A stretch of 64,000 nt of DNA, taken from NCBI GenBank assembly GCA_965248435.1, contig OZ252100.1, forward strand, positions 2,688,001 through 2,752,000. Reading direction: 5' to 3'. Shown here in pieces: positions 1-64,000 of the stretch (within the stretch, counting starts at the first letter, position 1; each line of letters begins with the position of its first letter). A program made the position numbers and the translations under genes. This stretch comes from Candidatus Latescibacterota bacterium. GTDB taxonomy: Bacteria; Latescibacterota; UBA2968; GCA-2709665. The notes beneath the pieces are model-generated. The model saw only the letters and a program-made list of their open reading frames with translations. It was not told where the DNA came from and ran no database searches.

Positions 1-309
1 CTTCTCTTCGATCGTCAGCGCGCTGAAAGGCGGCAGATCCATCTCCATGCCTTCCGGATGCGGACCCGTTCCCGTGTCCTCTCGCCCCAGCTCGCAGTTG
101 CAGTTGGGATATTGGAACGGAGCGAGGTACTCGTGTTCCCTCCTCGTGTAGACCCGCCGCGTCTGCTCGATCCCTTCCCTCGCGATCCGCTGAATCTCGC
201 GCTCCTTGGGTGTCATCTTCCCGAGCTCAGGGCGATCCGGGTTGTGAATGCGCACGCGATCCGGCTTGTCCTTGTGAGACTTTAGCGGTGCAAGTGCAAC
301 AGTGCCCAT
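1..309 (-). CDS. Hypothetical protein, paralog of 411..1118 (truncated by window edge)
   Basis: Manual translation from ATG at 309 (GGAGG RBS): MGTVALAPLKSHKDKPDRVRIHNPDRPELGKMTP...FQYPNCNCELGREDTGTGPHPEGMEMDLPPFSALTIEE, nearly identical to the N-terminus of the 235-aa ORF. Not in the ORF track because it runs off the window. Confidence 0.85.
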   Translation of the reverse strand, partial: MGTVALAPLKSHKDKPDRVRIHNPDRPELGKMTPKEREIQRIAREGIEQTRRVYTRREHEYLAPFQYPNCNCELGREDTGTGPHPEGMEMDLPPFSALTIEEK

Positions 310-410
310 GACTTGCCTCCCTTGTATGTTCATCCGGGAAATCCGTGCCCGATTCTCGAGCCCGTAGAACTTTACGGCTTATGGAATATGATATGGATCT
401 TACAGCCGCC

Positions 411-1118
411 TCACTTCTCCTCAGCTCGCACCGTGATCCTTACCGCGTAGAGATTGAAGTGTGCATCCATCCACCAATTCTCTCCCGACCCGGATTCAAC
501 ACTTTCATGCTCGAGCTTGGTCCCTTTGCCCGGCATACTGATATGGGGGTCGAGCTGCCCATAGCCCATCACGGTGATTTTGCTGCAGTCGGGCATGTCG
601 AAGTGTGCGCTAACGAGGCCGGAATGCCGGTTCCCCGTGTCGAACTTGTCACTTGCGCCCCACCCGTAGAGGTGCTCTCCCCATAGGTTGTTCACTTTGA
701 ATCGCACCCCAGGTCGCGCCAGATTCCACTCCAGAGGCTCCCCGTAGAGCAGTATCGTTGCCGGCGGAATGCAGGGACTCCCGATCACGTCCACACCGAT
801 GATCGGTTGTTCCTCTTCGATCGTCAGCGCACTGAAGGGCGGCAGATCCATCTCCATGCCTTCCGGATGCGGACCCGTGCCGGTTTCCTCTCGTCCCAGC
901 TCACAGTTGCAGTTCGGATATTGGAACGGAGCGAGGTACTCGTGTTCCCTCCGCGTGTAGACCCGCCGGGTTTGCTCGATCCCCTCCTTCGCGATCCGCT
1001 GGATCTTGCGCTCCAAGGGTGTCATCTTCCCGAGCTCGGGGCGATCCGGGTTGTGAATGCGTACGCGGTCTGGCGTGTCCTTGTGTGGCTTTAAGCGTGT
1101 GGGTGCAACAGTGCCCAT
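411..1118 (-). CDS. Hypothetical protein (235 aa), unknown family
   Basis: ATG with AGGAGAAGG RBS; reading frame conserved in the adjacent paralog. Confidence 0.85.
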   Translation of the reverse strand: MGTVAPTRLKPHKDTPDRVRIHNPDRPELGKMTPLERKIQRIAKEGIEQTRRVYTRREHEYLAPFQYPNCNCELGREETGTGPHPEGMEMDLPPFSALTIEEEQPIIGVDVIGSPCIPPATILLYGEPLEWNLARPGVRFKVNNLWGEHLYGWGASDKFDTGNRHSGLVSAHFDMPDCSKITVMGYGQLDPHISMPGKGTKLEHESVESGSGENWWMDAHFNLYAVRITVRAEEK

Positions 1119-1261
1119 AACCTTCTCCTCTCTGTTGACATACGATTAGCTCAAACGAGACAGCGAAATCAATCTATGCATTTGCGAAAGCTATCGCAAA
1201 CCAATCTTCGTCTAACGTGAACCGCAGGTGCCAGATTCCATTTCTGAAAGGCAAGTCGCCT

Positions 1262-3910
1262 TCAATAACCCAGTTCTCGGAGACGGTCCTGGGACCCCTG
1301 GTGTTCAGAGTCAATTACCGACTCATAAATGGCCTTTGCTTGGTCCACCTTCCCCAACATTTCAAATGCCTTTCCGATGTTGAAATACTCATTCTGATAG
1401 ATCGTATCTGTTGCATCTCCCTCGACCGCAATTCGTATTGCCCTGTAGGCCTCATCCATATCCCCCAGACGCCGATGGATCTTTGCAAGCACGAACCACG
1501 CTTCATATTCTTCGACATCGATGGAGACCAGCTTACCCATCACATCGCCTGCTTCTTTCAATCTACCCAGCTGTTCAAGGACTGTCCCCAAATTGAGGTA
1601 CGCCAGAACAAAGTCAGGTTGAATCTCTATGGCCTTTTGAAAGACAGCGATCGCATCGTCGTATTTATTCCCTTCGAGAAATACTAAGCCCAAGTTAAAA
1701 AATACCAAGGACTTGACGCTTTCCGGCACCCGATCGGCGACCTCTCGATAGATTTCCTCGGCGCGGTCTAGTTGTCCCGTTTCTTTCATCAGGGACCCCA
1801 TGCGATGGAGATCTCCTAAGGATTCTGGAACGATCTCCAGCACACGTTCCATATGGTAGGCAGCCTCTTGATACCTGCCTGAATTCTCGAACCGTCGCGC
1901 CAAACCCCGATGGGCGGGCATGAAGTAAGGATGGAGACCGAGTGCTTTCTGGTAGAACGAAGTCGCATCCTCGTATCGGCCCAGATTTTCGTAGCTCGTT
2001 GCAATATCTGTATAGAGCCCGGCACTGGGCGGCCCAAGCCGAAGCGCGGCACTAAGATGATTCAATGCCAGATCATACTGCTTCGACTCCAGGTAGAGGG
2101 CTCCCGTTACCTTGTGTAGCGAAACGTTCTGGGGATCTACCTCCAACCCTTTTCTATAGGCCTCAAGGGCCCACTCCTTCTTGTCCGCCTTTTCATAGAG
2201 AAACCCCTTGTGAAGGTTCCGATAAACGCTCGAGCCAGAAAAAAAAGGATCGCCTCGATAGCTGCTGTCCGGACGAATGACATACAACAGTGGGGCACCC
2301 TGAGTCCGGACCGTATGTATGATTTCGCCCGGAAGAACGGTATGTCCCTCCAGGCGGGTTGTAATGAGATATAGGTCTGCTTGGAAGGGATTTTCGACGT
2401 ACTCAAACCCCCGTGGGTCAAGCAAATGCTGCGTGCTAGAGGCACCACTGGCGATACGGGGCAGCCTTGTCAGCCCCAGATCCCGAATGAGATCGGCATA
2501 GTGGGTATCGATCCATCGAACACCCTGCTTATAGCTATTATCCCAGTAATCCGTCTCATAACGGGTCCACGCCTTTTCGATACCTCCGGCAAAGAGATGG
2601 TTGAAATACACGTATTGATTCGGGTGCATCGAAACCATCTCCCAAAGGGTTAGCAATAGACAACTTCCAGAGAGTAGTGCGGTGCCATAGCCCTTCCAGC
2701 CCTTGAGTCTACGAACACACTCACGGGTTCCAATCGCGCTGAGAACCGCGAGCGGCGGAACAACAAATAGGATGTGACGAATGCCGTCATAGAGCGGTGT
2801 CTGGGCTACCACGACGTAGCATATTGGAAACACTGCGCCGAAAACCAAGACTCCCCGCTCGAGGGCGGGCACGCTGCTGGCCTTCCAGGGCCAGGTCCAC
2901 CAGGCAGCAATCGCGCCCAGAACAAGGCCGATCAGCAGAAATTCGGGAAGTGTGATGAGCAACCATTTGGGGGCGTAGTACCAGGGAAACTCACTGGCTT
3001 CTACAAATCGTCCCTCAAAAAAAACCGGAGAGACGGTCGGAAAGCCTGAAAAGACCCTTAGCGCCTTCCAGGGGTGAACCAGCGGATTGATCTGGGCCCA
3101 GGGCCAGAACGCGAGCATAACAACGTAGGCGCCCAGGAAAATAGACACCGTCTGAATAGCGAATGATGCGCCCAGATCCAGGAATGCCCTCCTGCTCTTC
3201 AGGAGGCCGGCCTGGACATATTTGATTATGAAAGATACGAGCAGAGGTACCCACAGAATCACTCCACCGATACGAATCCCCATAGTGATTCCGATCGCCA
3301 AGGCGGTCTTGCAGATCCAGCTGCGAGGCAGGTCGGGTAGACGGCCGACGCTCCGGATCAGAAAATAGAGACTCCACAAATAGGAAACCGCGAACGGGAT
3401 GTCCTTATGATTGTTGAACGCGTGGCCATAATATCTTGGGGTCAGCATCAGAAACAACGCTGCCAGGCATCCGGCCCATGGTCCACCCAGATACCCGCCA
3501 AGTTTGTAGGCGGCAACGACACCCAGTAGCCCGACTCCGGCGTTGCACAGGTGGCGGGTGGGGAAAACGTTTAAAGGGGAGATCTTGCAGGCGATTGCCG
3601 TAAGCCCATCGTACCACCCTCCGTAGAGCCAGACATTTACCCGGCTGAAAGCCGCCCGGTCCTTAAATAGACTGGTATACCAGTTGAGAACGTAGAGTCC
3701 ATAGTCAACGTGGGAATGTTCGTCGGGTGTGATCCCGTAGTGGGTGTAGGTCATCAGGATCACAATTCCATAAGCCAACACCAGGAGTGTAAAACACCCC
3801 TGCCACAGCGGTATCTTATAGCCGAGGAAGTTAATCCGCATTTGGTCGTCGAGATGGAAATTCAGCATAGTCGCACAGACTTTAGAAATTTCAGATCTGA
3901 ATCGAGCCAC
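1262..3910 (-). CDS. GT-C (PMT/ArnT-like) membrane glycosyltransferase with C-terminal TPR array
   Basis: TPDE acidic motif after the first TM helix, many TM segments, NNHKDIPF motif, TPR-like repeats in the C-terminal ~300 aa. Confidence 0.8.
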   Translation of the reverse strand: MARFRSEISKVCATMLNFHLDDQMRINFLGYKIPLWQGCFTLLVLAYGIVILMTYTHYGITPDEHSHVDYGLYVLNWYTSLFKDRAAFSRVNVWLYGGWYDGLTAIACKISPLNVFPTRHLCNAGVGLLGVVAAYKLGGYLGGPWAGCLAALFLMLTPRYYGHAFNNHKDIPFAVSYLWSLYFLIRSVGRLPDLPRSWICKTALAIGITMGIRIGGVILWVPLLVSFIIKYVQAGLLKSRRAFLDLGASFAIQTVSIFLGAYVVMLAFWPWAQINPLVHPWKALRVFSGFPTVSPVFFEGRFVEASEFPWYYAPKWLLITLPEFLLIGLVLGAIAAWWTWPWKASSVPALERGVLVFGAVFPICYVVVAQTPLYDGIRHILFVVPPLAVLSAIGTRECVRRLKGWKGYGTALLSGSCLLLTLWEMVSMHPNQYVYFNHLFAGGIEKAWTRYETDYWDNSYKQGVRWIDTHYADLIRDLGLTRLPRIASGASSTQHLLDPRGFEYVENPFQADLYLITTRLEGHTVLPGEIIHTVRTQGAPLLYVIRPDSSYRGDPFFSGSSVYRNLHKGFLYEKADKKEWALEAYRKGLEVDPQNVSLHKVTGALYLESKQYDLALNHLSAALRLGPPSAGLYTDIATSYENLGRYEDATSFYQKALGLHPYFMPAHRGLARRFENSGRYQEAAYHMERVLEIVPESLGDLHRMGSLMKETGQLDRAEEIYREVADRVPESVKSLVFFNLGLVFLEGNKYDDAIAVFQKAIEIQPDFVLAYLNLGTVLEQLGRLKEAGDVMGKLVSIDVEEYEAWFVLAKIHRRLGDMDEAYRAIRIAVEGDATDTIYQNEYFNIGKAFEMLGKVDQAKAIYESVIDSEHQGSQDRLRELGY

Positions 3911-3930
3911 CCCGTAGTCACCGGGCCATA

Positions 3931-6552
3931 CTACTCTTGAAGGGAGTCCTTTGATTGTCCGCGGTGAGGATTGGTCTTTGCGATCGAATTGAAGATGTCC
4001 TTTGCCTGATCGGTTCGGCCTTCCGCTTCATATGCTTTTCCGATATTGAAGTACTCGTCCCAGTAGTCGGCCTTTCCGGAATCTCCGTCGAGAGCGGCGC
4101 GTATGGCGTCGTGGGCTTTACCTGTACTTCCGAGAGCTCGATGGATCTTTGCCAGGGCAAACCAGGCTTCATTCCGTGCCGGTTCGAAAGACACCAGCTT
4201 AACCATTACCTCTTCTGCTTCTTTCAGCCTGCCCTGCCGTCCCAGGACTGCGCCCAGCGTCAGATATGCCCGGCCGAAGTCATGTCGAAGCCGTATGGCT
4301 TCTTCGAACTGGGCGATCGCCTCGTCATAGTCCTGCTTAGCCAAAAACACCAAGCCCAGGTTAAAGACTGCGGCGGCCTTGATCAGGTCCGGGACTCGTT
4401 CAACGATCTCTCGATAGATCTCCTCTGCTCGGTCCAGCTGACCCGTTTGCCTCATCAAGAATCCCAGGCGACGATAATCCTCTATAGATTCTGGAAGAAT
4501 CTCTAATACTTGCTCCACGTGATGAATGGCCTCTTTAAACCTACCCAATATCTTAAATCGTCGGGCCAAACCTCGATGGGCGGGCAAGAAATAAGGATGG
4601 TGGTCAAGTGCCTTGTGATAGAACGAGATCGAATCATCGTGCCGACCCAAACTGTCATAGCAAACGGCAACATTTGTATAGAGACGGGCGCTGGGAGGCC
4701 CCAGTCGAATCGCAGCATTGAGACGATCAAGCGCAGCATCATACTGCTTAGCATCCAGATAAACAGCCCCGGCCCGGGCAAGCAACGAAACGTTCCGGGC
4801 GTCCATCTCAAGCCCTTTTACATAGGCTGAAAGGGCCTCCTCTTTCTTTCCGGTCCTCTCGTAGAGCATTCCCAGATGCCCCATTCGGATTGCACTAGAA
4901 CCCGAAAAAACAGGGTCGTCTCGATAGCTGCTGTCTGGACGAATGATATACAACAGTGAGGCGCCTCGGGCCTCGATCGTGTGGATGATTTCGCCGGGAA
5001 CAACGGTGTGCCTTTCTCTCCCTATGGTGACCAAATACAAATCCGCCTTCCAGGGGTCTTCTACAAGCTCAAACCGGTCCGGGTGAAGCAAGAACCGAGG
5101 ATTCCCACCACTGCAGGCGATACGGGGTCTCCCGGGAAGATCAAGATCCAGGATGAGATCGACGTAGTGATTTTCAATCCATCGCACCCCTTGCTTGTAG
5201 GTGTTGTCCCAGTAATCCGTCTCATAGTGTCTCGAGGCTTCTTTGATACCTCCCGCAAAGAGTTGATTGAAATACAGGTATTGGTTCGGATGTAGCAACA
5301 CCATCTCCCGAGCTGTTTGCGCAAGCAGGACACCCGTAAGCAGCAAGAACCCATACTTCGTCCAACCCCTGAACCTCCCCACAAGCTCGCTGGCCCCCAC
5401 AGCACTAAGAACTGCCAGAGGAGGAACAACGAAAAGGAGATGCCGGAGACCGTCGTAGAGAGGGGTGCGGGTAACGACGACATAGCACAAGGGGAATACA
5501 GCACCGAAAATCAGAAGGCTGCGCGAAAGCGCCAGATTACCCGGATTCTTCCAGCGAATCCCGAAGGAAAGAACGACACCCGCAAGAAGACCCATCCACA
5601 GAAACTCCGGAAGCGTGATAAGCAGCCACCAGGGGGCATAATACCAAGGGAATTCGCTTCTCTCGACAAACTGACCCTCAAAAAAAATGGAAGTAAACGC
5701 AGGAAACTGAGAAAAGATCTTCAGTGCCTTCCAAGGATGGACCAACGGATTCGTCTGCGCCCACGGCCAAAACAGAAGCATAGAAATGTAGGCGATCCCT
5801 AAAATGGATCCGATCCGTATCGCAAACGAAGCGCCAAGTTCAAGTAATGCCCTACGATTTCCTAGCAGGGCGACCTGACAGTATCTGACCATGAAGAACA
5901 GCAACAGGGGCACAATTAAAATCGCCCCGCCGACGCGAATTCCCATCGTCAGCCCGATCGCCACACCAGTCTTCCAGATCCAGCCGAGAGGCAGGTCGGG
6001 CCAATGGCCGAGGCTCCGAATCAAACAATAAAGACTCCACAAATAACAAACCGCAAACGGGACGTCCTTGTGGTTGTTAAACGCGTGGCCAAAATACCTG
6101 GGCGTCAAAATCAAAAAGACCGCCGCCAGGCATCCCGCTGACCAGCCTCCCCCCAGATGCCGGCCCAGTTTGCCGGCCGCGATTACGCCAATCACCCCGA
6201 CTAGAGCGTTGCACAAATGACGCGTGTCGTATGGTGCCAGAGGTGATGTCTTCACCAGCAGGTAGGTCAGCGCATCGTACCAGCCTCCATAGAGCCAGAC
6301 ATTGGTCCGGCTGAAAATCGCCCGGTCCTGAAAGAAACTGGTATACCAGTTGACGACATGGAATCCGTATTCAACGTGGGACCCTTCGTCGGGCGTAATT
6401 CCATAGCGTGTGAACGTCAGCAGAATCACAACGACATAGGCCAACACCAGGAGGGTGAAACACCCCTGCCAGATCGGAACCTTGAAACCTTTAAGGTTGA
6501 TCTGCGAATATTCATCTAGCCGGATATTCAGCATCGTCGGACTGAGTCTCAA
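3931..6552 (-). CDS. GT-C membrane glycosyltransferase with TPR array (paralog of 1262..3910)
   Basis: Same architecture; shared YGITPDE, NVWLYGGWYD, GHAFNNHKD, YETDYWDN. Confidence 0.8.
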   Translation of the reverse strand: MRLSPTMLNIRLDEYSQINLKGFKVPIWQGCFTLLVLAYVVVILLTFTRYGITPDEGSHVEYGFHVVNWYTSFFQDRAIFSRTNVWLYGGWYDALTYLLVKTSPLAPYDTRHLCNALVGVIGVIAAGKLGRHLGGGWSAGCLAAVFLILTPRYFGHAFNNHKDVPFAVCYLWSLYCLIRSLGHWPDLPLGWIWKTGVAIGLTMGIRVGGAILIVPLLLFFMVRYCQVALLGNRRALLELGASFAIRIGSILGIAYISMLLFWPWAQTNPLVHPWKALKIFSQFPAFTSIFFEGQFVERSEFPWYYAPWWLLITLPEFLWMGLLAGVVLSFGIRWKNPGNLALSRSLLIFGAVFPLCYVVVTRTPLYDGLRHLLFVVPPLAVLSAVGASELVGRFRGWTKYGFLLLTGVLLAQTAREMVLLHPNQYLYFNQLFAGGIKEASRHYETDYWDNTYKQGVRWIENHYVDLILDLDLPGRPRIACSGGNPRFLLHPDRFELVEDPWKADLYLVTIGRERHTVVPGEIIHTIEARGASLLYIIRPDSSYRDDPVFSGSSAIRMGHLGMLYERTGKKEEALSAYVKGLEMDARNVSLLARAGAVYLDAKQYDAALDRLNAAIRLGPPSARLYTNVAVCYDSLGRHDDSISFYHKALDHHPYFLPAHRGLARRFKILGRFKEAIHHVEQVLEILPESIEDYRRLGFLMRQTGQLDRAEEIYREIVERVPDLIKAAAVFNLGLVFLAKQDYDEAIAQFEEAIRLRHDFGRAYLTLGAVLGRQGRLKEAEEVMVKLVSFEPARNEAWFALAKIHRALGSTGKAHDAIRAALDGDSGKADYWDEYFNIGKAYEAEGRTDQAKDIFNSIAKTNPHRGQSKDSLQE

Positions 6553-6569
6553 GGGGATTGTCCTGATAG

Positions 6570-7928
6570 TCAGAAAATCCAGACCGGAATTGATTCACCT
6601 CTTGAAATCACTTCCTCCATGAAGCAGCCCGTGTATGGGGTTGGATCCATCGCGTAGGTCATCTCTCCGTCTTCCAGCACGCGAGCCGCCAGAATATGGT
6701 GCCACTTTCCGTCCGAAAGCTGTACCGTCATCCCCGAAGGATGGTCGACCCGCCACGCCGATCCCCCCGGAGGCCGACCGAAATCCTTTGAGCCCTCTAT
6801 AACTACCATCGGCCGCTCCAGCCCGGTCCGATCCTCATTCAGCGGCCAGATGCACAGCGTCTCCCGTGTCCAACCCCCGCCGCGCAGTCGTCCCTCCGAA
6901 TCCGTTTTGGTCCTCGCCAGGCCTGCTGGATGCATAAAGACCTCATACAGATTCGCCGCAATGTAGGGTGTCCCATCAGCAGCCTGGTTCACGCTGATCG
7001 GCGTGGCTGACACCACCCCGCGAACGTGGATCACCTTTGTCCACACCTCTCCGCCCTCCTCCGAGCGCCAGACTCGGATGTCGTTATAGTCCGGCTCATC
7101 ACCTCCCCGGACGCTGAAAAGAAATGCCCCGTCCACGTCCCGAACTATGCTTGGCTCCTTCGAACGGTCCTCCCCCGTCACAGGCACGAACGAGACCGGG
7201 CGCCAGTCTTCACCCTCGCGACGCCACCGCACCACGCCGGTCCCCGAACCCCCGCCAGGTTTTCCTCCGGTCATGGCCAAGAGCAGATCGTCGCCATCAG
7301 CAATGGCATTCGTGATCCCGCTGTTTCCAATGCGCCAATCGGGTACCAGATCCCGCGTCCAAATGCGGTCCGTCTTGACGACCTGAAACCTTTCGCCGTC
7401 GAACGAGAACTGATGGACCTCGAAGTAAAAGTATGATTCCGATCCCGTACTCAGGTCAAGACTGTAGGGCGGAGGACCCGACTCTTTGACAGTCCAAGCA
7501 ATCACCAGGTCGATCCCGAATCCTGTACCGGCGTGAGGATGGGCAGACCCATCGGCACGCTTCGCGCCCAGCGGGACAAACCCGGCGCGTATCGGGTACT
7601 TGATCATGGTCGCGAGTTGTCCCGGAGGATCCGTGTTGGGATTCGGCTCGTCGTGGTTGCGCGTCACCTCTACCGCACTGTCGGCGGAAAGATTGGAGAG
7701 ATCGTCAAACAGAATTACATCCGTTCCATTCTCCCAGTCCACCCCCTTCATCTTCCCCTCCCGAAGGCTACAGATCAGGCCCGCCTTCCGCTCGGCCGCC
7801 TGAAACGGCAACCCCATTCCATAGACCAGCACCCTTCCGTGCGGCACGTGAGGGGGCACGCGAAAATCCACGCCACCCTTCGTGACTTCAACAATTCCTC
7901 TTTGACTTGCCACAGCTCCCTCCTTCAT
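6570..7928 (-). CDS. Hypothetical protein, probable sialidase-like (Asp-box) beta-propeller
   Basis: 452 aa; SKEPSIVR and Asp-box-like RSEEGGEVW; paralog adjacent. Confidence 0.6.
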   Translation of the reverse strand: MKEGAVASQRGIVEVTKGGVDFRVPPHVPHGRVLVYGMGLPFQAAERKAGLICSLREGKMKGVDWENGTDVILFDDLSNLSADSAVEVTRNHDEPNPNTDPPGQLATMIKYPIRAGFVPLGAKRADGSAHPHAGTGFGIDLVIAWTVKESGPPPYSLDLSTGSESYFYFEVHQFSFDGERFQVVKTDRIWTRDLVPDWRIGNSGITNAIADGDDLLLAMTGGKPGGGSGTGVVRWRREGEDWRPVSFVPVTGEDRSKEPSIVRDVDGAFLFSVRGGDEPDYNDIRVWRSEEGGEVWTKVIHVRGVVSATPISVNQAADGTPYIAANLYEVFMHPAGLARTKTDSEGRLRGGGWTRETLCIWPLNEDRTGLERPMVVIEGSKDFGRPPGGSAWRVDHPSGMTVQLSDGKWHHILAARVLEDGEMTYAMDPTPYTGCFMEEVISRGESIPVWIF

Positions 7929-9302
7929 CTAATTTCCATCCCTCTGAAAATTCCAGATCGGAATCGCCTCACCTTTTGAAATCACTTCCTCCAGGAAGCA
8001 GCCAGTGTAGGGCGTCGGATCCATCGCGTAGGTCATCTCCCCATCTTCGAGCACACGGAAGGCGAGAATATGGCGCCATTTCCCGTCCGAAAGTTGTACT
8101 GTCATCCCAGAGGGATGGTCGACCCGCCACGCCGAGCGCCCGGGCGGCCGGCCGAAATCCTTTGATCCTTCGATAACCACTATCGGCGGCTCCAATCCGG
8201 TCCGATCCTCGTTGAGTGGCCAGATGCACAGCGTCTCTCGCGTCCAGCCTCCTCCTCTCAGTCTCCCTTCCGGGTCCGTTTTGATCCTTGCGAGGTCTGC
8301 TCGACGCATGAAGACTTCGTACAGATTCGCCGCAATGAAAGGCGTACCGTCCGCGGCCTGGTTTATGCTGATCGGGGTACTCGACACCACATCGCGAACG
8401 TGGATTACCTTTGCCCACGCTTCTTCGCCATCCCCCAAGCGCCACACGCGGATGTCATTGTAGTCAGGCTCGTGACCTCCTCTCACACTGAAAAGAAGAG
8501 CTCCGTCCACGTCTCGAACCATGCTCGGCTCTTTCGACCCATCCTCCCCCGTTACTGAAGTGAACGAAACCGGACGCCAGTCTGCTGCCTCCCGGCGCCA
8601 CCTCACCACACCGGTCCCCGATCCCCCGTTCGGTTTCCCCCCGACCATGGAGAACAGCAGATCGTCTCCCTCTGGAATCGCGTTCGTGATTCCTATGTTC
8701 CCTATCCTCCAGCCAGGGATCAGATCCATCTCGGAAATCCGGTCCGTCTTCACGACCTGGAACGTCTCGTCCTCGCCGTCGTACGAGAACTGATGGAGCT
8801 CGAAGTATGAATACCGTTCCGATCCCTCCGAAAGGTCGAGGCTGTAGGGCGGAGAATCGTTCTTCTTGCTGCTCCACGCGTGGGCCCGGTTGATCCCGAA
8901 TCCCGTACCCGCGTGGGGATGGGCAGAGCCATCGACACGCTTCGCGCCCAGCGGAACGAATCCCGCGCGTATCGGGTACTTGATCATCGTCACCGTCTGT
9001 CCCGGAGGATCCGTGTTCGGATTTGGCTCCTCGTGGTTGCGCGTCACCTCCACCGCGTGGTCAGCAGAAAGATTGGAGAGATCGTCGAACAGGATGACAT
9101 CCGTCCCGTTCTCCCAGTCCACACCCGGCATTTTCCCCTCCCGAAGGTTGCAGATCAGGCCCGCCTTCCGCTCCGCCGCCTGAAACGGCAGTCCCATTGC
9201 GTAGACCAGTACTCTTCCCTCCGGCACGTGAGGGGGCACGCGGAAATCCGCGCCACCCTTCGTGACTTCAATGATACCTGCCGATCCATCATCTTCGGCC
9301 AT
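7929..9302 (-). CDS. Hypothetical protein, paralog of 6570..7928
   Basis: 457 aa; long identical stretches (GVDWENGTDVILFDDLSNLSAD, GGGWTRETLCIWPLNEDRTGLE); AGGAGG RBS. Confidence 0.65.
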   Translation of the reverse strand: MAEDDGSAGIIEVTKGGADFRVPPHVPEGRVLVYAMGLPFQAAERKAGLICNLREGKMPGVDWENGTDVILFDDLSNLSADHAVEVTRNHEEPNPNTDPPGQTVTMIKYPIRAGFVPLGAKRVDGSAHPHAGTGFGINRAHAWSSKKNDSPPYSLDLSEGSERYSYFELHQFSYDGEDETFQVVKTDRISEMDLIPGWRIGNIGITNAIPEGDDLLFSMVGGKPNGGSGTGVVRWRREAADWRPVSFTSVTGEDGSKEPSMVRDVDGALLFSVRGGHEPDYNDIRVWRLGDGEEAWAKVIHVRDVVSSTPISINQAADGTPFIAANLYEVFMRRADLARIKTDPEGRLRGGGWTRETLCIWPLNEDRTGLEPPIVVIEGSKDFGRPPGRSAWRVDHPSGMTVQLSDGKWRHILAFRVLEDGEMTYAMDPTPYTGCFLEEVISKGEAIPIWNFQRDGN

Positions 9303-11754
9303 AAAGACCTCCTGAGGGCCACTCCCTCGTTCTGAATCCGCGAAACAGGCTCTGCTCCCCAGTAATGGCCGCCTCCACGTCTATGTCCGTTACCCGGGCG
9401 ATGGTTCGTGCGATCGGCCCGATCTGCTTCTCCGCGTAATGATCGTAGTCCAGTGGAGCGGAAACGCGACCGATCGGCTGAGGACCCTGAGTCGTGATCA
9501 CATAATGGATTACACCAGACGGATTCTTCAGCAACTTGGCGGCCTTCGCGTGCGGAGGGACCGAGCGCGTATAATCAGCAAGCGGTTTTCGAAGGGCTTT
9601 TCTATAGACAAGCATATCATCTCTATTTCCTGACCGTACTGACTCGACCCACTTCGTAAGGCACGCCTCGATCTCCTCCGCCGAACGGTCGTGAAACAAA
9701 AGGTCCAGGAGTTCTCGCTGCATAATGTGGGAAAGCTCTGTCCAATCCCGACGCACCGCCTCCATCCCTATAATCTCCACTTCCTCCCCGTCGTCATCCA
9801 CCCGGAGTCCTGCGTATCCCTTCGCGCGTGCGCGCGCCTCCTCAGCTCGACTGGCCGGCAGAAAGAACCGGCGGTAGACCTTCTCGAACTCGAGCTCCAA
9901 GTGGGAAATCACGCCGAACTCCGCCTTCACGTAACGAGCTAAGGCCTCGTTGCACTCGCTACACAATTCCCTGCCTCGTTCCTGGATCTCTCCCAGTTTG
10001 ATCGCGTCTGGCAGCCCTGGATCCACGAACAGAGAATCCGTATCGCCATACAGAACACGGCAGCCCTGCTTCTCCAAAAGATCCTTGGTCCAGAGGAGGA
10101 GGTGCTGTCCGAACCCCGTGATGGCACCTGCCAGCCTTCCGGAAGCAAAGCGGCAGGCGTCTGTCGCCAGAACACCGTAGAAGGAATTCATCAGAATCTT
10201 GTATGTGAGAGAGGCGACCTCGTCTCCGTCTGCGATCGCCCGGCTTCGATTGGCGAAGATGCGTTCGAGCATTCCCGGCAGAATCGCCGGCTCACGGCAG
10301 AATCGTGCTCCGTTGGGCGCGGTTACGAATACACCATCCTCGACAGATCCCTGGGCGGTTTGGAGATTGGCCTGTACGTGAGACAGCGGGTCGATGTTGA
10401 AGGTCCGGATGATCGACGGATACAGGCTCTTGAAATCGAACACCAGGACATTTCTAAACAGTCCCATCTCCTCTGAAATGACAAGGCCGCCCGGGGTCTC
10501 GACTGGAGCGTCCCGATCAACACCCTGAGATGGGGCAACGAGGTTTCGTCTGTGCAGCTCACGGATATACATGAACTCGAAGACCGCCACGCTGCCCCAG
10601 GACCGCTCCATGGGCAGACCTGTGAGCCTGCTTCGACGAAGACTGAGATGGATCAGTCCCTCCGCCTCCAGGATGTCACGGACAAGGCGAGAATCCTCCA
10701 GGCAGTATTCACAGAACGCGCCCCGGTCCTCACGATAGGCCCGCTCGATCCTGCTGGACATCGCCTCACCCGCATCGGCTTGAAGCGTCTTCCCCCGCCC
10801 GAGCACCGACCGCGCAACCGTCTCGAGACGGTTGTCCTCGAACCGTGTCGGGATCGCCCGACACAGATGAAGGGCGTCCAGCACCTGCCGCCCGCGGACG
10901 ATCACGCGGCGGCTGCCCCAGACCGACCGGTCCAGGAACCAAGAGCTGTCTCGAGTACGCCCCAGGTTGAACTCCCGGTGATGGGCCTTGAAGCGATTCC
11001 TGAGAACCGTGAGGTCGAAATCGATCACGTTCCAACCCGTGATAACATCCGGGTCTGCGCTTCCGATCCTTGCGACCAGAGCATCGAAAAGCTGCGGCTC
11101 TCCCTCAAAACAGGCAGTGTTCGGAGGATCATCCGGCAGCGGAGTTCCGACCATCATAACCTCTTCAAATCGATGCCTCTCCTCCGGACCCGTTCCCACC
11201 AGGGATATCGCGTAGACCTGTGACGCCTTGGGGTCTGTCTCGATGTCCAGAACGAGCACGGCAAGGTCCGGTTCCCATTCGGAGGGGACAAGGCCGGGAT
11301 TGATGTAGACGCGATCCACACCCATCCCGCATCTCCAGGACCCACGGATTTTGAGGGATCCCAGCAGGTCCCGGTCCATCAGGTAGCGAAGCGCCGGATT
11401 CAGGTCGGCCTCATAAGTTCGAATGGCCTCTTCCCGCAGACTCGTTTCGAGATCTCGAAGGGGGGATACCTGACCGGCAGTAAACTGAACCACGGACTCA
11501 CCATCCATCGTAGACAGCGCGCAAGCCTCACTTGCGATCTGGAGCTTCCGACCGAAAACCTCCGCCCTCACGGAATCGGATGCCCTCACGAAAAACCGGG
11601 GTGGCTCCCGGTCGTCCACAAACCCGAACGTCTCCCCCGTCTCCAGCTTCCCGATACCGAACACCACTGTCCTTCCGGCCTGGAGCTGGTGAAAGATGTC
11701 CAGGAGGAACCCGGCGGTGCCGTCGTCCCGGTGATCCGCGTTAGGGTGATCCAA
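9289..11754 (-). CDS. polB: DNA polymerase II (family B)
   Basis: Exonuclease motifs DIET and GWNVIDFD; polymerase motifs DFKSLYPS, KILMNSFYG, YGDTDS. Confidence 0.93.
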   Translation of the reverse strand: MDHPNADHRDDGTAGFLLDIFHQLQAGRTVVFGIGKLETGETFGFVDDREPPRFFVRASDSVRAEVFGRKLQIASEACALSTMDGESVVQFTAGQVSPLRDLETSLREEAIRTYEADLNPALRYLMDRDLLGSLKIRGSWRCGMGVDRVYINPGLVPSEWEPDLAVLVLDIETDPKASQVYAISLVGTGPEERHRFEEVMMVGTPLPDDPPNTACFEGEPQLFDALVARIGSADPDVITGWNVIDFDLTVLRNRFKAHHREFNLGRTRDSSWFLDRSVWGSRRVIVRGRQVLDALHLCRAIPTRFEDNRLETVARSVLGRGKTLQADAGEAMSSRIERAYREDRGAFCEYCLEDSRLVRDILEAEGLIHLSLRRSRLTGLPMERSWGSVAVFEFMYIRELHRRNLVAPSQGVDRDAPVETPGGLVISEEMGLFRNVLVFDFKSLYPSIIRTFNIDPLSHVQANLQTAQGSVEDGVFVTAPNGARFCREPAILPGMLERIFANRSRAIADGDEVASLTYKILMNSFYGVLATDACRFASGRLAGAITGFGQHLLLWTKDLLEKQGCRVLYGDTDSLFVDPGLPDAIKLGEIQERGRELCSECNEALARYVKAEFGVISHLELEFEKVYRRFFLPASRAEEARARAKGYAGLRVDDDGEEVEIIGMEAVRRDWTELSHIMQRELLDLLFHDRSAEEIEACLTKWVESVRSGNRDDMLVYRKALRKPLADYTRSVPPHAKAAKLLKNPSGVIHYVITTQGPQPIGRVSAPLDYDHYAEKQIGPIARTIARVTDIDVEAAITGEQSLFRGFRTREWPSGGLYGRR

Positions 11755-11809
11755 TTCAGCTACCTATGGTGAGCCCACCCGATTCATCCATGCCGTTCCC
11801 GCCATCTCC

Positions 11810-11835
11810 GTAGAGACGCCCCACCGGGGCGTCTC
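11810..11835. repeat. GTAG-type REP-like palindrome
   Basis: GTAGAGACGCCCC-ACC-GGGGCGTCTC hairpin; related copy at 51861..51889. Confidence 0.55.
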
Positions 11836-12064
11836 ATCACGGTGGGACGCCCCGAAACTTTGCAAGGATGACCAGAGTGAAGAACGCAATCAGTAGAATA
11901 TAGAAAGCGAGGGCTCTGCCCGAAAGAGCGAAGGAAAGAGAGGGTATGTTGGAAGGAAGCGCTGTAGGTGTGTTCAGGTCATCGGATGAATCAGTACGTC
12001 ACTTCTGGGCGTCGTACGTTTCGTGCGTAAAATTGTAGTGGCGTAAGTCGGGTCAGGCCACTGC

Positions 12065-12466
12065 CTAGCCCAGAGAGATCTTTCCCCCAGGTGGCATCGT
12101 CCCGCCCGGCATGCCAGGCTGAGTACCTGGAACTACAATCCGTGAGGCCTCCTGACGCTGCATCTCCTTCACCTCCTCGACCATCTTCTCGACCGCCCGG
12201 CCAATGGCTTCGGGAAAGTTCTTTATGGCCTCCTCGAGCGTCTTGCCTGGAATTTGGCACTGGATGGGGAGCGCGCCCATTTGAGACATAATCTGGGCCT
12301 GTCCCGTGAAAAAGACCTCGCGCGTATCGTCCTCAGAACCGTCAGGTTTTACGGGAACCAGGCGCCTGATCGTCGCCACCTGGAGGTCCGTGAAGGATTC
12401 CTCCCGGTACATGTTGTTACTGTCCACCTCGATTTCAGACAGAGGCTTCTGATTCGGGTTGCTCAT
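12065..12466 (-). CDS. Conserved hypothetical cytoplasmic protein (133 aa)
   Basis: AAGGAG RBS; motifs YREESFTDLQVATIRRLVPVKPDG and SRIVVPG. Confidence 0.75.
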   Translation of the reverse strand: MSNPNQKPLSEIEVDSNNMYREESFTDLQVATIRRLVPVKPDGSEDDTREVFFTGQAQIMSQMGALPIQCQIPGKTLEEAIKNFPEAIGRAVEKMVEEVKEMQRQEASRIVVPGTQPGMPGGTMPPGGKISLG

Positions 12467-12500
12467 AGGCTATCTCCCTTCCACTGTGATGTCCGTTCTC

Positions 12501-13559
12501 CTAAACCGCGTTCTCGTCCAGAGGAAACTCGATTCGTACGTTCCCCTTCTTCTGTGAGGCCATGAATCCCAGGAGCACTTCGAGTGTCTTTCTCGCCTCC
12601 CGCGGAGGCGAGATCGTCTGCCCACCGTTTTCAATCACGTGGATGAGCTCACGCACGGCCGCGAGCGAGTCGGAATACACGAGCGGGTCGCTGGAAATAC
12701 GTCGCATGCCCGCTTCGGTATGGATTTCCGCATCGAATGTCCGCTCCGAAAGAAAGATAAACCCTTTGGTTCCCGTCAATTCGAAGCCGTGCCGCGGCTG
12801 AACATTCTTCGTGCCGTTGTAAAACGCACGTACGCCGTTCTTGAAGTGAATGTAGCCGGAACAGCCCGGCTCCAGGTCGGGGTTTCTTCCGCCGTCTCCC
12901 TGGTAGGGCCAGTAATCCTCGAATCCTTCGTCGAGCTCAGCCCAGACCCACTCCGGATCCGACCCGGCCAGGAAACACAGGGCATCGACCCGGTGCGTCC
13001 CGTTCCGAAACAGCATCGCCCTGGGCCCACCCCAACCGTGGACCAGCCGCTTGAGCTCCCCGATCGTTCCGCTCTCCACTTCTTGTTTGACCTGATGAAA
13101 TATGGGCATCCAGCGCCGGGTATGGTTGATGGTCACGACAGTCCCTGCGGCCTCGATGGCCTCGATCATCCTGTCCGCGTCTGCCAGCGTCGTTGCGATC
13201 GGCTTCTCACAGTAGATGCCTCTGATTCCGGATTGCGCGCCGTAGACGACCATATCAGCGTGCCGGTTGTCCGACGTCACGACGCTGAGGAGATCGGGCT
13301 TCTGCTCGTCGATCATCTCCTGGTAGTCCGTGTAGCCCTTCGCTTCCGATACCTCATCGCCCCAGTTCGCGAAGAAATCATCGATCTTCTCCTGAACGAG
13401 GTCACACACGCCGACGATTTCGGTCTCCCGATGAAAGCAGTAGGCACTTGCGTGCGAATGCGGCATCTTCTGCCCAAGTCCAGCAGGGCCTGCGGGTTCG
13501 GGTTTGCTGGCCCCAATTCCGCTCAATCCGATGATGCATGCCCGATATCTCTTCGACAT
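12501..13559 (-). CDS. Gfo/Idh/MocA family oxidoreductase
   Basis: IIGLSGIG Rossmann motif, CEKP, NGTHRVD. Confidence 0.9.
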   Translation of the reverse strand: MSKRYRACIIGLSGIGASKPEPAGPAGLGQKMPHSHASAYCFHRETEIVGVCDLVQEKIDDFFANWGDEVSEAKGYTDYQEMIDEQKPDLLSVVTSDNRHADMVVYGAQSGIRGIYCEKPIATTLADADRMIEAIEAAGTVVTINHTRRWMPIFHQVKQEVESGTIGELKRLVHGWGGPRAMLFRNGTHRVDALCFLAGSDPEWVWAELDEGFEDYWPYQGDGGRNPDLEPGCSGYIHFKNGVRAFYNGTKNVQPRHGFELTGTKGFIFLSERTFDAEIHTEAGMRRISSDPLVYSDSLAAVRELIHVIENGGQTISPPREARKTLEVLLGFMASQKKGNVRIEFPLDENAV

Positions 13560-13628
13560 TCTTGATCTTTCGTGGTTTGCCGTTCCGTGCGCTGTCCTCG
13601 GACTTCAGACGGAAGTTCCCCGAGACCG

Positions 13629-14993
13629 TTACTGGATTCTATTCAGTCCGTTCAGGGCTGCAACACGGTAGGCCTCCGCCATAGTCGGATAGTTGAAAGT
13701 GGTGTTGATGAAATACATCAGACTGTTCCCCTCTCCCTTCTGCGACATAACCGCCTGTCCGATGTGGACGATCTCTGAAGCCTCTGCGCCAAAGCAATGA
13801 ATCCCGAGAATCTCCAGAGTATCCCGATGGAATAAGAGTTTCAGCATCCCCGTCGTTCGACCGGTAATCTGGGCCCGGGCAAGATGGCGGAAGAAGGCGT
13901 GGCCGACTTCGTAAGGCACCTTCTGCTCCGTGAGGTCGCGTTCATTTAGCCCAACCGAACTGATCTCGGGGATTGTATAAATACCTGTCGGGATGTTTTC
14001 GACAAGGTGATATTCACACTCGCCGAAAATCAGATGCGTGGCCGCAAATCGTCCCTGGTCGTATGCCGCACTTGCCAGGTTGGGGTAGCCGACTATGTCA
14101 CCGACTGCATAGATGTGGCTTTGTGCAGTCTGGTAGTCTTCGTTGACTTTGACGCAGCCCCGCTGGTCACTCTCGATCCCGATGGACTCGAGCCCCATCT
14201 TATCGGAATTTCCGGTCCTCCCCTGTGCCCAGAGCAGGACATCGCTAACGATCTGTTTGTTGGACTTGAGATAGAGCCTTACACCCTGATCATCAGCCTC
14301 GACTTTTTCGTATTTTTCGTTGTGGCGAATCAAAGCGCCCTGCTCGCGCAGATGGTAAGCAAGCGCGTCGATGATTTCGTCGTCCAGAAAGGATAAAAGC
14401 TTCTCGTGAGAGTTGATCAGATTCAACTTGACGCGCAGTCCTCTAAAAATAGATGTGTATTCGCACCCCACGACTCCGGCTCCGTAGATCGTCACCGATC
14501 TTGGATTCTCTTCAAGACATAAAACGGAATCGCTGTCCAAAATACGCGGATGTGAGAAATCCAAATCTGGCGGGTGATACGGCCTGGAACCGGTCGCAAT
14601 CACGAAGCCGTCCGCGCTGTAATGCTCCTTTCCCCCGTTCGGATGGCTTACCTCAATCGTATGTTCATCCACGAACGCTGCGTGTCCGGGTAAGACATCG
14701 ACATCGTTTCGCTCATAGAATCCACTCCGCAGATGGACCTGCGCACGGATGACGGACTCCGCGTTCCTGAGCAGATCCTGGTAATGGGCTTCACGGTAGT
14801 TTCTGGTCTCAGCCAAATGCTGGACCGCGTGGCGCAGACTCTTACTGGGGATCGTACCTTGATGTGTGCAGCTCCCCCCCACTTCAGGGTTTTGTTCCAC
14901 CACTGCTACGTTTTTGCCCTCCTTGGCAGCCTTCATCGTCGCGCCTTCGCCCCCGGGGCCGCTCCCAATCACGATGACATCGAATTTTTCCAT
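13629..14993 (-). CDS. sthA: Soluble pyridine nucleotide transhydrogenase
   Basis: GSGPGG; [10 protein letters not shown] (CxxxxT instead of CxxxxC); [10 protein letters not shown]; C-terminal [23 protein letters not shown]. Confidence 0.93.
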
Positions 14994-15036
14994 ACGTCGC
15001 TCACTTCTCGCAGGTTATCCGACCTTGCAATCTCTC

Positions 15037-15372
15037 CTATCCCAGGCGATACACTTCCTCCATCCCCGCCCACCATTCGTCTTCACTCGCCTCAGGCACC
15101 TTCTCCTGGTAAGTGCACATAAGGTCGTCCCACTCCTTGCACCTGGGATCCTGCTCAAGATACTTGGGAAAATCTACATCAGGAGCGAAATCGTCACCAG
15201 TCTCCATATACATAAATAGTCTTCGGCCGAGCACGAAGATCCTCATCGAGCGAATTCCCACGGTCTTGAGCGCCGCCTCGACCTCCGGCCACACGTTCTT
15301 GTGGTACTCTATGTATGTCTGGATCGTCTCCGGGTCGTCCTTCAGGTTCAGGGTCAATCCATACGCCTGCAT
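15037..15372 (-). CDS. L-rhamnose mutarotase family protein
   Basis: YIEYHKNVWPEV motif; 111 aa; ends MEEVYRL. Confidence 0.85.
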   Translation of the reverse strand: MQAYGLTLNLKDDPETIQTYIEYHKNVWPEVEAALKTVGIRSMRIFVLGRRLFMYMETGDDFAPDVDFPKYLEQDPRCKEWDDLMCTYQEKVPEASEDEWWAGMEEVYRLG

Positions 15373-15389
15373 AGAAGTCTCCCGAATCT

Positions 15390-15905
15390 CTATCCGGTTC
15401 TCGTTCCTGCGAGTTTACTGGGCCGCCCAGGCACGTCCATAACCTGCACGGAATGTCCCGTTTCCTCAATAAAGCGCCCGAGATCGGCCTGAGAGATAAC
15501 GACTGTGCTCGTGTTGATCAGCGGATGGAAGGCGACTCGATCCGAATTCCATATCCGCTCATCGATGATCACTTCTATCTTCTGTTTGGCGTCGTTGATC
15601 AGCGCCAGGATGCTCACCGCCCCCGTCTCCACCCCGAGGTAAGTCCTCAGTCTCTCCGTAGATGCCAGACTGAGTCGGGTCGTCCCCAGCTGCGAGCCGA
15701 GCGCCTTGAGGTCGACGTCCTTCTCGTACCCAACCACGATCAAAAAGTGCCGTCTCGCCTTCTTGTCCCGCGCAAAGAGATTCTTGCTCTTCTCGCCGTC
15801 CAGCGGAGGGAGCATCCGCTCCGCCTCTTCACACGTGAATACGGCAGGATGGTCGTAGCGTCTGAATGCGATGTTGTGGTCCGCGAAATAGTTATAGATG
15901 TCCAT
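15390..15905 (-). CDS. YbaK/ProX family aminoacyl-tRNA editing protein (ProXp-ala-like)
   Basis: HPAVFT, SKNLF, LGVETGAVS, FHPLINTST. Confidence 0.88.
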   Translation of the reverse strand: MDIYNYFADHNIAFRRYDHPAVFTCEEAERMLPPLDGEKSKNLFARDKKARRHFLIVVGYEKDVDLKALGSQLGTTRLSLASTERLRTYLGVETGAVSILALINDAKQKIEVIIDERIWNSDRVAFHPLINTSTVVISQADLGRFIEETGHSVQVMDVPGRPSKLAGTRTG

Positions 15906-15994
15906 GGTTTGAGGCTCTTACCGATCGCGAATCCGCAGGCGTCTATTTTCTAGTCCGATTCTTCACGAGAACAACGATCCACGGTTAGTCGGGA

Positions 15995-16906
15995 TTACAG
16001 CACCAGCCATACCCCACCCAGGCACAGGGCCACCCCCGCGAGAAGCTGCAGGCCTATGGCCTCCTTCAGGAACACGGCCGCGAGCAACATTCCAATGACC
16101 GGCGAGACGGAGGCAAGCGTAGCGGCCTTTGCGGGTCCAATCAGGCTGATCGCGGTAAGAAACAACAGTGACCCGACGCCCATACCCAGAATCCCAACGA
16201 AGGCGAGCAACAGTAATACTTTCGGTTCAGTCCTCTTGCGCGTGACCCTTCGACCCTGAAAGCGGTGGCTGAGGTAAAGCAGCGTTGTCACAAAAGGCAG
16301 TCGAACACTGTTCGCCTGAATCGGGCTCAAATGCGCAAGCGCCGGCTTAAGCAGAACGGCTCCCAATCCCCACATAAGGGCGGCGGAAAGAGAGAGCGCG
16401 ACGCCTGGCGCAAACCGATTGGGGATCTCCTGCGTTCCCGAACCTGCGCGCCGGGACGTTCGGCAAAGGAAAACGACCCCAGCAACGACCAGACAGCACC
16501 CCAGAACAAAGTTCGGTGAAATAGGCTCCCGAAGCAGGATCCATTCGAAAAACAGGGTAGCAAGGGGATGCGTCCCGACCAGGGCCAGCGTGCGCGACAG
16601 GCCGAACTCTTTGATGGCAGCGAGATAGAGTGTGTCCCCGATCCCAACCGGGATCATCACCGATCCGAACAGGAACGCCCACCCTTGCAGCGATACTTCG
16701 GCGAGATCTGAAAGAGGCGGCCCGAAAAACGGAAGTAACATCCAGCAGAAGACCGATGCCGAACCGCACCGGACCGCATTCATCAACGCGATCGGGACCT
16801 TGGGCAGCTGCGTGCGCATGATCAGTCCATTTACGGCAAATATGCACGCGCAGATCAGGCCAAGAAATTCACCGTATGAAACGTCCAATCCGGCCTCATT
16901 CCCCAT
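15995..16906 (-). CDS. DMT/EamA family transporter
   Basis: Two EamA repeats with ~10 TM helices (GIGDTLY; FLKEAIG). Start chosen at ATG 16906; uncertain. Confidence 0.85.
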   Translation of the reverse strand: MGNEAGLDVSYGEFLGLICACIFAVNGLIMRTQLPKVPIALMNAVRCGSASVFCWMLLPFFGPPLSDLAEVSLQGWAFLFGSVMIPVGIGDTLYLAAIKEFGLSRTLALVGTHPLATLFFEWILLREPISPNFVLGCCLVVAGVVFLCRTSRRAGSGTQEIPNRFAPGVALSLSAALMWGLGAVLLKPALAHLSPIQANSVRLPFVTTLLYLSHRFQGRRVTRKRTEPKVLLLLAFVGILGMGVGSLLFLTAISLIGPAKAATLASVSPVIGMLLAAVFLKEAIGLQLLAGVALCLGGVWLVL

Positions 16907-17131
16907 CCCGGCGCTTCCTGCGCCCGGTCCTCCGGTCATCGATTTCTTTATCCGCTGTGATTCACACAATAAACGGTGAGCAGGGCAAGTGTCAATACAA
17001 AAAGGTCTCAGCGGCGGTTTCGCCGGAAGATGCTTCAGAGCCGCAAATCGTTTGACTTTTCCGGGTGCTTCCTCGATCATAGGTCGTTTGGACGCAAAGC
17101 CGCACTTGATTGCAACGTGAGGGGAGGCCGC

Positions 17132-17607
17132 ATGGCCACTTCTGAATCTGCAAGGCTGGCCCGAGGACGACCCATGCCGCCTGGTTTCGTCCCTGAACTG
17201 TCCGTTGAGGGAACGACTCGCGACGCGGGCAGGCAGCTCGGCGCGGCCTGGCGCGAGACCCTGGAGCTGAGCGCCTCTCAACTCCAGAGCGGTTCGAAGC
17301 CCTGGTGGAAGCACAGACCCTATGCCAGGCTCATCGACCGCTATGCTCCCCATCTCCCCGATCTCTACCTCGGGTTGGCCAGGGGTGCCAATCTGAAAGA
17401 AGACCTGATCTCGACCCGAGCCCCGGTGGAGGTCGGAGGCTGTACTTCCTTCGCGATAACTCCAGGCGCGATCCTGTCGGCGTCTGCCGGCACCAGGCCG
17501 TAGAGGCCATGACCGGCGGGGCAGTGATCGCAGAACCCGCGCTCGGTTTCCTCCACGTCATTCGGGGCCCGGTCTGTCAGAACTGGCCGCGCACCCATCA
17601 TCTTTGA
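17132..17607 (+). pseudogene. Peptidase C45 (Ntn acyltransferase) remnant with large internal deletion
   Basis: N-terminal part runs to GGCTSFA (nucleophile Cys) and is joined out of frame to a C45-like C-terminus VCRH...EPALGFLHVIRGPVCQNW. Confidence 0.65.
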
Positions 17608-17621
17608 TTCAGGCACTTTCA

Positions 17622-19709
17622 ATGGCAGATTCAGAGAAGAAAAGGCTGAAGAAGGAACTCACCCTCCTCGACGTCTACGCCGTGGCGACCGGTGCGACCC
17701 TGAGTTCGGGTTTCTTTCTGCTGCCAGGCCTTGCCGCCGCCCAGGTCGGATCCGGGATCGTGGCCGCCTATCTCTTGGCAGCTGTCCCCCTCATCCCGGC
17801 TATGTTCAGCATCGCGGAGCTGGCCACGGCGATGCCTAGAGCCGGAGGCATCTACTACTTTCTCGACCGCACGCTGGGCCCCGCAGCGGGAACGATCGGA
17901 GGCCTTGGCACCTGGCTGGCGCTCGTACTGAAGGTGGCCTTCGCCCTCGTCGGCATGGGCGCTTACATTTCCCTCTATGTATCCGAACTCTCTGTGGTTC
18001 CGATCGCAATCTTTCTCGCGGTCGCCCTCGGTACGCTGAATCTATCGGGGGCCGGAAAAACCGGTGGGCTCCAGAGGGTCCTGGTCACCCTCCTCCTCGT
18101 CATTCTCGTCGGGTTCATTGCGAGCGGCCTACCCGCGATTCAGGTTTCCCATTTTTCAGGCTTTGCCCAGGGGGGACTCTCTTCCCTGCTCCCGACGGCC
18201 GGACTCGTTTACATCAGCTATGTGGGCGTCACCAACGTCGCGAGCCTTTCTGAGGAAGTCCGTAATCCGGAGCGGAATATTCCCCTTGGCATCTTCCTCG
18301 CCATTGGAACGGCAATCGTGATCTACGGCCTCGGAACAGCAGTAATGGTCGGCGTCCTTCCCGAAGAACGGCTCTCCGGGGACCTGACGCCGGTCGCGTC
18401 GGCAGCCGAGGTGTTCCTCGGACCGCTGGGGAAAGCGGTGGTTTCCCTGGCCGCGCTCCTTGCCTTCATCTCAGTGGCCAATGCGGGGACCCTCAGTGCC
18501 TCACGGTATCCGCTCGCAATGAGCCGGGACCACATCCTCCCCGGAATCTTCAGGCGCCTGACCGCTGGAACCTCACCCGTCTATTCGACTGGAATCACTG
18601 TCGCCCTGATCGTCGCGGTCATCGCGCTGCTCGATCCCACGCGCATCGCGAAACTGGCGAGCGCCTTCCAGCTTTTGATGTTCTCTCTCGTTTGTCTCGC
18701 CGTGATCGTCATGCGAGAGAGCCGGCTGGATTCCTACGATCCAGGTTATCGATCGAGATTCTACCCCTGGATGCAGCTCTTTGGCATCCTTGCGTCCGTC
18801 TTGTTGATCGTCGAGATGGGAATCCTCCCCCAGCTCTTTTCCGGTGGGCTGCTCGTCCTCGGTGTCTGCTGGTACATCTACTACGTAAAGGAAAAGGTGA
18901 GCAGGACGGGGGCGATCTACCACATCTTCGAACGGCTCGGGCGCCGCCGTTATGCAGGGCTGGACTACGAACTGCGGGGGATCCTCAAGGAAAAGGGCCT
19001 TCGCGAAGAAGATCCCTTCGATGAAGTCATCGCCCGAAGCCTGGTGATTGACCTGGAAGGACCTGCGGAGTTCGATGCGGTCGTTCACCAGGTGGCCGAG
19101 TGGCTGGCCCAGCACGTGCCGCACACGGCGGAGGAGGTGGAAAACCAGATCCTTGAAAGGACGCACATCGGGGCCACACCGGTCTCGAACGGTGTCGGTC
19201 TGCCCCACCTCCGGATCGATGGAATCGAACACGCAGAGATGGTCCTGGTCCGTTCGAAGACCGGGATTCACATCATCTATACCAATCCCCTCACCCACGA
19301 CCAGGACGCAGAGCAGACGCTGACCGCGCTCTTCTTCCTGTTCAGCCCCGAGACGAATCCCACGCAGCACCTCCGCATCCTCGCACAGATCGCCGGCAGG
19401 GTGGAAGACGAGTCATTCGAGAAGGATTGGGACGCTGCGGAGGACGAACAGGAACTCAAGGAAGTGCTCCTCCGTGACGAGCGCTTCCTTTCTGTTTACG
19501 TCAGGAAAGATGGGAAAGCGGAGTCGATGATCGGGCGGGCACTTCGCGATCTACAATTACCGGAGGGCTGCCTTATCGCGCTCCTCCGGCGTGGCGGTCA
19601 GATGGTGGCGCCGAGCGGAAGTACCGTCTTCCACGATGGGGATCGCCTGACAATCATCGGCGACCCGGAAGGATTGCGGGAACTCCGAGCCCGTTTTTCG
19701 GGAGGTTGA
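17622..19709 (+). CDS. APC amino acid permease fused to PTS EIIA-like and TrkA-C domains
   Basis: GATLSSGFF, AELATAMPRAGG, SEEVRNPERNIP; EIIA motifs GVGLPHLR and HLRILAQIA; C-terminal RRGGQMVAPSGSTVFHDGDRL. Confidence 0.88.
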   Translation: MADSEKKRLKKELTLLDVYAVATGATLSSGFFLLPGLAAAQVGSGIVAAYLLAAVPLIPAMFSIAELATAMPRAGGIYYFLDRTLGPAAGTIGGLGTWLALVLKVAFALVGMGAYISLYVSELSVVPIAIFLAVALGTLNLSGAGKTGGLQRVLVTLLLVILVGFIASGLPAIQVSHFSGFAQGGLSSLLPTAGLVYISYVGVTNVASLSEEVRNPERNIPLGIFLAIGTAIVIYGLGTAVMVGVLPEERLSGDLTPVASAAEVFLGPLGKAVVSLAALLAFISVANAGTLSASRYPLAMSRDHILPGIFRRLTAGTSPVYSTGITVALIVAVIALLDPTRIAKLASAFQLLMFSLVCLAVIVMRESRLDSYDPGYRSRFYPWMQLFGILASVLLIVEMGILPQLFSGGLLVLGVCWYIYYVKEKVSRTGAIYHIFERLGRRRYAGLDYELRGILKEKGLREEDPFDEVIARSLVIDLEGPAEFDAVVHQVAEWLAQHVPHTAEEVENQILERTHIGATPVSNGVGLPHLRIDGIEHAEMVLVRSKTGIHIIYTNPLTHDQDAEQTLTALFFLFSPETNPTQHLRILAQIAGRVEDESFEKDWDAAEDEQELKEVLLRDERFLSVYVRKDGKAESMIGRALRDLQLPEGCLIALLRRGGQMVAPSGSTVFHDGDRLTIIGDPEGLRELRARFSGG

Positions 19710-19872
19710 GTTGGGAGGAAAGTCTCATCAGCGGGTCTATCTTCAGAAGATCGATCATATAGAGAATTAACATATTGAATATAAAAGATTTAATTGATAT
19801 ATTGAGGACGAGTAATAAAATACCAAATTTCCGCTTGACTTCTGGCTCGCGAAGGAGCAAATTAGAGTGGAT

Positions 19873-19956
19873 AAAAAAAAGGCCAAGGAACGCCCAGCTT
19901 GCCGGCAGAGCGCATTCCTTAGCCCTTCGCTTTTGAAACCTGTTTTCCGGTTTCGC
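19873..19956 (-). ncRNA. Candidate antisense small RNA
   Basis: Possible minus-strand TTGGGT-17-TATATT promoter; small GAAACC/GGTTTC hairpin; terminator hairpin 19881..19924 followed by T8 with loop GCCGGCAAGCT. Confidence 0.4.
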
Positions 19957-20032
19957 ATTTATAATATATCGAACCCTGTAGCAGAACCCAAACGTTTCCT
20001 TTCACGAGTTTTCACGCAAAGAGGAAAGCGAG

Positions 20033-21156
20033 ATGGTCGGGGAAATAGTCACACAGCGGATTACGAGCGCCTTAAAAGATCTTTATAAAAATCAAGGCTT
20101 TAAGCTCGAATACGTAGAAGCGTGGACCAAGCAGCAGGGCTATCCTGTCGGCCGTCAGGCGGTAAGCCGCGCCCTCAACGGCAAGGTCCGAAGGATGCGG
20201 GAAGAGACGGCCAAAGGTCTGGCCCAGCTCATCGAGGAGGAGACAGCCGGCAAGATCTCAGCCTCGGAGCTTCTCTCGCCGCGGTCCACGTCTTATCGCC
20301 AGGACCTTAAAGGGGCCACGATAGAAGGCGAGAACTGGTCCAACATGGACCTATCCGGTGCTGATTTCTCCGGGGCGACTCTGGACGGCGTGAACTTCAG
20401 TCGGGCGAACCTTCTGAGCGCCCGATTTCAGGAGGCCACGCTTCTGAACTGCAACTTCAGCAACGCCGACCTGGTCAACGGGAATCTGAAGAATATCGGC
20501 GCCGATGGCTGCACCTTCCGGGAGGCCGACCTGCGAGCCTCGTCCTGGCGCAATTCACGCCTGTCCAACTCCACCTTCAGAAACGCCAAGCATACCGGTG
20601 TGGACATGCGGGACGTCAAGTTTGCTAATGTGACATGGAAATCAGATCGCACCGGGGCGGGCTCAGGCTGGACGGGGCCGATCTGGACGGGCTAAAAAGG
20701 ATCAGCGAAAGTCGCAGCATCGTGAAGCAGATCGTGCTCAACATCGCAGACGGGCGTAGTCGGTTTCACGGCTTCGCAGGTGCCGTCGATTTTGGAATGG
20801 GGTGCTGGGAATATTCTCTTCGGTATTTGGAAGACGAGTTTGCCCCAGCAGAGGTAGAGGAAGTGCTGGGAGCTTTGTCGACAAACCCATACTGGCTGAA
20901 TCATTTGCAGATCGAATATTACCTCTTTCTTCGTGAAGAGATGGGCTGCGATTTCTTGAGCGAGTCAATGGTTAGTGCTAGGAAGCAAGCGAAAGAAACA
21001 GGAAGAATCTTCACGTTCAGAGGAGTTAAGGGTCGCCTTAACAAGCGTGCCCTGTTTGTTCCGCTCGATATCAAGGATGAGGATTACGATTTACAGGATC
21101 TGGACTTTGATGACGTATTCGAGCGCTTTCTGGATGAAGATAGCAACTGTAACTAG
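20033..21156 (+). CDS. HTH-like plus pentapeptide-repeat protein; one gene split by a frameshift near 20632
   Basis: N-terminal GRQAVSRALNG HTH-like helix, A(D/N)Lxx repeats, and repeats continuing (LRLDGADLDGL) in the -1 frame ORF 20635..21156. Confidence 0.7.
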
Positions 21157-21162
21157 CTGCAG

Positions 21163-21256
21163 AAAATAGAAACGCCGGAGGGCGGTAGCTTGGCGGCGTC
21201 ACCCTCCGGCAAATCATCCAACGGGCCTCTTAGAGCTAGAGCATGCTCCATTGGCG
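21163..21256 (-). ncRNA. Candidate small RNA with sigma70-type promoter and terminator
   Basis: TTGCTA-17-TATCTT at 21290..21262; stem CCAATGG/CCGTTGG; GC hairpin 21174..21210 with loop GCCGCCAAGCT and a T-rich tail; no credible ORF. Confidence 0.5.
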
Positions 21257-21410
21257 TTTATAAGATAACACTAAGGTAGTACCCTAGCAAGCCTTATATC
21301 GCCGATCGGAGAAGGACCTTCGAGGTCCCGTTGGATGTGCCTATTTTCGTATAACCCATATATTTTATAAATGGTTGCCGTTCTGAAGACATCATAGAAG
21401 GGGATGGGAT

Positions 21411-21773
21411 TTGGCGAATATACTGATCATTGACGACGAGTCTCTGGTTCGCCGCGTGCTCCGCAGGACGCTTGAGTATGCCGGTCACGAGGTGACGGAG
21501 GCCCCTGATGGGGATGCCGGTATCGGCATCTACCGGGACCAGCCCAAGGACCTTGTGATCACGGACATCCAAATGCCGAAAAAGGACGGCTTTGAGGTCA
21601 TTCGGGAACTCCGCCACGACTTTCCGGAGGTCAAGATCATCGCCACCTCCGGCTCCTCTCCTGACAAGGCCAATTTCGTGTCAACGACGCGAGAGCTGGG
21701 TGCAAAGCGCTTTATTTCCAAGCCCTTCGACGTTGAGCAGATGCTTGATACGGTGAAGGAGCTGCTCCAGTAG
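21411..21773 (+). CDS. Single-domain response regulator (receiver)
   Basis: IIDDE, TDIQMP (phospho-Asp), SKPF; TTG start. Confidence 0.9.
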   Translation: MANILIIDDESLVRRVLRRTLEYAGHEVTEAPDGDAGIGIYRDQPKDLVITDIQMPKKDGFEVIRELRHDFPEVKIIATSGSSPDKANFVSTTRELGAKRFISKPFDVEQMLDTVKELLQ

Positions 21774-21805
21774 ACCCCGACCTACGTGTGGCTCCTGAGG
21801 CCGAC

Positions 21806-21840
21806 AAAAAGCCCCGAGGCGAAACCCTCGGGGCTTTTTT
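21806..21840. terminator. Bidirectional intrinsic terminator
   Basis: AAAAAGCCCCGAGG-CGAAAC-CCTCGGGGCTTTTTT between convergent genes. Confidence 0.9.
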
Positions 21841-21882
21841 GTGATTATTGATCCAAGTTACTCAGTTGTCACTACTCCATTG

Positions 21883-22767
21883 TCAGGTCTTTGAATTCTC
21901 GTCGTTGTACCGCCGTCCTCCGATCTTGGCCCCTGCAATCTCGTGCCAGTCATAGACCTTACGGATCCTGAGATTATATGCATTGATCTCTTCAAGCAGC
22001 TTGGTGTCGACCCCCAGCTCCCTGCACCGTCCGATAATGGCCCCCAGATCCTTGGGAAAGCACTTCCCGCCGAATCCCCTCTCCGTCGTCACCGTCATAT
22101 GACTCGGCCCGATCCTCGCGTCCATCCCCACGGCTTCCTTCACGTCGTCGTAGCCGACCCCCTCGGCCTGACAAATATCGAAGAAGATATTCGAAACGGC
22201 CACCTTCGTTGCGAGCAAAACGTTACATTGATACTTCACCACCTCCGCGGCCGTCGTACTCATTCTAAGGAGTGGCGTCCTCGGAAAGCATGCCCGATGA
22301 AGATCGGTCAATCTCTGCCCGATCCAGTCATTATCTGCCCCGATGACGATGCGGTCCGACTTCACAAAGTCTTCGAGGTAATTCGACTCTGTGAGAAATT
22401 CCGGATTGAAGGCGAAATGGACGTCCGGATAGGTCGACGCATATCGCCGCGTCGTACCGGGCACTACCGTGGACTTGATCGTGACGACCTTCCCCGCCCC
22501 TCCAATACGTGGCGCGATCTCTTCGATCATCCGATCGCATATAGACAGGTCGATTCGAAGTTCATCCTCGTGATACGGTGTTGGCAGACAGATAAATATG
22601 ATCTCGCCTTCATCCAGCACCTTTTCGAGTCCATCGCTTTCCTTGTATTTATCGTAGTAAAGGACTCGGTGTTCGGGCTTCCTTCCCTGCTCCACATCAT
22701 AGTCGTGAAACCCGTAGGCGACCGCTCTGCCGACGTACCCGTAGCCGATGATGCCAATCGTACTCAT
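21883..22767 (-). CDS. UDP-glucose/GDP-mannose dehydrogenase family, short form
   Basis: GYGYVG, CLPTP, KSTVVPGTT, NPEFL, catalytic GFGGKCFPKD; ends without the C-terminal UDP-binding domain. Confidence 0.85.
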   Translation of the reverse strand: MSTIGIIGYGYVGRAVAYGFHDYDVEQGRKPEHRVLYYDKYKESDGLEKVLDEGEIIFICLPTPYHEDELRIDLSICDRMIEEIAPRIGGAGKVVTIKSTVVPGTTRRYASTYPDVHFAFNPEFLTESNYLEDFVKSDRIVIGADNDWIGQRLTDLHRACFPRTPLLRMSTTAAEVVKYQCNVLLATKVAVSNIFFDICQAEGVGYDDVKEAVGMDARIGPSHMTVTTERGFGGKCFPKDLGAIIGRCRELGVDTKLLEEINAYNLRIRKVYDWHEIAGAKIGGRRYNDENSKT

Positions 22768-23010
22768 CCTGGATCGCTCCCTGCTGTCGCTACTCAAACC
22801 GGCTGGACATTCTCCTAACCCAAATATAGGAAGATATTTGCAATCGGAAGTGGAAAAACGTACTTCACGGTCATACGACCTCACGTCCGACTCACGTAGC
22901 GCCACTCATCGCAGATATGGGATTCGGAATGGGCTCTAGATCCGATACGTGCTTCTGCGCTCATCCAACTTCAAGTCACAACGAATCAGCCCTCTGCCGT
23001 TCCACAATCC

Positions 23011-23460
23011 TTATTGTCCGCTCTGCTTCTCGATTCTGTCTTCAAGCCTGGACTGCAGCGGAAGAAACACAGCATACGCCCAAACGATCGCATAGAAGAG
23101 CGTAACGGTCGCCGTCGCGATTCCGGGCCCTAGGGCATCTACTTGGTCTGAAAGTTTAGGGAACTGAGCAATATTCATGATACCGACCAGGAACCCGATC
23201 CAGCCGGCACCGATGATATAGGTCTTGGCGCGCCCCCATCCACGAGCCGCGTGTCTCAATTCTTCCACGGTCAGCTGCGCTGATAAGACGGCTTTCAGCA
23301 TCGTTGGAATACTCACGTGGGCAATGAGAAGGGATCCAATCGTAATGAAGAGAACAACGATAACGGAAGGGACATCAACAAAGTTGATGAGATGTCCGCC
23401 ATTAAATATCCCCATGACGATGACAACCATCGTTAGGATCAGCCCTATTACACCCTTCAT
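23011..23460 (-). CDS. Short MotA/TolQ/ExbB-family membrane protein (MotA-like)
   Basis: FVDVPSVIVV after TM1, GWIGFLVGI, LGPGIATATVTLFYA, FLPLQSRL; 149 aa; AAGGAGG RBS. Confidence 0.7.
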   Translation of the reverse strand: MKGVIGLILTMVVIVMGIFNGGHLINFVDVPSVIVVLFITIGSLLIAHVSIPTMLKAVLSAQLTVEELRHAARGWGRAKTYIIGAGWIGFLVGIMNIAQFPKLSDQVDALGPGIATATVTLFYAIVWAYAVFLPLQSRLEDRIEKQSGQ

Positions 23461-23545
23461 GTCAACCTCCTTTGTTTGGTGTTTCTTCTGGATGAATTTG
23501 GATGGTTGGCAACCAACATTTGGCTATCTTTGAGACGGTGACGCG

Positions 23546-24211
23546 ATGAAAATCGAACTCAGACACATTTCGCTGCGCTACGAGGGAAAGCCGACCCTCT
23601 TCGAAGACCTCAACCTGTCCGTAAACGAGGGCGATTTCATTCTCATTCAGGGTCCTTCTGGTAGCGGCAAGTCCAGCCTGCTCCGCCTTCTGAACCGCCT
23701 TCAGGATCCGTCATCTGGCGAAGTCCTTATAGACGGTAACCCTGTGCTGGATCAAGAGGTTACAAAACTTCGACGGCGCGTTGGCTACGTTCAGCAGACG
23801 CCCGTCATGGTCACGGGGAGCGTGGCACACAACCTCAACCTTCCTTTTAGATTTAAATCCGACGGGGAAAACAGAACACTCTCCGACGGCGAAATGCAAA
23901 ACTGGCTAAAAGACTTTCGTCTTGAAGATGTGGGTCTGGAGGACGACGCCGGTAGGCTCTCCGTCGGCCAGAAACAGCGACTGGCCCTGATCCGAAACCT
24001 GTTGGTCAAACCGGAGGCCCTGCTCTGTGACGAACCGACGTCTGCCCTGGACCCTGAGTCCAGGGAAATCGTCGACAACTGGCTGGGGCGTCTGAACTCC
24101 GAGCACGACGTGACCGTCGTGCTGGTGACCCATCTCGATCAACAACCGAAACAGAATCATCCCAGGAAGCTCTATCTGAGCCAAGATGGGCTACGGGAGG
24201 CAGAATCGTGA
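23546..24211 (+). CDS. fetA: ABC transporter ATP-binding protein (FetA-like)
   Basis: GPSGSGKS, LSVGQKQR, DEPTSALD; adjacent to a FetB-like permease. Confidence 0.8.
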   Translation: MKIELRHISLRYEGKPTLFEDLNLSVNEGDFILIQGPSGSGKSSLLRLLNRLQDPSSGEVLIDGNPVLDQEVTKLRRRVGYVQQTPVMVTGSVAHNLNLPFRFKSDGENRTLSDGEMQNWLKDFRLEDVGLEDDAGRLSVGQKQRLALIRNLLVKPEALLCDEPTSALDPESREIVDNWLGRLNSEHDVTVVLVTHLDQQPKQNHPRKLYLSQDGLREAES

Positions 24212-24981
24212 GCGTTATCGAGATCTCTCCTTTTCAGCTCGTGCTCTGCCTGATCTTCGTCCTGATCGCCGGAACAGGTTCGGTCGTATTCAAATTGAGA
24301 CTGGAGAGAGATCTTGCGTGGGGCACTGTGCGTACGTTCGCCCAGCTCTTCCTTGTCGGCTATGTCCTCAAGTTCGTCTTCCGGCTCAACGACCCCTATC
24401 TCATCCTGCTTCTTTTCTTGTGGATGATCTTCTGGGCCGCGCAGACGATTCGCGGGCGAATCCAGGAAAAGGAAGTTCGGTTCTTCCTCCCCACCTTCGT
24501 TTCAATGGCAGCGAGTTACATGGTGGTCGCCGTACTCGTCACATCCACCATCGTTCAGGTCAAACCGTGGTACACACCTCAATACTTCATCCCCCTTGGG
24601 GGGATGATCGTCGGAAATTCCATGAACGCGATTACGATCTCCCTCGAGCGCCTGCTGTCTGACATAAGGAAGCGTCGGGACGAGATCGAACTCGCCTTCA
24701 GCCTGGGTGCGACGTATCAGGAGGCCACGAGCGACCTGCTCCGCGATGTCATCAAGGCCGGCATGATCCCGTCCATCAACGCCCTGATGTCCGTCGGCCT
24801 CGTCTCCCTTCCCGGCATGATGACGGGCCAGATCCTCGCGGGCTCAGACCCGATGACGGCGATCAAATACCAGATCCTGGTCATGCTCATGCTCGTCGCC
24901 GCTACAGCGATCGGTACCATCATCGTCGTTCACGTCGTCAGGAGACGCTGCTTCACGAAGGCCCACCAGATGGCGATCTGA
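24208..24981 (+). CDS. fetB: ABC transporter permease (FetB/UPF0014)
   Basis: IPLGGMIVGNSM, GLVSLPGMMTGQILAGSDP. Confidence 0.88.
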   Translation: MSVIEISPFQLVLCLIFVLIAGTGSVVFKLRLERDLAWGTVRTFAQLFLVGYVLKFVFRLNDPYLILLLFLWMIFWAAQTIRGRIQEKEVRFFLPTFVSMAASYMVVAVLVTSTIVQVKPWYTPQYFIPLGGMIVGNSMNAITISLERLLSDIRKRRDEIELAFSLGATYQEATSDLLRDVIKAGMIPSINALMSVGLVSLPGMMTGQILAGSDPMTAIKYQILVMLMLVAATAIGTIIVVHVVRRRCFTKAHQMAI

Positions 24982-24993
24982 AATCGGTCATTA

Positions 24994-25088
24994 CAGCTTC
25001 GTGATTCTGGAGTGTTGGAGTATTGTGAAAAACCGGAAGGTTGGTAGCCTTGTCTTTCCATTACTCCATTACTCCAACATCCCATTCC
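24994..25088. repeat. Octamer-based (TACTCCAT) inverted-repeat element, copy 1
   Basis: CAGCTTC..GATTCTGGAGTGTTGGAGTATTG ... CCTTGTCTTTCCATTACTCCATTACTCCAACA; homologous to 36808..36927. Confidence 0.75.
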
Positions 25089-25111
25089 CCAACCCTCGCA
25101 GCCTCTCTCCA

Positions 25112-26119
25112 TTAGCAGACCTTCACGAGCCGCTTACCGATATTCTCTCCATTGAGCATTCCGATGAAGGCGTTCGGTGCATTCTCGAGCCCCTCCACAA
25201 CGTCCTCCCTGTAGTTCACCTCCCCGGCTCGAACCCACGTTGCCATCTGCATCAATGCCTCAGGAAACCGCTCTTCGAAGTCGAACACAAGAAATCCTGT
25301 AACCCTCGCGCGTTTTACGATCAGGTGCCACAGGAAGCGCGGCCCCCGCTCGGGACGCTCGAGGTTGTACTGGGATATCTGCCCGCACACGGCCACCCTG
25401 GCCTTCAAATTCAACTGCGGAAAAACGGCATCCGAGATTTTTCCCCCCACGTTGTCGAAATAGACGTCGATCCCTTTCGGACAGAAACGTTCCAACTCGC
25501 TCCTGTAATCCTTCGTCTCTTTGTAATTGAAGGCAGCATCGAATCCCAGGTCGTTGACCAGGTAGTTGACCTTCTCTTCGCTTCCAGCGATCCCCACCAC
25601 ACGACATCCCTTGATCTTTGCGATCTGTCCGACCAGAGAACCGACGGCCCCCGCCGCCCCGGATACGACCACAGTCTCTCCAGGCCCTGGACTCCCGACT
25701 TCCAAGAGGCCGAAGTAGGCCGTCATCCCCGGCATCCCCAAGACACCCAGCGCCGTAGAAATCGGCGCCACATCCGGATCGACTTTCCTCAGATGCTTCC
25801 CGTCCACGATACCGTGGGTCTGCCACCCCACGTCGCCATTGACGAACTCACCCTCCTGAAAATTGGAATGCCTCGAGGCAGCGACCTCTCCGACTACACC
25901 GCCAATCATCACTTCACCGATCTCCACCCCCTTCGCGTAGGACCGGCCCTCGTTCATGCGCCCTCGCTGATAGGGATCGACAGACAGGTAAAGCGTCCGT
26001 ACAAGGACTTCCCCTTCAGCCGGTTCGGGAATCACCGATTCAACAAGCTCGAAATCCGATGCCTTCGGCATCCCAGCCGGCCGTGCCGCTAGCTTGATTT
26101 GCCGATTCAACTCAGCCAT
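25112..26119 (-). CDS. NADP-dependent oxidoreductase (CurA/prostaglandin reductase-like MDR)
   Basis: LSVDPYQRGRM, GMPGMTAYFGL, SGAAGAVGS, YFDNVGG. Confidence 0.92.
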   Translation of the reverse strand: MAELNRQIKLAARPAGMPKASDFELVESVIPEPAEGEVLVRTLYLSVDPYQRGRMNEGRSYAKGVEIGEVMIGGVVGEVAASRHSNFQEGEFVNGDVGWQTHGIVDGKHLRKVDPDVAPISTALGVLGMPGMTAYFGLLEVGSPGPGETVVVSGAAGAVGSLVGQIAKIKGCRVVGIAGSEEKVNYLVNDLGFDAAFNYKETKDYRSELERFCPKGIDVYFDNVGGKISDAVFPQLNLKARVAVCGQISQYNLERPERGPRFLWHLIVKRARVTGFLVFDFEERFPEALMQMATWVRAGEVNYREDVVEGLENAPNAFIGMLNGENIGKRLVKVC

Positions 26120-26235
26120 CCCGATCTCCCGATCCTGCAGTTGATCGTGCTTTTCCAACCACTACACGTGAATAAATGACAAAAGATGATCGTGATTAGA
26201 TTCGGTTCTTACGATTCACGATTCACCGGCCTTCC

Positions 26236-26269
26236 GGTACCCGGGACCCGTGTCTTGGTTTCCCGGTAC
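26236..26269. repeat. Dispersed intergenic repeat ACCCGYGTYTTGRTTTCCYGGTAC, copy 1
   Basis: Copies at 27834..27860 and 35601..35627. Confidence 0.7.
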
Positions 26270-26276
26270 ACGTCTT

Positions 26277-27815
26277 CTACTCCGCCCGAGGCAAGACGAC
26301 CTTGCCGTCGCGCAAAGTAGCCAGAAAAGAGAATGTCCAGCCGCAGTAGTTTGTCCCCTCCGTATTGCTCAGCTTGATGACGATCGTATTCCGACCCTTC
26401 TTCAGATCGACCTGCACTGTCTGGTCCTCAAAGGCGTCGTGATGCCCCAGGTCGATCGGGTCATTCGCATTCACCCGAAGGATCATCCGATCATCCCAGG
26501 CCAGGCGAATGCTCGCCGTCGTGTCCTCCTTGACTTCCAACACACATCTCGCGATTGCCGCCGCGTCGTGGGTGTGCCCGGGCGTCCCTCTCACGTGTGG
26601 ACGAAAGACGTGATTGAAATCCACGAACCCGCGAAGCGCAGACCGCCGGATCCAGCGTGCGGCATCCCGACCGAGCTCTCGAGATCCCTCTGTCAACCAG
26701 TTGGAATCCTCTTCGTGCTTGCCGTCGTGAGTCGCCTCGGCGTCGAACTCCGTCTCTGCTTCCAGATCGGCGTCCATAGCGCGCTCTTCGCGATTCCAGA
26801 ACGGTCCACACAGCCACCAGCTTCCGCTGTCCGGCAGGTCCAGGTCGAAGGTCCCCCTGGGCAACTCGCCCCACGGGGACTCGAATCGCTGTGCCGGCTG
26901 GAGCAGCGGCCAGTCCGGCATCTCGAAAAACGGCCGCACAGGCCCTTCCTGATACCAGTAGGAGGTCGCACAGATGTCATTGCACATCGAACCGAACCGC
27001 ACGTGGATCGACTTCCTGAACTCGATCGAATCGTGCTCGAAGAACCGGTAACCCACCAATCGCTGTGCAGGGCGGGCCTGGCCGACATCCGCGTGCGTGT
27101 AATACGGCAAGCCCGTGTAGAGAAGCGTCTCGGTCGGGGAGTGCAGGGCCCCGCCGAACGAACCACCGAACGTGTCTTCGCCCCCGATCCCTCGAAGATA
27201 GGCCGGGTGCTCACCGTCACCATCAATGTAGATATTGTCCCCTCCGCCGTGACTCCACCGGTCCACTTCATCGTAAAGCCGCACGCCGTAGACGAACCCG
27301 AGCAGCTGGCCAGGACCGTCTGCATCCAGAAGGAGGAAGTCTTCCCCGTATCGCTCCGTCGGCGCTTCACGTCGCCAGCGGGCACAAAAGCGGCGAGGTT
27401 CTTCCAGCTCCTGGTCTGGAAAACGGTGCCAGTTGACGAAAAGATAGACCGATCCTTCACTTTCTCCCACCATCTCGATTCGGGCGGAGCGGGCGAACGG
27501 CATGTCGAAATAGGAGTTGTATCCACTGAAGCTTGTCACGGCAAGATGGGGGGTGTTAATCGGATACCAGGGCAGTCCGTGCATTACCCCGAAAAAGTCG
27601 CCGAACGGTGCTTCGATGTACGGGACAGGTTCATCGTCGAAATAGACGCGGATGATCACCTTACGTCCTTTCCCCTCACGACCGGCCGTCCCCCAGATGT
27701 GACGTATACAGCCCGGACCCTTGAGGTCCGCGAACGTCGTTCGCGTGTTCGCCTCCATGCGCTGAACCAGGCTTACTCTGTTGGGAACGGCAACCTTAGG
27801 TAACTTCAGATCCAT
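26277..27815 (-). CDS. DUF2961 (GH172-like) domain protein
   Basis: GPGCIRHIW, PFGDFFG, NSYFDMPF, GGEDTFG, YRFFEHDSIEF, YWYQ. Confidence 0.8.
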   Translation of the reverse strand: MDLKLPKVAVPNRVSLVQRMEANTRTTFADLKGPGCIRHIWGTAGREGKGRKVIIRVYFDDEPVPYIEAPFGDFFGVMHGLPWYPINTPHLAVTSFSGYNSYFDMPFARSARIEMVGESEGSVYLFVNWHRFPDQELEEPRRFCARWRREAPTERYGEDFLLLDADGPGQLLGFVYGVRLYDEVDRWSHGGGDNIYIDGDGEHPAYLRGIGGEDTFGGSFGGALHSPTETLLYTGLPYYTHADVGQARPAQRLVGYRFFEHDSIEFRKSIHVRFGSMCNDICATSYWYQEGPVRPFFEMPDWPLLQPAQRFESPWGELPRGTFDLDLPDSGSWWLCGPFWNREERAMDADLEAETEFDAEATHDGKHEEDSNWLTEGSRELGRDAARWIRRSALRGFVDFNHVFRPHVRGTPGHTHDAAAIARCVLEVKEDTTASIRLAWDDRMILRVNANDPIDLGHHDAFEDQTVQVDLKKGRNTIVIKLSNTEGTNYCGWTFSFLATLRDGKVVLPRAE

Positions 27816-27833
27816 ACAGACACCCCCATTGAA

Positions 27834-27860
27834 ACCCGCGTTTTGATTTCCTGGTACCCG
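27834..27860. repeat. Dispersed intergenic repeat, copy 2
   Basis: ACCCGCGTTTTGATTTCCTGGTACCCG. Confidence 0.7.
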
Positions 27861-27879
27861 AGCCCCGCTATCCGACCCT

Positions 27880-28344
27880 TCATCCCACTTCAACGATCGC
27901 CTCTACTTCAACACCACACCCAAGGGGAAGCTCATTCACGCCGACCGCCGCTCTGGCGTGCATGCCCCGTTCCTGCAAAACCTCGGCGAACAGGTCCGAG
28001 GCACCATTAATCACCTTGGGCTGGTCGGTAAATCCGTCCGCTGAGCGGACGAACCCGCCCACGCGCACCATCTGAACGATATTGTCTAAAGAGCCGATCT
28101 CGGCCTGGAGCACGCTCAGGATGTTCAGGGCACAGATCCGTGCGGCCTCATAGCCATCTTCGATGCTGAGGTCTGCCCCCACCCTCCCCTTGTACTTGAG
28201 CTTTCCTTCCAGGATCGGGACCATTCCCGAAACGAAAATCAGATTGCCCGTTCGCCTGGCCCTCACGTAGGACCCCACCGGCTGAGGCGGTTCCGGAAGC
28301 GTAAGTCCGAGGACCGAAAGCCTTTCTTCTGCTGACATAGACAT
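27880..28344 (-). CDS. RidA/YjgF family protein
   Basis: PVGSYV, INGASDL, HARAAVGVNELP; AGGAGG RBS. Confidence 0.9.
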   Translation of the reverse strand: MSMSAEERLSVLGLTLPEPPQPVGSYVRARRTGNLIFVSGMVPILEGKLKYKGRVGADLSIEDGYEAARICALNILSVLQAEIGSLDNIVQMVRVGGFVRSADGFTDQPKVINGASDLFAEVLQERGMHARAAVGVNELPLGCGVEVEAIVEVG

Positions 28345-28564
28345 CCTCCTTTCAAACAGAGTGATAACGAGTCGGTGCTGAGGCAGCAAAGATACGCATT
28401 GCACCTCGAGTTCTGCAAGCCTGTCGCTCCAGAGATTCTTCGATTCGTAATACCGCTTACTTCTCTTATCGAGGTTTCATATCTTACCCGCAGTCGCGGC
28501 AGTCTGTCCGACTATTAGAGAGAAATCAACCATCCTAAAATGTCAAGAACAGGGCGGGTATGAA

Positions 28565-29998
28565 ATGACGGACAGCACATTGGCAACAGGGATGAACCGG
28601 GTCGTCCGCTTCCCGGCGTTTCAGGGACAGATCGGCGTCGCCCGTGAGGAAATCACCCCTCCAGCCGGAATCTACTGGCGGCTCTGGGGTGCGGCACAAC
28701 ACGACCTCGCGGAGGGCGTCCATCGGCCGCTGTGGCTGACGGCGATGACCCTGCAGACCGGTCCCGGATGCGATCCGTTTGTCCTGGTCGATTCGGACCT
28801 GATCTGCCTAAGGGACCAGAAGGACGTCGATGAGTTCGTGCCGGATGTTCTGGACGAACTCTCTATCAAACCTGCCCACTTCATCATGTCCTTCGGGCAT
28901 AGCCACGCCTCCCAATACCTGTCCGCCAAAGTAGAGCCTGGATGGCCCGGAGGCGAGTTGATCGAGCCCTACTGGCGGCAGGTCCGTCAAGCGCTCTGCG
29001 ACGCCACACGACATGCGCTGGCCGAAGCCGTTCCGGCAACCTTGACCTGGCATACGGGCCGCTGCAACCTGGCAAAGAACCGCGATCTGATGGACACGCA
29101 GTCTGGAAGAGATCGGCTGGTGTGCGGCTTCAACCCTGAGGTTCCGGCAGACGACACGGTCGTCGTCGGCCGTGTCACCGATGCGAGTGACAGGATCATC
29201 GCCTCGATCGTCAACTACGCCTGCCATCCGACCACGCTGGCCTGGGAGAACAGGCTCGTCTCACCCGACTACATCGGCGCCATGCGTGAGACGATCGAAA
29301 AGGAGACGGGCGGGGCCCCGTCGCTGTTCCTGCAGGGCGCCTCGGGAGAGCTGGCGCCGCGCTATCAATACGTCGGCGATCCTGAGGTGGCCGACGCGAA
29401 CGGCAGACATCTCGGCTACGCCGCCCTCGCGGCCCTGGCCGACATGGAACCGCCCCGGACGGAGCTCGTCTTCGATCGCATCGCGGAATCGGGCGCGCCC
29501 CTGGCGGTCTGGAAGCGGCAGGCGACAACGTGCAGCAATACGCTTCGAGCGGACACGACGACCGTCGATCTTCCACTGAAAGATTGGCCCCCGGCGGCGG
29601 CTCTCGATAAGGAGTACCGAACGACGAAGGATCGGGCCCTGCAGGAGCGGCTGCGCCGGAAGCGGGACATCCGACTCGTCATCGGAGACGGCGACACCTA
29701 CCCGCTGCCGATCTGGGTCTGGCAGGTCGGTGACGCGATCCTGGCCGGCTGCCTCGTCGAGGCCTACTCGCAGCTGCAGATCGACCTGCGCCGTCGTTTC
29801 CCAGAGAACCCCGTCCTGTTCGTCGGGCTCGTAAACGGCTGCATCGGCTACGCACCCCCAGCAGAGCTCTACGACACGGAGGTCTATCAGGTCTGGCAAA
29901 CCCCCTTCGACAGAGGCAGCCTCGAGACGCTCACCGAGGCCTTTACTAACGCTATCGAGTCACTCTTGGCCATGCCTCACGATTCAGCTGCGAAATAG
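28565..29998 (+). CDS. Neutral/alkaline ceramidase-like hydrolase
   Basis: EITPPAG, HSH, NYACHPT, SPDYIG, LQGASGE. Confidence 0.7.
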   Translation: MTDSTLATGMNRVVRFPAFQGQIGVAREEITPPAGIYWRLWGAAQHDLAEGVHRPLWLTAMTLQTGPGCDPFVLVDSDLICLRDQKDVDEFVPDVLDELSIKPAHFIMSFGHSHASQYLSAKVEPGWPGGELIEPYWRQVRQALCDATRHALAEAVPATLTWHTGRCNLAKNRDLMDTQSGRDRLVCGFNPEVPADDTVVVGRVTDASDRIIASIVNYACHPTTLAWENRLVSPDYIGAMRETIEKETGGAPSLFLQGASGELAPRYQYVGDPEVADANGRHLGYAALAALADMEPPRTELVFDRIAESGAPLAVWKRQATTCSNTLRADTTTVDLPLKDWPPAAALDKEYRTTKDRALQERLRRKRDIRLVIGDGDTYPLPIWVWQVGDAILAGCLVEAYSQLQIDLRRRFPENPVLFVGLVNGCIGYAPPAELYDTEVYQVWQTPFDRGSLETLTEAFTNAIESLLAMPHDSAAK

Positions 29999-30031
29999 AA
30001 GGAGCCGCAACGTTAGTCCATCAAATGTCGA

Positions 30032-30062
30032 TGCCCCTGAGGATCAACCTCCGGGGCCTTTC
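30032..30062 (+). terminator. Probable intrinsic terminator
   Basis: GCCCCTGAGG-ATCAA-CCTCCGGGGC followed by CTTTC. Confidence 0.5.
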
Positions 30063-30131
30063 ATGCTTCGCAGGACGATCGGTAGTGATCAAGGTCTACG
30101 TTGTTTCCAGCAAAAACAGGCCTAAATTGCC

Positions 30132-30160
30132 TGTTACCTTTTCTTGTAGATCGCATCTAA
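30132..30160 (+). promoter_or_regulatory. Putative ECF-type autoregulatory promoter
   Basis: TGTTACC-N15-CATCTAA upstream of the ECF gene, resembling the ECF TGTAAC/CGTCTAA pattern. Confidence 0.4.
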
Positions 30161-30204
30161 ATCAGTGACCGCCGACATCAGCAGATTGCCAACGGGGATG
30201 CGCA

Positions 30205-30759
30205 GTGGAAACACAAGCCGATCTTACGCTGATTGTTGCCTGCCAAAACGGAGACCCCAGAGCCTTCCAGAAAGTCTTCGACATCTACAAGGACAGGATC
30301 TACGCGCTTTGCAGGCACATGGCGGGAAACCCCGACGACGCTGAGGACCTGGCTCAGGAGGTCTTCATCTCCGCGTTCAAGAACATCGGCACCTTCAGGG
30401 CCGAGGCCTCCTTCGGCACCTGGCTCTACCGTATCGGCGCCAACCGATGCCTCACCGAGCTCAGAAAACGCACCCCAACCTTTCGGTCTTTCGAAGCCCT
30501 GAGTGACGTGGAGAAGTTGCCTCACGCACCCAACCCGGAAGACCTCGTCGTGCGCAAGGAACTCTCTGACCGAGTGGAGGCCGCCGTGGCCGCGCTGCCC
30601 GAAAACCTGCGGCTCCTCTTTGTGCTCGGTACGCTCGAAGGCATGCGCTACAAGGAAATCGCCGAAATCGTCGACTGTTCTGAAGACGCCGTGAAGATGC
30701 GCATCCATCGCGCGCGTAAGCGGATCCGCGACACCCTCAAGCCTTACTTAGAGAATTGA
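30205..30759 (+). CDS. ECF RNA polymerase sigma factor
   Basis: DAEDLAQEVF, FGTWLYRI, region 4 YKEIAEI...VKMRIHRAR. Confidence 0.93.
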   Translation: METQADLTLIVACQNGDPRAFQKVFDIYKDRIYALCRHMAGNPDDAEDLAQEVFISAFKNIGTFRAEASFGTWLYRIGANRCLTELRKRTPTFRSFEALSDVEKLPHAPNPEDLVVRKELSDRVEAAVAALPENLRLLFVLGTLEGMRYKEIAEIVDCSEDAVKMRIHRARKRIRDTLKPYLEN

Positions 30760-30773
30760 AGGGAACCCAACCG

Positions 30774-31202
30774 ATGAACTGCTCTACCTGTGAACGCATC
30801 CTGTCGGCCTACATCGACGACGAACTCACGAACGAGGCGCGTCTCGAAGTGGAAGCCCACTTCGACACCTGCGAGCGCTGCCGCAAGGACTATGAATCCC
30901 ACCTGCTGGCCTGGGAAGCGGCCGGAGGCCTTCGCACGGGATCCGCACCCGAAGGCCTGTGGAGGGCCGTCGAGTCCGAGGTCCAGCAAAAGGGCACAGC
31001 CACCACGACCGAAGAACTGGCGCTCGTTGTCCGTGGCCTGGCAGGGGAGGTGCGCGACCTGAAGCAGGCGGTGGAATCTCTGCGCGCGGACCTGGAATCG
31101 GAACTGACGGAGGCACAGGAAGGCGATTCTGAGCGCGTCCGCCGGTTTCATCAATTGAGAGTCTGGAGCGAAACACCTTCCAGGGTCGAATCCGCAAGAT
31201 AG
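30774..31202 (+). CDS. Soluble zinc-finger (zf-HC2/ZAS) anti-sigma factor with coiled-coil tail
   Basis: MNC, LSAYIDDEL, HFDTCERC (HxxxCxxC); no TM helix; heptad-like LAGEVRDLKQAVESLRADL. Confidence 0.85.
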   Translation: MNCSTCERILSAYIDDELTNEARLEVEAHFDTCERCRKDYESHLLAWEAAGGLRTGSAPEGLWRAVESEVQQKGTATTTEELALVVRGLAGEVRDLKQAVESLRADLESELTEAQEGDSERVRRFHQLRVWSETPSRVESAR

Positions 31203-31259
31203 AGATACAAGACCTGAGATGCCAGGTGAGGTCTATCGGAATAGTTAGAGGAGACTGAC

Positions 31260-32294
31260 ATGGCAGAATCGAAAACAAAGGAAGAGGCTAGCGGGGACGA
31301 GACTCCAAAGGAGCGGATTGTCACTTACGACTTCAAACACCCTGCCCGGGTCTCAAAAGATCAAATGAGGACCCTGGAGAATCTGCATTCCAACCTGGCG
31401 CGGATGATGTCCTCCTCCTTTTCCACGTTCCATCGCTCCATGGTGGATGTAGACATCAAGTTCGTAGACCAGACAACCTACGCAGAATTCATCATGTGGC
31501 TCTCCAATCCCTCTTGTTCATACACGTTTGTGCTCGAGCCCCTGGGCGGGCCCGCCATCATCGACATACCAATGGGGATGGTTTCCGCGTTTATCGATCG
31601 TCAGTTCGGGGGGACGGACGATCCGCCGCCCATGCCGCGCGTCGTGACCACCATCGAACGAATCATCATGGCTCAGGTCATCAGAAGAATGATGGCCGAC
31701 CTGGAAGCCACGTGGGAACCGTTGATCAAGACTCAGGTGTCCAATGCGGAGCTGGAGACCAACCCGGAATTCATGCAGGTGGCGGCGCCTGGAGACACGG
31801 TGGTCCTTATTGCATTTGAGGTAAACTTCGCCGAGGTTGACGCTGCAGATCGGAAACCGGGCACGCATCGGATCAGCAGAGGCAACCGGCAGCTTTGGCC
31901 TAAAGATGATGAACGCCAACGAGTGATCAGCCTCTGCTATCCTTACTTCACTCTTGAACCGATAATGAACTATCTGAACGTGCAGACGTGGGCCGGGCGG
32001 GCGGGCGGCAGGCGGGGGCGAGAGGAGACTCGCCAGAAGCGGCTGGAGCAGTTAAGAGGCATCCAAACAGAAATCCGGGTTGATTGGGGCCTGGGTGAAG
32101 CTTCGCCGAAAGAAGTGGCCGACCTCCGTGTCGGAGACACGATCGTTCTGGATACCAGAACCGATGACCCCGGCGTCGTATATGTAGGGGGCCAGCCGAT
32201 CTTCCTTGCCCGTCCGGGCCTCAGCGCCCGGAACCATTACGCGGTTGAATTGCTCCGTTCGCTGAGTCAAGAGGAGGTAAGAGATCATGTCTGA
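31260..32294 (+). CDS. fliM: FliM-like flagellar switch protein
   Basis: YDFKHPARVSKDQMRTL, QTTYAEF, ETNPEF, SLCYPY, C-terminal SPOA (LRVGDTIVLD). Confidence 0.88.
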   Translation: MAESKTKEEASGDETPKERIVTYDFKHPARVSKDQMRTLENLHSNLARMMSSSFSTFHRSMVDVDIKFVDQTTYAEFIMWLSNPSCSYTFVLEPLGGPAIIDIPMGMVSAFIDRQFGGTDDPPPMPRVVTTIERIIMAQVIRRMMADLEATWEPLIKTQVSNAELETNPEFMQVAAPGDTVVLIAFEVNFAEVDAADRKPGTHRISRGNRQLWPKDDERQRVISLCYPYFTLEPIMNYLNVQTWAGRAGGRRGREETRQKRLEQLRGIQTEIRVDWGLGEASPKEVADLRVGDTIVLDTRTDDPGVVYVGGQPIFLARPGLSARNHYAVELLRSLSQEEVRDHV

Positions 32295-32595
32295 GGAAAA
32301 GGACAGAGTCAAGACTCGTGAGGTCGATCCGAGCTGGCCCAGGGATCTGGATGCCCGTCTTCAGCGGCTTGGAAAGGCGGGCTTGGAAGTGTCTGTCGTC
32401 CTGGGTAGTACGAAGCTGCCCATCGAAGAGATCGTAAACGCAGAGCAGGGCACGCTCTTCGAACTGGACCGGATGAGCGGGCAGCCGATGGACATCCTGG
32501 TCAACGGAACGCCGTTCGCGAAGGGAGAAATCGTCATCGTTGGGGACCATTTAGCGGTCCGCATCAATGAGCTTCTCGCGCCCGAAGAGATGTAA
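32287..32595 (+). CDS. fliN: FliN-like SPOA protein
   Basis: LEVSVVLG, ELDRMSGQPMDILVNG, AKGEIV, AVRI. Confidence 0.85.
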   Translation: MSEEKDRVKTREVDPSWPRDLDARLQRLGKAGLEVSVVLGSTKLPIEEIVNAEQGTLFELDRMSGQPMDILVNGTPFAKGEIVIVGDHLAVRINELLAPEEM

Positions 32596-32606
32596 GGAGA
32601 ACACCG

Positions 32607-33611
32607 ATGACCAAAGGAACCGAGACATCTGCCTCAGGTCGAATGCTACAATCAAGCCAGGTTGCAGACATCCCCAAGGGCGCAAAGCCAGCACCCTGGA
32701 AGCCCGCTGTCTTGACAGGCCAGCGGACCTACCCACCCCTCGAGATGCAGCTCGCGCAGCACAAAGAGGCTGCTGAGAAAGCGAGGGAGCCTAAACCTGC
32801 CCGCGAGCGACAGACGGCGCCTCCTGAGCCTCAGGACGGGGGGCCGATTGCTCCGGATGAGTCGATGGAACAGATCGCCGCGCGCAGGCCAATAGACGTA
32901 GCAAGGGCAGTAAGTACGCTGCTGATGCAGGCGGATGGCGAAAGCGCCGGCCTTCCAGCGGACCTGAAAGTTGCGATCCTGATCGTGGGCCTCGGCTCCG
33001 ATCTTTCAGCCGGTGTAATCAAATACCTGGCCGAACCGAAGATATCTCAGATCGCCCGTGCCGTCGCGGAGCTCGAAAGCGTCACCACCCGGCAGAGAGA
33101 CGACGTCTTCGACGAAGTCAAGCATCTGATATCTGGGAATCACCTTCTCCAGGGGGGAACTGCCTTCGCTCGGAACCTACTCGAGAAGGCGCTCGGTGAA
33201 CGGAAGGGACGGGCGATGATGTGGCGGGTGAGCGGAACGACCGAAAGAAAATTCGATTTGTTCCGAAACATCGATCCTGAACAAATCGTGTCCTTCATCG
33301 CGAGGGAACATCCGCAGACGATCGCCCTCATCCTGTCGCAGTTGGATGCGAAACAGGCAGCAGGGGTGCTCAACGGTCTCTCAGAGGAACTTCAGGATGA
33401 CGTGATCCTCCGCATCACCCAGATGGAGACCATTTCTCCCGAGGCGCTCAGTAGACTCGAACAGGGCCTGGCGGAGGACATCCACGCGATTCTGGCGGGT
33501 CAAGTCGAGGTAGGTGGGCAGAAAGCTGCAGCCGAGATTGTAAAGCAGGCGGAAGTCCTGCGCCAAAAAAGAGAGGAATCTCAAAATGCCCACGAAAAGG
33601 AAGGCACCTGA
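32607..33611 (+). CDS. fliG: FliG-like protein (N and M domains, no C domain)
   Basis: KVAILIVGLG (FliG-N), GG..FARNLLEKALG, EHPQTIALILSQL (FliG-M); ends shortly after VGGQKAAAEI. Confidence 0.85.
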   Translation: MTKGTETSASGRMLQSSQVADIPKGAKPAPWKPAVLTGQRTYPPLEMQLAQHKEAAEKAREPKPARERQTAPPEPQDGGPIAPDESMEQIAARRPIDVARAVSTLLMQADGESAGLPADLKVAILIVGLGSDLSAGVIKYLAEPKISQIARAVAELESVTTRQRDDVFDEVKHLISGNHLLQGGTAFARNLLEKALGERKGRAMMWRVSGTTERKFDLFRNIDPEQIVSFIAREHPQTIALILSQLDAKQAAGVLNGLSEELQDDVILRITQMETISPEALSRLEQGLAEDIHAILAGQVEVGGQKAAAEIVKQAEVLRQKREESQNAHEKEGT

Positions 33612-33864
33612 GCCCAGGGCAACGGCGCCCAATCGGGCCGCAGAAGTAGAAATGGACGTGAGCGTGGAACTCGGTCGCGTTCGCGTTCCCCTGGAGCGAC
33701 TCCTGACCTGGAGAGAAGGATCTACACTGGAGCTTTCCAAGGTATCAGGCGATCCAGCCGACGTGCTGGTCAACGGCGAACCGTTTGCCTGGGGCGAAGT
33801 CGTGACCGTTGGTGAAAGTTTTGGCGTTCGGTTAACGAAGATCCTGAACCGGGATGCTGTTTAG
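33586..33864 (+). CDS. fliN: Second FliN-like SPOA protein
   Basis: VSVELGR, GSTLEL, DVLVNG, GEVVTVGESFGVRL. Confidence 0.85.
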   Translation: MPTKRKAPEPRATAPNRAAEVEMDVSVELGRVRVPLERLLTWREGSTLELSKVSGDPADVLVNGEPFAWGEVVTVGESFGVRLTKILNRDAV

Positions 33865-34218
33865 GTGCTCCAACATCGACAGCATCTCCTCGGCTTCCTG
33901 CCTGTGACCAGCGGCCTCCTGATCGGCGCCTGTCTCGTCTACTGCGCCGTCTGGTGGATCCCCCACCCCATGACGATTGCCGATCCTGACTGCAGCATCA
34001 CCTGCTGGGCCTACTGCGCCACGCAGAGCCCTTTCTGGGGCACCCTGACCGCGGTCCTTGCAGCCGGTCTCTGTTTTGGCGGCATCCTGATCCTCCTACG
34101 CAAAGAATACGGTATTGAGACCAGTCTTGTCCTCGGTATCCTCACCCTGCCCACAGGGCTCCTCGCGGTCGTCCCCTTCGCCTTCAACCGCTGGTCGCTC
34201 AGTCACCGAGAGGCCTGA
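33865..34218 (+). CDS. Small membrane protein (about 3 TM), hypothetical
   Basis: GTG directly after the fliN stop; hydrophobic segments; CxxxCxxxC loop. Confidence 0.55.
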   Translation: MLQHRQHLLGFLPVTSGLLIGACLVYCAVWWIPHPMTIADPDCSITCWAYCATQSPFWGTLTAVLAAGLCFGGILILLRKEYGIETSLVLGILTLPTGLLAVVPFAFNRWSLSHREA

Positions 34219-34269
34219 GAGAACCCCGCGTCCGCTCAAGCAAGAATCCCAAAAAGTGATGATGTAATG

Positions 34270-35529
34270 CTATCGGTAGGGTAGCGGCTCTGGGTCCAGC
34301 CATCGACACGCTCTGTCTTTGATCGCCCAGGTCGTGAAGAAGTTTCCCGCTGGAGTGTGGTGTTGATGGCCGATATAGTAACGATCCAGGTAGGTGTCGA
34401 TGTCTGTGTTGAACTGGCTGTACTCTCTAACAAACGCCTCCCGCATATCGATGACTGGAAAATCCCGGTTCTCGAGCCATTCCCGAAAGGACCGGTCGAA
34501 CCTCGGCTTTCCAGCCAGTTCGGCCGCCACATTCCCGCGGCAAAACGAAAGCATGAGCAGAAGCTTCTTGCCGGTTTCCTGAGTCAAGGCTTCGACTCGC
34601 TCCACAACATACCGGGTTGCAAAAAGAGCGGCCTCGGTATGGAGATCAACGATCTGGGCATACAGGTCGCCGTCGGAGCCCTGATCAAGGGACATCCCGA
34701 GGCCAGCGGCTGCAGCTGTGGCCACCTCGTGGAAGGACTTCTGATCTGCTTTTGTGGAGGATTCGGAGGCCTGCATCCTCCGACGCAGGTTTGGAACAGG
34801 TCCGGGGAAGGTGTCAAGATCGACCTCCTCTTCACCCGGCCTGCCCTCCCCCGGCCTGAGGGCTTCGACCTGGGCAACGACCAGCTTCAGCACCGGGTCA
34901 TCCTGGTATGCCTCCCATACAAACTCTGAGTCACAGAGGTCATAAACCGCTTCGGGCGTGCCGCTCGGGTTCTCGACCTCCTCACAGGTGCCCTTGCCGA
35001 GGTCGACCTTCAAGTGCGGGAGCGTAAACCTGGGCACGATGTCCATTCGGATCGATTGCCAGGCGTCCAGGTTGCGGAAATGGTCGTCGTCGAAAATATT
35101 GAGAATGATGTACTCCGCACCTGAATCCATCTCTACCCTGCACATGCGACGATAGGCCTGGTAGACGCTGCACCCCCCAACGCCGTAATTTCGGATGGGC
35201 TCCTGGATGTGTGCAGCGAGGTATTCCTGCCAGGTTTCACCGTCACTGACCTGGTGGCCGTGGGTAAAGCTGTCACCGTAACTGTGGATGCGACACGGTC
35301 GATCCGAAAAATTGACCACGCGCCGTGCTCCGTCCGATTCGTAATTGTAAAACCCTTTCGAACCCTCGATGCTGTTTTCACGCACGCCCGAGGTGTGTAC
35401 CCACCCAAGGTCCGCGTCAAACGCCCTGAAGTCTGACTCTGCCGCTGATCCATTGACGGCAGGCCGCACGAATCGGTCTATCATCTCCCGGCTGGGAACC
35501 AGGGAATCCAAATACGCCTTCCGGTCCAA
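34270..35529 (-). CDS. SGNH/GDSL hydrolase-like protein
   Basis: YGDSFTHG, NYGVGG, HHTPAGN. Confidence 0.7.
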   Translation of the reverse strand: MDRKAYLDSLVPSREMIDRFVRPAVNGSAAESDFRAFDADLGWVHTSGVRENSIEGSKGFYNYESDGARRVVNFSDRPCRIHSYGDSFTHGHQVSDGETWQEYLAAHIQEPIRNYGVGGCSVYQAYRRMCRVEMDSGAEYIILNIFDDDHFRNLDAWQSIRMDIVPRFTLPHLKVDLGKGTCEEVENPSGTPEAVYDLCDSEFVWEAYQDDPVLKLVVAQVEALRPGEGRPGEEEVDLDTFPGPVPNLRRRMQASESSTKADQKSFHEVATAAAAGLGMSLDQGSDGDLYAQIVDLHTEAALFATRYVVERVEALTQETGKKLLLMLSFCRGNVAAELAGKPRFDRSFREWLENRDFPVIDMREAFVREYSQFNTDIDTYLDRYYIGHQHHTPAGNFFTTWAIKDRACRWLDPEPLPYR

Positions 35530-35600
35530 GCGATCTCCTTAAGATTCAGTATCTCGTATCTCGCCAAATGTATGCCCCGATTGACCTTTCTGTACCCAGT

Positions 35601-35627
35601 ACCCGTGTTTTGATTTCCCGGTACCCG
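35601..35627. repeat. Dispersed intergenic repeat, copy 3
   Basis: ACCCGTGTTTTGATTTCCCGGTACCCG. Confidence 0.7.
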
Positions 35628-35643
35628 GTCTTTCAATCCGAAA

Positions 35644-36768
35644 TCAGATCAGTCTGCCCAGTACCTCGAGAAGTCGTTCCACATCCGCGCTTCCGTTGAA
35701 CGCGTGTGTCGCGATCCGCATCCGTCCGCCATATCCATCACAAAGGACGCGCTGCTCCACCAACCTGTCTTTGAGAGACTCAGCTTCTTCGTAAATGCAA
35801 CATGTATTGCCCGAACGCGCTTCCCGCTTTTGCGGGCTGATCATGGTCAGGCCGAGTCCCTCCAGACCCGCATAGACCTGCTCTGAGAGATCCCTGGCAT
35901 GGCATTCGATCCGTTCCATGCCAATCCCCAGCAGCACCTCGAGGGACTGATCAAGGTACATCACCACCAGCTTGGCCACATTCCCCGGCTCGAGTCGCTC
36001 CGGCATCGGCTTTTCCCCGACCTCGGCCGGGCGCTCCGGCGACTGGAGCGGCCATATGTCCACATTGTGCCAGCCGAAACAGGTCGCGGCTGTCCTGGCT
36101 TCCGCCCGTTCGCTCAGGTAACAGGGGGCGACTCCGTGCGTCGCGAGCATCCACTTATAACTGCTGCTCACGGTCAAGTCGGTCACATCCGCCGGGACGG
36201 TCAACACACCTGAGGCGTGTGTGGCATCCACGGCCAGAAGCACATCGTTCAGGCCTTCCGAAAGCCGCCGCAGGTTCAGGCACTGCCCCGTGTAGAAGCT
36301 GACCTGGCTGACAGCCATCACGCGTGTTCGATGGTCCACAGCCGCGAGAAGGTCCTCTTCGTGAACGATCAGATCCTTGTGCGGCACCATTCTGACCTGC
36401 ACGCCTCGATCCTTCAGCTGTTTCCAGGCATAAACCACGGAGGGAAATTCGAGGTTGGACGTCACGACATTGTCGCCGTCCCGCCAATCCAACCCCCTTG
36501 CCAGCCAGTTCATACCTTCGGCCGCCGAGGGCATGAAGGCGACCCTCTCTGCCGGAACACCCCACAGCTCGCCCATTCGCTGCCGACATCGTGCCACACG
36601 CGCGATAAGCTTATCCCGCCCCTCCCACGAGGCACTCTTCCACTCCTTGAACGACCGATAAACCTCGTCGTGTGCCTTCAACCAGGGCCCCTCGCCGCCG
36701 GAGCCGAGATGCGTCACGCCCTCCAGTCCAACGAATTCGTCGGGTGAAATCAGGGGTTCTATGGTCAC
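35644..36768 (-). CDS. Class V PLP-dependent aminotransferase/cysteine desulfurase-like
   Basis: EFPS, VDATH, SSYKW (PLP lysine). Confidence 0.88.
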   Translation of the reverse strand: MTIEPLISPDEFVGLEGVTHLGSGGEGPWLKAHDEVYRSFKEWKSASWEGRDKLIARVARCRQRMGELWGVPAERVAFMPSAAEGMNWLARGLDWRDGDNVVTSNLEFPSVVYAWKQLKDRGVQVRMVPHKDLIVHEEDLLAAVDHRTRVMAVSQVSFYTGQCLNLRRLSEGLNDVLLAVDATHASGVLTVPADVTDLTVSSSYKWMLATHGVAPCYLSERAEARTAATCFGWHNVDIWPLQSPERPAEVGEKPMPERLEPGNVAKLVVMYLDQSLEVLLGIGMERIECHARDLSEQVYAGLEGLGLTMISPQKREARSGNTCCIYEEAESLKDRLVEQRVLCDGYGGRMRIATHAFNGSADVERLLEVLGRLI

Positions 36769-36807
36769 GTTAGCAGCTTCCTCTCCTCATTGCTATCTGT
36801 CACGCTA

Positions 36808-36927
36808 CCAGCTTCAAGATTCTGGAGTATTGCAGTACTGGAGTGTTGGAGTAATGCAAAACCTTGTCTCTCCAATACTCCATTACTCCATTACTCCATT
36901 GCTCCATTGCTCCATTGCTCCAACACT
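36808..36927. repeat. Octamer-based inverted-repeat element, copy 2
   Basis: TGGAGTAT/TGGAGTGT units opposed to six or seven tandem T(A/G)CTCCAT units. Confidence 0.8.
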
Positions 36928-36994
36928 AGCACTTCGCTGCTCAATCCCTTCGATATTCGACATCCTCTGTTTTGATGAGATACATCGTGTTATT

Positions 36995-38049
36995 TCATCT
37001 ATGAAAAACGTAAAGATCCCTGTTATCCAGAGGCAGTTCCACCCACGCGCCGCCCTGTCTGTGGCTCTCAGCCACCATCAGACACGCCTCGGTGATGTGA
37101 TGTGTCGTTTCCACATCCCCCAAGGTGGGATTTCCTGACTCGTGGGCATTCAGAAGATCCTCCAGGCAGATCACCACGGTACTCTTCGCCTCCGCCGCGG
37201 GCACGTCGGCATCCACCCAGATCGCCCGTTTACCCCCCTGGTTCTCGGCCCTTCGAAGTTGCGTGTTGAACCCATTGTTCATCGACCGGACCGCCCCTTC
37301 CTCTCCGATGACTTCGAACTCCCAGGGCCCCTCCGGAACACTCCACGCCTCAACACCGTTCTCGAAAACGATATCGAAGATCGCATCCGGGTCCGCATCC
37401 AGGCGATTGTTTCTGATCGTTGGAGGTTCAGACTTGTCCCGGGAACGAAGCTCTCCCCGGACAGACACGATCTTCGGATCGTCCAGCAGGTAGGAAATCG
37501 TGTCGATCGAATGGATATGTCCGTGCAGGAGATTCGTTCGGCCGTAATGAACGGCCACCCTTGGCTTGCCGATCTTGCCCGATTCGATAACTTCCCTGAC
37601 GGCCCAGTAGCGCGGGTCGAAACGGCGCAGGACACCGGTGTTGAACAGCGTGCCGTGTTTAATACATTCGTCGCGAACGAAATCGGCCTCTATCTGGAAC
37701 AGGCCATAGCCTTTTCCAGATAGAGCATCGGGACGCCAGCACGAGCCACAGCCACGCCCATCTCCGCGTGGAGGTGTCCCCTTGTACAGACGGCCACCAT
37801 ATCAGGCTTCTCCCTCTCCATCATTTCGACATAATCTTCATAGAGTGCGCTGCTGCCCCACCTTTCACCGAAAACATCTCGTTTTTCCGAATCCGTATCC
37901 GCCCCGGCGATCAACTCAAGCCGATCGCTGAATTTACAGCATGCCGCAATGGAATAGGGTAAGGTGTTTGAAGGGGACCCCTTCAACTCGTCATCGATCG
38001 TGCTCCCCATGCGCCCAAGACCGACGATCGCGACTCGATAGCTCTTCAT
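36995..38049 (-). CDS. Gfo/Idh/MocA oxidoreductase split by a frameshift near 37694
   Basis: GLGRMG...LEKAMACS, continuing in the -1 frame as IEADFVRDECIKHGTLFNTGVLRRF into ORF 36995..37558. Confidence 0.82.
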
Positions 38050-38357
38050 AATTTCTCCCTCCTGAGAATCTCACCCTTGTTCGGAGCGAGCGAAAGCCCT
38101 CGTTTCTCCCCAGGCCCAGAGGCTGAGGGCCTGGCCTCATGCATCATAACTTATTGTATTATCGTAGATTAAATGTATCATCCGCTTCTCGGACCCGGTT
38201 GAACAACCAGCAGATAGCAACCTAACATCTGTCACGAATACAGTCAAGTCGAGGATCATCGGCTCGCGTCGTGTTGGCTTCGCGACACCAGACGCCGGGT
38301 TCCCCGTGGAAATCAATATCGTAATATAGTGGGCTCTGTTGTATCTTTAGGAGGAAC

Positions 38358-39583
38358 TTGAAAACCCACATCGCTGCAACATCGACTCAAAAAGGATGCC
38401 TTTTGGAATCTGAACCTCTGAAACAGTTCATGGAAGAAGGTTTCGTGATGGTCCCTCAGGTCATCCCGCCGGATCGGTTGGAGGATCTGCGAACACAGTA
38501 TGAAATCCTCGTCGATCGCCAGAAGGCCGTCTGGGCAAAAAATCGAAAGCCGGACGATCCCCCCGGCGGCGTGTGGGAATCCAGCAGTCTGCCCCGACTC
38601 AACATAGACAGCGTGGTCGAGCCCGACACTGCAGACACCCTGGAGTTCCTCCTTCACGAAACATCAAGAAGATGAATCGGGCACTGATGGGAACTCCGGA
38701 CATCGTCCCGCAGAGAATGTTCCTCATGTGCAACCCGGTCCAGGACCACGGTCCCAGTACTTGGCACTTCGACATCAACACGGAAGAACAACCTCCGCTC
38801 GGCAGCCTTCACAAAAACCTTGTAGCCAACGGCCCGACCACTGTCCAGTGGAACATCGCCCTTTACGACGACAGTGTCTTCTGGGTGGTCCCCGGAAGCC
38901 ACCGCAGGCCGACGACAGAAGAGGAGAACCGTTGCCTCCTGGAAAGCCTGCGGAAACCTCTACCTACGGGCAAACCGATGGAACTGAAGGCAGGAGACGG
39001 CCTCGTGTATACGAATGCCCTCAATCACTGGGGAAGCAACTACAGCTCGAAGCTCAGGCGGACCCTGCTCGTGGGGTATCGGAGTTTTGGCGGATCTTCC
39101 CTTCCGTTCAATCCCCATTACCGGTGGTGGGATCTTGATTTCACCACCCACCTGTCGCCTCGGGCTCGGAATGCGTTCAAACGGGCCCGCAAGCTCCTTG
39201 AAGACGAGGTCGATCAGATTGCCTCTGTTTACAGGGCGGTCATCGCAAAGGACGAACCTGCCTTCCGAGAGGGTCTGAACGCCCTCCACCCGGCGGAGGA
39301 CGAACAGATCGTCTCCCTGGCCCTCCTGGAAAGACTGGCGAAGAAGGTCCGATTCGATCCAACGGGGACCCGCCAGATCTGGCAGCACGAGAGGATCACC
39401 GAACGACTCACCCCTTCGGAAATCGAGACGCTTTGGCCGCGGTTCGAGGTCTTTGACGAAAAACTCCAATCCGGTAGAGTAGAGTACGCGACCGGCTTCC
39501 ACGGCGAACCTGGAGGGCTCTACCCCTATGACGTGCCTCCCGGTTATCACGTAGAGGACTTCGTCGCGGGTTGGAAGAACTGA
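38358..39583 (+). CDS. Phytanoyl-CoA dioxygenase (PhyH) family protein split by a frameshift near 38660
   Basis: FMEEGFV in the first ORF; WHFD, VVPGSH, LKAGD, HWG in the second; one extra A gives LLHENIKKM. Confidence 0.8.
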
Positions 39584-39662
39584 ACGGAGAGGCGACGATC
39601 CGTAGAGATCGTGACATCTAGACGTAAATTGCAATGATCAGACATGGTTATATACATAATTG

Positions 39663-39687
39663 GCTCCCGGATTTGGGAGCCTCTTTT
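39663..39687 (+). terminator. Probable intrinsic terminator
   Basis: GGCTCCCG-GATT-TGGGAGCC followed by TCTTTT. Confidence 0.6.
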
Positions 39688-39768
39688 GCTTGACAACCGG
39701 AACTCGACGCACCATCATTTCCGTATCGACCGATATCTCCGCACGACTCTTTGAAGGCAGAATTCCAC

Positions 39769-41040
39769 ATGGATGATCTCGAAAACCAGAAAAATCAGCT
39801 CTTCTCGGAGCTGGCTGACTTGCGTAGGCAACTGACCGATCTGAGGGCCGCCGTATCGGATCAGGGAACGATCGAGGAGTCGCTCAGACAGAGCGAGGAT
39901 CGCTACCGGGCAGTTACCGAAAACGCCTTCGCCGGCATCACTATCACCGATCCGGATGAAAATATCACATTCGCCAATCCGGCCGCGGTGAGGATGCTGG
40001 GCTACACAAAAGACGAACTCCTGGGTGTCAACCTCTCGAAGTTGACTGATCCGAATGAATTCTCGAGGTACCGGGAATTTACGAAACAGCGGAAAAGAGG
40101 CGTGGAGAACCAGTATGAAACGCATCTCTACAGGAAGGACGGCGAGCGGATCAGTGTCCTCGTTTCCGTCTCCCCACTCTTGGATCTCCAGGAACGTCTG
40201 GAGGGCATTCTTGCCGTGGCCGTGGACATTACGGACCACAGACGTGCCGAAGAGGAACTTCGGAAGGCGAAAGAGGCTTACACTGAAAGACTCGAAGAAA
40301 TGGTCAGGGAACGAACGCGTGAACTCGAAGAGGCCCAGACGCAGCTGATTCACTCCGAAAAGCTCGCCGCGATGGGTAAGCTGGCAGCCGGTGTGGCTCA
40401 CGAGATTAACAATCCTGCAGGAGTGCTTTTGATGAAGCTGAAGTTCCTGCTATCAACTGCGGAGGAGGCGGGAGTCCCTCAACGAGCGGTTTCGAGCCTG
40501 CAGGTCTCAGTGGATCAGGTCGAGCGCATCCAAAAGATTGTCGAAAGCCTGCTCACGTTCTCGAGACAGCCCGAAGGAATCCCGGTTCCCACGTCCATCA
40601 ACCACGCAGTCGCGACGGCACTGCGGTTGACGGAGCATACCCTGTCCTCCCGCCGCATCGAACCGGAGCTCGACCTGGACCAGAGCCTGCCCGAGGTCTG
40701 TGCGGATCCGGCCGCGCTCGAGCAGGTCGTGATCAACCTGCTCAACAATGCCTCGGATGCCATGCCTGAAGGCGGTCGTCTGAAGGTGAGGACGTGGAAC
40801 GCATCGAAAGATGGGTGGGTTTACCTGTCTGTGGAGGACGATGGCGTGGGCATCCCGTCGGACTACCTGAGCAAGGTATTCGATCCTTTCTTTACGACCA
40901 AGCAGGTGGGAGAGGGAACCGGACTGGGTCTCTCGATAAGCTATGGAATCATAGAGAAGCTCGGAGGTCGGATCGAGGTTCAGAGTACCCCGGAAGAGGG
41001 CTCAACATTTACTGTCAAGCTTCCTGTCAAGAGGGGATAG
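39769..41040 (+). CDS. Cytoplasmic PAS-domain sensor histidine kinase
   Basis: PAS/PAC (FANPAA, RKDGE, DIT), AHEINNP H-box, N, G1, F and G2 boxes; no TM helix. Confidence 0.93.
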   Translation: MDDLENQKNQLFSELADLRRQLTDLRAAVSDQGTIEESLRQSEDRYRAVTENAFAGITITDPDENITFANPAAVRMLGYTKDELLGVNLSKLTDPNEFSRYREFTKQRKRGVENQYETHLYRKDGERISVLVSVSPLLDLQERLEGILAVAVDITDHRRAEEELRKAKEAYTERLEEMVRERTRELEEAQTQLIHSEKLAAMGKLAAGVAHEINNPAGVLLMKLKFLLSTAEEAGVPQRAVSSLQVSVDQVERIQKIVESLLTFSRQPEGIPVPTSINHAVATALRLTEHTLSSRRIEPELDLDQSLPEVCADPAALEQVVINLLNNASDAMPEGGRLKVRTWNASKDGWVYLSVEDDGVGIPSDYLSKVFDPFFTTKQVGEGTGLGLSISYGIIEKLGGRIEVQSTPEEGSTFTVKLPVKRG

Positions 41041-41043
41041 ATC

Positions 41044-42426
41044 GTGGGGAAGGGACGAATTCTGGTGATCGACGACGAACCGACCATGCTCGAGGCCTGT
41101 GATGAAACCCTTTCCTACCATGGCTATGACGTCCGACTGCAGGACGTCGGCAGTGATGCAATCGAATTGGTTCGACAGGAAACCTTCGACCTTGTGCTGA
41201 TCGATCTCAAGATGCCGAACGTAGACGGGATCCAGATCCTCAAACAAATAAAGACCATCGACAAGAATGTGATGGCCGTCATGATCACCGGTTTTCCAAC
41301 GATAGCCACTGCGGTCGAGGCGGTCAGGCAGGGAGCCTACGACTACCTTCCAAAACCGTTTGCGCCCGATCAGCTCCTCATCCTCGTTGATCGCGCCCTC
41401 TCTCGCAAAAGACTGACCGAAGAGAACCTGCTGCTGCGGAAGTCTCTCGGGCACGGACCCGATTTCGAAGGAATCATCTACAAGAGTCGCGCGATGGAAC
41501 GGGTCCTGGATTTGATCGGAAAGGTGGCCGACAGCGACAGCAGTGTCATCATCCAGGGGGAAACCGGTACAGGGAAGGAGCTCGCAGCCAGGAGTCTCCA
41601 CAGGAATAGTCCACGAAAAGACCACCTATTCCTGCCCATCAACTGCGGCGCCCTGCCGGAGCATCTTCTGGAAAGTGAACTGTTCGGCCACGAACGTGGG
41701 GCATTCACCGGAGCCTACACGAGGAAGTCCGGATTGCTGGAAACCGTTCAGGGCGGGACCGTTTTTCTGGATGAAATTTCAACGCTCAGTTTGAGCCTGC
41801 AGGTGAAACTTCTGCGGGTACTCCAGGAGCGGCAGATCCGCCGCGTAGGCGGGAAGGAGGACATCGACATCGATATCCGCGTCATTTCCTCCACGAATGA
41901 AGACCTCGAAGATGCCGTCGCCCGGGAGGCCTTTAGAAAGGACCTCTACTATCGGCTCAACGTCATTACGATTACTTTGCCCCCCCTGCGTGAGCGCGTT
42001 GAAGACATCTCTCTCATCGCAGAGCACTTCCTGGATGGGCTCAACACGGTGCACAGGAAGGTCGTTGAAGGCATATCCAGGGAGGCCCTGGAGATCCTTC
42101 AGTCGTACCGCTGGCCGGGCAACGTCAGGGAACTTGAGAACATACTGGAGAGGGCGTTTCTCCTCACAGATTCAAGTGTGATCCAGGCGGCTGATCTACC
42201 GGCAACCCTGAAGCACACCGATTCCACGATCAGCGTCGACACGCGCCTTCCTTTTTCGACCGCGAAAAAGGTCTACACTGAGCCCTTCGAGCACGAGTAT
42301 CTGACCAGGCTCCTCGAGGAATCGAACGGAAACGTCACCTTAGCTGCGCGGAGAGCGGAGATGCATCGATCCTCCTTTCAACGCCTGCTCAAGAAGCACG
42401 ATATCCGATCCAGGGAATTCCGGTAA
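41044..42426 (+). CDS. Sigma54-dependent response regulator (NtrC/AtoC family)
   Basis: Receiver DLKMP, GETGTGKE, ESELFGH..GAFTGA, WPGNVREL, Fis-type HTH. Confidence 0.95.
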   Translation: MGKGRILVIDDEPTMLEACDETLSYHGYDVRLQDVGSDAIELVRQETFDLVLIDLKMPNVDGIQILKQIKTIDKNVMAVMITGFPTIATAVEAVRQGAYDYLPKPFAPDQLLILVDRALSRKRLTEENLLLRKSLGHGPDFEGIIYKSRAMERVLDLIGKVADSDSSVIIQGETGTGKELAARSLHRNSPRKDHLFLPINCGALPEHLLESELFGHERGAFTGAYTRKSGLLETVQGGTVFLDEISTLSLSLQVKLLRVLQERQIRRVGGKEDIDIDIRVISSTNEDLEDAVAREAFRKDLYYRLNVITITLPPLRERVEDISLIAEHFLDGLNTVHRKVVEGISREALEILQSYRWPGNVRELENILERAFLLTDSSVIQAADLPATLKHTDSTISVDTRLPFSTAKKVYTEPFEHEYLTRLLEESNGNVTLAARRAEMHRSSFQRLLKKHDIRSREFR

Positions 42427-42673
42427 GTCTGAAGCATGAATGCGGCAGTGCAGCGTTTACTGAGACACCGAGATCAGCGGGCCGGAATGGAATCAACTAT
42501 TTGTAAAACAAGGATATATAGTCTTCAATCTCAAATCCTTCGATGGAGTGTCGAAAAACCGCCGCAACTTTGGAGCGATTTCCATTATTCTCTCCCACCA
42601 CGCTTTTCTGAAGAACTTCATATATATTAAATAAAAACAAGATGTTAAGATCTCTTGTGTGCATCTCGCATCC

Positions 42674-42688
42674 TGGCACAAGGCTTGC
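42674..42688 (+). promoter_or_regulatory. Sigma54 (-24/-12) promoter
   Basis: TGGCAC-AAGGC-TTGC matches TGGCAC-N5-TTGC. IHF-like sites upstream at 42491..42503 (AATCAACTATTTG) and 42635..42647. Confidence 0.8.
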
Positions 42689-42699
42689 GATTGCGTAGG

Positions 42700-42832
42700 G
42701 CCGATCAACCGTTTCGAGTGTCATAGGTCACTCGGTCAGTACCCGGCTCTGCCCAGGTGATCGAAGACTGAATTCGGTTGTCGAGTAAACAAAGGGAGAG
42801 CAGTCAGTTGTTTCGGCTGCTCTCCCTTTTTT
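42700..42832 (+). ncRNA. Candidate sigma54-dependent structured small RNA
   Basis: Starts at the predicted +1; three nested stems; ends in an intrinsic terminator; no credible ORF. Confidence 0.6.
42791..42832. terminator. Intrinsic terminator (probably bidirectional)
   Basis: AAAGGGAGAGCAGTC-loop-GGCTGCTCTCCCTTTTTT. Confidence 0.9.
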
Positions 42833-42889
42833 CCTGAACGCCTCGAAGGAGGCGATCAGCAAGCGGTGTCATTCGTGCACGCTACGGCC

Positions 42890-43339
42890 TCAAGGGCTGC
42901 TCCCAGCGATCTCTGTAAATCGAATGTTCAGCCCGGAAATCAATCTTTCTCCTCTGAATTCCTTGAAGACTACCTTCACCTGCACGTTCTCCTCTTTTTC
43001 GAAATCGGCGCTGTAAAAAACAACCTCATACGAACCCTCGCGAGTGATCAGCGCAAGCGCCCTCGATTGGTAAAGACCCATTTTCGACACGAGTGTGTCC
43101 CTCATGTCCAGAAAAACAGACTTGCGGATTTGGCTCTTCATATTCTCATCAAAATATCTCGAAAATTCCTCATACTCCGCTTCGTTGAATGCCTGAAGCA
43201 GGTTATCTACGACCGGATCGGCGTAGTTCAGGATCCTCTGCCCCTCCTCTCCCATCGGCTCCACCACCACTGCCCCCTCTTCCACACAGGCCGTCAGGAA
43301 ACAGCACACCCAGAGTGCTCCTCTCAAACCTCTATTCAC
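42890..43339 (-). CDS. DUF3887-like lipoprotein
   Basis: GTG start with GGAGAG RBS; lipobox FLTAC; FSRYFDENMK, YSADFEK, LISGL. Confidence 0.7.
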   Translation of the reverse strand: MNRGLRGALWVCCFLTACVEEGAVVVEPMGEEGQRILNYADPVVDNLLQAFNEAEYEEFSRYFDENMKSQIRKSVFLDMRDTLVSKMGLYQSRALALITREGSYEVVFYSADFEKEENVQVKVVFKEFRGERLISGLNIRFTEIAGSSP

Positions 43340-43489
43340 AGGTCTCTCCGGAAGCGGTCCACATCGCCGAGGGCCCCTGCTTCTTTTGCTCTTCGAACTG
43401 AATCTGTTTGGAAATCGACGAAGTCGGACGTAATATGGGGCAAGCCACATTCAAATACGTCCATAATATAGAAAAAAAGGAGATTCTCC

Positions 43490-44341
43490 GTGATCAATTT
43501 CCCCTGCTCGTCATTCACCTGGAAGTCGCGTCCGCATACCCCTGACCCCTACTTTAAATATTCGGGCGGATTTGTGGGAGATCCTGGCCAGGCCTACCAG
43601 GTGAGATTCAACCTCGAAGCCGCGTGCGAAATTCGAGACGAAGCCACTGACCACGTCGCTGAGCTGTTCGTGGGCGCCCCCTGCCGAACGGAATATACGA
43701 TCGGCAAACGGAACCTGTTTCAGATCCCCAGTTCCGAATTCCGGTTCGCCTTCAGCCGCGAACGCAGACTCAGCATCGCCAGGCGCCCCAGCAATGAGCA
43801 GGAAGACGTATCCGTCAAAACACACGACACCTTTCTGGATCACGAAATCGATATTCGCACCTTTCCAGAGTCGGACGAGCTGTCTGACGTAAACGGCATC
43901 GTCCGGGCCACCCTCGGTAAGGACCTGATGAATGCGCGGTCCACCTACCGGGATTCCGATCGCGGGCTCACGATTTCGGTGGAATATCCGGTCAACCTGA
44001 TCAACACGAACGAGGCGGACGGCGAATTTCAGATCTGCACCGGCCCTGTCATCGTGCCCGATCTGAACACCTGGGACGGCCGCGACGTCACCCGCGTCTT
44101 CTTGGCGCACGTAGCCATCACCGCTTTCGACTGGGTCGAGTTCATCCTGCGCCGCGAAGTAGAAACTTCCGAATCAGAAAAGGAATGGTTGGACAAGCCT
44201 CGGGGCCGGGACCGCCAGGAACTCCTGGATCCCAACAATAAGCCCCCTGGTTACCCGTCCAGGAGGCCATGGCCAACTGTCTATAACGAGATCTTGGAGT
44301 TCGAGGCCACAAACGTCATTCTGCGAACGGATAATCCATAG
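43490..44341 (+). CDS. Hypothetical protein (283 aa)
   Basis: AAGGAG RBS; long ORF followed by a terminator. Confidence 0.75.
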   Translation: MINFPCSSFTWKSRPHTPDPYFKYSGGFVGDPGQAYQVRFNLEAACEIRDEATDHVAELFVGAPCRTEYTIGKRNLFQIPSSEFRFAFSRERRLSIARRPSNEQEDVSVKTHDTFLDHEIDIRTFPESDELSDVNGIVRATLGKDLMNARSTYRDSDRGLTISVEYPVNLINTNEADGEFQICTGPVIVPDLNTWDGRDVTRVFLAHVAITAFDWVEFILRREVETSESEKEWLDKPRGRDRQELLDPNNKPPGYPSRRPWPTVYNEILEFEATNVILRTDNP

Positions 44342-44362
44342 CCCCGTTCATTCCCCAACAAG

Positions 44363-44397
44363 AAAGCCCCTGCATCCCGCAGGGGCTTTTCTTTTTT
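44363..44397. terminator. Bidirectional intrinsic terminator
   Basis: AAAGCCCCTGC-ATCCC-GCAGGGGCTTTT between convergent genes. Confidence 0.88.
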
Positions 44398-44430
44398 GTC
44401 CAAATGGATTCCACTGAGCTTCTGCTCGGG

Positions 44431-44982
44431 TTATCGTATCTTTTTCCAGGTATCCTTGAAAACGTTGGGAATCGAAACGACCATGGCGTCACCCTCAAAT
44501 GTCTGGATCTGCCACTCCTCGAGGGAAGCCCTGGCCGACGCGTCATCCTTTGTGTGAGAAATCTTCACGGATCCATTCTCTACTGAAAGCTTGCCTTTCG
44601 CGGTTTTTCCCTTGTGGTAAACGTTCATGGGGATCTCAGATGAGAGCCTGTAGCCCTGACGGAGCAGCAACCGACGCTTGCGAGTGATCGCTGAGGTCGA
44701 AATCTCGAAGATGCTGGCGGCATAATCTACCCGACGCGGTGATCCAGCTTGCCCTTCAACAACCAGATTCTGCGTCACGTGCGCCTTTCGAGGATCCAGT
44801 GTGAGCCAGGTGAACACGCCCTCGATCGTCGGGGGCGCCAGCAAGGTCCCGTCGGGCAGCTCCCGGGACTGAAGGACCCAGGTCCCCTCACACTTCGCCT
44901 GGATGTCCGACAGAGGATCGCTGCATCCCAAGGCGAGACAAACAGTTAAGGATGCAATGCACAAATGCAGGCCAGGTCTCAT
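44431..44982 (-). CDS. Hypothetical lipoprotein, possibly lipocalin-like beta-barrel
   Basis: Lipobox LALGC; EGTWVL near the N-terminus; C-terminal DTWKK. Confidence 0.65.
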   Translation of the reverse strand: MRPGLHLCIASLTVCLALGCSDPLSDIQAKCEGTWVLQSRELPDGTLLAPPTIEGVFTWLTLDPRKAHVTQNLVVEGQAGSPRRVDYAASIFEISTSAITRKRRLLLRQGYRLSSEIPMNVYHKGKTAKGKLSVENGSVKISHTKDDASARASLEEWQIQTFEGDAMVVSIPNVFKDTWKKIR

Positions 44983-45260
44983 ATATCGCCCCTTCCTCAG
45001 AAAGTCAGATCGTAAAACGATGGTATCGAATTGAGGGTGAAAGTCAAGCAAAAAGTATGACACGATTCATCGACAGGCGGAGCCAATCCTTACACGACCG
45101 TGATATTCCACGGAAGTCCCATCACCGGTTGCCAAGGCTTGCCCTTACGATCCTCCATGGAGTATATTCTCCGACGAGGGCCATTATTACGGCTCTGTAA
45201 AACGTATCATTGAGGGCTGGCCTCAAGAGGATGAAGCTGTCTGAGAGTAGAGGGACGAAC

Positions 45261-46076
45261 GTGGAGGAAAAATCCAATAGACGCAGTGAAACGGCCGGCG
45301 CTGAGGGCCCTCGCCGAACTCAGGATCGGAGGCAGTCCGATCAGTCCACTTCCCCCGACAGGAGAACGGCCGATCGACGCCAGCAAACCAATCGACGCAG
45401 AAAGGAAAGGGAGGTAGAGGTCTTTCAATGGGAATCCGAACCGAAGCCTCCCAGGCTGGACGCAGCGAAAGTCAAGCGTGCGCTCATCGTCGGAACCCTG
45501 GCGGCGCTCATCCCATTGTCGATCGCCTTCATCTATTTTCAGGAGTCCAAGCCGACCCCAACGCAACAGCGCAAGAAGGCTGACCCTTTTCAGGAAATGG
45601 CCAAAAGGAAACGGAAAACCAAAAAAGCCTCTCCGTCGAAGCAGCACCAGGTCGACCCTTCCACAACGCTCACTGCCCTGAGCGAAGATGTCCTGAACAT
45701 CGCACCTCATATCTATTATTCAGTGAGGCTCGAACTGGTTGAAGGAGGTCACGCGGATGTGACGGCCGACGCAAACCTGGATCTGAAATCGGTCTTTGTC
45801 CGACTGATCGAGATCCTAACGCGGTCTGAGGCCTGGGACATGCTTCAAAGCTCGGAGAAGATCGAACTCCTGCACGGGACGTTCGACCTGTTGCAGAAGC
45901 GGTATCCCTACATTACGCGGTTCATCAGGTTGATTTTCGATGACGGCAGAAAGAATCTGGATCTGAAATTCGACGACATCATGCGCGAATCCGACCTGGG
46001 ATTCGATAATTCCAGCCCCCAGTTCCCTCCAAAAGCTGTCGCCGCTGTAAAGTCTATCCCCCAGAATACCGATTAG
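45261..46076 (+). CDS. Hypothetical single-TM protein with N-terminal DRR repeats
   Basis: One TM helix; C-terminal domain shared with the next gene; start uncertain. Confidence 0.7.
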   Translation: MEEKSNRRSETAGAEGPRRTQDRRQSDQSTSPDRRTADRRQQTNRRRKEREVEVFQWESEPKPPRLDAAKVKRALIVGTLAALIPLSIAFIYFQESKPTPTQQRKKADPFQEMAKRKRKTKKASPSKQHQVDPSTTLTALSEDVLNIAPHIYYSVRLELVEGGHADVTADANLDLKSVFVRLIEILTRSEAWDMLQSSEKIELLHGTFDLLQKRYPYITRFIRLIFDDGRKNLDLKFDDIMRESDLGFDNSSPQFPPKAVAAVKSIPQNTD

Positions 46077-46152
46077 TAATAAGTGGTTCACAATCACCGA
46101 TCTGACCAGTTTTCCGCAAACGAATGTAAAACTTTCATGCTATCTTAAAGCC

Positions 46153-46728
46153 ATGCCCAAGCCGGCGAAAGTCAAACAGATTCTCTCGATCGGTCTTCCC
46201 ACGGCGCTGATCCTTGGATTCATGATTGCACTCTACGTTCGCGACGCCAAGCCTCCACCACGACGCAAACAGGAGAAGAAGCAGGATGTGTTCCAGGAAA
46301 TGGCCAAATCCAGGAAGAGAGTAGAGAAAGAATCAAGTCCTGAAAAACAGGATGATGATAAACCTAAGTCGACCATCATGAATCTGAGTGAAGACGTATT
46401 GAAGATCGCCCCGCACATCTACTACTCAGTCAGGCTCGAACTTGTCGAAGGTGGCCACCTTGACCAGGAGGCTGAGGCAAAGCGGGATTTGAAATCTGTT
46501 TTTGTCCGCCTCATTGAGATCTTCGTCCGAGCCCCGGCCTGGAACCGACTCCGAAGTACCGAAAAAATAGACCTGCTATACAGCACCTTTGAGATGTTAC
46601 ACGGTCGCTATCCCGACCTCACCGAATTCATCAGATTGATCTTCGACGACGGCAGGAAGAATCTGGATCTGAAATTCGACGACATCAAGGCCGCCTCCAG
46701 TTCTGCACGCCGTGGCAGAAAGCCTTGA
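46153..46728 (+). CDS. Hypothetical single-TM protein, paralog of 45261..46076
   Basis: Shared IAPHIYYSVRLELVEGGH, DLKSVFVRLIEI, FDDGRKNLDLKFDDI. Confidence 0.75.
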   Translation: MPKPAKVKQILSIGLPTALILGFMIALYVRDAKPPPRRKQEKKQDVFQEMAKSRKRVEKESSPEKQDDDKPKSTIMNLSEDVLKIAPHIYYSVRLELVEGGHLDQEAEAKRDLKSVFVRLIEIFVRAPAWNRLRSTEKIDLLYSTFEMLHGRYPDLTEFIRLIFDDGRKNLDLKFDDIKAASSSARRGRKP

Positions 46729-46759
46729 ACCAGGATGCATCTCACTAGGCCCTGAACTC

Positions 46760-48345
46760 CTACCTCTCGACCGCGCCTCCGCCCCTTCCCGTAACCGAAA
46801 CAATATCGACCAGATCGCTTCCGCCAGGAGAGGAAATCGTGCGGATTGGCTCCCATCGATAACCCTTTTCTGCAACGCGTAGTACGTCCCCCGGCAGGGT
46901 TACATAGAGGCACTCCCCCCGTCTGAGATCAACTTCGTGTAGATTGAAGTTATAGAACTTCCCCACCGGCTCTTTAGTGTACCTCCACAGGTCCATCCGG
47001 GATTGCATATGCAACTTCTGATAGGCTTTCGGAGAATGATGAGTGAAGAACAGAACGAAGATATATGACGGATAGAAATAGGGGTCTGCGCTGATGATCG
47101 CGCACTCTGATGAACTCTGTTCGGCGAAGGTGATCGCTTCTTTCATTCCGTACTGCCAGGACGGCGCGCTATACCCTGGGTATTTGAGAAAGTAGTGCTG
47201 GGCGTAGACGCCAAGGTTGCCAGCGGCAATCAGACCCGAGCAAATAATGAAGACCCTTCTTTGTCCGACGCCCCTCCATAATTCAATCGCTCTCGTCACG
47301 CCAAGACTGGACAGTACGGCAAACAGGGGACAGCCCACGATAGAGCGCAAAGCGTGTTCTGGTGCCGTGAACGCTGCCGGAATCGGATACAGAAAGAGCC
47401 AGAGCCACCAGAGCGAATCCTTCCTCCGCCTTCGCTTAAGCAAAACCCAGATCCCAAGGCTACCGTTATCAATTCGAAATAGTGAAGCTGGCCTACACCT
47501 CTGGGACTGTGCCGCAGGTTCGGGTCTCCGGTTAGGAACAGAAACCCCGGGCTGAAATACGACAGGCTGTTCAGCGCGATCTTTCCCGGGTCCGAAATCA
47601 GCGTCAGCCTTGCCCGCGCCATCCCTTCAGGCGTAATCCAAGAAGTGAATAGGAACACGAAGGCAGCAAGAAAAAGCAGTCCAGACATCAAGGCCGCCTT
47701 TCTGATCTTCCACAGATCTGTCCGAAAAATCAAACACAGACCCAATAGAAACAGGGGGAGGAAGACCCTGGCCGAGCTGTAGGTATAGAGGCATATGGAA
47801 AAGGTTGCTGCGCTGAGGTAGATAAACTTCGACCTTCTCAGGCCCTTGACGAAGAGAGCAAGACCGAGACAGAAGAGGAGAGGAAGGAGAATCGCCCTCA
47901 CCGCGCACCGACTGAACTGGATGTGCCACGGACTGATGGCAAGGAGGAGGGAGGCAATGAGGGCCGTCTGCGTATTGAAGCAGATCCTGACGAGCCAATA
48001 GAGCGCTCCAATCGTAAGAATCCCTGCAACCGCTGAGGGCAGCCGCGTAGAAAACTCGTTCAAGCCGAACACTGCGATGAACGGGATGGCGACATACCGA
48101 TACGAGGCCTCTACATAATCCCCAAAGGATCTCGTAAGTAGAGGAAGAAACTCCCCGTATTGATCCCTGCCTGTCTGCAGAATCGAATAGGCGTCATACC
48201 CGGTCGAGGCCTCGTCCGAATAGAATCCGTTCGGAATCGATGACAGGAATGGGACTCTAAGCAGGGCAGCCAGAAGAAGGATTGCAGCGAGCCCCAATCG
48301 CTGGAGATTTCTGCCCGGCTCTTCTGGTTGGCTATTAACGGCCAT
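46760..48345 (-). CDS. ArnT/PMT-like (GT-C) glycosyltransferase split by a frameshift near 47454
   Basis: DEASTGYDAYS, RLPSA, ISPWHIQFSR; one extra G gives ITVALGIWVLLKRRR, joining ORF 46760..47443. Confidence 0.8.
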
Positions 48346-48390
48346 CGCTTCCTCGACGAGGCACCGATCCGAACTTTTTACGGTCCTGTC

Positions 48391-49383
48391 TCAGGTCCGT
48401 CCTCCCTTATTCTTCGAGTAGTAGGCGCTCAAACAAGCGTCCATCACCCGGGCCGTTCTCGCGCCACTCGCCCCCGTAGATTCGCAGGTTCCTTCACCAA
48501 GAAGGTCATCCACGACGGTCTGAATCAGCGGAAGATGCACGTGTTCTGGATTTCGAAACTCCAGGACTTCATCGGCGTCCGACCGTCTCACGGTGACTGC
48601 CGTGTCCGAAAACACCGGACAGCGCAATTCCCCCTCCGATCCAGTGAACGTGATTCGATCTTCGGAGTGATCGGCATTAAAATTCCAGATACCGGTCCCG
48701 ACAAGCCCCGATTCGAATTGGAGTGCGGCAGCCGTGACATCTTCCGCCGCGTAGGCCCCACCCGTGTTCAGGGAGAAACCCCCAACCGCTTCGATCGGGC
48801 CCACCAGAAAATCGAGCAGATCCAGGCCGTGCGAGCCCAGGTCCACGAAGAGGCCCCCGCCGGAAATGGAAGGGTCAAAGTGCCAGCTTCCGGCCGCGCT
48901 TCCGGAGGCCAACTGATCATACTGGACGATATCTACAGAACTCAGCGTCCCCAGAACGCCTGCACGCAAAAGCTCTCTCACACGCAGAAAGCGGGGCAGC
49001 GCTCGCCGATAATAGGACACGAACAGCGGCACGCCCTCTTCCTCAAAGACCTCGACCATCCGGAGACACTCCGCGTGGTTCATTCCCATCGGCTTTTCGA
49101 CCAAACACGGTTTCCCCTCAGCCGCTACGGCCAGGGCCAGTTCGCAGTGGGAGGACGGGGGTGTGGCAACGTAGACCGCGTCAACTTCCTGATCGGAAAT
49201 CAGGTCCTCAGCGCGGCTGTAGCACCGAGCTACGCCGTGTCGCCGCGCATAGTCCGCCGCCTTATCGGCATCCCGGCGCATCACTGCAAGGAGAGAAGAA
49301 CGTTTCGCCTTCTGAAAACCCGGGCCGCTCTTCACCTCCGTTACATTCCCGCACCCCAACATGCCCCACTTGATCGATTCCAT
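48391..49383 (-). CDS. Gfo/Idh/MocA family oxidoreductase
   Basis: WGMLGCGNV, ATPPSSH, VEKPM, DLGSHGLD. Confidence 0.9.
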   Translation of the reverse strand: MESIKWGMLGCGNVTEVKSGPGFQKAKRSSLLAVMRRDADKAADYARRHGVARCYSRAEDLISDQEVDAVYVATPPSSHCELALAVAAEGKPCLVEKPMGMNHAECLRMVEVFEEEGVPLFVSYYRRALPRFLRVRELLRAGVLGTLSSVDIVQYDQLASGSAAGSWHFDPSISGGGLFVDLGSHGLDLLDFLVGPIEAVGGFSLNTGGAYAAEDVTAAALQFESGLVGTGIWNFNADHSEDRITFTGSEGELRCPVFSDTAVTVRRSDADEVLEFRNPEHVHLPLIQTVVDDLLGEGTCESTGASGARTARVMDACLSAYYSKNKGGRT

Positions 49384-49588
49384 CGGTCCAGACCTCCGAT
49401 TACCGGACGACTCAGGCAACCATTCCCGGCCAAGATAAGGGCTCCGAGGAAGATGGACAATCCTGATCTGAAAAGCGGCTGCTTACTCGAGGATGTGACA
49501 AAAAGGGTCTGGACTTGGACCCAAAGAACAGTATCTTTACTGCCTTCACAGCCCTTCGACCAACACCCCCAATCGACAGGAACCACAA

Positions 49589-50764
49589 ATGGCGACAGTC
49601 GTCCGTATGCCCAAGCTCAGCTACCAAATGGACCAGGGTACGATCGTCCGCTGGCACAAGGAGGAGGGTGATACCGTCAAGAAGGGAGAAATCCTCCTTG
49701 AACTGGAAACGGACAAAGCCGTCTTCGAGTTCGAGAGCCCGGAGGCTGGAGTTCTTCGGAAAGTTCTGGGTGAGCCAAATACCCAGATCCCCGTCCAGCA
49801 GGCCATCGCCGTCCTCACGGAAACAGCGGACGAAGCCCTTGACCTGGAGTCTCTTGACCTCAAGGCGCCTGTGTTGGGGCCCGCTCCCAGCCCCTCGACA
49901 CAGGCCCCAGTCACCGCCGCGGCACCGGCCCCGGGCCCGAAAGGCAGGAAGGGGGCCCCCCGAAGTTCCCCTGCGAGCAGGCGTCTGGCCCGTGAACTCG
50001 GTCTCGACCTGAGTCAAGTCACGGGAACCGGCCCTGGCGGAAGGATTGTTGAGGCGGACGTCAGAGCTGCGGCCGAAGGAAAAACGGGCGCATCCTCGGC
50101 AGGTGAACCGCTGAGCAGCAGAAACCTGGCCATCGCGCGGCGTATGGTAGAGAGCAAGACTACAATCCCGCACTTCTACGTCTCGGTCGATCTCGACCTC
50201 ACCGATACAGTGGGCTGGCGTGCCGACCTGCCACAAGATCAGCGACCGACCCTGAGCGACATCCTGCTCAAGGGCCTTGCTCTCTCTCTCAGCGATTTCC
50301 CGGACCTGAACAGCACATTTGAAGGCGACGGTATCATCCGCCATAGCCAGATCAACCTGGGTTTGGCGGTCGGACTGGATGAAGGATTGCTGGTCCCGGT
50401 ATTCAGTCAGGTAGATCAGATGAGCCTCAAGCAAATCGCCCAGGAGCGGTCCTCCTCCATCGAAGCTGCCCGGCAAGGGAAGATGCGTTCCTCCAGCCCA
50501 GCCACCTTCACTCTTTCCAATCTGGGAATGTTTGGCGTCCGGGCATTCTCCGCCATTATCACCCCGCCCGAGGCTGCTGCCCTTGCCGTAGGCGCGCTCG
50601 TGGACGAGCCGAGGGTCATCGACGGCGAAATCCAGATCCGAAAAATCCTTACTGCCACCCTTTCCGCCGATCATCGATTGGTCGACGGTCTTTACGCCGC
50701 ACGCTTTCTCTCCGATCTTAGATCCCGAGTGGAAGACGTAGAAACCGTGAAGGCGTGGCTCTAA
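49589..50764 (+). CDS. 2-oxo acid dehydrogenase E2 (dihydrolipoamide acyltransferase)
   Basis: Lipoyl ETDKA, binding domain SPASRRLA...GTGPGGRI, catalytic DHRLVDG. Confidence 0.92.
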   Translation: MATVVRMPKLSYQMDQGTIVRWHKEEGDTVKKGEILLELETDKAVFEFESPEAGVLRKVLGEPNTQIPVQQAIAVLTETADEALDLESLDLKAPVLGPAPSPSTQAPVTAAAPAPGPKGRKGAPRSSPASRRLARELGLDLSQVTGTGPGGRIVEADVRAAAEGKTGASSAGEPLSSRNLAIARRMVESKTTIPHFYVSVDLDLTDTVGWRADLPQDQRPTLSDILLKGLALSLSDFPDLNSTFEGDGIIRHSQINLGLAVGLDEGLLVPVFSQVDQMSLKQIAQERSSSIEAARQGKMRSSSPATFTLSNLGMFGVRAFSAIITPPEAAALAVGALVDEPRVIDGEIQIRKILTATLSADHRLVDGLYAARFLSDLRSRVEDVETVKAWL

Positions 50765-50847
50765 AGTTCCGTCCTCGATCACTCACTCCAGACAACCTGG
50801 GAACCTTGACTGATCCAGGTGAGAACATCAACGAAGAACGAAAGACG

Positions 50848-51837
50848 ATGCACAGAGTCTTGATCGTGGGCGTCGGTTCATCTGGCGAGCGGCACCTGCG
50901 CACCTTTCGTGGAACCGGCCGTACAGAAGTCGCCTTTTGCGAGCTCAACGATGCCCTGCGTCAGACAATCGCCGATCGCTACGGGTTGCGAAAGACTTAC
51001 GCCCATCTCGACGAGGCAGCCTCAGACAGCTTCGACGCGGCGGTCGTTGCCGCCCCGGCTCACCTCCACGTCGAGCTGGCCACCCGCCTTGTGGAGTCGG
51101 GGCACCATCTGCTGATAGAAAAGCCTCTGAGCACGCGTCTGGAAGGCGTGGATCGATTAAGCGAACTTGCCGGTCAGAAGAACCTCGTGGTTGCCGTGGG
51201 CTATTCCTACAGGGCCCGTTCAGCAGCTGCCGCTACGAAACGGGCCCTCGATTCGGGTCGTTTCGGCAGACCGGTACAGATCGTCTGCATTGCGGGCCAG
51301 CATTTTCCAACATACCGCCCTGCATACAGGGAAATCTACTACAGAGATCGTGCCACCGGGGGGGGTGCGATTCAGGATGGACTGACCCATTGTGTGAACC
51401 TGGGAGAGTGGTTTGTGGGCCCAGTCGATCGCGTAGTAGCAGACGCGGCACATCAGGTGCTTGAAGGTGTAGAGGTGGAAGACACCGTTCACGTGCTTAC
51501 GCGACACGGAGATGTTTTGGGCAGCTACAGCCTCAATCAGCATCAGGCACCCAACGAGATAACCTTTACCGTGGTCTGTGAAAACGGAACCATCCGGTAT
51601 CATTCCCATCTTGACAGCTGGGAGTGGAAGATGCGTCCCGAAGATCCCTGGGAAACAGAAACCTATGGTCCCTTCGACGCCGACGTGTTCTTTACTTCTC
51701 AGGCAAACGCATTTCTGGATGCGATCGAACAGGAAGGGAGCCCCTTGTGCACTCTGGAGGAGGGCATCCAGACCCTGCGAGTGAATCTGGCCATTCTGGA
51801 GTCGGTTGACTCGGGGAATGGTCTTTTGAAAATCTGA
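50848..51837 (+). CDS. Gfo/Idh/MocA family oxidoreductase
   Basis: VGVGSSG, IEKP, GGGAIQDGLTH. Confidence 0.88.
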   Translation: MHRVLIVGVGSSGERHLRTFRGTGRTEVAFCELNDALRQTIADRYGLRKTYAHLDEAASDSFDAAVVAAPAHLHVELATRLVESGHHLLIEKPLSTRLEGVDRLSELAGQKNLVVAVGYSYRARSAAAATKRALDSGRFGRPVQIVCIAGQHFPTYRPAYREIYYRDRATGGGAIQDGLTHCVNLGEWFVGPVDRVVADAAHQVLEGVEVEDTVHVLTRHGDVLGSYSLNQHQAPNEITFTVVCENGTIRYHSHLDSWEWKMRPEDPWETETYGPFDADVFFTSQANAFLDAIEQEGSPLCTLEEGIQTLRVNLAILESVDSGNGLLKI

Positions 51838-51860
51838 TGCACGGGGCGATGCACCCAACT

Positions 51861-51889
51861 GCAGAGACACCAACGGTGGGCGTCTCTGC
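51861..51889. repeat. REP-like palindrome related to 11810..11835
   Basis: GCAGAGACACC-AACGGTG-GGCGTCTCTGC. Confidence 0.5.
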
Positions 51890-51918
51890 GGCGTACGGTT
51901 AGAATCGTTCAAATCGAC

Positions 51919-51956
51919 AAAAAAAGGGGCGAGTTCAACTCGCCCCTTAGCTTTTT
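51919..51956. terminator. Intrinsic terminator after ftsZ (probably bidirectional)
   Basis: A7 followed by GGGGCGAG-TTCAA-CTCGCCCC. Confidence 0.85.
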
Positions 51957-51985
51957 CAGATGTGGATCGTCGCCGACACGTGCGA

Positions 51986-53140
51986 TTATGTCTTCTGCAT
52001 CCTTCTCCGAAGAAATGTCGGATACTCCAGCTCATCGAGCGGGACATCCACAATGTTTTCCTCTATCTTTGGCTCCCGCTCTTCCTGATCCCCGCCTCGC
52101 CGCATGAACGCCGGAATGTCTCTGCCAAGCCTCGAATTAACCTCCTTCGTGGCCGCAGCGGCAGATCCCCGTCGCCCATTCACCATAGAAAATCCAGTTG
52201 CGATCACGGTAACGCGGAGCTCGTCTCCCAGCCCGTCGTTCAGCACCGTTCCCCAGATGATGTTGGCGTCGCTGCCGGCCGCCTCTGAGATCACGGAGAC
52301 TGCTTCGTTGACCTCAAACAGCTTGAGATCGCTCCCGGCCGATATGTTGACCAGAACGCCCCGCGCCCCCTCAATCGACACCTCTTCCAGTAGAGGGCTC
52401 CGAATCGCCTTTCCGGCCGCATCCACCGCTCGGCTTTCGCCTACCGCTGAACCCGTGCCCATCAGGGCGTCGCCCCCCTCCAGCATCACCGTCCTCACAT
52501 CGTTGAAGTCCAAATTTATTTCCCCGGGCACAGTGATCAGGTCAGAAATGCCGCGTGTCGCCTGAAGCAGAACGTCGTCGGCCATCCGAAAGGCTTCCCT
52601 CAGGGTGGTCTCTTTGGAGCTTACGGCCAACAGGCGCTGGTTCGGAATGATGATCAGAGTATCCACCATCTCTTTTAGTTCCTCGATCCCGGATTCCGCA
52701 TTTCGCGTCCTTGGGATGCCCTCCATGGCGAACGGTTTCGTAACGATGCCCACGGTCAATGCCCCTGCATCCCGCGCGATACTCGCGATGATGGGCGCTG
52801 CTCCAGTTCCTGTACCCCCGCCCATCCCCGCCGTCACAAACACCATATCGGATCCCGAGATGATCTCCGTGACCTTGTCTCGATCCTCTTCAATAGCCCG
52901 TGCGCCCACATCGGGATTCGCTCCGGCTCCGAGTCCCTTGGTCACGTTCTGCCCGATCTGAAGTCGCCGGGGCGCCTTCGACAGCTCCAGGTCCTGTACG
53001 TCTGTGTTGATGGCGATAAATTCCACACCCTGAAGATCTGCCTCGATCATGCGGTTGACCGCGTTTCCGCCCGCGCCACCCACACCGATCACGCGCATCC
53101 TGGCTTGGTTCTCAGTATCCACAATCGAAAAAGTAACCAC
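51986..53140 (-). CDS. ftsZ: Cell division protein FtsZ
   Basis: GVGGAGGNAV, GMGGGTGTG, NLDFNDV, C-terminal PTFLRR. Confidence 0.98.
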   Translation of the reverse strand: MVTFSIVDTENQARMRVIGVGGAGGNAVNRMIEADLQGVEFIAINTDVQDLELSKAPRRLQIGQNVTKGLGAGANPDVGARAIEEDRDKVTEIISGSDMVFVTAGMGGGTGTGAAPIIASIARDAGALTVGIVTKPFAMEGIPRTRNAESGIEELKEMVDTLIIIPNQRLLAVSSKETTLREAFRMADDVLLQATRGISDLITVPGEINLDFNDVRTVMLEGGDALMGTGSAVGESRAVDAAGKAIRSPLLEEVSIEGARGVLVNISAGSDLKLFEVNEAVSVISEAAGSDANIIWGTVLNDGLGDELRVTVIATGFSMVNGRRGSAAAATKEVNSRLGRDIPAFMRRGGDQEEREPKIEENIVDVPLDELEYPTFLRRRMQKT

Positions 53141-53162
53141 GGGGGACCTCCCTGGTGCTGGT

Positions 53163-54404
53163 TTAGAAGAAATCCTTGGCCCAGCCCTTCATTCGACCAA
53201 AGATCGAGTCAAAAAGGTCGTCACTCCCTACACGCATAAGCTCCTTTCGATTTCGGTTTTGCATTCCGAACAGGACCAGCCCGACGCCCGTCGCATAGAT
53301 CGGCTGCGTTACGGCATCCACGAGTCCGCTCACCCCTCGAGGGGTGCCTAAGCTTACGGGCATCCCGAAAACCTCTTCCGCCAGCTCTACACACCCCTCG
53401 AGCATGGCACCACCACCGGTAATAACGATCCCAGCTGCCAGCAGGTCGGAATAATCCGTCCTCCGGATCTCGCGGTGGACAAGCGTTAATATTTCCTCCA
53501 TCCTGGCTTCAATAATGGCCGCCAGCTCTGCCCTGGGCACCTGGTAGGACGGGCGTCCAGCGAGGCCCGGGATTTCGACCACCTCTCCCTTGGGCACCAG
53601 GGAACCTAGCGCGCAACCATGAATTCGCTTGATCTCCTCGGCCTGTTTCCAGGGGGTGCGAAGCCCGATCGATACATCGTGGGTCACGTTCTCCCCTCCG
53701 AGGCCGATCACTGCAGTATGCCGGACGCTGCCATCGTAAAAGACGGCCAGATCTGTCGTGCCCCCTCCCACGTCGACCAGGGCTACGCCCATCTCTTCCT
53801 CTTCAGGACTCAGTACAGCATTGGCCGCCGCGATGGGTTCCAGTACAAGATCCAGGACCTCGACTCCGGCTCTTCGAATGCTCTTGCAGATGTTCTGGGC
53901 CGATGTAACCGCCCCCGTGACCATGTGTACGTCCGCTTCCAGACGCACGCCCGACATCCCGATCGGGTCTCTGATTCCGGGTTGGTCGTCCACGACAAAG
54001 GACTGCGGCAGAACATGGATGATTTCCCGGTCCATCGGGATGGATATCGCCTTTGCCGCCTCGATCACTCGCGATTCATCGTGCCGATTGATCTCACTTT
54101 CGGGACCAGATACGGCGATCACGCCGCGGCTGTTGAAACTGCGAATATGATCACCCGCGATCCCGGCATACACGGAGGCCACCTTGGTATCCGACATCTT
54201 TTCAGCCTCCTCGATCGCCTGCTGAATCGACCCCACAGTTTTTTCCACATTGACGACGACGCCTCGCTTGAGTCCATCTGAGGGACTGGTCCCAACACCT
54301 GTGATCTTCACGTGTCCGTTGTCGCCGTGATCCGCCACAATGGCACGAATCTGCGTCGTTCCGATATCGAGTCCAACCGTCCGATCGCCTCTGACCATCG
54401 TCAT
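53163..54404 (-). CDS. ftsA: Cell division protein FtsA
   Basis: GLDIGT, PIGMSGVRLE, DVGGGTTD, ITGGG. Confidence 0.97.
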   Translation of the reverse strand: MTMVRGDRTVGLDIGTTQIRAIVADHGDNGHVKITGVGTSPSDGLKRGVVVNVEKTVGSIQQAIEEAEKMSDTKVASVYAGIAGDHIRSFNSRGVIAVSGPESEINRHDESRVIEAAKAISIPMDREIIHVLPQSFVVDDQPGIRDPIGMSGVRLEADVHMVTGAVTSAQNICKSIRRAGVEVLDLVLEPIAAANAVLSPEEEEMGVALVDVGGGTTDLAVFYDGSVRHTAVIGLGGENVTHDVSIGLRTPWKQAEEIKRIHGCALGSLVPKGEVVEIPGLAGRPSYQVPRAELAAIIEARMEEILTLVHREIRRTDYSDLLAAGIVITGGGAMLEGCVELAEEVFGMPVSLGTPRGVSGLVDAVTQPIYATGVGLVLFGMQNRNRKELMRVGSDDLFDSIFGRMKGWAKDFF

Positions 54405-54425
54405 TTCCTTTCCTTCGGTGGCCTT

Positions 54426-55226
54426 CTATCGCTTCCGTACGATTACTTGGTCTCGGAATCGAAGGTCGACGAAAGCCGGGTGCTCGTCCATGAGACGTTC
54501 TGCACTCACGTAGGCTGTAAAACTCTGGACCTGAGCGCCGGCATCCTCGAATCGCATCCTCAACTCTAAGCCGTCTCCTACGGTAAACACACGTGCCTCC
54601 GAAGAAGATACCACGTGGATCTCCGAGACTTCATTAAGAAAATCAGGTGTGGCGGCTTCAAGTTCATTCAAGAACACTGTCAGGTTATTTAGAACTTCAA
54701 TCTGCTCTGCTTCTTCTCTTTCAGCGATTCCGGTTACGGTCGGCAGATCCAGCGGAACCTGAGGCAAGGGAAAGGTTGTGGCCCCCTCGTCGATTCCCAA
54801 CAACCCGCCGGGCGTCGAAATCAGTGCGAGCGGCCTCCGCTCTTCGATCCAAATTTCCAGGCCCACTGGCGGCCGCCTCATCAGCAGTGCGTTTCGAATC
54901 ATGGGATGAGACGTGAGCCCTTCTGTGGCGGTGGAGAGATCTGCCTCGAACAGGTTTCCTCCTGTCTCCAATCCGGACTGTTTCACAACTTCCTTCCGCG
55001 TGAGCAGCCAGTTTCCCTCAACGGAGATTCGTTCAAGGCTGAACAGATCAGACTGAGTCAGAGCCGGATACGCATTCTGGATGCCAACCACAAACAGCCC
55101 CATTAACGCGAATAGAATCATCCATCGCAGGATCAGGACGGACTTTTGATCCGCTTTCTGGCCCGCAGTCTCCGATGGAAGCTTCCTCTTTTCATAATAG
55201 GACACAATTGGGACACGCCTCGACAT
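54426..55226 (-). CDS. ftsQ: Cell division protein FtsQ/DivIB
   Basis: TM plus POTRA (VEGN, IEERRP), VDLRF; position in the dcw cluster. Confidence 0.88.
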   Translation of the reverse strand: MSRRVPIVSYYEKRKLPSETAGQKADQKSVLILRWMILFALMGLFVVGIQNAYPALTQSDLFSLERISVEGNWLLTRKEVVKQSGLETGGNLFEADLSTATEGLTSHPMIRNALLMRRPPVGLEIWIEERRPLALISTPGGLLGIDEGATTFPLPQVPLDLPTVTGIAEREEAEQIEVLNNLTVFLNELEAATPDFLNEVSEIHVVSSSEARVFTVGDGLELRMRFEDAGAQVQSFTAYVSAERLMDEHPAFVDLRFRDQVIVRKR

Positions 55227-55249
55227 GTGCTCTCCTTCACGACGAACAA

Positions 55250-56233
55250 TCAGCGGTTCTCAATCCCCGTCTCACCCACAACACGTATCTCCAGTTCCAG
55301 TTCAGCACCCGATTCCTCACGGACGCGTGCCCTCACCCGATCGACCAAACTCAATACGTCTTCCGCCAATCCTCCTCCCAGATTCACGACAAAATTGGCA
55401 TGAAGCTCAGACACCTGAGCGGCCCCAACAGAAAGTCCTTTGCATCCAGCCTGATCAATCAGGAGCCCGGCGGAGGTACCCGTCGGATTCTTGAACAGAC
55501 ACCCCGCGTTCCGCTGCCATAGCGGTTGGGTTGCTTTTCTCTGGCTCAGCATCTCGTCCATTCTTCCCTGAATAACCCCCGGATCCTCTTCTTCCAGATC
55601 AAAGTCAACTTCGGTGATCAGCAGGTCCGGGGACAAATCAGTATGTCGGTAGGCGAACGGGACATCGTCCTTTTGGAGGGTAACGACATCGCCTGAGCTC
55701 AGGTCGATCCCGCTCAATTGCGAAAGCTTGTCCAACGTTTCTCCTCCCCAAGCACCTGCGTTGCCTCTCACCGCGCCTCCTACCGTTCCAGGAATACCGC
55801 ACCCAAACTCCATCCCCGTCCTGCCGGCCCGCTGACACCGCCGGGAAAAGACCTGAAGGCTTGCCCCCGCCTGGGCGAACCCGCGATCTCCGATGATCTC
55901 GATCCGGGTCGCCCCTTCCGTCAAGCAGATCACCAATCCCCTGAACCCGGCCTCCCGGACGAGCGTGTTGGTTCCCCCTCCCAGCGGGAGAACCGGCAGC
56001 CCCGAATCGCGGATGTAAGGAAGGGCCTTGGAAATGTCTTCTAAACTCTCAGGGGCGAAGAAGAGGTCAGCGGGCCCACCCGTTCCGAACGTCGTGTGTG
56101 GGCCCATAGGCTCATCCAGGCGCAGGTCGCCGCGACTTGCATTCTGGATCTCTTGGGCAAGCAGATCTCTTTTGGAAGGGTCTCGCTTCAGGGCCGCTAT
56201 ACCCCGTGTGTTTATGGATTCAAGTGTTCGCAC
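55250..56233 (-). CDS. murB: UDP-N-acetylmuramate dehydrogenase
   Basis: HTTFGTGGPA, GIPGTVGGAVRGNAGA, FKNP, HANF. Confidence 0.95.
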   Translation of the reverse strand: MRTLESINTRGIAALKRDPSKRDLLAQEIQNASRGDLRLDEPMGPHTTFGTGGPADLFFAPESLEDISKALPYIRDSGLPVLPLGGGTNTLVREAGFRGLVICLTEGATRIEIIGDRGFAQAGASLQVFSRRCQRAGRTGMEFGCGIPGTVGGAVRGNAGAWGGETLDKLSQLSGIDLSSGDVVTLQKDDVPFAYRHTDLSPDLLITEVDFDLEEEDPGVIQGRMDEMLSQRKATQPLWQRNAGCLFKNPTGTSAGLLIDQAGCKGLSVGAAQVSELHANFVVNLGGGLAEDVLSLVDRVRARVREESGAELELEIRVVGETGIENR

Positions 56234-57608
56234 GTTCTCGCAGCCGTCTGTAGAGGCAGTGCGCAGTCTTCTCGATATCCCCTGCCCCCATCACAAGTAC
56301 AAGATCTCCAGAGGCGATCTCATTGAACAAAGCGGCGTCCAGGTCAGCCAAATGTGGAATGTATCTCGGTTCGGGGCCCCCGGCCTTGCGGAGCGAGGAA
56401 ACAATCATGCTGCCGCTTACCCCGGCGATCGGATCTTCCCTCGCCGGAAATATTTCCGTCAGCCAGACCGCGTCCGCAGTGCTCAAAGCCTTACCGAACT
56501 CAGAGGCGAGGTCCCGGGTCCGGGTGTAAAGATGGGGCTGAAAGACGGCCACGATGCGTCCTTCCCAACCCTCACGTGCCGCCACCAGCGAAGCCCGAAT
56601 CTCGGTAGGATGGTGTGCATAGTCGCTCACAACCAGAACGCCCTCTACCTCACCGAGCATTTCAAAGCGCCGTTGGACTCCCGAAAAGCCTTCGAGCCCC
56701 GCCTGGATTGCATCCCAGGAAATCCCCAGTGCCAGCCCTGCGCCTGCCGCACCCAGCGCGTTGGAAACGTTGTGGTGTCCTGGGACCTGCATCCTCAAAT
56801 TCCCGACAAGTGTCTGCTCGCAATACAGACTAAACTGGCTGCCGAATCCTTCAAGAACCACATCATCGGCCCGAACATCCGCATCTTTTCCCAAACCGTA
56901 GGTGAACGTGTTAACGCCGCTACTCGGTGAGAGCTTCCGAACGAGGGGATCATCCCCGCAGAGGACCGCGTGGCCGCCTTTTTCTACAGACCCCACAAAC
57001 TGTTGGAAGGTCGATTCAATGTCACCCAGGTCCGCATAGGAATCCAAATGATCCTCTTCAAGGGAAGTCACGAGCGCCAGGAACGGGCTGAGTTCCAGAA
57101 AGGCTCGGTCGAACTCGTCGGCCTCCACAACCCACATCTCCCCCTCACCCGGTCTCAGGTTGCCTTCCTCCCCTTGCAAGGTCCCGCCGACGAGAACGGT
57201 CGGATCCAGACCCGCTGACAACAGGACGGCGCCCACCATGGCCGTCGTGGTCGTCTTCCCGTGCGTACCTGTCACACCAATCACCTTCTGCTCCTGGGCG
57301 AGCGCCCCCAGGAACTCAGCGCGCTTAAGTATCGGGATTTCTCGCTCACGAGCCGTTTTAAGCTCCGGCGCATCCCAGGGAACTGCAGGCGTGTAGACCA
57401 CTGCGTCGGCATCTGCCAGGGCCTCGGGTGAATGACCGATCTGTATCTTCAGACCCAGGCCCATTAGATGTTCCGTCAACGCCGATGCGTCTCGGTCGGA
57501 CCCAGATACGCGACACCCCTTCAGGTGGGCAAACTCTGCCAGGGCGCTCATACTAACACCGCCGACGCCGACGAAGTGGATCCGGAGGCCCGGTTTCAAT
57601 TCTAGCAT
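56220..57608 (-). CDS. murC: UDP-N-acetylmuramate--L-alanine ligase
   Basis: GVGGVSMS, GTHGKTTTT, EADE, DYAHHP, FQPH. Confidence 0.96.
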   Translation of the reverse strand: MLELKPGLRIHFVGVGGVSMSALAEFAHLKGCRVSGSDRDASALTEHLMGLGLKIQIGHSPEALADADAVVYTPAVPWDAPELKTAREREIPILKRAEFLGALAQEQKVIGVTGTHGKTTTTAMVGAVLLSAGLDPTVLVGGTLQGEEGNLRPGEGEMWVVEADEFDRAFLELSPFLALVTSLEEDHLDSYADLGDIESTFQQFVGSVEKGGHAVLCGDDPLVRKLSPSSGVNTFTYGLGKDADVRADDVVLEGFGSQFSLYCEQTLVGNLRMQVPGHHNVSNALGAAGAGLALGISWDAIQAGLEGFSGVQRRFEMLGEVEGVLVVSDYAHHPTEIRASLVAAREGWEGRIVAVFQPHLYTRTRDLASEFGKALSTADAVWLTEIFPAREDPIAGVSGSMIVSSLRKAGGPEPRYIPHLADLDAALFNEIASGDLVLVMGAGDIEKTAHCLYRRLRERANT

Positions 57609-57641
57609 TCAACATATCGTAGGCGAGAATGGGTTTCAGAC

Positions 57642-58745
57642 TCATCCCTGAAGCAACCCTGCGCCTTCCATCGCAGCCCGGATTCGGCCGGCAGCGTCAG
57701 GTTTGGCCAGAGACAGGGAGTTGGCCGCCATCGCCTTCAACCGCTCCCGGTCATCGATCAGGTCAAAAACCTCGTTCGCTAGACGTTCCCCGCTGAGTCT
57801 CGACTCGGGGATCATCGCAGCTGCGCCCGAGTCCACCTGGACTCGAGCGTTGAATGCCTGGTGGTTCTCTGCTGAGGTCGGAAGTGGAACGAGAATGGAA
57901 GGAACCCCCAACAGGTTCAATTCAGATATGCTGCTCGCCCCGGATCGGGCGATGACCAGATCAGCTGCACTATACGCATCGGAGATGTTCTGGATGAAAG
58001 GCTCCACACGCACCCGACTTTGCCACGCGGCGGCGGCGGAAATCGCTTGCTCATAATGCAGGGACCCGGATTGCCAGAGCACCTGGAGGTCCTTTGCCAC
58101 GAGCTGCTCCAGGGCATCCCCTACCGCAAGATTGATCCCGGCCGCGCCCTGGCTCCCACCCATCACGAAGAGGGTCGGCCGTTCTGGATCAAGACCAAAT
58201 CGACTCCGGGCCTCTGCTCGACCGATTCGATCTAACCCGGGACGGGTTGGATTCCCGACGATCAGCCGCTCTCGTCCTCCTACACGGGGAACGGCTTCTT
58301 CATAGGCCAGAAAGATCTGACGAGACACCCTGGAAAGAACTCGGGTTGTTATCCCGGGAAGGCTGTTCTGTTCTTGCAAAACCAGGGGACAACCCCAAAT
58401 CCACGCCGAGATGCCGACAGGGCCGCTAACGTAGCCGCCGGTGCAGATCACGACGTGGGGACGAAATCTGATGACAAGGATAAGGGAGGAAAGAATCCCT
58501 CTGAGGAGCATCAAGGGGAATTTGAAAAGGTCTGGGTGCAACCCCCGTTTCAGACCTGTCACCTCGATAAATTCCAACAGATAGCCTGCCTGGGGAACAG
58601 CTCGGGCCTCCAGACCCCCCGCCGTTCCCGAAAACCGGATCTCAACACCGGAATCGTGCCGGCGGATGGCCTCGGCGATGGCCAATGCTGGAAAAACGTG
58701 ACCGCCGGTGCCTCCTCCGGCGACAAGCACGCGCGTCGGCATCAA
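57642..58745 (-). CDS. murG: Undecaprenyl-PP-MurNAc-pentapeptide GlcNAc transferase
   Basis: GGGTGGH, GGYVSGP, EQN, GGSQGA, HQAFNA. Confidence 0.96.
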   Translation of the reverse strand: MMPTRVLVAGGGTGGHVFPALAIAEAIRRHDSGVEIRFSGTAGGLEARAVPQAGYLLEFIEVTGLKRGLHPDLFKFPLMLLRGILSSLILVIRFRPHVVICTGGYVSGPVGISAWIWGCPLVLQEQNSLPGITTRVLSRVSRQIFLAYEEAVPRVGGRERLIVGNPTRPGLDRIGRAEARSRFGLDPERPTLFVMGGSQGAAGINLAVGDALEQLVAKDLQVLWQSGSLHYEQAISAAAAWQSRVRVEPFIQNISDAYSAADLVIARSGASSISELNLLGVPSILVPLPTSAENHQAFNARVQVDSGAAAMIPESRLSGERLANEVFDLIDDRERLKAMAANSLSLAKPDAAGRIRAAMEGAGLLQG

Positions 58746-59929
58746 AGCCGGTTGCTCACCAATCGCGCTTGGCCCGAGTAAGGGGCGAATTTTACCCTGG
58801 GCAATTCACCGGAGTTTTCCTTGCTGCTTTTCCCGATGTTGATCAGGGTTCCGGTGGCGATCATCGTCAACAAAAGTGAGGATCCGCCGTAGCTGATAAA
58901 GGGCAGGGGAAGCCCAGTGGTGGGCAGAAGACCGATACAGACACCTACATTCACAAACGCATAGACGAGGACCATGAACGTAATCCCGGATGCCAACAAG
59001 AACCCGAATCCATCCGTTGCATTGCGAGCAATCTGGAGACCGATTCGTCCAAACATCATAAAGAGCAGGACAAGCCCGCCGGCGCCAACCAATCCCAGTT
59101 CCTCGCCCACGATACTGAACACGAAATCGGTGTGGGGTTCTGGCAGGAAAAGGTACTTCTGCAGACTCTGTCCCAACCCCAGTCCTGTCAGGCCTCCACT
59201 TCCGAGGGCGAGAAGCGACTGAGCGACTTGGTAGCCGGTTCCGTGAAGGTCCTGTTCGGGATTCAAGAACGAGAGAATACGTTCTTTTCTGTAACCCAGG
59301 GTGAAAATTGTGAGATACAGGAAGGGCAACAAGGCCAGCAGGGTCGCTATAAGATGCCAGAGTCTGGCCCCCCCAAGATAGAGCATCAGGGCGCACGTCA
59401 GGCCTACAGCCATGGCCGTTCCGAGATCGGGCTGCAAGATAATCAAGAACGTAGCGGCACCCACGACCGCCAGATGAGGCAGGTATCCTCGCCTGAAATT
59501 GCGGATAAGAGCGTGGTGCCGGCTGAGCGAATGAGCTAGATAAACCACAAGGGCCAGCCTCATTAGATCCGAGGGTTGAAAGCTGCCACCGGGAATCGGA
59601 ATCCAGCGGTAAGCGCCACGTACTTTTCCAATACCCAGGACCTTGAACGCGATGACCACGAGCAAGCCCAGAAAGCCAAGCATGAGAACGTAGCTGGACA
59701 GCTTTGCCCAGCGTCGGTAGTTCACGCGCATCATCACATACATCGCAATCAGACTGACGACCGTTCGGAGCACCCATCGTTTCAGGAAGAAGGAGTCGCT
59801 CTCGAATCTAACGTGAGCCAGTACGGAGCTTGCACTGTAGACCATCACCGTCCCGAACCCGACCAGCACAACGGCCAGAAGCATCAAGAGCTGAGCCTGC
59901 CGGTCACCCGCTCCGATGGAATTTGTCAT
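58742..59929 (-). CDS. ftsW: Peptidoglycan polymerase FtsW
   Basis: MVYSAS, QPDLGT, PEPHTDF, LPFISYGGSS. Confidence 0.95.
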   Translation of the reverse strand: MTNSIGAGDRQAQLLMLLAVVLVGFGTVMVYSASSVLAHVRFESDSFFLKRWVLRTVVSLIAMYVMMRVNYRRWAKLSSYVLMLGFLGLLVVIAFKVLGIGKVRGAYRWIPIPGGSFQPSDLMRLALVVYLAHSLSRHHALIRNFRRGYLPHLAVVGAATFLIILQPDLGTAMAVGLTCALMLYLGGARLWHLIATLLALLPFLYLTIFTLGYRKERILSFLNPEQDLHGTGYQVAQSLLALGSGGLTGLGLGQSLQKYLFLPEPHTDFVFSIVGEELGLVGAGGLVLLFMMFGRIGLQIARNATDGFGFLLASGITFMVLVYAFVNVGVCIGLLPTTGLPLPFISYGGSSLLLTMIATGTLINIGKSSKENSGELPRVKFAPYSGQARLVSNRL

Positions 59930-59986
59930 GGAAAGTGTCAAACTGGGGTGGGAAACGAAACTGAGAAGAGGGAAATGCTCGATTGG

Positions 59987-61411
59987 TTACCGAGCGTCTT
60001 CTTCGGGTGACGGCTGGGGGTGGGATCCGAGCGCTTCTCCTACCTCTTCCATAGCCAGTCCCCTTGAACCCTTCAGCAACACGAGATCGCCCGATTCAAG
60101 AAAGTTTCTTAAACCGGCGACGAGGTCTGTTTTAGAAGCAAACGCTCTGGACCGGTCCTTAGGGAGTCCACCTGAAAGGCCGCCCATAGCAACTTCGGAA
60201 GCCTGGTCTCCCAGGGCAAACAGCGCGTCCACGCCCAGGCCTGCTGCCGCTTGACCGATTTCTCGATGGGCTTCGGGAGCTCTCGGACCCAGTTCAAGCA
60301 TATCCCCAAGCACCGCCACGCGCCGACCCCCTTCCTTGACCGACATCCGGAGAAGCATCTCAAGAGCCGCACGCATAGAATCCGGATTCGCATTGTAGGA
60401 ATCATCCAAAAAGCGAATCCCCCCGGACTCCAAGACCTGGCTTCTGAGTTCATAAGGGCGAAAGGTGCCCAGCGCCGATGAGGAATCGGCGATGGGCACA
60501 TCGAGCGCCGCGCCCACGGCTGTAGCCGCCAGGGCATTGTAGACATTGTGCCGCCCCGGCACGGCCAGATGAAATGAATGGCCCTGTAGAGAGTAATGAC
60601 CGCAGCCCTCCTGATCCAAGATGAGTCCCTCCCCACGAAACTGACATATCTTTTCGATGCCAAAGCCAAGGAGTCTCCCCTTGATTGTTGCTCTCTCCCT
60701 GGACATTAACAGGTCATCGATATTTAAGATAGCCATCGAAGACTCATCTAGATACTCCAGGAGTTCCCCTTTGGCCTTAGCCACCCCCTCTACAGAGCCA
60801 AAGAACTCCAAATGCGCTGGTCCAATATTTGTGATGACACCGATCGTCGGATCCGCAATTTCGCACAGGTAAGTCAACTCGCCAAACTTGCTGATACCCA
60901 TCTCGATAACGGCGACTTCGTGTTCGCTTGAAAGCCTGAAGAGCGTTAGTGGAACACCGAGTGGGTTGTTCAGGTTTCCTTCGGTGCTGAGCACGCGATA
61001 TCGCGTTTTCAGCACCGCTGCCGTCATCTCCTTCGTCGTCGTCTTTCCGTTGCTTCCGGTAACCGCCACGACCGGCAGGTCAAATCTGCTTCGGTACGCT
61101 CGGGCCAGATGTCCCATTGCCAGGTCGGGAGCGTCCGTGATAACCAAAGTTCCATGCCGACCCGCCCCTGGCCCCTGCGATCGATACCACGCTCGAGAGA
61201 CAACTGCCGCGACCGCCCCCCGTCCAAATGCCTTTTCCACGAATTCGTGGCCGTCCGCGCGACTGCCTCCGAGGGCGAAGAAAATCTCCCCGGCGTTCAA
61301 GGTTCGTGTATCGATCGATCCACCGGTCGGATAGAGGCCAGATGGATCCAGATCTGTTTTGAGATCTCCCCCTACAGCCTCCACGACATCTACAAGCGTG
61401 AATCCTTCCAT
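59987..61411 (-). CDS. murF: UDP-MurNAc-tripeptide--D-Ala-D-Ala ligase
   Basis: TGSNGKTTTKE, DSYNANP, GDMLELG, KGSRG. Confidence 0.96.
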   Translation of the reverse strand: MEGFTLVDVVEAVGGDLKTDLDPSGLYPTGGSIDTRTLNAGEIFFALGGSRADGHEFVEKAFGRGAVAAVVSRAWYRSQGPGAGRHGTLVITDAPDLAMGHLARAYRSRFDLPVVAVTGSNGKTTTKEMTAAVLKTRYRVLSTEGNLNNPLGVPLTLFRLSSEHEVAVIEMGISKFGELTYLCEIADPTIGVITNIGPAHLEFFGSVEGVAKAKGELLEYLDESSMAILNIDDLLMSRERATIKGRLLGFGIEKICQFRGEGLILDQEGCGHYSLQGHSFHLAVPGRHNVYNALAATAVGAALDVPIADSSSALGTFRPYELRSQVLESGGIRFLDDSYNANPDSMRAALEMLLRMSVKEGGRRVAVLGDMLELGPRAPEAHREIGQAAAGLGVDALFALGDQASEVAMGGLSGGLPKDRSRAFASKTDLVAGLRNFLESGDLVLLKGSRGLAMEEVGEALGSHPQPSPEEDAR

Positions 61412-61468
61412 ATCTTGCTGCCGTTGTGGCCTCAGATGATCCCGGTCTTCGCCACGGCGCGCTCCAGT

Positions 61469-62926
61469 TTATGACAAATCATCCAGCACTTCCCTGGCGA
61501 TCTCACGGTCATCGAAATGAATTCGTTCCCGCCCTACCTCTTGATAGTCCTCGTGTCCCTTCCCGGCAATCAACACGACATCCCCTTCCTTCGCCTTTCT
61601 GATCGCGGCCTCGATCGCCAAACGTCGGTCCGGTTCGACCTCGTAGCGCGCCGACCCCAACCCGGGCAGGATGTTTTGGATGATTGCATCCGGATCCTCG
61701 GTCCTGGGGTTGTCTGAAGTCACGACCGTAAGATCGGCCAGTCTGCTCGAGACCTCGCCCATCTCCGAACGTTTACCCGGGTCCCGATCTCCGCCACAGC
61801 CAAAACACACAATCACTTTCGCACTTGTCAGCGACCGAGCTGCCTTGAGCGCGTGATTCAATGCTGCAGGAGTATGAGCGTAATCCACGATTACCCCGAA
61901 GGGATGGTCTCCTTCGATCGCTTCGAACCGGCCCGGTACTTGAACACGCCTGAGCGACTCTGTGATCAGATCGGAGGCGACTCCCGAAACGAACCCGGCG
62001 GCAACGGCCGCTGCCGCGTTCCAGAAGTTGAAGCGGCCCCGAAGGGAAAGGTCCAGATCAAGCACCCCGTCGGGTGTCTGAACGCTCAGCTTCACGCCTT
62101 TCCAATCGGCCCGTCCCTCAAGGATGCGTACTGCAGCACCTTCGGCCCGACCATACCCCACGACCTCTCCCGAACATCTGGCGAGAAGCGCGTGAGTTAC
62201 AGGATCGTCTAAGTTGACAATTGCGTTGGCTTGTGAATCCAGGTTTTCAAAGAGCAGGGCCTTCGCGGCCAGGTACGCTTCAGATGATTCGTGAAAATCG
62301 AGATGATCTCGACTGAAGTTTGTAAAAACAGCTGTTTCGAATCGGATGCCGGCGACGCGATCCAGCGCCAATCCGTGTGAGGTGACCTCCATCACAACAG
62401 ATTTGCATCCGGAACCTCTCATCTCAAGGAGCAGGCTGTGGAGCTCGTTCGCCTCGGGTGTCGAGTTCGTCGACCTCTCGCTACGGTTTCCGAGCTTGTA
62501 CTCAATCGTACCGATCAAACCGGGGAGCAAACCGGCCGACTCAAAGATTGCGTGAATCAGGGCGGCGGTTGTGGTCTTACCGTTTGTGCCGGTAACGCCC
62601 ACGACCCGAAGCGTCTTCCAGGGTTCCCCTGTAAAGCGTCCCGAAATCTCAGGAAGTGCGCGGCGCGCTGACTCGACCTGCACGACCGCCGCCGAACCCG
62701 CAGGAACATCCTCCTCTACCGCAACGGCCACTGCCCCAGCTGCGACTGCCTGAGATGCGAACGCGTGCCGGTCGACTTCTTGACCCCCTCGGATCGCAAC
62801 AAACAGATCGCCAGGCCGAACCTTCCTGGAGTCGGTAGCAAGGCCGGTGACTTCAGGGTTGCCGCCCCTGATCTTTCTGGCCCCCGGGAGCCCAACGATC
62901 AGATCTTCCAGCCGCATAGTCCCCAT
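61469..62926 (-). CDS. murE: UDP-MurNAc-dipeptide--meso-DAP ligase
   Basis: TGTNGKTT, DHLDFH, DYAHTP, DNPR (meso-DAP type), AGKGHE. Confidence 0.96.
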   Translation of the reverse strand: MGTMRLEDLIVGLPGARKIRGGNPEVTGLATDSRKVRPGDLFVAIRGGQEVDRHAFASQAVAAGAVAVAVEEDVPAGSAAVVQVESARRALPEISGRFTGEPWKTLRVVGVTGTNGKTTTAALIHAIFESAGLLPGLIGTIEYKLGNRSERSTNSTPEANELHSLLLEMRGSGCKSVVMEVTSHGLALDRVAGIRFETAVFTNFSRDHLDFHESSEAYLAAKALLFENLDSQANAIVNLDDPVTHALLARCSGEVVGYGRAEGAAVRILEGRADWKGVKLSVQTPDGVLDLDLSLRGRFNFWNAAAAVAAGFVSGVASDLITESLRRVQVPGRFEAIEGDHPFGVIVDYAHTPAALNHALKAARSLTSAKVIVCFGCGGDRDPGKRSEMGEVSSRLADLTVVTSDNPRTEDPDAIIQNILPGLGSARYEVEPDRRLAIEAAIRKAKEGDVVLIAGKGHEDYQEVGRERIHFDDREIAREVLDDLS

Positions 62927-62973
62927 CCTCTTCCCATTCCCATCCGCCGTTCAAGGTCCAAAGCATCTGCAGC

Positions 62974-64000
62974 CTACCCCTCTCTCCTTCCACAGGTCAC
63001 CTCGCAGAAGCTCCCTGGAGACACACTCGTACCTGCACGAGGGGCCTGTTGCACCACCCAACCGCTGCCTGAGGCCTTGACGCGGAGACCGGCAGACGTT
63101 AGCTGATAGATCGCCTGCCTCAGCGGAATGCCGGTGACATCTGGCGTACGCACCGCTCGGCCTGACTGAAAGGGTCCTGGCGAGTCAAGGTAGACAAGGG
63201 CTTCCTGAGAATCGAGGCCGTGTCCAACCCTCTGTGCGACAACCCGGTTTCCTCTACCCAGCGCCCGGGATTCGATTCCATATCGGGCCAGAACGCGTGA
63301 CGCCGTCTTTCGAGTGAGTCCGGCAACCTCCGGACGCGGCCGCTTCACTCCAGGGTCGGGAGACAGGCTCAGGGAGGCCGCTCGGTGGCGCAATCCCGTA
63401 TTTCGAAGACCCAGTATGCGCCGCATGATGCGACTGAAGACCGGGGCGGCTACCTGACTGCCCCAGTGGATTTCCTTTGGACTGTCCACGATCACCACGC
63501 AGAGGAGCTCCGGCCGATCGGCAGGCATGAATCCGATAAATGATGAGACGAACTGGTCTGGATCGTAGCCGGCTTCATTCTCGAGTGCGCGTTGCGCTGT
63601 GCCGGTCTTGCCGGCAACCCGATAACCCGGAACCTGTGCCTGGGAACCCGTCCCGCGTAGAACGGTCCCCTCCAGGAAGGTGGTGATGAGACGAGCCGCC
63701 CGGGTCGAAATGACCTGCCTGACAACCTCGGGCGCTCCTGAAAGCAGAGTAGAGCCGCTCGCTTGTGCCCTCAGCATGATTCTGGGAGCCATCAACCTCC
63801 CCTCGTTGGCAATCGCGCCGTATGCCGCAGCCATCTGAAGCGCGGTTACCCCGATCTCCTGCCCTATCGAAATCGTTTCGAGTGATCGCTTGGACCACAA
63901 GGACGGGTGCTTCGCCTCCCCCGCCACCTCACCCACCAGGTCAGACCCGGTTCTCGTCCCGTAGCCGAACAGCCTCACATATCGGTTCAGACCGGCGGGC
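62974..64000 (-). CDS. ftsI: Class B PBP FtsI with PASTA domains (5'-truncated by window edge)
   Basis: SIGQ, KTG motif (AGKTGTAQ), C-terminal PASTA (TPDVTG...QQAP). Confidence 0.9.
   Translation of the reverse strand, partial: PAGLNRYVRLFGYGTRTGSDLVGEVAGEAKHPSLWSKRSLETISIGQEIGVTALQMAAAYGAIANEGRLMAPRIMLRAQASGSTLLSGAPEVVRQVISTRAARLITTFLEGTVLRGTGSQAQVPGYRVAGKTGTAQRALENEAGYDPDQFVSSFIGFMPADRPELLCVVIVDSPKEIHWGSQVAAPVFSRIMRRILGLRNTGLRHRAASLSLSPDPGVKRPRPEVAGLTRKTASRVLARYGIESRALGRGNRVVAQRVGHGLDSQEALVYLDSPGPFQSGRAVRTPDVTGIPLRQAIYQLTSAGLRVKASGSGWVVQQAPRAGTSVSPGSFCEVTCGRREG

What the first reader, a model, noticed from the sequence alone, without database searches (positions are those of the whole stretch)
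30132..34218. ECF sigma/anti-sigma operon carrying an orphan, modified flagellar C-ring (fliM-fliN-fliG-fliN)
Seen: a tightly packed + strand unit of ECF sigma, soluble ZAS anti-sigma, fliM, fliN, fliG, fliN and a small 3-TM gene, with no fliF, fliH/I, export gate, rod, hook or che genes in the 64 kb. The gene order is non-canonical and the components lack their motor interfaces (see the next findings). Known: FliG/FliM/FliN form the switch and normally lie in flagellar operons, not behind ECF/anti-sigma pairs. Inference: C-ring proteins co-opted as a cytoplasmic signalling or scaffold complex that either gates the anti-sigma or is the output of the ECF. This is the best candidate for an undescribed system here.
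Basis: partly seen in the sequence, partly recalled or inferred. Interest (0 to 1): 0.88.

Follow-up and report, generated by a model that had tools for sequence, protein, structure and literature searches.

The report
ECF-controlled spare flagellar switch cassette
A stress-type sigma factor and its inhibitor share one operon with extra, trimmed copies of the flagellar motor's switch proteins; related bacteria keep the same linkage, which hints at an undescribed way of rewiring or sensing the flagellar motor.

Summary
Window 30133-34218 (+) is one tight operon: a conserved ECF-type promoter, an ECF sigma, a soluble zinc-finger anti-sigma with a coiled-coil tail, FliM-like, FliN, FliG-like, FliN, and a 3-TM ORF.

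These are not the cell's only switch genes. Elsewhere the genome has one FliF, one FlhA, a canonical FliM, three 338-aa FliG, further FliN, flagellins and rod genes, but no CheW domain.

The linkage is not unique. Orthologous sigma/anti-sigma pairs sit beside FliM/FliN/FliG paralogues in 17 of 19 loci fetched from relatives (three families). The same holds in 9 of 12 metagenome loci, against 1 of 68 control loci. All such genomes carry flagellar genes.

Relatives carry fuller versions: REC::FliM, FGE-sulfatase::FliG with FliG_C, and FliM with the CheY-docking peptide. The window copy lacks REC, the docking peptide, FGE and FliG_C. One distant relative shows the same reduced state independently.

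In this genome the promoter motif marks essentially only this operon, so the C-ring paralogues look like the sigma's output.

Best reading (inferred): an ECF-induced accessory switch cassette acting on the resident motor, here as a torque-less, CheY-blind form. A signalling-scaffold role is not excluded. I found no description in print.

The parts
30133..30160 (+). ECF-type promoter: GTTACC (30133-30138), 17-nt spacer, TCTAA (30156-30160). It lies 44 nt before the sigma start codon.
   Evidence: The same GTTACC/GTAACC-N17-TCTAA-like motif lies 29-51 nt (138 nt in one locus) upstream of the orthologous sigma gene. The spacer is N17 in 16 of 17 loci and N18 in 1. A PWM scan of the whole genome gives this site 32.9 bits and the next best 21.8. 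A terminator-like hairpin at 30115-30135 abuts it.
30205..30759 (+). ECF (group 4) sigma factor, 184 aa
   Evidence: It is 54-73% identical to the sigma of the orthologous loci, against at most 36% to any other sigma in its own genome.
30756..31202 (+). Soluble zinc-finger (HxxxCxxC) anti-sigma with a conserved C-terminal coiled-coil helix. The likely true start is the ATG at 30774, giving 142 aa.
   Evidence: PF13490. In 24 aligned sequences C9, C42, L90, G94, L95, A96 and R110 are invariant, and C12, H35 and C39 nearly so. The profile hits RsiW 5wuq_C at E=0.0011, and the tail resembles Lpp/Smc coiled coils. There is no TM segment. Orthologues start at MNC and the database copy is 142 aa.
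31260..32294 (+). FliM paralogue (FliM middle domain plus SpoA/FliMN_C), 344 aa. It lacks the CheY-docking N-terminal peptide, reads GGTD where relatives read GGxG, and carries a 26-aa insert.
32287..32595 (+). FliN paralogue 1 (SpoA domain), 102 aa
32607..33611 (+). FliG paralogue, 334 aa. It has a module-specific N-terminal extension (about 110 aa), then FliG_N and FliG_M with an intact EHPQ motif. It ends just after the Gly-Gly linker and has no FliG_C.
   Evidence: It falls in the module clade of the FliG trees.
33586..33864 (+). FliN paralogue 2 (SpoA domain), 92 aa
33865..34218 (+). 117-aa ORF with three hydrophobic segments, starting right at the FliN2 stop. It is not part of the conserved module.
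   Evidence: No Pfam or NCBIfam match. No hit in any of the 19 related loci. Five database homologues at 53-97% identity. Hydropathy.

Best explanation
This is an autoregulated ECF sigma/anti-sigma operon whose cargo is a spare set of flagellar switch (C-ring) proteins.

Shown:
- The operon sits behind a conserved ECF-type promoter.
- The anti-sigma is soluble and zinc-finger type.
- The switch genes are additional to a complete housekeeping flagellar set.
- The same linkage is kept in relatives of three families, and only in genomes that carry flagellar genes.

Inferred mechanism:
1. A cytoplasmic signal inactivates the anti-sigma. By analogy with RsrA/RsiW-type anti-sigmas this could be thiol oxidation or another insult to the zinc site. 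The signal itself is unknown.
2. The freed sigma transcribes its own operon.
3. The FliM/FliN/FliG paralogues then exchange into, or dock on, the C-ring of the resident motor and change its behaviour.

In relatives the cassette brings a receiver-fused FliM and an FGE-domain-fused full FliG, which suggests an alternative input into a motor that has no CheA/CheW pathway in this genome.

The window's copy is a reduced form. Its FliG can still offer the FliF-binding (N) and FliM-binding (M, EHPQ) domains but has no stator-facing C domain. Its FliM has no CheY-docking peptide. If such subunits are incorporated they would be torque-less and signal-blind, so induction is predicted to weaken, stall or re-purpose the motor rather than drive it.
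For: Extra to a housekeeping set:
- One FliF, one FlhA, a canonical FliM carrying LSQDEIDALL, three 338-aa FliG, further FliN, 8 flagellin hits and rod/hook genes lie elsewhere in the genome.
- All 5 relatives checked also have FliM copies outside the module.

Conserved linkage:
- Anti-sigma orthologues at E<=1e-30 occur in 18 of 168 genomes of the phylum, including this one. Two weaker tail-bearing ones bring the total to 20.
- 17 of 19 fetched loci carry complete C-ring genes next to them, in two gene orders.
- 9 of 12 metagenome loci do too. In the other 3 the contig ends within 380 nt.
- Only 1 of 68 loci with generic zinc-finger anti-sigmas has any hit, and that one matches only the receiver::FliM query.

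Tie to flagella:
- 17 of the 20 module genomes have a strong FlhA match, against 46 of the other 148.
- The 3 exceptions still have FliF and/or flagellins.

Output of the sigma:
- The promoter motif is kept in 17 of 17 loci.
- In this genome the operon's site scores 32.9 bits and the next best 21.8.
- The exact pattern occurs 1-2 times in each of 5 relatives, always at the module.
- In G082 the second site lies 42 nt upstream of a FliM-domain-only gene.

Motor-type features in relatives:
- CheY-docking peptide, REC::FliM, FliG_C and the EHPQ motif are present.

Co-evolution with the resident motor:
- Module FliM and FliG cores group with housekeeping copies of their own lineage.
- An AU test rejects a single module-FliM clade at p=4.5e-9. 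The test was run after the tree had been seen.

The reduced state is not a one-off accident:
- G105, in another family and with the other gene order, also has FliG without FliG_C and FliM without the docking peptide, with all ORFs intact.
Against: - No expression, localisation or binding data exist. No RNA run was listed.
- FliG_N is missing in genus g28 and FliG_C is missing here and in G105. Neither the FliF-facing nor the stator-facing domain is therefore indispensable, which fits a non-rotor role as well.
- The window FliG evolves fast. It is 43% identical to the G082 orthologue, where G004's is 64%. Its tree end branch is 0.9 against 0.25. Relaxed constraint would look the same.
- Several relatives show decay: frameshifted sigma in G038 and G151, and a truncated REC::FliM only in G086.
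- The PWM was built from autoregulatory sites and may miss weaker regulon members.
- Kin are not independent, so the co-occurrence counts overstate.
Confidence: 0.5

Rival explanations
1. Signalling scaffold. The FliG_M-FliM-FliN core forms a cytoplasmic complex, or uses the motor as a platform, and binds the anti-sigma's conserved tail. The assembly state of the complex then gates sigma activity. On this reading the C-ring paralogues are regulators, not output.
For: - The only parts present in every module are FliM, two FliN and FliG_M.
- The anti-sigma has a strongly conserved extra helix beyond the sigma-binding domain.
- Module FliGs of both gene orders share an N-terminal extension that housekeeping FliG lacks.
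- The same genome encodes ECF sigmas fused to FliM, FliG_C and FlhA-type domains. Flagellar domains are therefore used as sigma-regulating modules in this lineage.
Against: - If the sigma's only strong promoter is its own operon, a purely regulatory cargo would leave the system without an output.
- Relatives keep the CheY-docking peptide and the stator-facing domain, which a free scaffold would not need.
- The sigma fusions belong to a large family whose C-terminal domains are very varied: tRNA-synthetase, ankyrin, HEAT and others. They are not specific to flagella.
Confidence: 0.22
2. Decaying remnant. In this genome the cassette has lost its function and is eroding neutrally. Only the sigma/anti-sigma pair, if anything, is still in use.
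For: - Relative to G004 this copy has lost REC, the docking peptide, FGE, FliG_C and a second FliM.
- It has a 26-aa insert in FliM and a fast-evolving FliG.
- Relatives G038, G151 and G086 show frameshifts or truncations.
Against: - All six ORFs are intact, with coupled starts and stops.
- The deletions are clean, with no remnants.
- EHPQ and the SpoA domains are intact.
- Sigma, anti-sigma and the FliNs keep 62-73% identity to G004.
- The same reduced architecture arose independently in G105.
- Contigs of a relative that are about 96-97% identical still cover FliN1 and FliG, with no insertion or deletion listed there. This is weak evidence because the lists are capped.
Confidence: 0.15
3. 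FlgM-like checkpoint. The anti-sigma is docked on the FliM/FliN paralogues and exported through the flagellar type III gate, so that sigma activity is coupled to flagellar assembly.
For: A soluble anti-sigma is genetically tied to SpoA-domain proteins, which serve as export sorting platforms in flagella and injectisomes (established knowledge). The module occurs only with flagellar genes.
Against: The anti-sigma is a folded zinc-finger type and is not FlgM-like. No FliH, FliI or chaperone gene lies in the module. No evidence for this was obtained.
Confidence: 0.05
4. These are the only switch genes of a dispersed but functional flagellum.
For: Flagellar genes are indeed dispersed, and fliG is not next to fliF.
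Against: A canonical FliM, three full-length FliG and other FliN copies exist elsewhere in the genome. The window FliG lacks the torque domain.
Confidence: 0.01

Closest known systems
Flagellar switch complex FliG-FliM-FliN (E. coli/Salmonella, Thermotoga)
   Same: The same domain families are present: FliG_N, FliG_M with EHPQ, the FliM middle domain, and SpoA domains. Module cores are 55-60% identical to the genome's own housekeeping FliG and FliM.
   Different: - It is a second set, lying behind an ECF sigma and anti-sigma.
- There is no FliG_C and no CheY-docking peptide.
- FliG carries an extra N-terminal extension.
- All four proteins score below the NCBIfam equivalog cut-offs.
Sigma-28 (FliA) / FlgM flagellar checkpoint
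   Same: A sigma/anti-sigma pair is genetically coupled to flagellar structure genes, and the anti-sigma is soluble.
   Different: The sigma is group 4 (no region 3) and the anti-sigma is zinc-finger HxxxCxxC. The recognisable target is its own operon, not late flagellar genes. Only part of the flagellated relatives have it.
Zinc-binding anti-sigmas RsiW, RslA and RsrA with their ECF sigmas
   Same: The anti-sigma domain matches: the profile hits RsiW 5wuq_C at E=0.0011, RslA 3hug_B at 0.008 and RsrA at 0.92. The Cys/His ligands are conserved. Like RsrA it is soluble.
   Different: It has an added conserved coiled-coil helix and a basic tail. The operon cargo is C-ring paralogues. Redox sensing has not been tested.
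Paralogous switch proteins inside one motor system, e.g. Borrelia FliG1/FliG2
   Same: A second FliG exists with a specialised, non-essential role alongside the assembly FliG. I read passages of PMC7225975.
   Different: Here a whole FliM/FliN/FliG set is under its own sigma/anti-sigma, with domain fusions (REC, FGE) or domain losses.
Motor brakes and clutches acting on FliG (YcgR; EpsE)
   Same: The predicted effect of a torque-less FliG is loss of rotor-stator coupling. For YcgR I saw only the title and abstract in a search listing (PMC10140304). EpsE is recalled from memory.
   Different: Those are unrelated proteins that bind FliG or MotA. Here the proposed agent is a truncated FliG paralogue itself. 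This is inference only.
ECF sigmas with regulatory C-terminal extensions
   Same: The same genome has ECF sigmas fused to FliM, FliG_C and FHIPEP-type domains. The concept of C-terminal extensions is known: I saw only the title and abstract of PMC8999054 in a listing, and the group names are recalled.
   Different: The window's sigma has no extension. It uses a separate anti-sigma.

Membership tests
ECF (group 4) sigma-70 factors | Regions 2 and 4 only, with no region 3 | tested here: met
   Sigma70_r2 69.2 bits, r4_2 55.4 bits. TIGR02937 110.5 bits against a cut-off of 42.9. No region 3 hit.
ECF (group 4) sigma-70 factors | Co-transcribed cognate anti-sigma and an autoregulatory promoter | tested here: met
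   There is a 4-nt overlap with the anti-sigma ORF. A conserved GTTACC-N17-TCTAA motif lies upstream in 17 of 17 loci. Actual transcription could not be tested.
Zinc-binding (ZAS, zf-HC2) anti-sigma factors | HxxxCxxC motif plus an upstream Cys in an anti-sigma domain | tested here: met
   PF13490 41.4 bits. C9 and C42 are invariant; C12, H35 and C39 are at least 90% conserved. RsiW hit at E=0.0011.
Zinc-binding (ZAS, zf-HC2) anti-sigma factors | Zinc binding and redox or other signal sensitivity | not testable with these tools
   Needs biochemistry.
FliM (flagellar switch protein) | FliM middle domain plus C-terminal SpoA domain | tested here: met
   PF02154 148.3 bits, PF01052 51 bits.
FliM (flagellar switch protein) | N-terminal CheY-P docking peptide (LSQxEIDALL) | tested here: not met
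   It is absent here. It is present in the genome's canonical FliM and in most relatives' module FliMs. No remnant in any frame.
FliM (flagellar switch protein) | Equivalog score (TIGR01397) | tested here: not met
   206.8 bits against a cut-off of 219.6.
FliG (rotor protein) | FliG_N (FliF-binding) and FliG_M with the EHPQ motif (FliM-binding) | tested here: met
   PF14842 90.7 bits, PF14841 106.4 bits. The REHPQT sequence is seen in the alignment. Binding itself was not tested.
FliG (rotor protein) | FliG_C, the stator-facing torque domain | tested here: not met
   No PF01706 hit. The protein ends just after the Gly-Gly linker. TIGR00207 168.9 bits against a cut-off of 226.7.
FliN | SpoA (FliMN_C) domain in a protein of about 100 aa | tested here: met
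   PF01052 74.9 and 77.4 bits. TIGR02480 gives 73.9 and 71.9 bits, below its cut-off of 84.05.
Sigma-28/FlgM flagellar regulators | Group 3 sigma with region 3, and an FlgM-family anti-sigma | tested here: not met
   No region 3 and no FlgM family hit.
Housekeeping flagellar gene set (the motor's sole switch genes) | No other FliG, FliM or FliN in the genome | tested here: not met
   Four FliG_M, five FliM and seven FliMN_C matches occur in the genome.

The most novel reading that the evidence does not exclude
In this lineage the flagellar basal body may double as a sigma-factor signalling hub. It has flagella but no CheA/CheW. The cassette's FliG_M-FliM-FliN core, with its module-specific FliG N-terminal extension, would capture the anti-sigma's conserved tail. 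Motor or C-ring assembly, or its loading state, would then be read out as ECF activity. The stand-alone ECF sigmas fused to FliM, FliG_C and FlhA-type domains in the same genome would be hard-wired versions of the same principle.
Probability: 0.2. Interest if true: 0.9.

Novelty: new variant of a known kind. Interest (0 to 1): 0.72.

Why it matters
Flagellar switch proteins are textbook single-purpose motor parts, and ECF sigmas are textbook envelope or redox stress regulators. A conserved operon that puts a second switch set under an ECF/anti-sigma pair would be a new layer of motor control or of motor-coupled gene regulation. The set comes with receiver-fused FliM and enzyme-domain-fused FliG in some genomes, and with torque-less, signal-blind versions in others.

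The operon occurs in an uncultured marine lineage. This genome has flagella but no CheW-domain protein, which makes the question of how such a motor is steered directly testable.

It also offers natural FliG and FliM truncations as probes of C-ring assembly.

Tried and rejected
- **Complex prediction.** I folded FliM, FliN1 and FliN2 with anti-sigma residues 60-148 as the partner. The verdict was 'no answer' (score 0.00), which is evidence neither way. The module FliG, whose N-terminal extension later looked like the better candidate, was not in that job, and the cap is one job.
- **Expression.** The look-up of sequencing runs listed no RNA holder.
- **Laying contigs.** X5, X7 and X8 (marine or seawater metagenomes) held short pieces with 0-1 other letters. 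One run (X6) held contigs about 90-97% alike. The difference lists were capped (66 rows not shown), so syn/nonsyn counting was not possible. In the stretch listed for X6, changes fall in the promoter spacer and just after the -10, and none is listed inside GTTACC or TCTAA. This is a weak hint only.
- **Other regulon members in this genome.** Apart from the operon's own site, the exact pattern GTTACC-N17-TCTAA occurs once more, inside a gene. The looser pattern occurs 5 times, about what chance gives. PWM hits of 12-22 bits were inspected. The 21.8-bit site has no convincing gene behind it. A 14.5-bit site lies 64 nt upstream of a FliG_C-only ORF (genome 2296320-2296631). That is suggestive but within the noise. 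The second exact sites in G094 and G105 have no clear downstream gene or lie inside an ORF.
- **Genome-contig scan with the single anti-sigma.** It found only one locus, which is G004.
- **Literature.** I ran these searches: ECF + anti-sigma + FliM + FliG + Planctomycetes; FliM/FliG paralog/homolog + non-flagellar + C-ring; receiver domain + FliM + fusion + ECF sigma + flagellar switch; Latescibacteria/Poribacteria + flagell/motility. I also ran 'find' for flagell/FliM/FliG/FliN in the main text of the ECF re-classification paper PMC7826278 (one unrelated mention). None described this linkage. PMC7406223 mentions 'FliM' only where it means FlgM. Supplementary tables of the ECF classification list conserved gene neighbours per ECF group.
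- **Rejected readings.** The sole-switch-genes reading fails. A single ancient module clade for FliM fails. I first treated the sigma-FliM and sigma-FliG_C fusions as proof of motor docking, and dropped that once one search showed the family carries many unrelated C-terminal domains.

Full report
**What is there.** Window 30133-34218 (+) holds a compact unit. Pfam and NCBIfam identify these genes:
- an ECF sigma (30205-30759);
- a zinc-finger HxxxCxxC anti-sigma (30756-31202, probably starting at the ATG at 30774);
- a FliM-type protein with a C-terminal SpoA domain (31260-32294);
- a FliN (32287-32595);
- a FliG-type protein with FliG_N and FliG_M but no FliG_C (32607-33611);
- a second FliN (33586-33864);
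- a 117-aa ORF with three hydrophobic segments (33865-34218).

The genes overlap or lie within 57 nt of each other. The anti-sigma has no membrane segment. The flanking genes are unrelated: ceramidase-like, RidA-like and DUF2961 upstream, and GDSL-like and class-V aminotransferase on the other strand downstream.

**Not the cell's switch genes.** The window is G000:C1:2688001-2752000. Elsewhere this 5.67-Mb genome has:
- one FliF (about 3.546 Mb), one FlhA (3.527 Mb) and a MotA-type gene at 3.535 Mb;
- a canonical FliM (1784528-1785577) that begins MPDILSQDEIDALL;
- three 338-aa FliG with all three domains (two in tandem at 2.546-2.548 Mb, one at 4.871 Mb);
- further FliN-type genes, eight flagellin hits and rod/hook genes.

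The refutation that these are the only switch genes fails. No CheW domain was found in the genome, and only one weak MCP-signal hit (completeness 97.5%). The motor thus has no classical CheA/CheW input.

**The linkage is conserved and specific.** The anti-sigma has orthologues at E<=1e-30 in 18 of 168 genomes of the phylum, this genome included. Two weaker tail-bearing ones bring the total to 20. They are spread over families f1, f2, f3 and f4. I fetched 19 of these loci.
- 17 carry complete C-ring genes directly after the sigma/anti-sigma pair.
- One (G086) has only a truncated REC::FliM.
- One (G079) has instead a FliG_C::MotA/ExbB fusion.

Two gene orders exist. In f1/f2 the order is sigma, anti-sigma, (REC::)FliM, [FliM], FliN, FliG, FliN. 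In f4 it is sigma, anti-sigma, FliN, FliN, FliG, FliM.

A metagenome scan with the anti-sigma alignment returned 12 loci whose anti-sigma has the tail. Nine have C-ring genes downstream. In the other three the contig ends within 380 nt. Of the 68 loci that matched only the generic zinc-finger part, one had any hit, and that one matched only the receiver::FliM query. Some metagenome loci duplicate genome loci, so they are not all independent.

The sigma is 54-73% identical across these loci but at most 36% identical to any other sigma of its own genome. One family-level relative (G004) is a public record titled 'MAG: Candidatus Latescibacterota bacterium'.

**Tie to flagella.** A strong FlhA match is present in 17 of the 20 module genomes and in 46 of the other 148. 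The three exceptions have other flagellar genes.
- G005 is 80% complete and has FliF.
- G161 has flagellins.
- G038 is a complete single contig with a short FliF frame and nine flagellin hits but no FlhA and no FliP. Its module sigma looks frameshifted.

Many flagellated relatives lack the module, and the same-genus genome G001 lacks the module, FliG and FlhA alike. The module is thus an accessory of flagellated members. It is not a core flagellar part, and it was not found without flagellar genes in the genomes searched.

**Relatives carry a fuller version.** In G004 the syntenic operon encodes:
- sigma (73% identical) and anti-sigma (65%);
- a receiver-domain::FliM fusion and a second FliM;
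- FliN;
- an FGE-sulfatase-domain::FliG fusion with N, M and C domains;
- two FliN.

G082 has two sets, including a double-receiver FliM. Nearly all module FliMs keep the CheY-docking peptide. In the fusions it sits right behind the receiver domain.

The window copy lacks the receiver, the docking peptide, FGE and FliG_C. It reads GGTD where others read GGxG and has a 26-aa insert in FliM. No remnant of the lost parts is detectable in any frame. Its FliG keeps EHPQ and ends just after the Gly-Gly linker.

The same reduced state occurs independently in G105 (family f4, the other gene order). There FliG has N+M only and FliM has no docking peptide, with the truncation at a different point. In genus g28 the module FliG instead lacks FliG_N. 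The parts common to all modules are FliM, two FliN types and FliG_M.

Module FliGs of both gene orders share an N-terminal extension that housekeeping FliG lacks. It has a W-x-P motif and a conserved helix.

**Evolution.** In the trees housekeeping FliG copies have short branches and module copies long ones. The window FliG's end branch is 0.9, against 0.25 for G004's. The window FliG is 43% identical to G082's orthologue, where G004's is 64%.

Module FliM and FliG cores group with the housekeeping copies of their own lineage, not with modules of the other lineage. The supports are 95-100 SH-aLRT on quick trees. An AU test rejects one module-FliM clade at p=4.5e-9. The group was defined by gene location, but the test was run after I had seen the tree. 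In G094 the module FliG pairs with that genome's own solo FliG (97).

The sigma, the anti-sigma tail, the promoter and the FliG extension are nevertheless shared across lineages. This pattern means repeated replacement by, or gene conversion with, resident motor genes. That is what one expects if the module proteins must stay compatible with the resident motor. Conversion driven by similarity alone cannot be excluded.

**Promoter and regulon.** A GTTACC-N17-TCTAA motif, often TGTTACCTTT...TCTAA, lies 29-51 nt (138 nt in one locus) upstream of the sigma start. It is exact or one base off, with an N17 spacer in 16 of 17 loci and N18 in one. In the window it is at 30133-30160, right after a terminator-like hairpin at 30115-30135.

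A PWM from 16 sites scores the window site at 32.9 bits and the best other site in the genome at 21.8. The exact pattern occurs twice in the genome, and the second copy is inside a gene. In five relatives the exact pattern occurs once or twice each, always at the module. In G082 the second site sits 42 nt upstream of a FliM-domain-only gene. The recognisable regulon is therefore the operon itself, plus in one genome another FliM-type gene. This makes the C-ring paralogues the likely output.

**The anti-sigma.** Its N-terminal 80 residues are a zinc-binding anti-sigma domain. The Cys and His ligands are conserved, and the profile hits RsiW at E=0.0011. Then comes a helix of about 28 residues that is nearly invariant across families and resembles coiled coils, followed by a variable acidic linker and a basic tail. 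Its partner is unknown.

**Interpretation.** Three things are shown:
- the operon is a conserved, autoregulated ECF operon whose cargo is a spare switch set;
- it is additional to the housekeeping motor genes;
- it is confined to flagellated genomes.

The rest is inferred. On release of the sigma the paralogues are made and act on the resident motor. In fuller versions they would act as an alternative switch with a built-in receiver. Here they would act as subunits that can bind FliF and FliM but neither the stator nor CheY-type regulators, so they would damp or re-purpose the motor.

The main rival is that the FliG_M-FliM-FliN core is a regulatory scaffold for the anti-sigma. It gains some colour from ECF sigmas fused to FliM, FliG_C and FlhA-type domains elsewhere in this genome. 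That sigma family, however, carries many unrelated C-terminal domains. Neutral decay of this particular copy remains possible but is not favoured: the ORFs are intact, the deletions are clean, and the G105 case is an independent repeat.

**Novelty.** The searches named under Tried and rejected found no description of an ECF/anti-sigma operon carrying FliM/FliN/FliG paralogues, of REC::FliM fusions, or of FGE::FliG fusions. All parts belong to known families. The combination and its variants are new as far as I could see.

Noticed in passing
Own genome, outside the window: G000 C1 943471-944376(+), 946970-948121(+), 956158-957315(+), 959277-960122(-), 5324598-5325200(+): These are ECF sigma factors with C-terminal fused flagellar-type domains: sigma+FHIPEP(322-408), sigma+FliM (twice), sigma+FliG_C, and sigma region 4+FliG_C. 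All score above the Pfam cut-offs. The sigma part belongs to a large family (329 hits) whose C-terminal domain varies widely: FliM, FliG_C, a tRNA-synthetase domain, ankyrin, HEAT, TPR, T2SS-F, radical SAM and others. Some hits carry NCBI names from Poribacteria, Planctomycetota and Thermodesulfobacteriota MAGs.
   Followed up: partly
Own genome (whole): No CheW-domain match was found, and only one weak MCP-signal match, in a 97.5%-complete flagellated genome. Its canonical FliM still has the CheY-docking peptide.
   Followed up: partly
Own genome C1 2545898-2546914, 2547389-2548405, 4870988-4872004; relatives G004, G038, G105: Housekeeping-type fliG is multi-copy: 3 copies here, two of them in tandem, and up to about 6-11 FliG-type matches in relatives. 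It is not next to fliF. Copies within one genome are nearly identical.
   Followed up: partly
Own genome C1 2296320-2296631(+), 2513186-2513884(-), 31623-33338(+), 3186008-3186568(-): These are stand-alone FliG_C-only proteins (103 and 232 aa), a 571-aa FliG_M(part)+FliG_C protein, and a FliM-domain-only protein of 186 aa. The 103-aa FliG_C ORF has a weak (14.5-bit) match to the ECF promoter 64 nt upstream. A split-FliG idea was not tested further.
   Followed up: partly
L084 (G079) 7743-8942(-): Next to a sigma/anti-sigma orthologue lies a 399-aa FliG_C::MotA/ExbB fusion, which puts rotor-face and stator-type channel domains in one protein.
   Followed up: no
L112 (G038) 2510-4015(+): This 501-aa ORF matches the FliM middle domain in its first about 196 residues and FliG after that, so it is an apparent FliM::FliG fusion. 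In the FliG tree it groups with the module FliGs.
   Followed up: no
L226 (G082 C440) site 994-1021(-), gene 397-951(-): A second exact copy of the ECF promoter motif lies 42 nt upstream of a FliM-domain-only gene of 184 aa.
   Followed up: yes
Window 23011-23460(-): A small (149 aa) ORF gives a weak MotA/TolQ/ExbB-family match (29 bits, above the cut-off), 7 kb upstream of the operon. It sits next to an ABC-ATPase gene and a UPF0014 gene.
   Followed up: partly
Window 30115-30135: A terminator-like hairpin has a 3' arm that runs into the -35 element of the ECF promoter. It may insulate the operon from the upstream gene.
   Followed up: no
Window 35644-36768(-) and L040 (G038) 4025-5344(-): A class-V aminotransferase gene with a kynureninase-C domain lies just beyond the module in both genomes, in different orientation relative to it.
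   Followed up: no
Window 30100-34300: Short contigs with 0-1 differences occur in marine or seawater metagenome runs (X5, X7, X8). Contigs about 90-97% alike occur in a run labelled organism B (X6).
   Followed up: partly

Follow-up and report, generated by a model that had tools for sequence, protein, structure and literature searches.

The N-terminal domain of FliG (FliG_N) requires the tail of FliF to fold, and this junction ties the C-ring to the MS ring. The co-folding of the FliF tail with FliG_N was reportedly described by Lynch et al. in 2017 and is presumably what the entries 5TDY and 5WUJ contain. A Candidatus Latescibacterota genome encodes a FliG paralog in which this junction appears to have been rearranged, within a stretch of 64,000 nucleotides of contig OZ252100.1 (the window). 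The initial annotation of this DNA proposed a FliF-like helix built in before FliG_N and a missing torque domain, which together would release the protein from the MS ring and the stator while leaving it able to bind FliM. The question is whether these two features form one design and what such a protein might do. The gene and its parts are:

32607..33611, plus strand: truncated FliG paralog of 334 aa, N-extended, with FliG_N and FliG_M only
32667..32780, plus strand: motif A (about residues 21-58), a peptide that the subfamily conserves; W31, P33 and L36 are invariant (alignments A3 and A5)
32841..32942, plus strand: motif B (residues 79-112), a helix-Pro-helix segment like the FliF C-terminal tail, with helices at residues 87-93 and 95-110
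32967..33248, plus strand: FliG_N domain (residues 121-214; PF14842, E 1.1e-25)
33276..33518, plus strand: FliG_M domain (PF14841, residues 224-296, E 8.7e-31), linker helix and Gly-Gly pair
33540..33611, plus strand: non-homologous 23-aa tail and stop, the scar of the deletion; the alignment diverges after AAEI (residue 311)

The start of the gene is judged sound because AAGGAG lies 8 nt 5' of the ATG and the first residues of the product are kept in the aligned orthologs. The 334-aa protein has no Pfam match to FliG_C (PF01706), and its residues 1-120 have no Pfam match. The TIGR00207 profile covers the protein over positions 10-212 of 338 only, at 168.9 bits and thus below its cut-off of 226.7 bits. 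Searched in all six frames with PF01706, the whole genome gave eight matches, none of them inside the window. These searches agree that the torque domain is absent, as had been noticed from the sequence. The FliM-binding residues EHPQ...R, whose EHPQ had also been read by eye, are all present (EHPQ at residues 234-237 and R269); E234, H235, P236, Q237 and R269, together with G303 and G304 of the Gly-Gly pair, occupy invariant or near-invariant columns of the homolog alignments. The segment GGQKAAAEI spans residues 303-311 and the protein stops 23 aa later, close to the 20 or so first estimated.

Canonical FliG (TIGR00207; 3HJL, 8UMD chain B) shares with this protein FliG_N, FliG_M, EHPQ...R and the Gly-Gly linker, and the canonical FliGs of this and related genomes are 51-57% identical to it over the shared part. 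Unlike them, the window protein lacks ARM_C, MFXF and the torque-helix domain, carries a 120-aa N-extension and is encoded outside a flagellar operon, in a cassette that includes an ECF sigma factor. The top Foldseek matches of its model are FliG chains (8umd_B, E 7.9e-08); this search did not fix the position of motif B.

The segment compared by eye with FliF, SMEQIAARRPIDVARAVSTLLMQAD, corresponds to residues 86-110 of the protein (about nt 32862-32936), within motif B. The consensus of this motif, P-I-x-P-D/N-E..E-Q-I-A..R-P..A directly 5' of FliG_N, is present in the window gene, and P80, I81, E88, A91, P95 and A99 are invariant across the subfamily (alignments A2, A3 and A5). An HMM built from the motif B of eight subfamily members was run against 80,757 six-frame ORFs of the genome, each of at least 40 aa. 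Besides the window gene the sole match was FliF (E 0.0024, 20.0 bits), whose open frame of 571 aa is matched at residues 542-566; the runner-up in the same set had an E of 1.1. When the motif-B profile was aligned with 113 FliF tails, hhalign returned a probability of 93.5%, a P of 2.2e-7 and a score of 34.2. Column shuffles scored 9.0 on average and 17.4 at most, none of the 200 attaining 34.2, and the reversed motif scored 15.2. The genome-wide match and the profile comparison with its shuffles therefore confirm the resemblance that had been proposed, and at the level of sequence the likeness of motif B to the FliF C-terminal tail exceeds chance. The reverse search, with a narrow FliF-tail HMM made from nearly identical tails, found FliF only among all genome ORFs, and the window gene was unlisted at E <= 100. 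A profile search of the PDB returned FliG chains only, with no FliF peptide chain among the matches, and the Vibrio FliF-FliG fusion chain was aligned from its FliG part only. The YscJ_FliF domain has no Pfam match in the 334-aa protein.

Motif B aligns with the ~25 residues that end FliF. Both have a helix followed by an R-P-E/x-D turn and a second, amphipathic helix, and motif B adjoins FliG_N. The two differ in their setting: a membrane protein ends in the FliF tail, past its second span, whereas motif B is N-terminal to FliG in a soluble protein. A natural FliF::FliG fusion of 817 aa (P0363, by Pfam) carries the FliF tail directly before FliG_N, where it aligns to motif B. FliF-FliG fusions, P0363 and the likewise natural P0385 included, place tail and FliG_N in one chain as FliG-ext does, but they keep the whole FliF ring protein, whereas FliG-ext keeps the tail alone. 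From Salmonella and Vibrio such fusions are reported that arose spontaneously or were engineered (PMC6079021, PMC10941966), and 8Z4D is taken to be a structure of this kind. An origin of the present proteins from natural fusions was considered and set aside: P0385 and P0363 stand elsewhere, among unrelated canonical FliGs, in the tree of the N and M domains and so would be parallel events, not ancestors.

By the alignments, the N-extension is a trait of a whole subfamily of accessory paralogs of FliG, for which we use the name FliG-ext, and not a peculiarity of the window gene. Motif B occurs in 23 of 155 proteins (seven seed proteins and 148 more among the 150 best representatives), and 20 of these 23 have a full FliG_C; the domain is lacking in the window gene, P0280 and P0333. 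The latter two end at different places from the window protein and look like cases of internal deletion and frameshift. The N-extended relatives with a full FliG_C measure 412-694 aa, and at the genome loci examined every other complete FliG-ext gene retains this domain. The initial annotation took the built-in helix together with the lost C domain as a single design, with homologs ending at the same position as a check on it and full-length homologs among its refuting conditions. The comparison does not support this design and separates the two features: the helix is found across the subfamily in relatives with a full FliG_C, the other complete members at the loci are full-length, and P0280 and P0333 stop elsewhere. 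What precedes motif B is variable and may be motif A alone, motif A with an FGE-sulfatase domain, or a FliM domain. Motif B itself is constant whatever domain comes before it, and one member carries a C-terminal PP2C domain.

The more distal motif A, with the pattern W-x-P-x-x-L near the N-terminus, is present in the window gene and missing from some FliG-ext members such as the FliM fusions. Its AF2 pLDDT is 78 and 68 across residues 21-40. A motif-A HMM found no second ORF in the genome (best other match E 0.052), and a single N-extension sequence used as query against the genome contigs found nothing. A homolog search with residues 1-125 alone returned only the query at E <= 0.01, because this region is too short for the size of the database, and a protein-atlas search with the same residues gave uninformative scores of 0.81 or lower.

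Structure prediction bears on how motif B may sit on FliG_N. Its AF2 pLDDT is 95, 94 and 90 over residues 81-110; an unpacked C-terminal helix of the same model reaches only 56-74. When FliG_N (residues 117-216) and motif B (residues 77-116) were predicted as separate chains, the ipSAE was 0.48 (runs 0.49, 0.48 and 0.44), the best of three controls reached 0.01, the partner pLDDT was at least 63 and at least 70% of the contacts agreed between runs. The mark passed by this ipSAE is attained by 58 of 80 solved complexes and by two of 110 mismatched pairs; seven of the 80 complexes and both mismatches lie at 0.60 or under. The prediction thus lends weak support to docking in trans, and the pass may echo known structures because complexes of FliF-C with FliG-N, presumably 5TDY and 5WUJ, are already solved. 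From these models we infer that motif B would pack in cis where the FliF tail normally co-folds with FliG_N. In simulations, isolated FliG-N proved unstable when FliF-C was absent (PMC8956890). It is very unlikely, in our estimate, that motif B is instead a displaceable pseudo-ligand, released by a signal at motif A or at the upstream domain so that the FliF site is freed for docking to the MS ring. The sequence and pLDDT that suggest cis docking would serve this reading equally, and relatives do carry sensor-like or regulatory domains (FGE-sulfatase, PP2C, and a receiver-FliM encoded next to FliG-ext). Nevertheless, a structural role fits better with the FliM::motif B::FliG fusions, in which motif B becomes an internal linker, and the FliF-like positions of the motif are invariant across the subfamily.

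The surroundings of the gene give further indications. It sits apart from the flagellar basal-body genes, and the other genes at this place are:

30205..30759, plus strand: sigma factor of ECF type, whose gene opens the cassette (Sigma70_r2 2.7e-19, Sigma70_r4_2 4.6e-15, Sigma70_ECF 5.7e-07)
30756..31202, plus strand: anti-sigma factor with an N-terminal zf-HC2 domain (Pfam 1.5e-10); orthologs found
31260..32294, plus strand: FliM paralog (Pfam FliM 3.3e-43, middle domain; FliMN_C 1.4e-13)
32287..32595, plus strand: first FliN paralog (Pfam FliMN_C 4.7e-21)
33586..33864, plus strand: second FliN paralog, fliN2 (PF01052 8.2e-22), with an N-terminus MP.K+.. conserved in orthologs
33865..34218, plus strand: hydrophobic ORF of 117 aa that begins directly after fliN2

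The cassette order is therefore ECF sigma, anti-sigma, FliM, FliN, FliG-ext and FliN. The same order is found in four other loci (L028, L049, L046 and L031), where sigma-factor orthologs occupy the same place, and the partial loci L018, L030 and L048 agree with it. Among the eight loci with enough upstream sequence, the ECF sigma/anti-sigma pair lies directly upstream in five (the window and these four) and was not found beside L047, L051 and L053. The sigma and anti-sigma genes overlap by 4 nt, and the anti-sigma factor is probably cytoplasmic because no membrane-spanning hydrophobic stretch is seen by eye. The window FliM is 60% and 57% identical to the two FliM genes of genome G004 (BLASTP, alignment from query residue 20). 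It has an insert of ~26 aa at about residues 190-215, and two parts of the relatives' copies are missing from it, the receiver domain and the CheY-binding LSQ.EI peptide at the N-terminus. The window cassette is reduced in comparison with its relatives: it has a single module where they have two, and a single FliN downstream where they have two. Membership of the 117-aa ORF is doubtful; it has no Pfam or NCBIfam match and no counterpart by blastp in nine other loci. The flanks of the cassette in the window are unrelated genes. Canonical fliG is usually found in the order fliF-fliG-fliH, with basal-body genes. In this genome the ORFs that come after fliF resemble, by eye, fliH and fliI, with no fliG.

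The missing C domain can be traced at the 3' end of the gene. The frame of the tail continues across the ribosome-binding site of fliN2 (GAGAGGAA) and then covers, in a frame other than that of fliN2, the first 26 nt of this gene; in an ortholog the fliG stop is followed by a 14-nt spacer and then by the fliN start. The comparison indicates that FliG_C was lost through one 3' deletion of ~125 codons, seen in this genome only. The fact that the nearest homologs are full-length might suggest an assembly or sequencing artefact that hides a full-length gene, as the initial annotation had allowed. We regard this as extremely improbable. The ~125 codons cannot fit, because fliN2 begins 26 nt before the FliG stop, and the window holds no FliG_C-like frame. 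In addition, a Logan short-read contig from run X1 (7,747 nt, depth 36.5) covers 32500-34300 with 0 differences, although this run is probably the source sample and hence not fully independent. The scar and this contig both speak for a real deletion. The contigs of runs X5, X6 and X7, from other studies, have their cover outside 33511-33746. A split gene with the C domain encoded elsewhere finds no support, because the stand-alone FliG_C proteins of this genome are nearer to canonical FliGs (57%) than to FliG-ext (52%).

A deletion of this kind raises the possibility, which we hold to be somewhat doubtful, that the gene is a functionless remnant whose ORF still looks intact after a recent event, in a cassette that is disappearing from the lineage. 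The FliG_C kept by the other complete genes at the loci, a tail that would be an accidental read-through of the spacer and of the start of the next gene, and the reduced FliM and single module described above would all be expected of a decaying locus. So would the distribution in related genomes: FliG is wholly absent from the same-genus genome G001, 17 of 20 other family genomes lack a FliG match in a search with the window protein, and in genome G082 (locus L047) FliG-ext is split over three frames. On the other hand, the six cassette genes have no frameshift or stop and their start/stop coupling is tight. Of the 26 N/M positions conserved at >=85%, 25 are kept, and the terminal branch of the window gene in the N+M tree measures 0.4, the median being 0.5. 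Compared with near-identical strains of other runs, the folded part has one conservative and one synonymous change and the disordered linker six amino-acid changes, too few for any test. The N and M domains are without sign of decay. This copy may nonetheless be a recent remnant.

The reading that we consider somewhat probable is that the window gene is a C-deleted FliG-ext belonging to a FliG-FliM-FliN switch-like complex that is independent of the MS ring and accessory to, or a regulator of, flagellar motility. A FliF-tail peptide (motif B), fused directly 5' of FliG_N, would pack in cis, and FliG_N would then need no MS ring to be complete. The FliG-ext gene would share a transcript with those of a dedicated FliM and two FliN paralogs, downstream of the genes for the ECF sigma and soluble anti-sigma factors. 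In the phylum, 13 of 168 genomes carry FliG-ext, and FliF is present in 12 of these 13 against 54 of the 155 others, a comparison that is not a statistical test because the genomes are related and not independent. The link with motility is proposed because the cassette occurs almost exclusively in genomes with a canonical flagellum. In the window copy, one deletion of ~125 codons has taken ARM_C and the torque-helix domain; this copy would still offer FliG_M, with its EHPQ...R, to FliM and would neither contact the stator nor stack through ARM_C on a neighbour. Independence from FliF, binding of FliM and a regulatory role of FliG-ext are inferred from these features. An additional FliG is known from Borrelia burgdorferi, where passages of one paper describe FliG1 and FliG2, one being specialised and the other needed for assembly (PMC7225975). 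The likeness lies in the specialised copy beside an assembly FliG; the spirochete proteins differ in being described as full-length, and those passages mention no FliF-like extension or ECF cassette.

The same components could be arranged otherwise. The window protein might act as a dominant-negative or terminator subunit, made under the ECF sigma factor, that enters or caps C-rings or soaks up FliM and FliN and so lowers torque or blocks assembly. An intact FliG_M with EHPQ...R, the loss of ARM_C and of the C1-6 subdomain, an operon shared with a sigma factor and a cassette nearly confined to flagellated genomes (12/13) would suit such a role. It is quite unlikely, however: the subfamily generally retains FliG_C, so that this role would not be the function of the family, and partner FliM and FliN proteins are encoded alongside. 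A soluble switch complex of FliG-ext, its FliM and its FliN paralogs, which the built-in FliF tail would free from the MS ring, could also serve as a signalling device instead of a rotor, in which phosphorylation or the state of the motor is passed to the zf-HC2 anti-sigma factor and then to the ECF sigma factor. Chemotaxis-type signals would thereby be coupled to transcription, and the window copy would be a stripped-down version, blind to both CheY and the stator. The FliM of relatives is fused to a CheY-like receiver that bears its own LSQ.EIDALL peptide; this signalling function is still an unlikely one in our judgement. A full-text search, most subscription journals being outside its scope, found no paper on the FliG-ext subfamily or its cassette.

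In the window gene, the torque domain is missing through a deletion specific to this lineage and not through any principle of design. For the family, the presence of the FliF tail in cis in a natural FliG raises the question of whether FliG-FliM-FliN assemblies could act away from the basal body. The conserved linkage to the ECF pair, the receiver-FliM fusion and the relatives fused to FliM or PP2C point to a possible reuse of switch proteins for regulation.

The FliG paralog under study lies within a run of tightly packed + strand genes between 30205 and 34218.

Genes of the run (families assigned with Pfam/NCBIfam where named)
30205-30759, +, ECF sigma factor
30756-31202, +, zf-HC2 anti-sigma factor
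31260-32294, +, FliM paralog
32287-32595, +, first FliN paralog
32607-33611, +, FliG paralog (the query)
33586-33864, +, second FliN paralog (fliN2)
33865-34218, +, hydrophobic ORF of 117 aa

Unrelated genes flank the run: a ceramidase-like, a YjgF-family and a GDSL-like ORF and an aminotransferase. A small ORF matching the MotA/TolQ/ExbB family (23011-23460, -; PF01618, E 9.8e-07) lies 7 kb upstream, adjoins an ABC transporter pair and is probably unrelated to the cassette.

The 334-aa query contains FliG_N (residues 121-214) and FliG_M (224-296), and Pfam detects no FliG_C. Its match to the FliG equivalog model falls below the curated cut-off and is limited to profile positions 10-212 of 338. 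A six-frame search of the whole genome for FliG_C gave eight matches, none of them within the window. The initial annotation, which described a FliG with EHPQ retained and FliG-C missing, is borne out on both points, the EHPQ being placed at 234-237.

The same annotation had proposed a FliF-C-like segment before FliG-N. This segment, motif B (residues 79-112), was compared with the FliF C-terminal tail of the same genome; the aligned parts are MEQIAARRPIDVARAVSTLLMQADG in the query and IAQLISERPEDAAKLIRTMLIEDAA in FliF. A profile of 113 FliF tails (112 full-length among 120 listed homologs, plus the genome's own) retrieved only FliF from 80,757 six-frame ORFs of the genome and missed the query; the tails are nearly identical and the profile is therefore narrow. 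In the reverse direction, run on the same ORFs, the motif-B profile matched the query itself and then residues 542-566 of the 571-aa FliF open frame (E 0.0024), the next best match having an E of 1.1. Profile-profile comparison of an 8-sequence motif-B alignment with the FliF-tail alignment gave a probability of 93.5% (P 2.2e-7, score 34.2, 25 columns), against a mean of 9.0 (sd 2.0, maximum 17.4) for 200 column-shuffled controls and 15.2 for the reversed control. In P0363, a natural metagenomic FliF::FliG fusion, the FliF tail is immediately N-terminal to FliG_N and aligns with motif B. The resemblance of motif B to the FliF tail is taken as established at the sequence level.

Motif B is likely to dock in cis on FliG_N, as structure predictions suggest. 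The AF2 model of the query (78-row alignment) has a mean pLDDT of 80.3; residues 81-110 reach 95/94/90 and form helices at 87-93 and 95-110. A pLDDT of 56-74 is found for the C-terminal helix (304-332), which has no packing partner. The complex predicted for FliG_N (117-216) and motif B (77-116) scored an ipSAE of 0.48, against 0.01 for the best of three controls, and is rated 'weak support'; partner pLDDT is at least 63 and contacts agree to at least 70% between runs. In the calibration, 58 of 80 solved complexes attained the mark, as did 2 of 110 mismatched pairs; only 7 of the 80, along with both mismatches, attained it at scores of 0.60 or less. Because FliF-C:FliG-N complexes have already been solved, the pass may mirror likeness to known structures. 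One study (PMC8956890) describes isolated FliG-N as unstable without FliF-C in simulations, which provides a rationale for a cis copy of the tail.

P0002-P0005 (435-461 aa), the closest homologs, align to 91-94% of the query with the N-extension included, and each of them contains FliG_C. Invariant residues are W31, P33 and L36 in motif A (residues ~21-58), and P80, I81, E88, A91, P95 and A99 in motif B. Searching 1.84 billion representatives with a profile yielded 14,847 FliG-like matches, and motif B, scored with a narrow HMM, was found in 23 of 155 proteins (the best 150 matches plus seeds). The region upstream of motif B is variable: motif A alone, motif A with an FGE-sulfatase domain (members from the related genomes G004 and G005), or a FliM middle domain (P0245, P0247, P0260). 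P0264, P0334 and P0342 share the Pfam architecture of the latter, yet give no score with the motif-B HMM. In L028:7621-9690 (G004) and L018:379-2463 (G005) the FGE-sulfatase domain (PF03781, E 2.9e-64) sits between motifs A and B of an otherwise full-length FliG. P0246 carries a SpoIIE/PP2C domain at its C-terminus. Natural metagenomic fusions among P0245, P0247, P0260, P0264, P0334, P0342, P0246, P0366, P0385 and P0363 comprise FliM middle domain::FliG, FliG::SpoIIE/PP2C phosphatase, FliM-DUF4116-FliG_M-FliG_C and whole FliF::FliG.

A quick tree was built from the N+M columns, excluding motif B (85 rows hand-picked from the proteins collected). A branch with SH-aLRT 92, below the mark of 95, has 25 of the 32 motif-B rows on one side, and these adjoin the canonical FliGs of this lineage. 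The motif-B label requires 7 changes, shuffled labels needing 25.8 on average, and none of 500 shuffles was that low. The built-in FliF-like segment is a subfamily trait. Full-text searches, with most subscription journals outside their coverage, returned no N-extended FliG subfamily and no ECF-FliM-FliN-FliG cassette; the papers retrieved cover engineered and spontaneous FliF-FliG fusions, co-folding and spirochete FliG paralogs.

The order ECF sigma, anti-sigma, (receiver-)FliM, FliN, N-extended FliG, FliN recurs in G004 (L028), G076 (L049, with two modules), G082 (L046) and a Latescibacterota-labelled MAG (L031), as well as in the partial loci L018, L030 and L048. Of the 8 loci with enough upstream sequence, 5 have the ECF pair immediately upstream; it was not found beside L047, L051 and L053. 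Among 168 genomes sampled from the phylum, 13 carry the N-extension and 66 carry FliF; FliF occurs in 12 of the 13, against 54 of the 155 others, the relatives not being independent. The sole N-extension genome lacking FliF is 90% complete and in 930 contigs. The association is read only as 'found in flagellated lineages'.

The FliM at L028:4733-6226 (G004) is a fusion with a response-regulator receiver domain and has an LSQKEIDALL-type peptide between the two domains, so that a CheY-like domain is tethered to its own target peptide. Neither G004 FliM gene has the 26-aa insert of the window FliM (31827-31905, residues ~190-215). L047 (G082:C1:6262000-6278000), at ~5790-9624, holds an FGE-type N-extended FliG over three overlapping frames. 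After it come FliN, a FliM-like ORF of 519 aa and, as a separate piece, a FliG C-terminus; the locus gives the impression of a second cassette that is broken or rearranged.

Homology of the query to its orthologs ends after residue 311 (AAEI). The last 23 codons cover GAGAGGAA, likely the ribosome-binding site of fliN2, and extend in a different frame across the first 26 nt of that gene. G004 has a 14-nt spacer after the fliG stop, and then a homologous fliN start. There is no room at the query 3' end for a frameshifted C domain, and the comparison indicates that the missing domain is a local deletion. A Logan contig of 7,747 nt from run X1 covers 32500-34300 with 0 differences; X1 is probably the source sample, hence this check is not fully independent. 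Among the other C-less representatives, P0280 retains the first ARM_C helices along with the last strand and looks like an internal deletion, whereas P0333 looks frameshifted relative to P0252. Both differ from the query and from each other, so that homologs lack the common end position that the initial annotation wished to see confirmed.

Whether the shortened protein still functions was weighed on several grounds, and retained function is slightly favored. The six cassette ORFs are all intact and coupled, the query keeps 25 of the 26 positions conserved at 85% or more among 77 other aligned FliGs, and its terminal branch measures 0.4, the median being 0.5. These points count against the query being a remnant of a decaying cassette, a rather unlikely reading for which speak the reduction of the cassette to one module and one downstream FliN, a FliM that begins at the core with the 26-aa insert and without the receiver or LSQ.EI peptide, and the absence of FliG from the same-genus genome G001. 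Also on the side of function are the differences in near-identical DNA from other runs, too few for a test: I138V and a single synonymous change in the folded part, and six amino-acid changes in the disordered linker. A dominant-negative subunit, a displaceable pseudo-ligand and an artefact were also named as alternatives.

The source genome (G000) further encodes three full-length FliGs, one FliF, a canonical FliM and additional FliM/FliN-like ORFs. At L029 (G000:C1:3543000-3549000) fliF (2322-3854, -) is directly followed by ORFs at 1458-2315 (-) and 176-1516 (-), which by eye look like fliH and fliI, with no fliG between fliF and them. Canonical fliG copies are far from this fliF, at positions 2.55 Mb and 4.87 Mb; two nearly identical full-length copies are in tandem, ~470 nt apart (G000:C1:2545895-2546914 and 2547386-2548405). 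Two further open frames contain FliG_C: one of 573 aa that seems to have a membrane span and ends in a long C-terminal part (G000:C1:31617-33338, +), and one of 243 aa beginning right past the MFXF position, with an unrelated C-terminal part of ~120 aa (G000:C1:2513186-2513917, -). Outside the window, at G000:C1:959277-960143 (-) and 5324418-5325200 (+), two ORFs look like an ECF-type sigma factor, recognized by eye from the translation, fused to a C-terminal FliG_C (PF01706); FliM-like ORFs are nearby at C1:947549-948109 and C1:956746-956913. ECF sigma factors and switch-protein domains are thereby linked a second time in this genome.

In the mechanism proposed for the subfamily, the FliG N domain would be completed in cis by the FliF-tail copy and would consequently not depend on the MS ring. 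Together with its own FliM and FliN paralogs, the protein may form a switch-like complex. The window copy could still bind FliM via FliG_M, and would neither engage the stator nor take part in ARM_C stacking. Such a complex, acting under or upstream of the ECF sigma/anti-sigma pair, may serve the flagellar system or help to regulate it.

Follow-up and report, generated by a model that had tools for sequence, protein, structure and literature searches.

In Pseudomonas, the gene of the NtrC-family regulator of the CbrA/CbrB system is reportedly followed by a sigma-54 promoter from which a non-coding RNA, CrcZ, is made that ends at a terminator and is an output of the two-component system; CrcZ is said to measure about 400 nt, to carry repeated A-rich motifs and to sequester Hfq/Crc. 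A small RNA that depends on sigma-54 and the activator is also reported for GlrK/GlrR of the enterobacteria, namely GlmY, which resembles its sibling GlmZ and is said to act as a decoy for the protein that handles GlmZ. In Vibrio, sigma-54 and the NtrC-type regulator LuxO are reportedly required by the genes of the Qrr RNAs, one of which adjoins the regulator gene, and the Qrr RNAs are said to be Hfq-dependent, multi-hairpin and base-pairing.

Small RNAs also arise from the 3' ends of mRNAs. A review (PMC9438474) refers to 3'UTRs as a playground for sRNA evolution, includes CpxQ, SdhX and NarS among the 3'UTR-derived small RNAs and describes a pair from two species, MalH and MicX, that share a locus, MalH being processed and MicX having its own promoter. 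A limited literature search, which covered the descent of bacterial sRNAs from pseudogenes, their exaptation, and UTR-derived sRNAs in connection with sigma-54 and response regulators, returned no description of a 3'UTR that became an sRNA gene by loss of the coding part, and none of co-existing 3'UTR and stand-alone forms that share a duplicated sigma-54 promoter region.

The locus described here lies in a window of 64 kb (the whole stretch of DNA that was analysed) from a genome designated G000. Like CbrAB-CrcZ, it has an NtrC-family regulator gene followed by a sigma-54 promoter and a non-coding unit with a terminator; unlike CrcZ, the predicted RNA is a rod of 133 nt with a single conserved C-rich loop and is a paralogue of an mRNA 3'UTR. 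With LuxO-Qrr it shares the position of a putative sRNA gene adjoining an NtrC-type regulator gene, and it differs in that there is no Rfam match and no Hfq was found. GlmY/GlmZ provides the nearest precedent for a reading in which the RNA would mimic an mRNA tail and might act as a decoy, although the sibling here is an mRNA 3'UTR rather than an sRNA, and sequence and structure are not similar. The three systems had been named as precedents in an earlier note on this DNA; they hold for the logic of the wiring and fail for sequence and structure (no Rfam match) and for the partners (no Hfq, CsrA or ProQ found). As in the 3'UTR-derived sRNAs (CpxQ, SdhX, NarS, MalH/MicX), the element occupies the 3' end of an mRNA, with which it has the terminator in common, but, unlike in MalH/MicX and the others, the 3'UTR form and the stand-alone form occur in one genome and the stand-alone form has a copy of the parental sigma-54 promoter.

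The kinase/regulator pair and the promoter behind it

The features of the locus are the following (positions are those of the window).

39751-41040, plus strand: PAS-domain histidine kinase, 429 aa (Pfam PAS_9, HisKA, HATPase_c)
41044-42426, plus strand: NtrC-type sigma-54 activator, 460 aa (Pfam Response_reg, Sigma54_activat with E 4.6e-69, AAA_lid_14, HTH_8)
42436-42470, plus strand: upstream conserved island 1, TGAATGCGGCAGTG...TGAGACAC (alignment with the region 5' of a second, CHRD, promoter)
42557-42584, plus strand: upstream conserved island 2, AACCGCCGCAAC-N7-CGATTTCCA (common to both promoters)
42674-42688, plus strand: sigma-54 promoter, -24 TGGCAC / -12 TTGC, TGGCACAAGGCTTGC (exact consensus match)
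42700-42786, plus strand: rod-like hairpin of about 28 pairs with internal loops (minimum-energy fold and homologues)
42740-42749, plus strand: apical loop UACCCGGCU(C) (all four copies have CCCGGCTC unchanged)
42791-42832, plus strand: intrinsic terminator, 15-bp hairpin (42791-42829) and T6 (fold and sequence)
42890-43450, minus strand: DUF3887 gene, convergent, context only (Pfam DUF3887, E 5.1e-12)

The activator combines a receiver, an AAA+ sigma-54 interaction domain and a Fis-type helix-turn-helix, and its closest relatives are found in the genomes G006 (71% identity), G004 (68%), G060 (66%) and G054 (58%); G004 also holds a frameshifted copy of the regulator that is 77% identical over residues 3-282. 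Sigma-54 promoters are recognised by GG and GC doublets at -24 and -12 with a fixed spacing (TGGCAC-N5-TTGC), and the exact pattern occurs once in the 64-kb window, as TGGCACAAGGCTTGC, 248 nt past the end of the activator gene. Dinucleotide shuffles of the window contained on average 0.06 matches to the consensus, with at least one match in 6 of 100 shuffles. Over the whole genome there are 29 exact matches, where about 11 would be expected by chance (arithmetic, equal base frequencies). The genome encodes rpoN (Sigma54_DBD at G000:C1:264316-264786, 199.5 bits). The earlier reading, which placed a consensus sigma-54 promoter directly behind a PAS kinase/NtrC-type pair, is supported. The same holds for its statement that the promoter serves no protein at the window locus, since the next gene (DUF3887) lies on the minus strand and is convergent. 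Transcription from this promoter is predicted to start around 42700, at the base of the rod.

Activator-binding sites of sigma-54 promoters are typically sought some 100 to 250 nt upstream. The 12-mer AACCGCCGCAAC of island 2 has two occurrences, and no more, in the genome of 5.67 Mb; they lie 117 and 114 nt 5' of two near-identical sigma-54 promoters, of which the second precedes the CHRD gene discussed below. Island 1, which contains a word like GC-N-GCAGTG that is also found 3' of the regulator gene in G004 and in reversed orientation in G054, is a candidate activator-binding site. Between the islands and the promoter, in an AT-rich stretch, lies AAACAAGATGTTA (42635-42647), which resembles an IHF site with one mismatch to the consensus. 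In strain X5, which comes from a different study, is ~98% identical and has the same gene-less layout, the 12-mer and the -24/-12 letters are intact; position 42577, in the second half of island 2, is altered there, and a change of G to A at 42689 gives TTGCA.

A second copy in the 3'UTR of a CHRD gene

A BLAST search of the genome returned a 77%-identical stretch at G000:C1:2953827-2953900 (E 5e-7), which belongs to a second copy of the unit's 3' part at G000:C1:2953792-2953939. A covariance model built from the two copies, with the terminator included (model R1), gave these two scores of 162.7 and 153.4 bits and detected nothing else in the genome. The second copy (copy 2, with its rod homologue at G000:C1:2953788-2953892) begins 14 nt past the stop codon of a gene of 875 aa (G000:C1:2951147-2953774) that encodes four CHRD domains and a C-terminal T9SS sorting domain (Por_Secre_tail) and lies 220 kb from the window locus. 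About 210 nt 5' of this CHRD gene, at G000:C1:2950934, we found TGGCACAAGGTTTGC, which is the same as the window promoter at 14 of 15 positions. The regions of ~250 nt 5' of both promoters align in islands, and the sequence around these has diverged strongly. The similarity of the window unit to the 3'UTR copy starts at ~42690, which puts the predicted transcription start at the base of the rod. The shared promoter region and the shared tail thus identify the window unit as a composite in which a copy of the CHRD promoter region is fused to one of the 3'UTR and terminator; the 5'UTR and the coding sequence of the CHRD cassette are missing from it.

In the CHRD cassette, the upstream region, the sigma-54 promoter, the CHRD gene, the rod and the terminator are enclosed between the two units of a direct repeat of 175 nt (93% identical; G000:C1:2950520-2950694 and 2954003-2954177, or L142 4520-4694 and 8003-8177), each of which corresponds to the 3' end of a gene for a Lactonase (7-bladed propeller), and two tandem lactonase paralogues are situated just 5' of the cassette. 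It looks as if the cassette has taken the place of most of a third lactonase copy. An ORF of 28 codons (G000:C1:2951100-2951186) in the 5'UTR of the CHRD mRNA has, by eye, a strong AGGAGG site, and its TGA overlaps the GTG start of the CHRD gene (GTGA); the ORF may encode a coupled leader peptide.

The same arrangement was observed in relatives. In G004, which belongs to the same family but to a different genus, the order is kinase, regulator (the 77% identical, frameshifted copy), TGGCATACGACTTGC, a receiver-only gene of 129 aa, a CHRD/T9SS gene of 963 aa (59% identical to the gene of G000), rod and terminator. Its 3'UTR folds into a long rod (z = -8.0) with CCCGGCTC at the apex and a terminator of similar sequence, the terminator stem AGCAGTC...GGCTGCT being common to the window copy, copy 2 and G004; the rod (L138 9659-9765) starts 27 nt past the stop codon and is the single copy in that genome according to a rod-only model (R2). 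The regulator orthologue of G004 shifts frame at a run of eight C (L138 5690-5720; G004:C1 ~3032690-3032720), where the frame may truly be shifted or the single-contig assembly may have a homopolymer error. In G005, of a third genus, a rod lies 9 nt past the stop codon of a related gene with a T9SS tail on contig 256 (L213 277-384, minus strand). The 3'UTR element is thus located between stop codon and terminator in copy 2 (14 nt), G004 (27 nt) and G005 (9 nt); the window copy has no coding sequence upstream in the unit. The stand-alone form was found only in this species (G000 and strain X5), and G001, of the same genus, lacks both the regulator orthologue and the CHRD gene, judged by the queries used.

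The rod is absent, and plain terminators are present, 3' of the CHRD relatives on contig 66 of G005, in G038 and G058, and for one of the two genes in each of G056 and G054. No additional true copy was found with R2 over 151 genomes of the phylum; one match in G042 (23 bits) lies inside an ORF of 560 aa, is without the loop and was rejected. Similarly, R1 gave no true copy over 61 relatives, its six matches outside G000 being driven by the terminator (for instance, the site in G012 is the end of a coding region with its terminator, and the match in G004 is the terminator of the true homologue), and no match beside 12 loci with regulator relatives. Scans for the 21-nt apical word, which yielded 30 loci in genome contigs and 42 in metagenome contigs (metagenome rows to E 0.01), were set aside as chance matches, since R1 matches at the pattern sites do not extend beyond the stretch of the model that surrounds the pattern; the single R1 match away from a pattern site in these scans scored 12.6 bits (L060).

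Among these relatives, the CHRD gene on contig 66 of G005 (L207 1-1060), which has no rod, stands behind a different sigma-54 activator (31% identical in its C-terminal part), an exact TGGCAC-N5-TTGC and a small ORF. In G054, the regulator relative of 58% identity is followed by the sigma-54 consensus TGGCACAGGCATTGC (L208 = G054:C231, 670-990, minus strand), which precedes an ORF for a hydrophobic peptide of 44 aa and another small ORF, and not a CHRD gene. No sigma-54 consensus was seen directly 3' of the regulator orthologue in G006.

On the minus strand the terminator hairpin of the window unit is followed by TTTGTTT, and it can thus also serve the convergent DUF3887 gene. That the unit would be nothing other than a bidirectional terminator or 3'-end stabiliser for DUF3887, next to a sigma-54 match that is orphan or due to chance, we consider very improbable. 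The hairpin does stand between an A-rich run and T6, and by the arithmetic given above chance could produce about 11 of the 29 consensus matches in the genome, but the rod at 42700-42786 falls outside the terminator, homologous elements are always located 3' of CHRD/T9SS genes on the same strand, and the window promoter has 14 of 15 bases, as well as the unique 12-mer at the same distance, in common with the CHRD promoter.

A predicted rod-like RNA with a conserved loop

The predicted transcript (42700-42832, 133 nt) folds at -57.6 kcal/mol (z = -5.2), and none of 200 shuffles folds as well. It consists of the long irregular hairpin at 42700-42786, a short linker, the 15-bp hairpin and T6, in agreement with the structured, ORF-less unit ending at a strong T6 terminator that the earlier note had described. 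A simple terminator scan has no listing for 42791-42829 because the loop counts 9 bases and the scan permits 3 to 8. A multi-stem junction had been proposed for this RNA, and its three stems are all present in the sequence, at the coordinates given for them. Nevertheless, the three-way junction reaches only -20.6 kcal/mol, against -31.3 kcal/mol for the rod-like minimum-energy fold, and was rejected. In the three homologues the outer stem keeps 8 of 9, 6 of 9 and 9 of 9 pairs, whereas 1, 4 and 1 of the 6 pairs are kept in the second stem and 4, 2 and 3 of the 5 pairs in the third. The outer stem is thus supported by the homologues, and the junction with its second and third stems fails on energy as well as on retention of pairs, which makes the RNA a rod.

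Conservation of the pairing was evaluated on the four copies. In an alignment of four sequences fitted to a model that was built from three of them, 86.5% of the 96 cells are paired and 12 of the 24 pairs have changed on both sides, two values that were reached by none of 500 shuffles; in slid controls, with the partners moved by 1-3 columns, 28-50% of the cells are paired and 1-3 pairs are double-changed. For instance, the loop-closing stem of G004 is altered on both sides (pairs 48-62 and 49-61) with the CCCGGCU loop kept. An independent analysis of three sequences (MAFFT/RNAalifold) gave 41 pairs, of which 9 show a compensatory change; a MAFFT alignment of all four was poorly registered and gave a weak consensus. 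On these comparisons the rod qualifies as an evolutionarily conserved structured RNA element, the pairing of which appears to be kept by compensatory changes.

No relevant Rfam match was obtained for 41500-44000 on both strands (cmscan, 4227 families, E <= 10). The single row returned, a viral frameshift model with 17.3 bits on the terminator, was judged to be due to chance, and the absence of a match to CrcZ, Qrr, GlmY/GlmZ or any other family is in line with the new sRNA that had been suggested. There is no ATG within the predicted transcript and no conserved ORF inside it, copy 2 having indels relative to copy 1 (the window copy). Two small ORFs in or near the unit, at 42436-42630 (plus strand) and 42497-42724 (minus strand), carry a 1-nt deletion in X5 (depth 2) and were rejected. 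These results also bear on the view that a leader or riboswitch acting in cis has here lost the gene that it preceded, or else that the locus holds a gene for a small protein. A structured RNA that ends in a terminator does resemble the off state of a riboswitch, and short ORFs do overlap the region. All three homologues, however, follow stop codons and none precedes a gene, and Rfam offers nothing at E <= 10 save the chance match; a small protein would have to be made from a transcript without ATG, in the face of the indels of copy 2 and of upstream ORFs that are interrupted in X5 (depth 2). We find both variants scarcely credible.

Origin of the unit and its possible role

Because the RNA copies the 3'UTR of a gene that has the same promoter, the unit looks like an sRNA gene made by loss of a coding part. 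On balance, we favour the reading that it encodes a transcribed, functional small RNA that is controlled by the regulator and derived from a 3'UTR. The homologies, the agreement between the promoters, the order of the genes and the conservation of the fold were observed directly; transcription, control by this particular regulator and any function in trans are inferred. The earlier note had regarded the unit as an sRNA that is the output of the adjacent two-component system. Promoter, pair and structure agree with this; what did not stand is its free-standing nature, as the unit is a paralogue of the CHRD 3'UTR and promoter. In G004 the same kinase/regulator pair directly precedes the protein-coding CHRD cassette. 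A protein is thus likely to be the system's output elsewhere, and the unit in the window could be what a deletion left behind.

In the latter case, the CHRD cassette would have been duplicated or moved to the lactonase locus and the coding part of the resident copy deleted, leaving a promoter and a 3' end without a role and an RNA that is noise. We think this possible but rather unlikely. It would account for a unit made solely of parts that also flank the CHRD gene, for the restriction of the stand-alone form to one species and for searches in which no target or partner was found; moreover, the convergent DUF3887 gene would be reason enough for the terminator to persist, and what is conserved in the promoter could be older than the deletion. 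Harder to reconcile with an inert remnant is the state of the rod. Copies 1 and 2 differ at 24 of 82 aligned rod positions, yet copy 1 retains its fold (z = -5.2) and 23 of the 27 pairs of the copy 2 fold hold in it, compared with 16.3 +/- 2.2 under random substitution (P ~0.001); in the reverse test 23 of the 28 pairs of the copy 1 fold hold in copy 2 (P ~0.005), the constraint detected in this way being one that cannot be assigned to either copy. A mutation test based on energy alone was not significant (P 0.06-0.12). In addition, the promoter core is perfect amid strongly diverged surroundings, and the deletion brings the base of the rod precisely to the predicted start.

The comparison with strain X5 points the same way. 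Over 901 nt, X5 and the window differ by 12 substitutions and 3 single-base indels, with no change in the 133 nt of the RNA and none in the 15-nt promoter core, against 11 changes in the 315 nt of the other non-coding flank; of the coding parts, the regulator gene has 3 changes over 227 nt and DUF3887 has 1 over 211 nt. A one-sided Fisher test against the flank yields p = 0.02 when the whole RNA is counted and p = 0.07 when the rod is counted by itself; the X5 contigs have a depth of 2, and two of them meet inside the RNA, at 42742-42744.

For a small RNA controlled by the regulator, the following course can be envisaged. The ancestral layout would have been that of G004: PAS kinase, NtrC-type activator, sigma-54 promoter, (a small receiver gene and) a CHRD/T9SS gene, rod and terminator. 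The present genome would have kept the full cassette 220 kb away and lost, at the regulator locus, everything from the transcription start to the stop codon. The phosphorylated activator would bind the shared upstream islands and open both sigma-54 promoters, so that the CHRD promoter would yield an mRNA with the rod in its tail, and the window promoter the rod and terminator alone, as an RNA of ~133 nt. The CCCGGCU loop on its covarying stem would be the likely contact for a partner, which could be a protein or else an RNA rich in G, and the small RNA would act in trans, as a sibling or competitor, on whatever recognises the 3'UTR of the mRNA. The most plausible modes of such action would be that of a sibling of a processed 3'UTR RNA or that of a competitor for the binder of the CHRD mRNA tail, as GlmY is reported to be for GlmZ. 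A more specific version, in which the 3'UTR-born RNA is a co-induced mimic or competitor of the CHRD mRNA tail that works through the CCCGGCU loop, having arisen by duplication of the cassette and clean loss of the coding part in a genome where no Hfq, ProQ or CsrA gene was found, is put forward tentatively, and we would sooner doubt it than adopt it.

As to partners, searches for Hfq, CsrA and ProQ genes gave no Pfam match in G000 (97.5% complete), with control genomes positive in each search. A mode of action like that of CrcZ, Qrr or the CsrB type can therefore not simply be transferred. The genome has no sequence that is perfectly complementary to the 13-nt loop region other than the antisense of the two copies, and the 15 sites that complement the loop with one mismatch have no tie to start codons. 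When whole molecules were folded as duplexes, shuffled targets did as well as the 5'UTR of the CHRD mRNA (G000, G004) in pairing with the rod (P 0.54, 0.91 and 0.80).

Post hoc, we noticed words centred on CCGG at the 5' ends (first 5-20 nt) of the sigma-54 transcripts predicted for the CHRD cassettes, which complement the rod loop CCCGGCUC: GAGCCGG in G000 (G000:C1:2950960-2950975), GGCCGGG in G004 (L138 6185-6200) and UCCGGGG in G005 (L207 650-665). The duplex folding against shuffled targets lent this pairing no support.

The origins of bacterial sRNA genes are mostly inferred afterwards, and this genome appears to hold both states: a parental one, with promoter, gene and a rod in the 3'UTR, and a derived one, in which the same promoter is joined directly to the rod, with G004 showing the ancestral layout beside the regulator. 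The CHRD/T9SS protein is likely the protein output of the kinase/regulator pair. Were the unit only a scar, its interest would be modest and would lie in the history of this genome. Provided that the RNA is expressed and works in trans, the locus would be a dated and concrete example of how a 3'UTR becomes an independent regulator gene under the same two-component control, in a genome without detected genes for the usual RNA chaperones, and it would give initial access to regulation by RNA in a lineage that has not been cultured.
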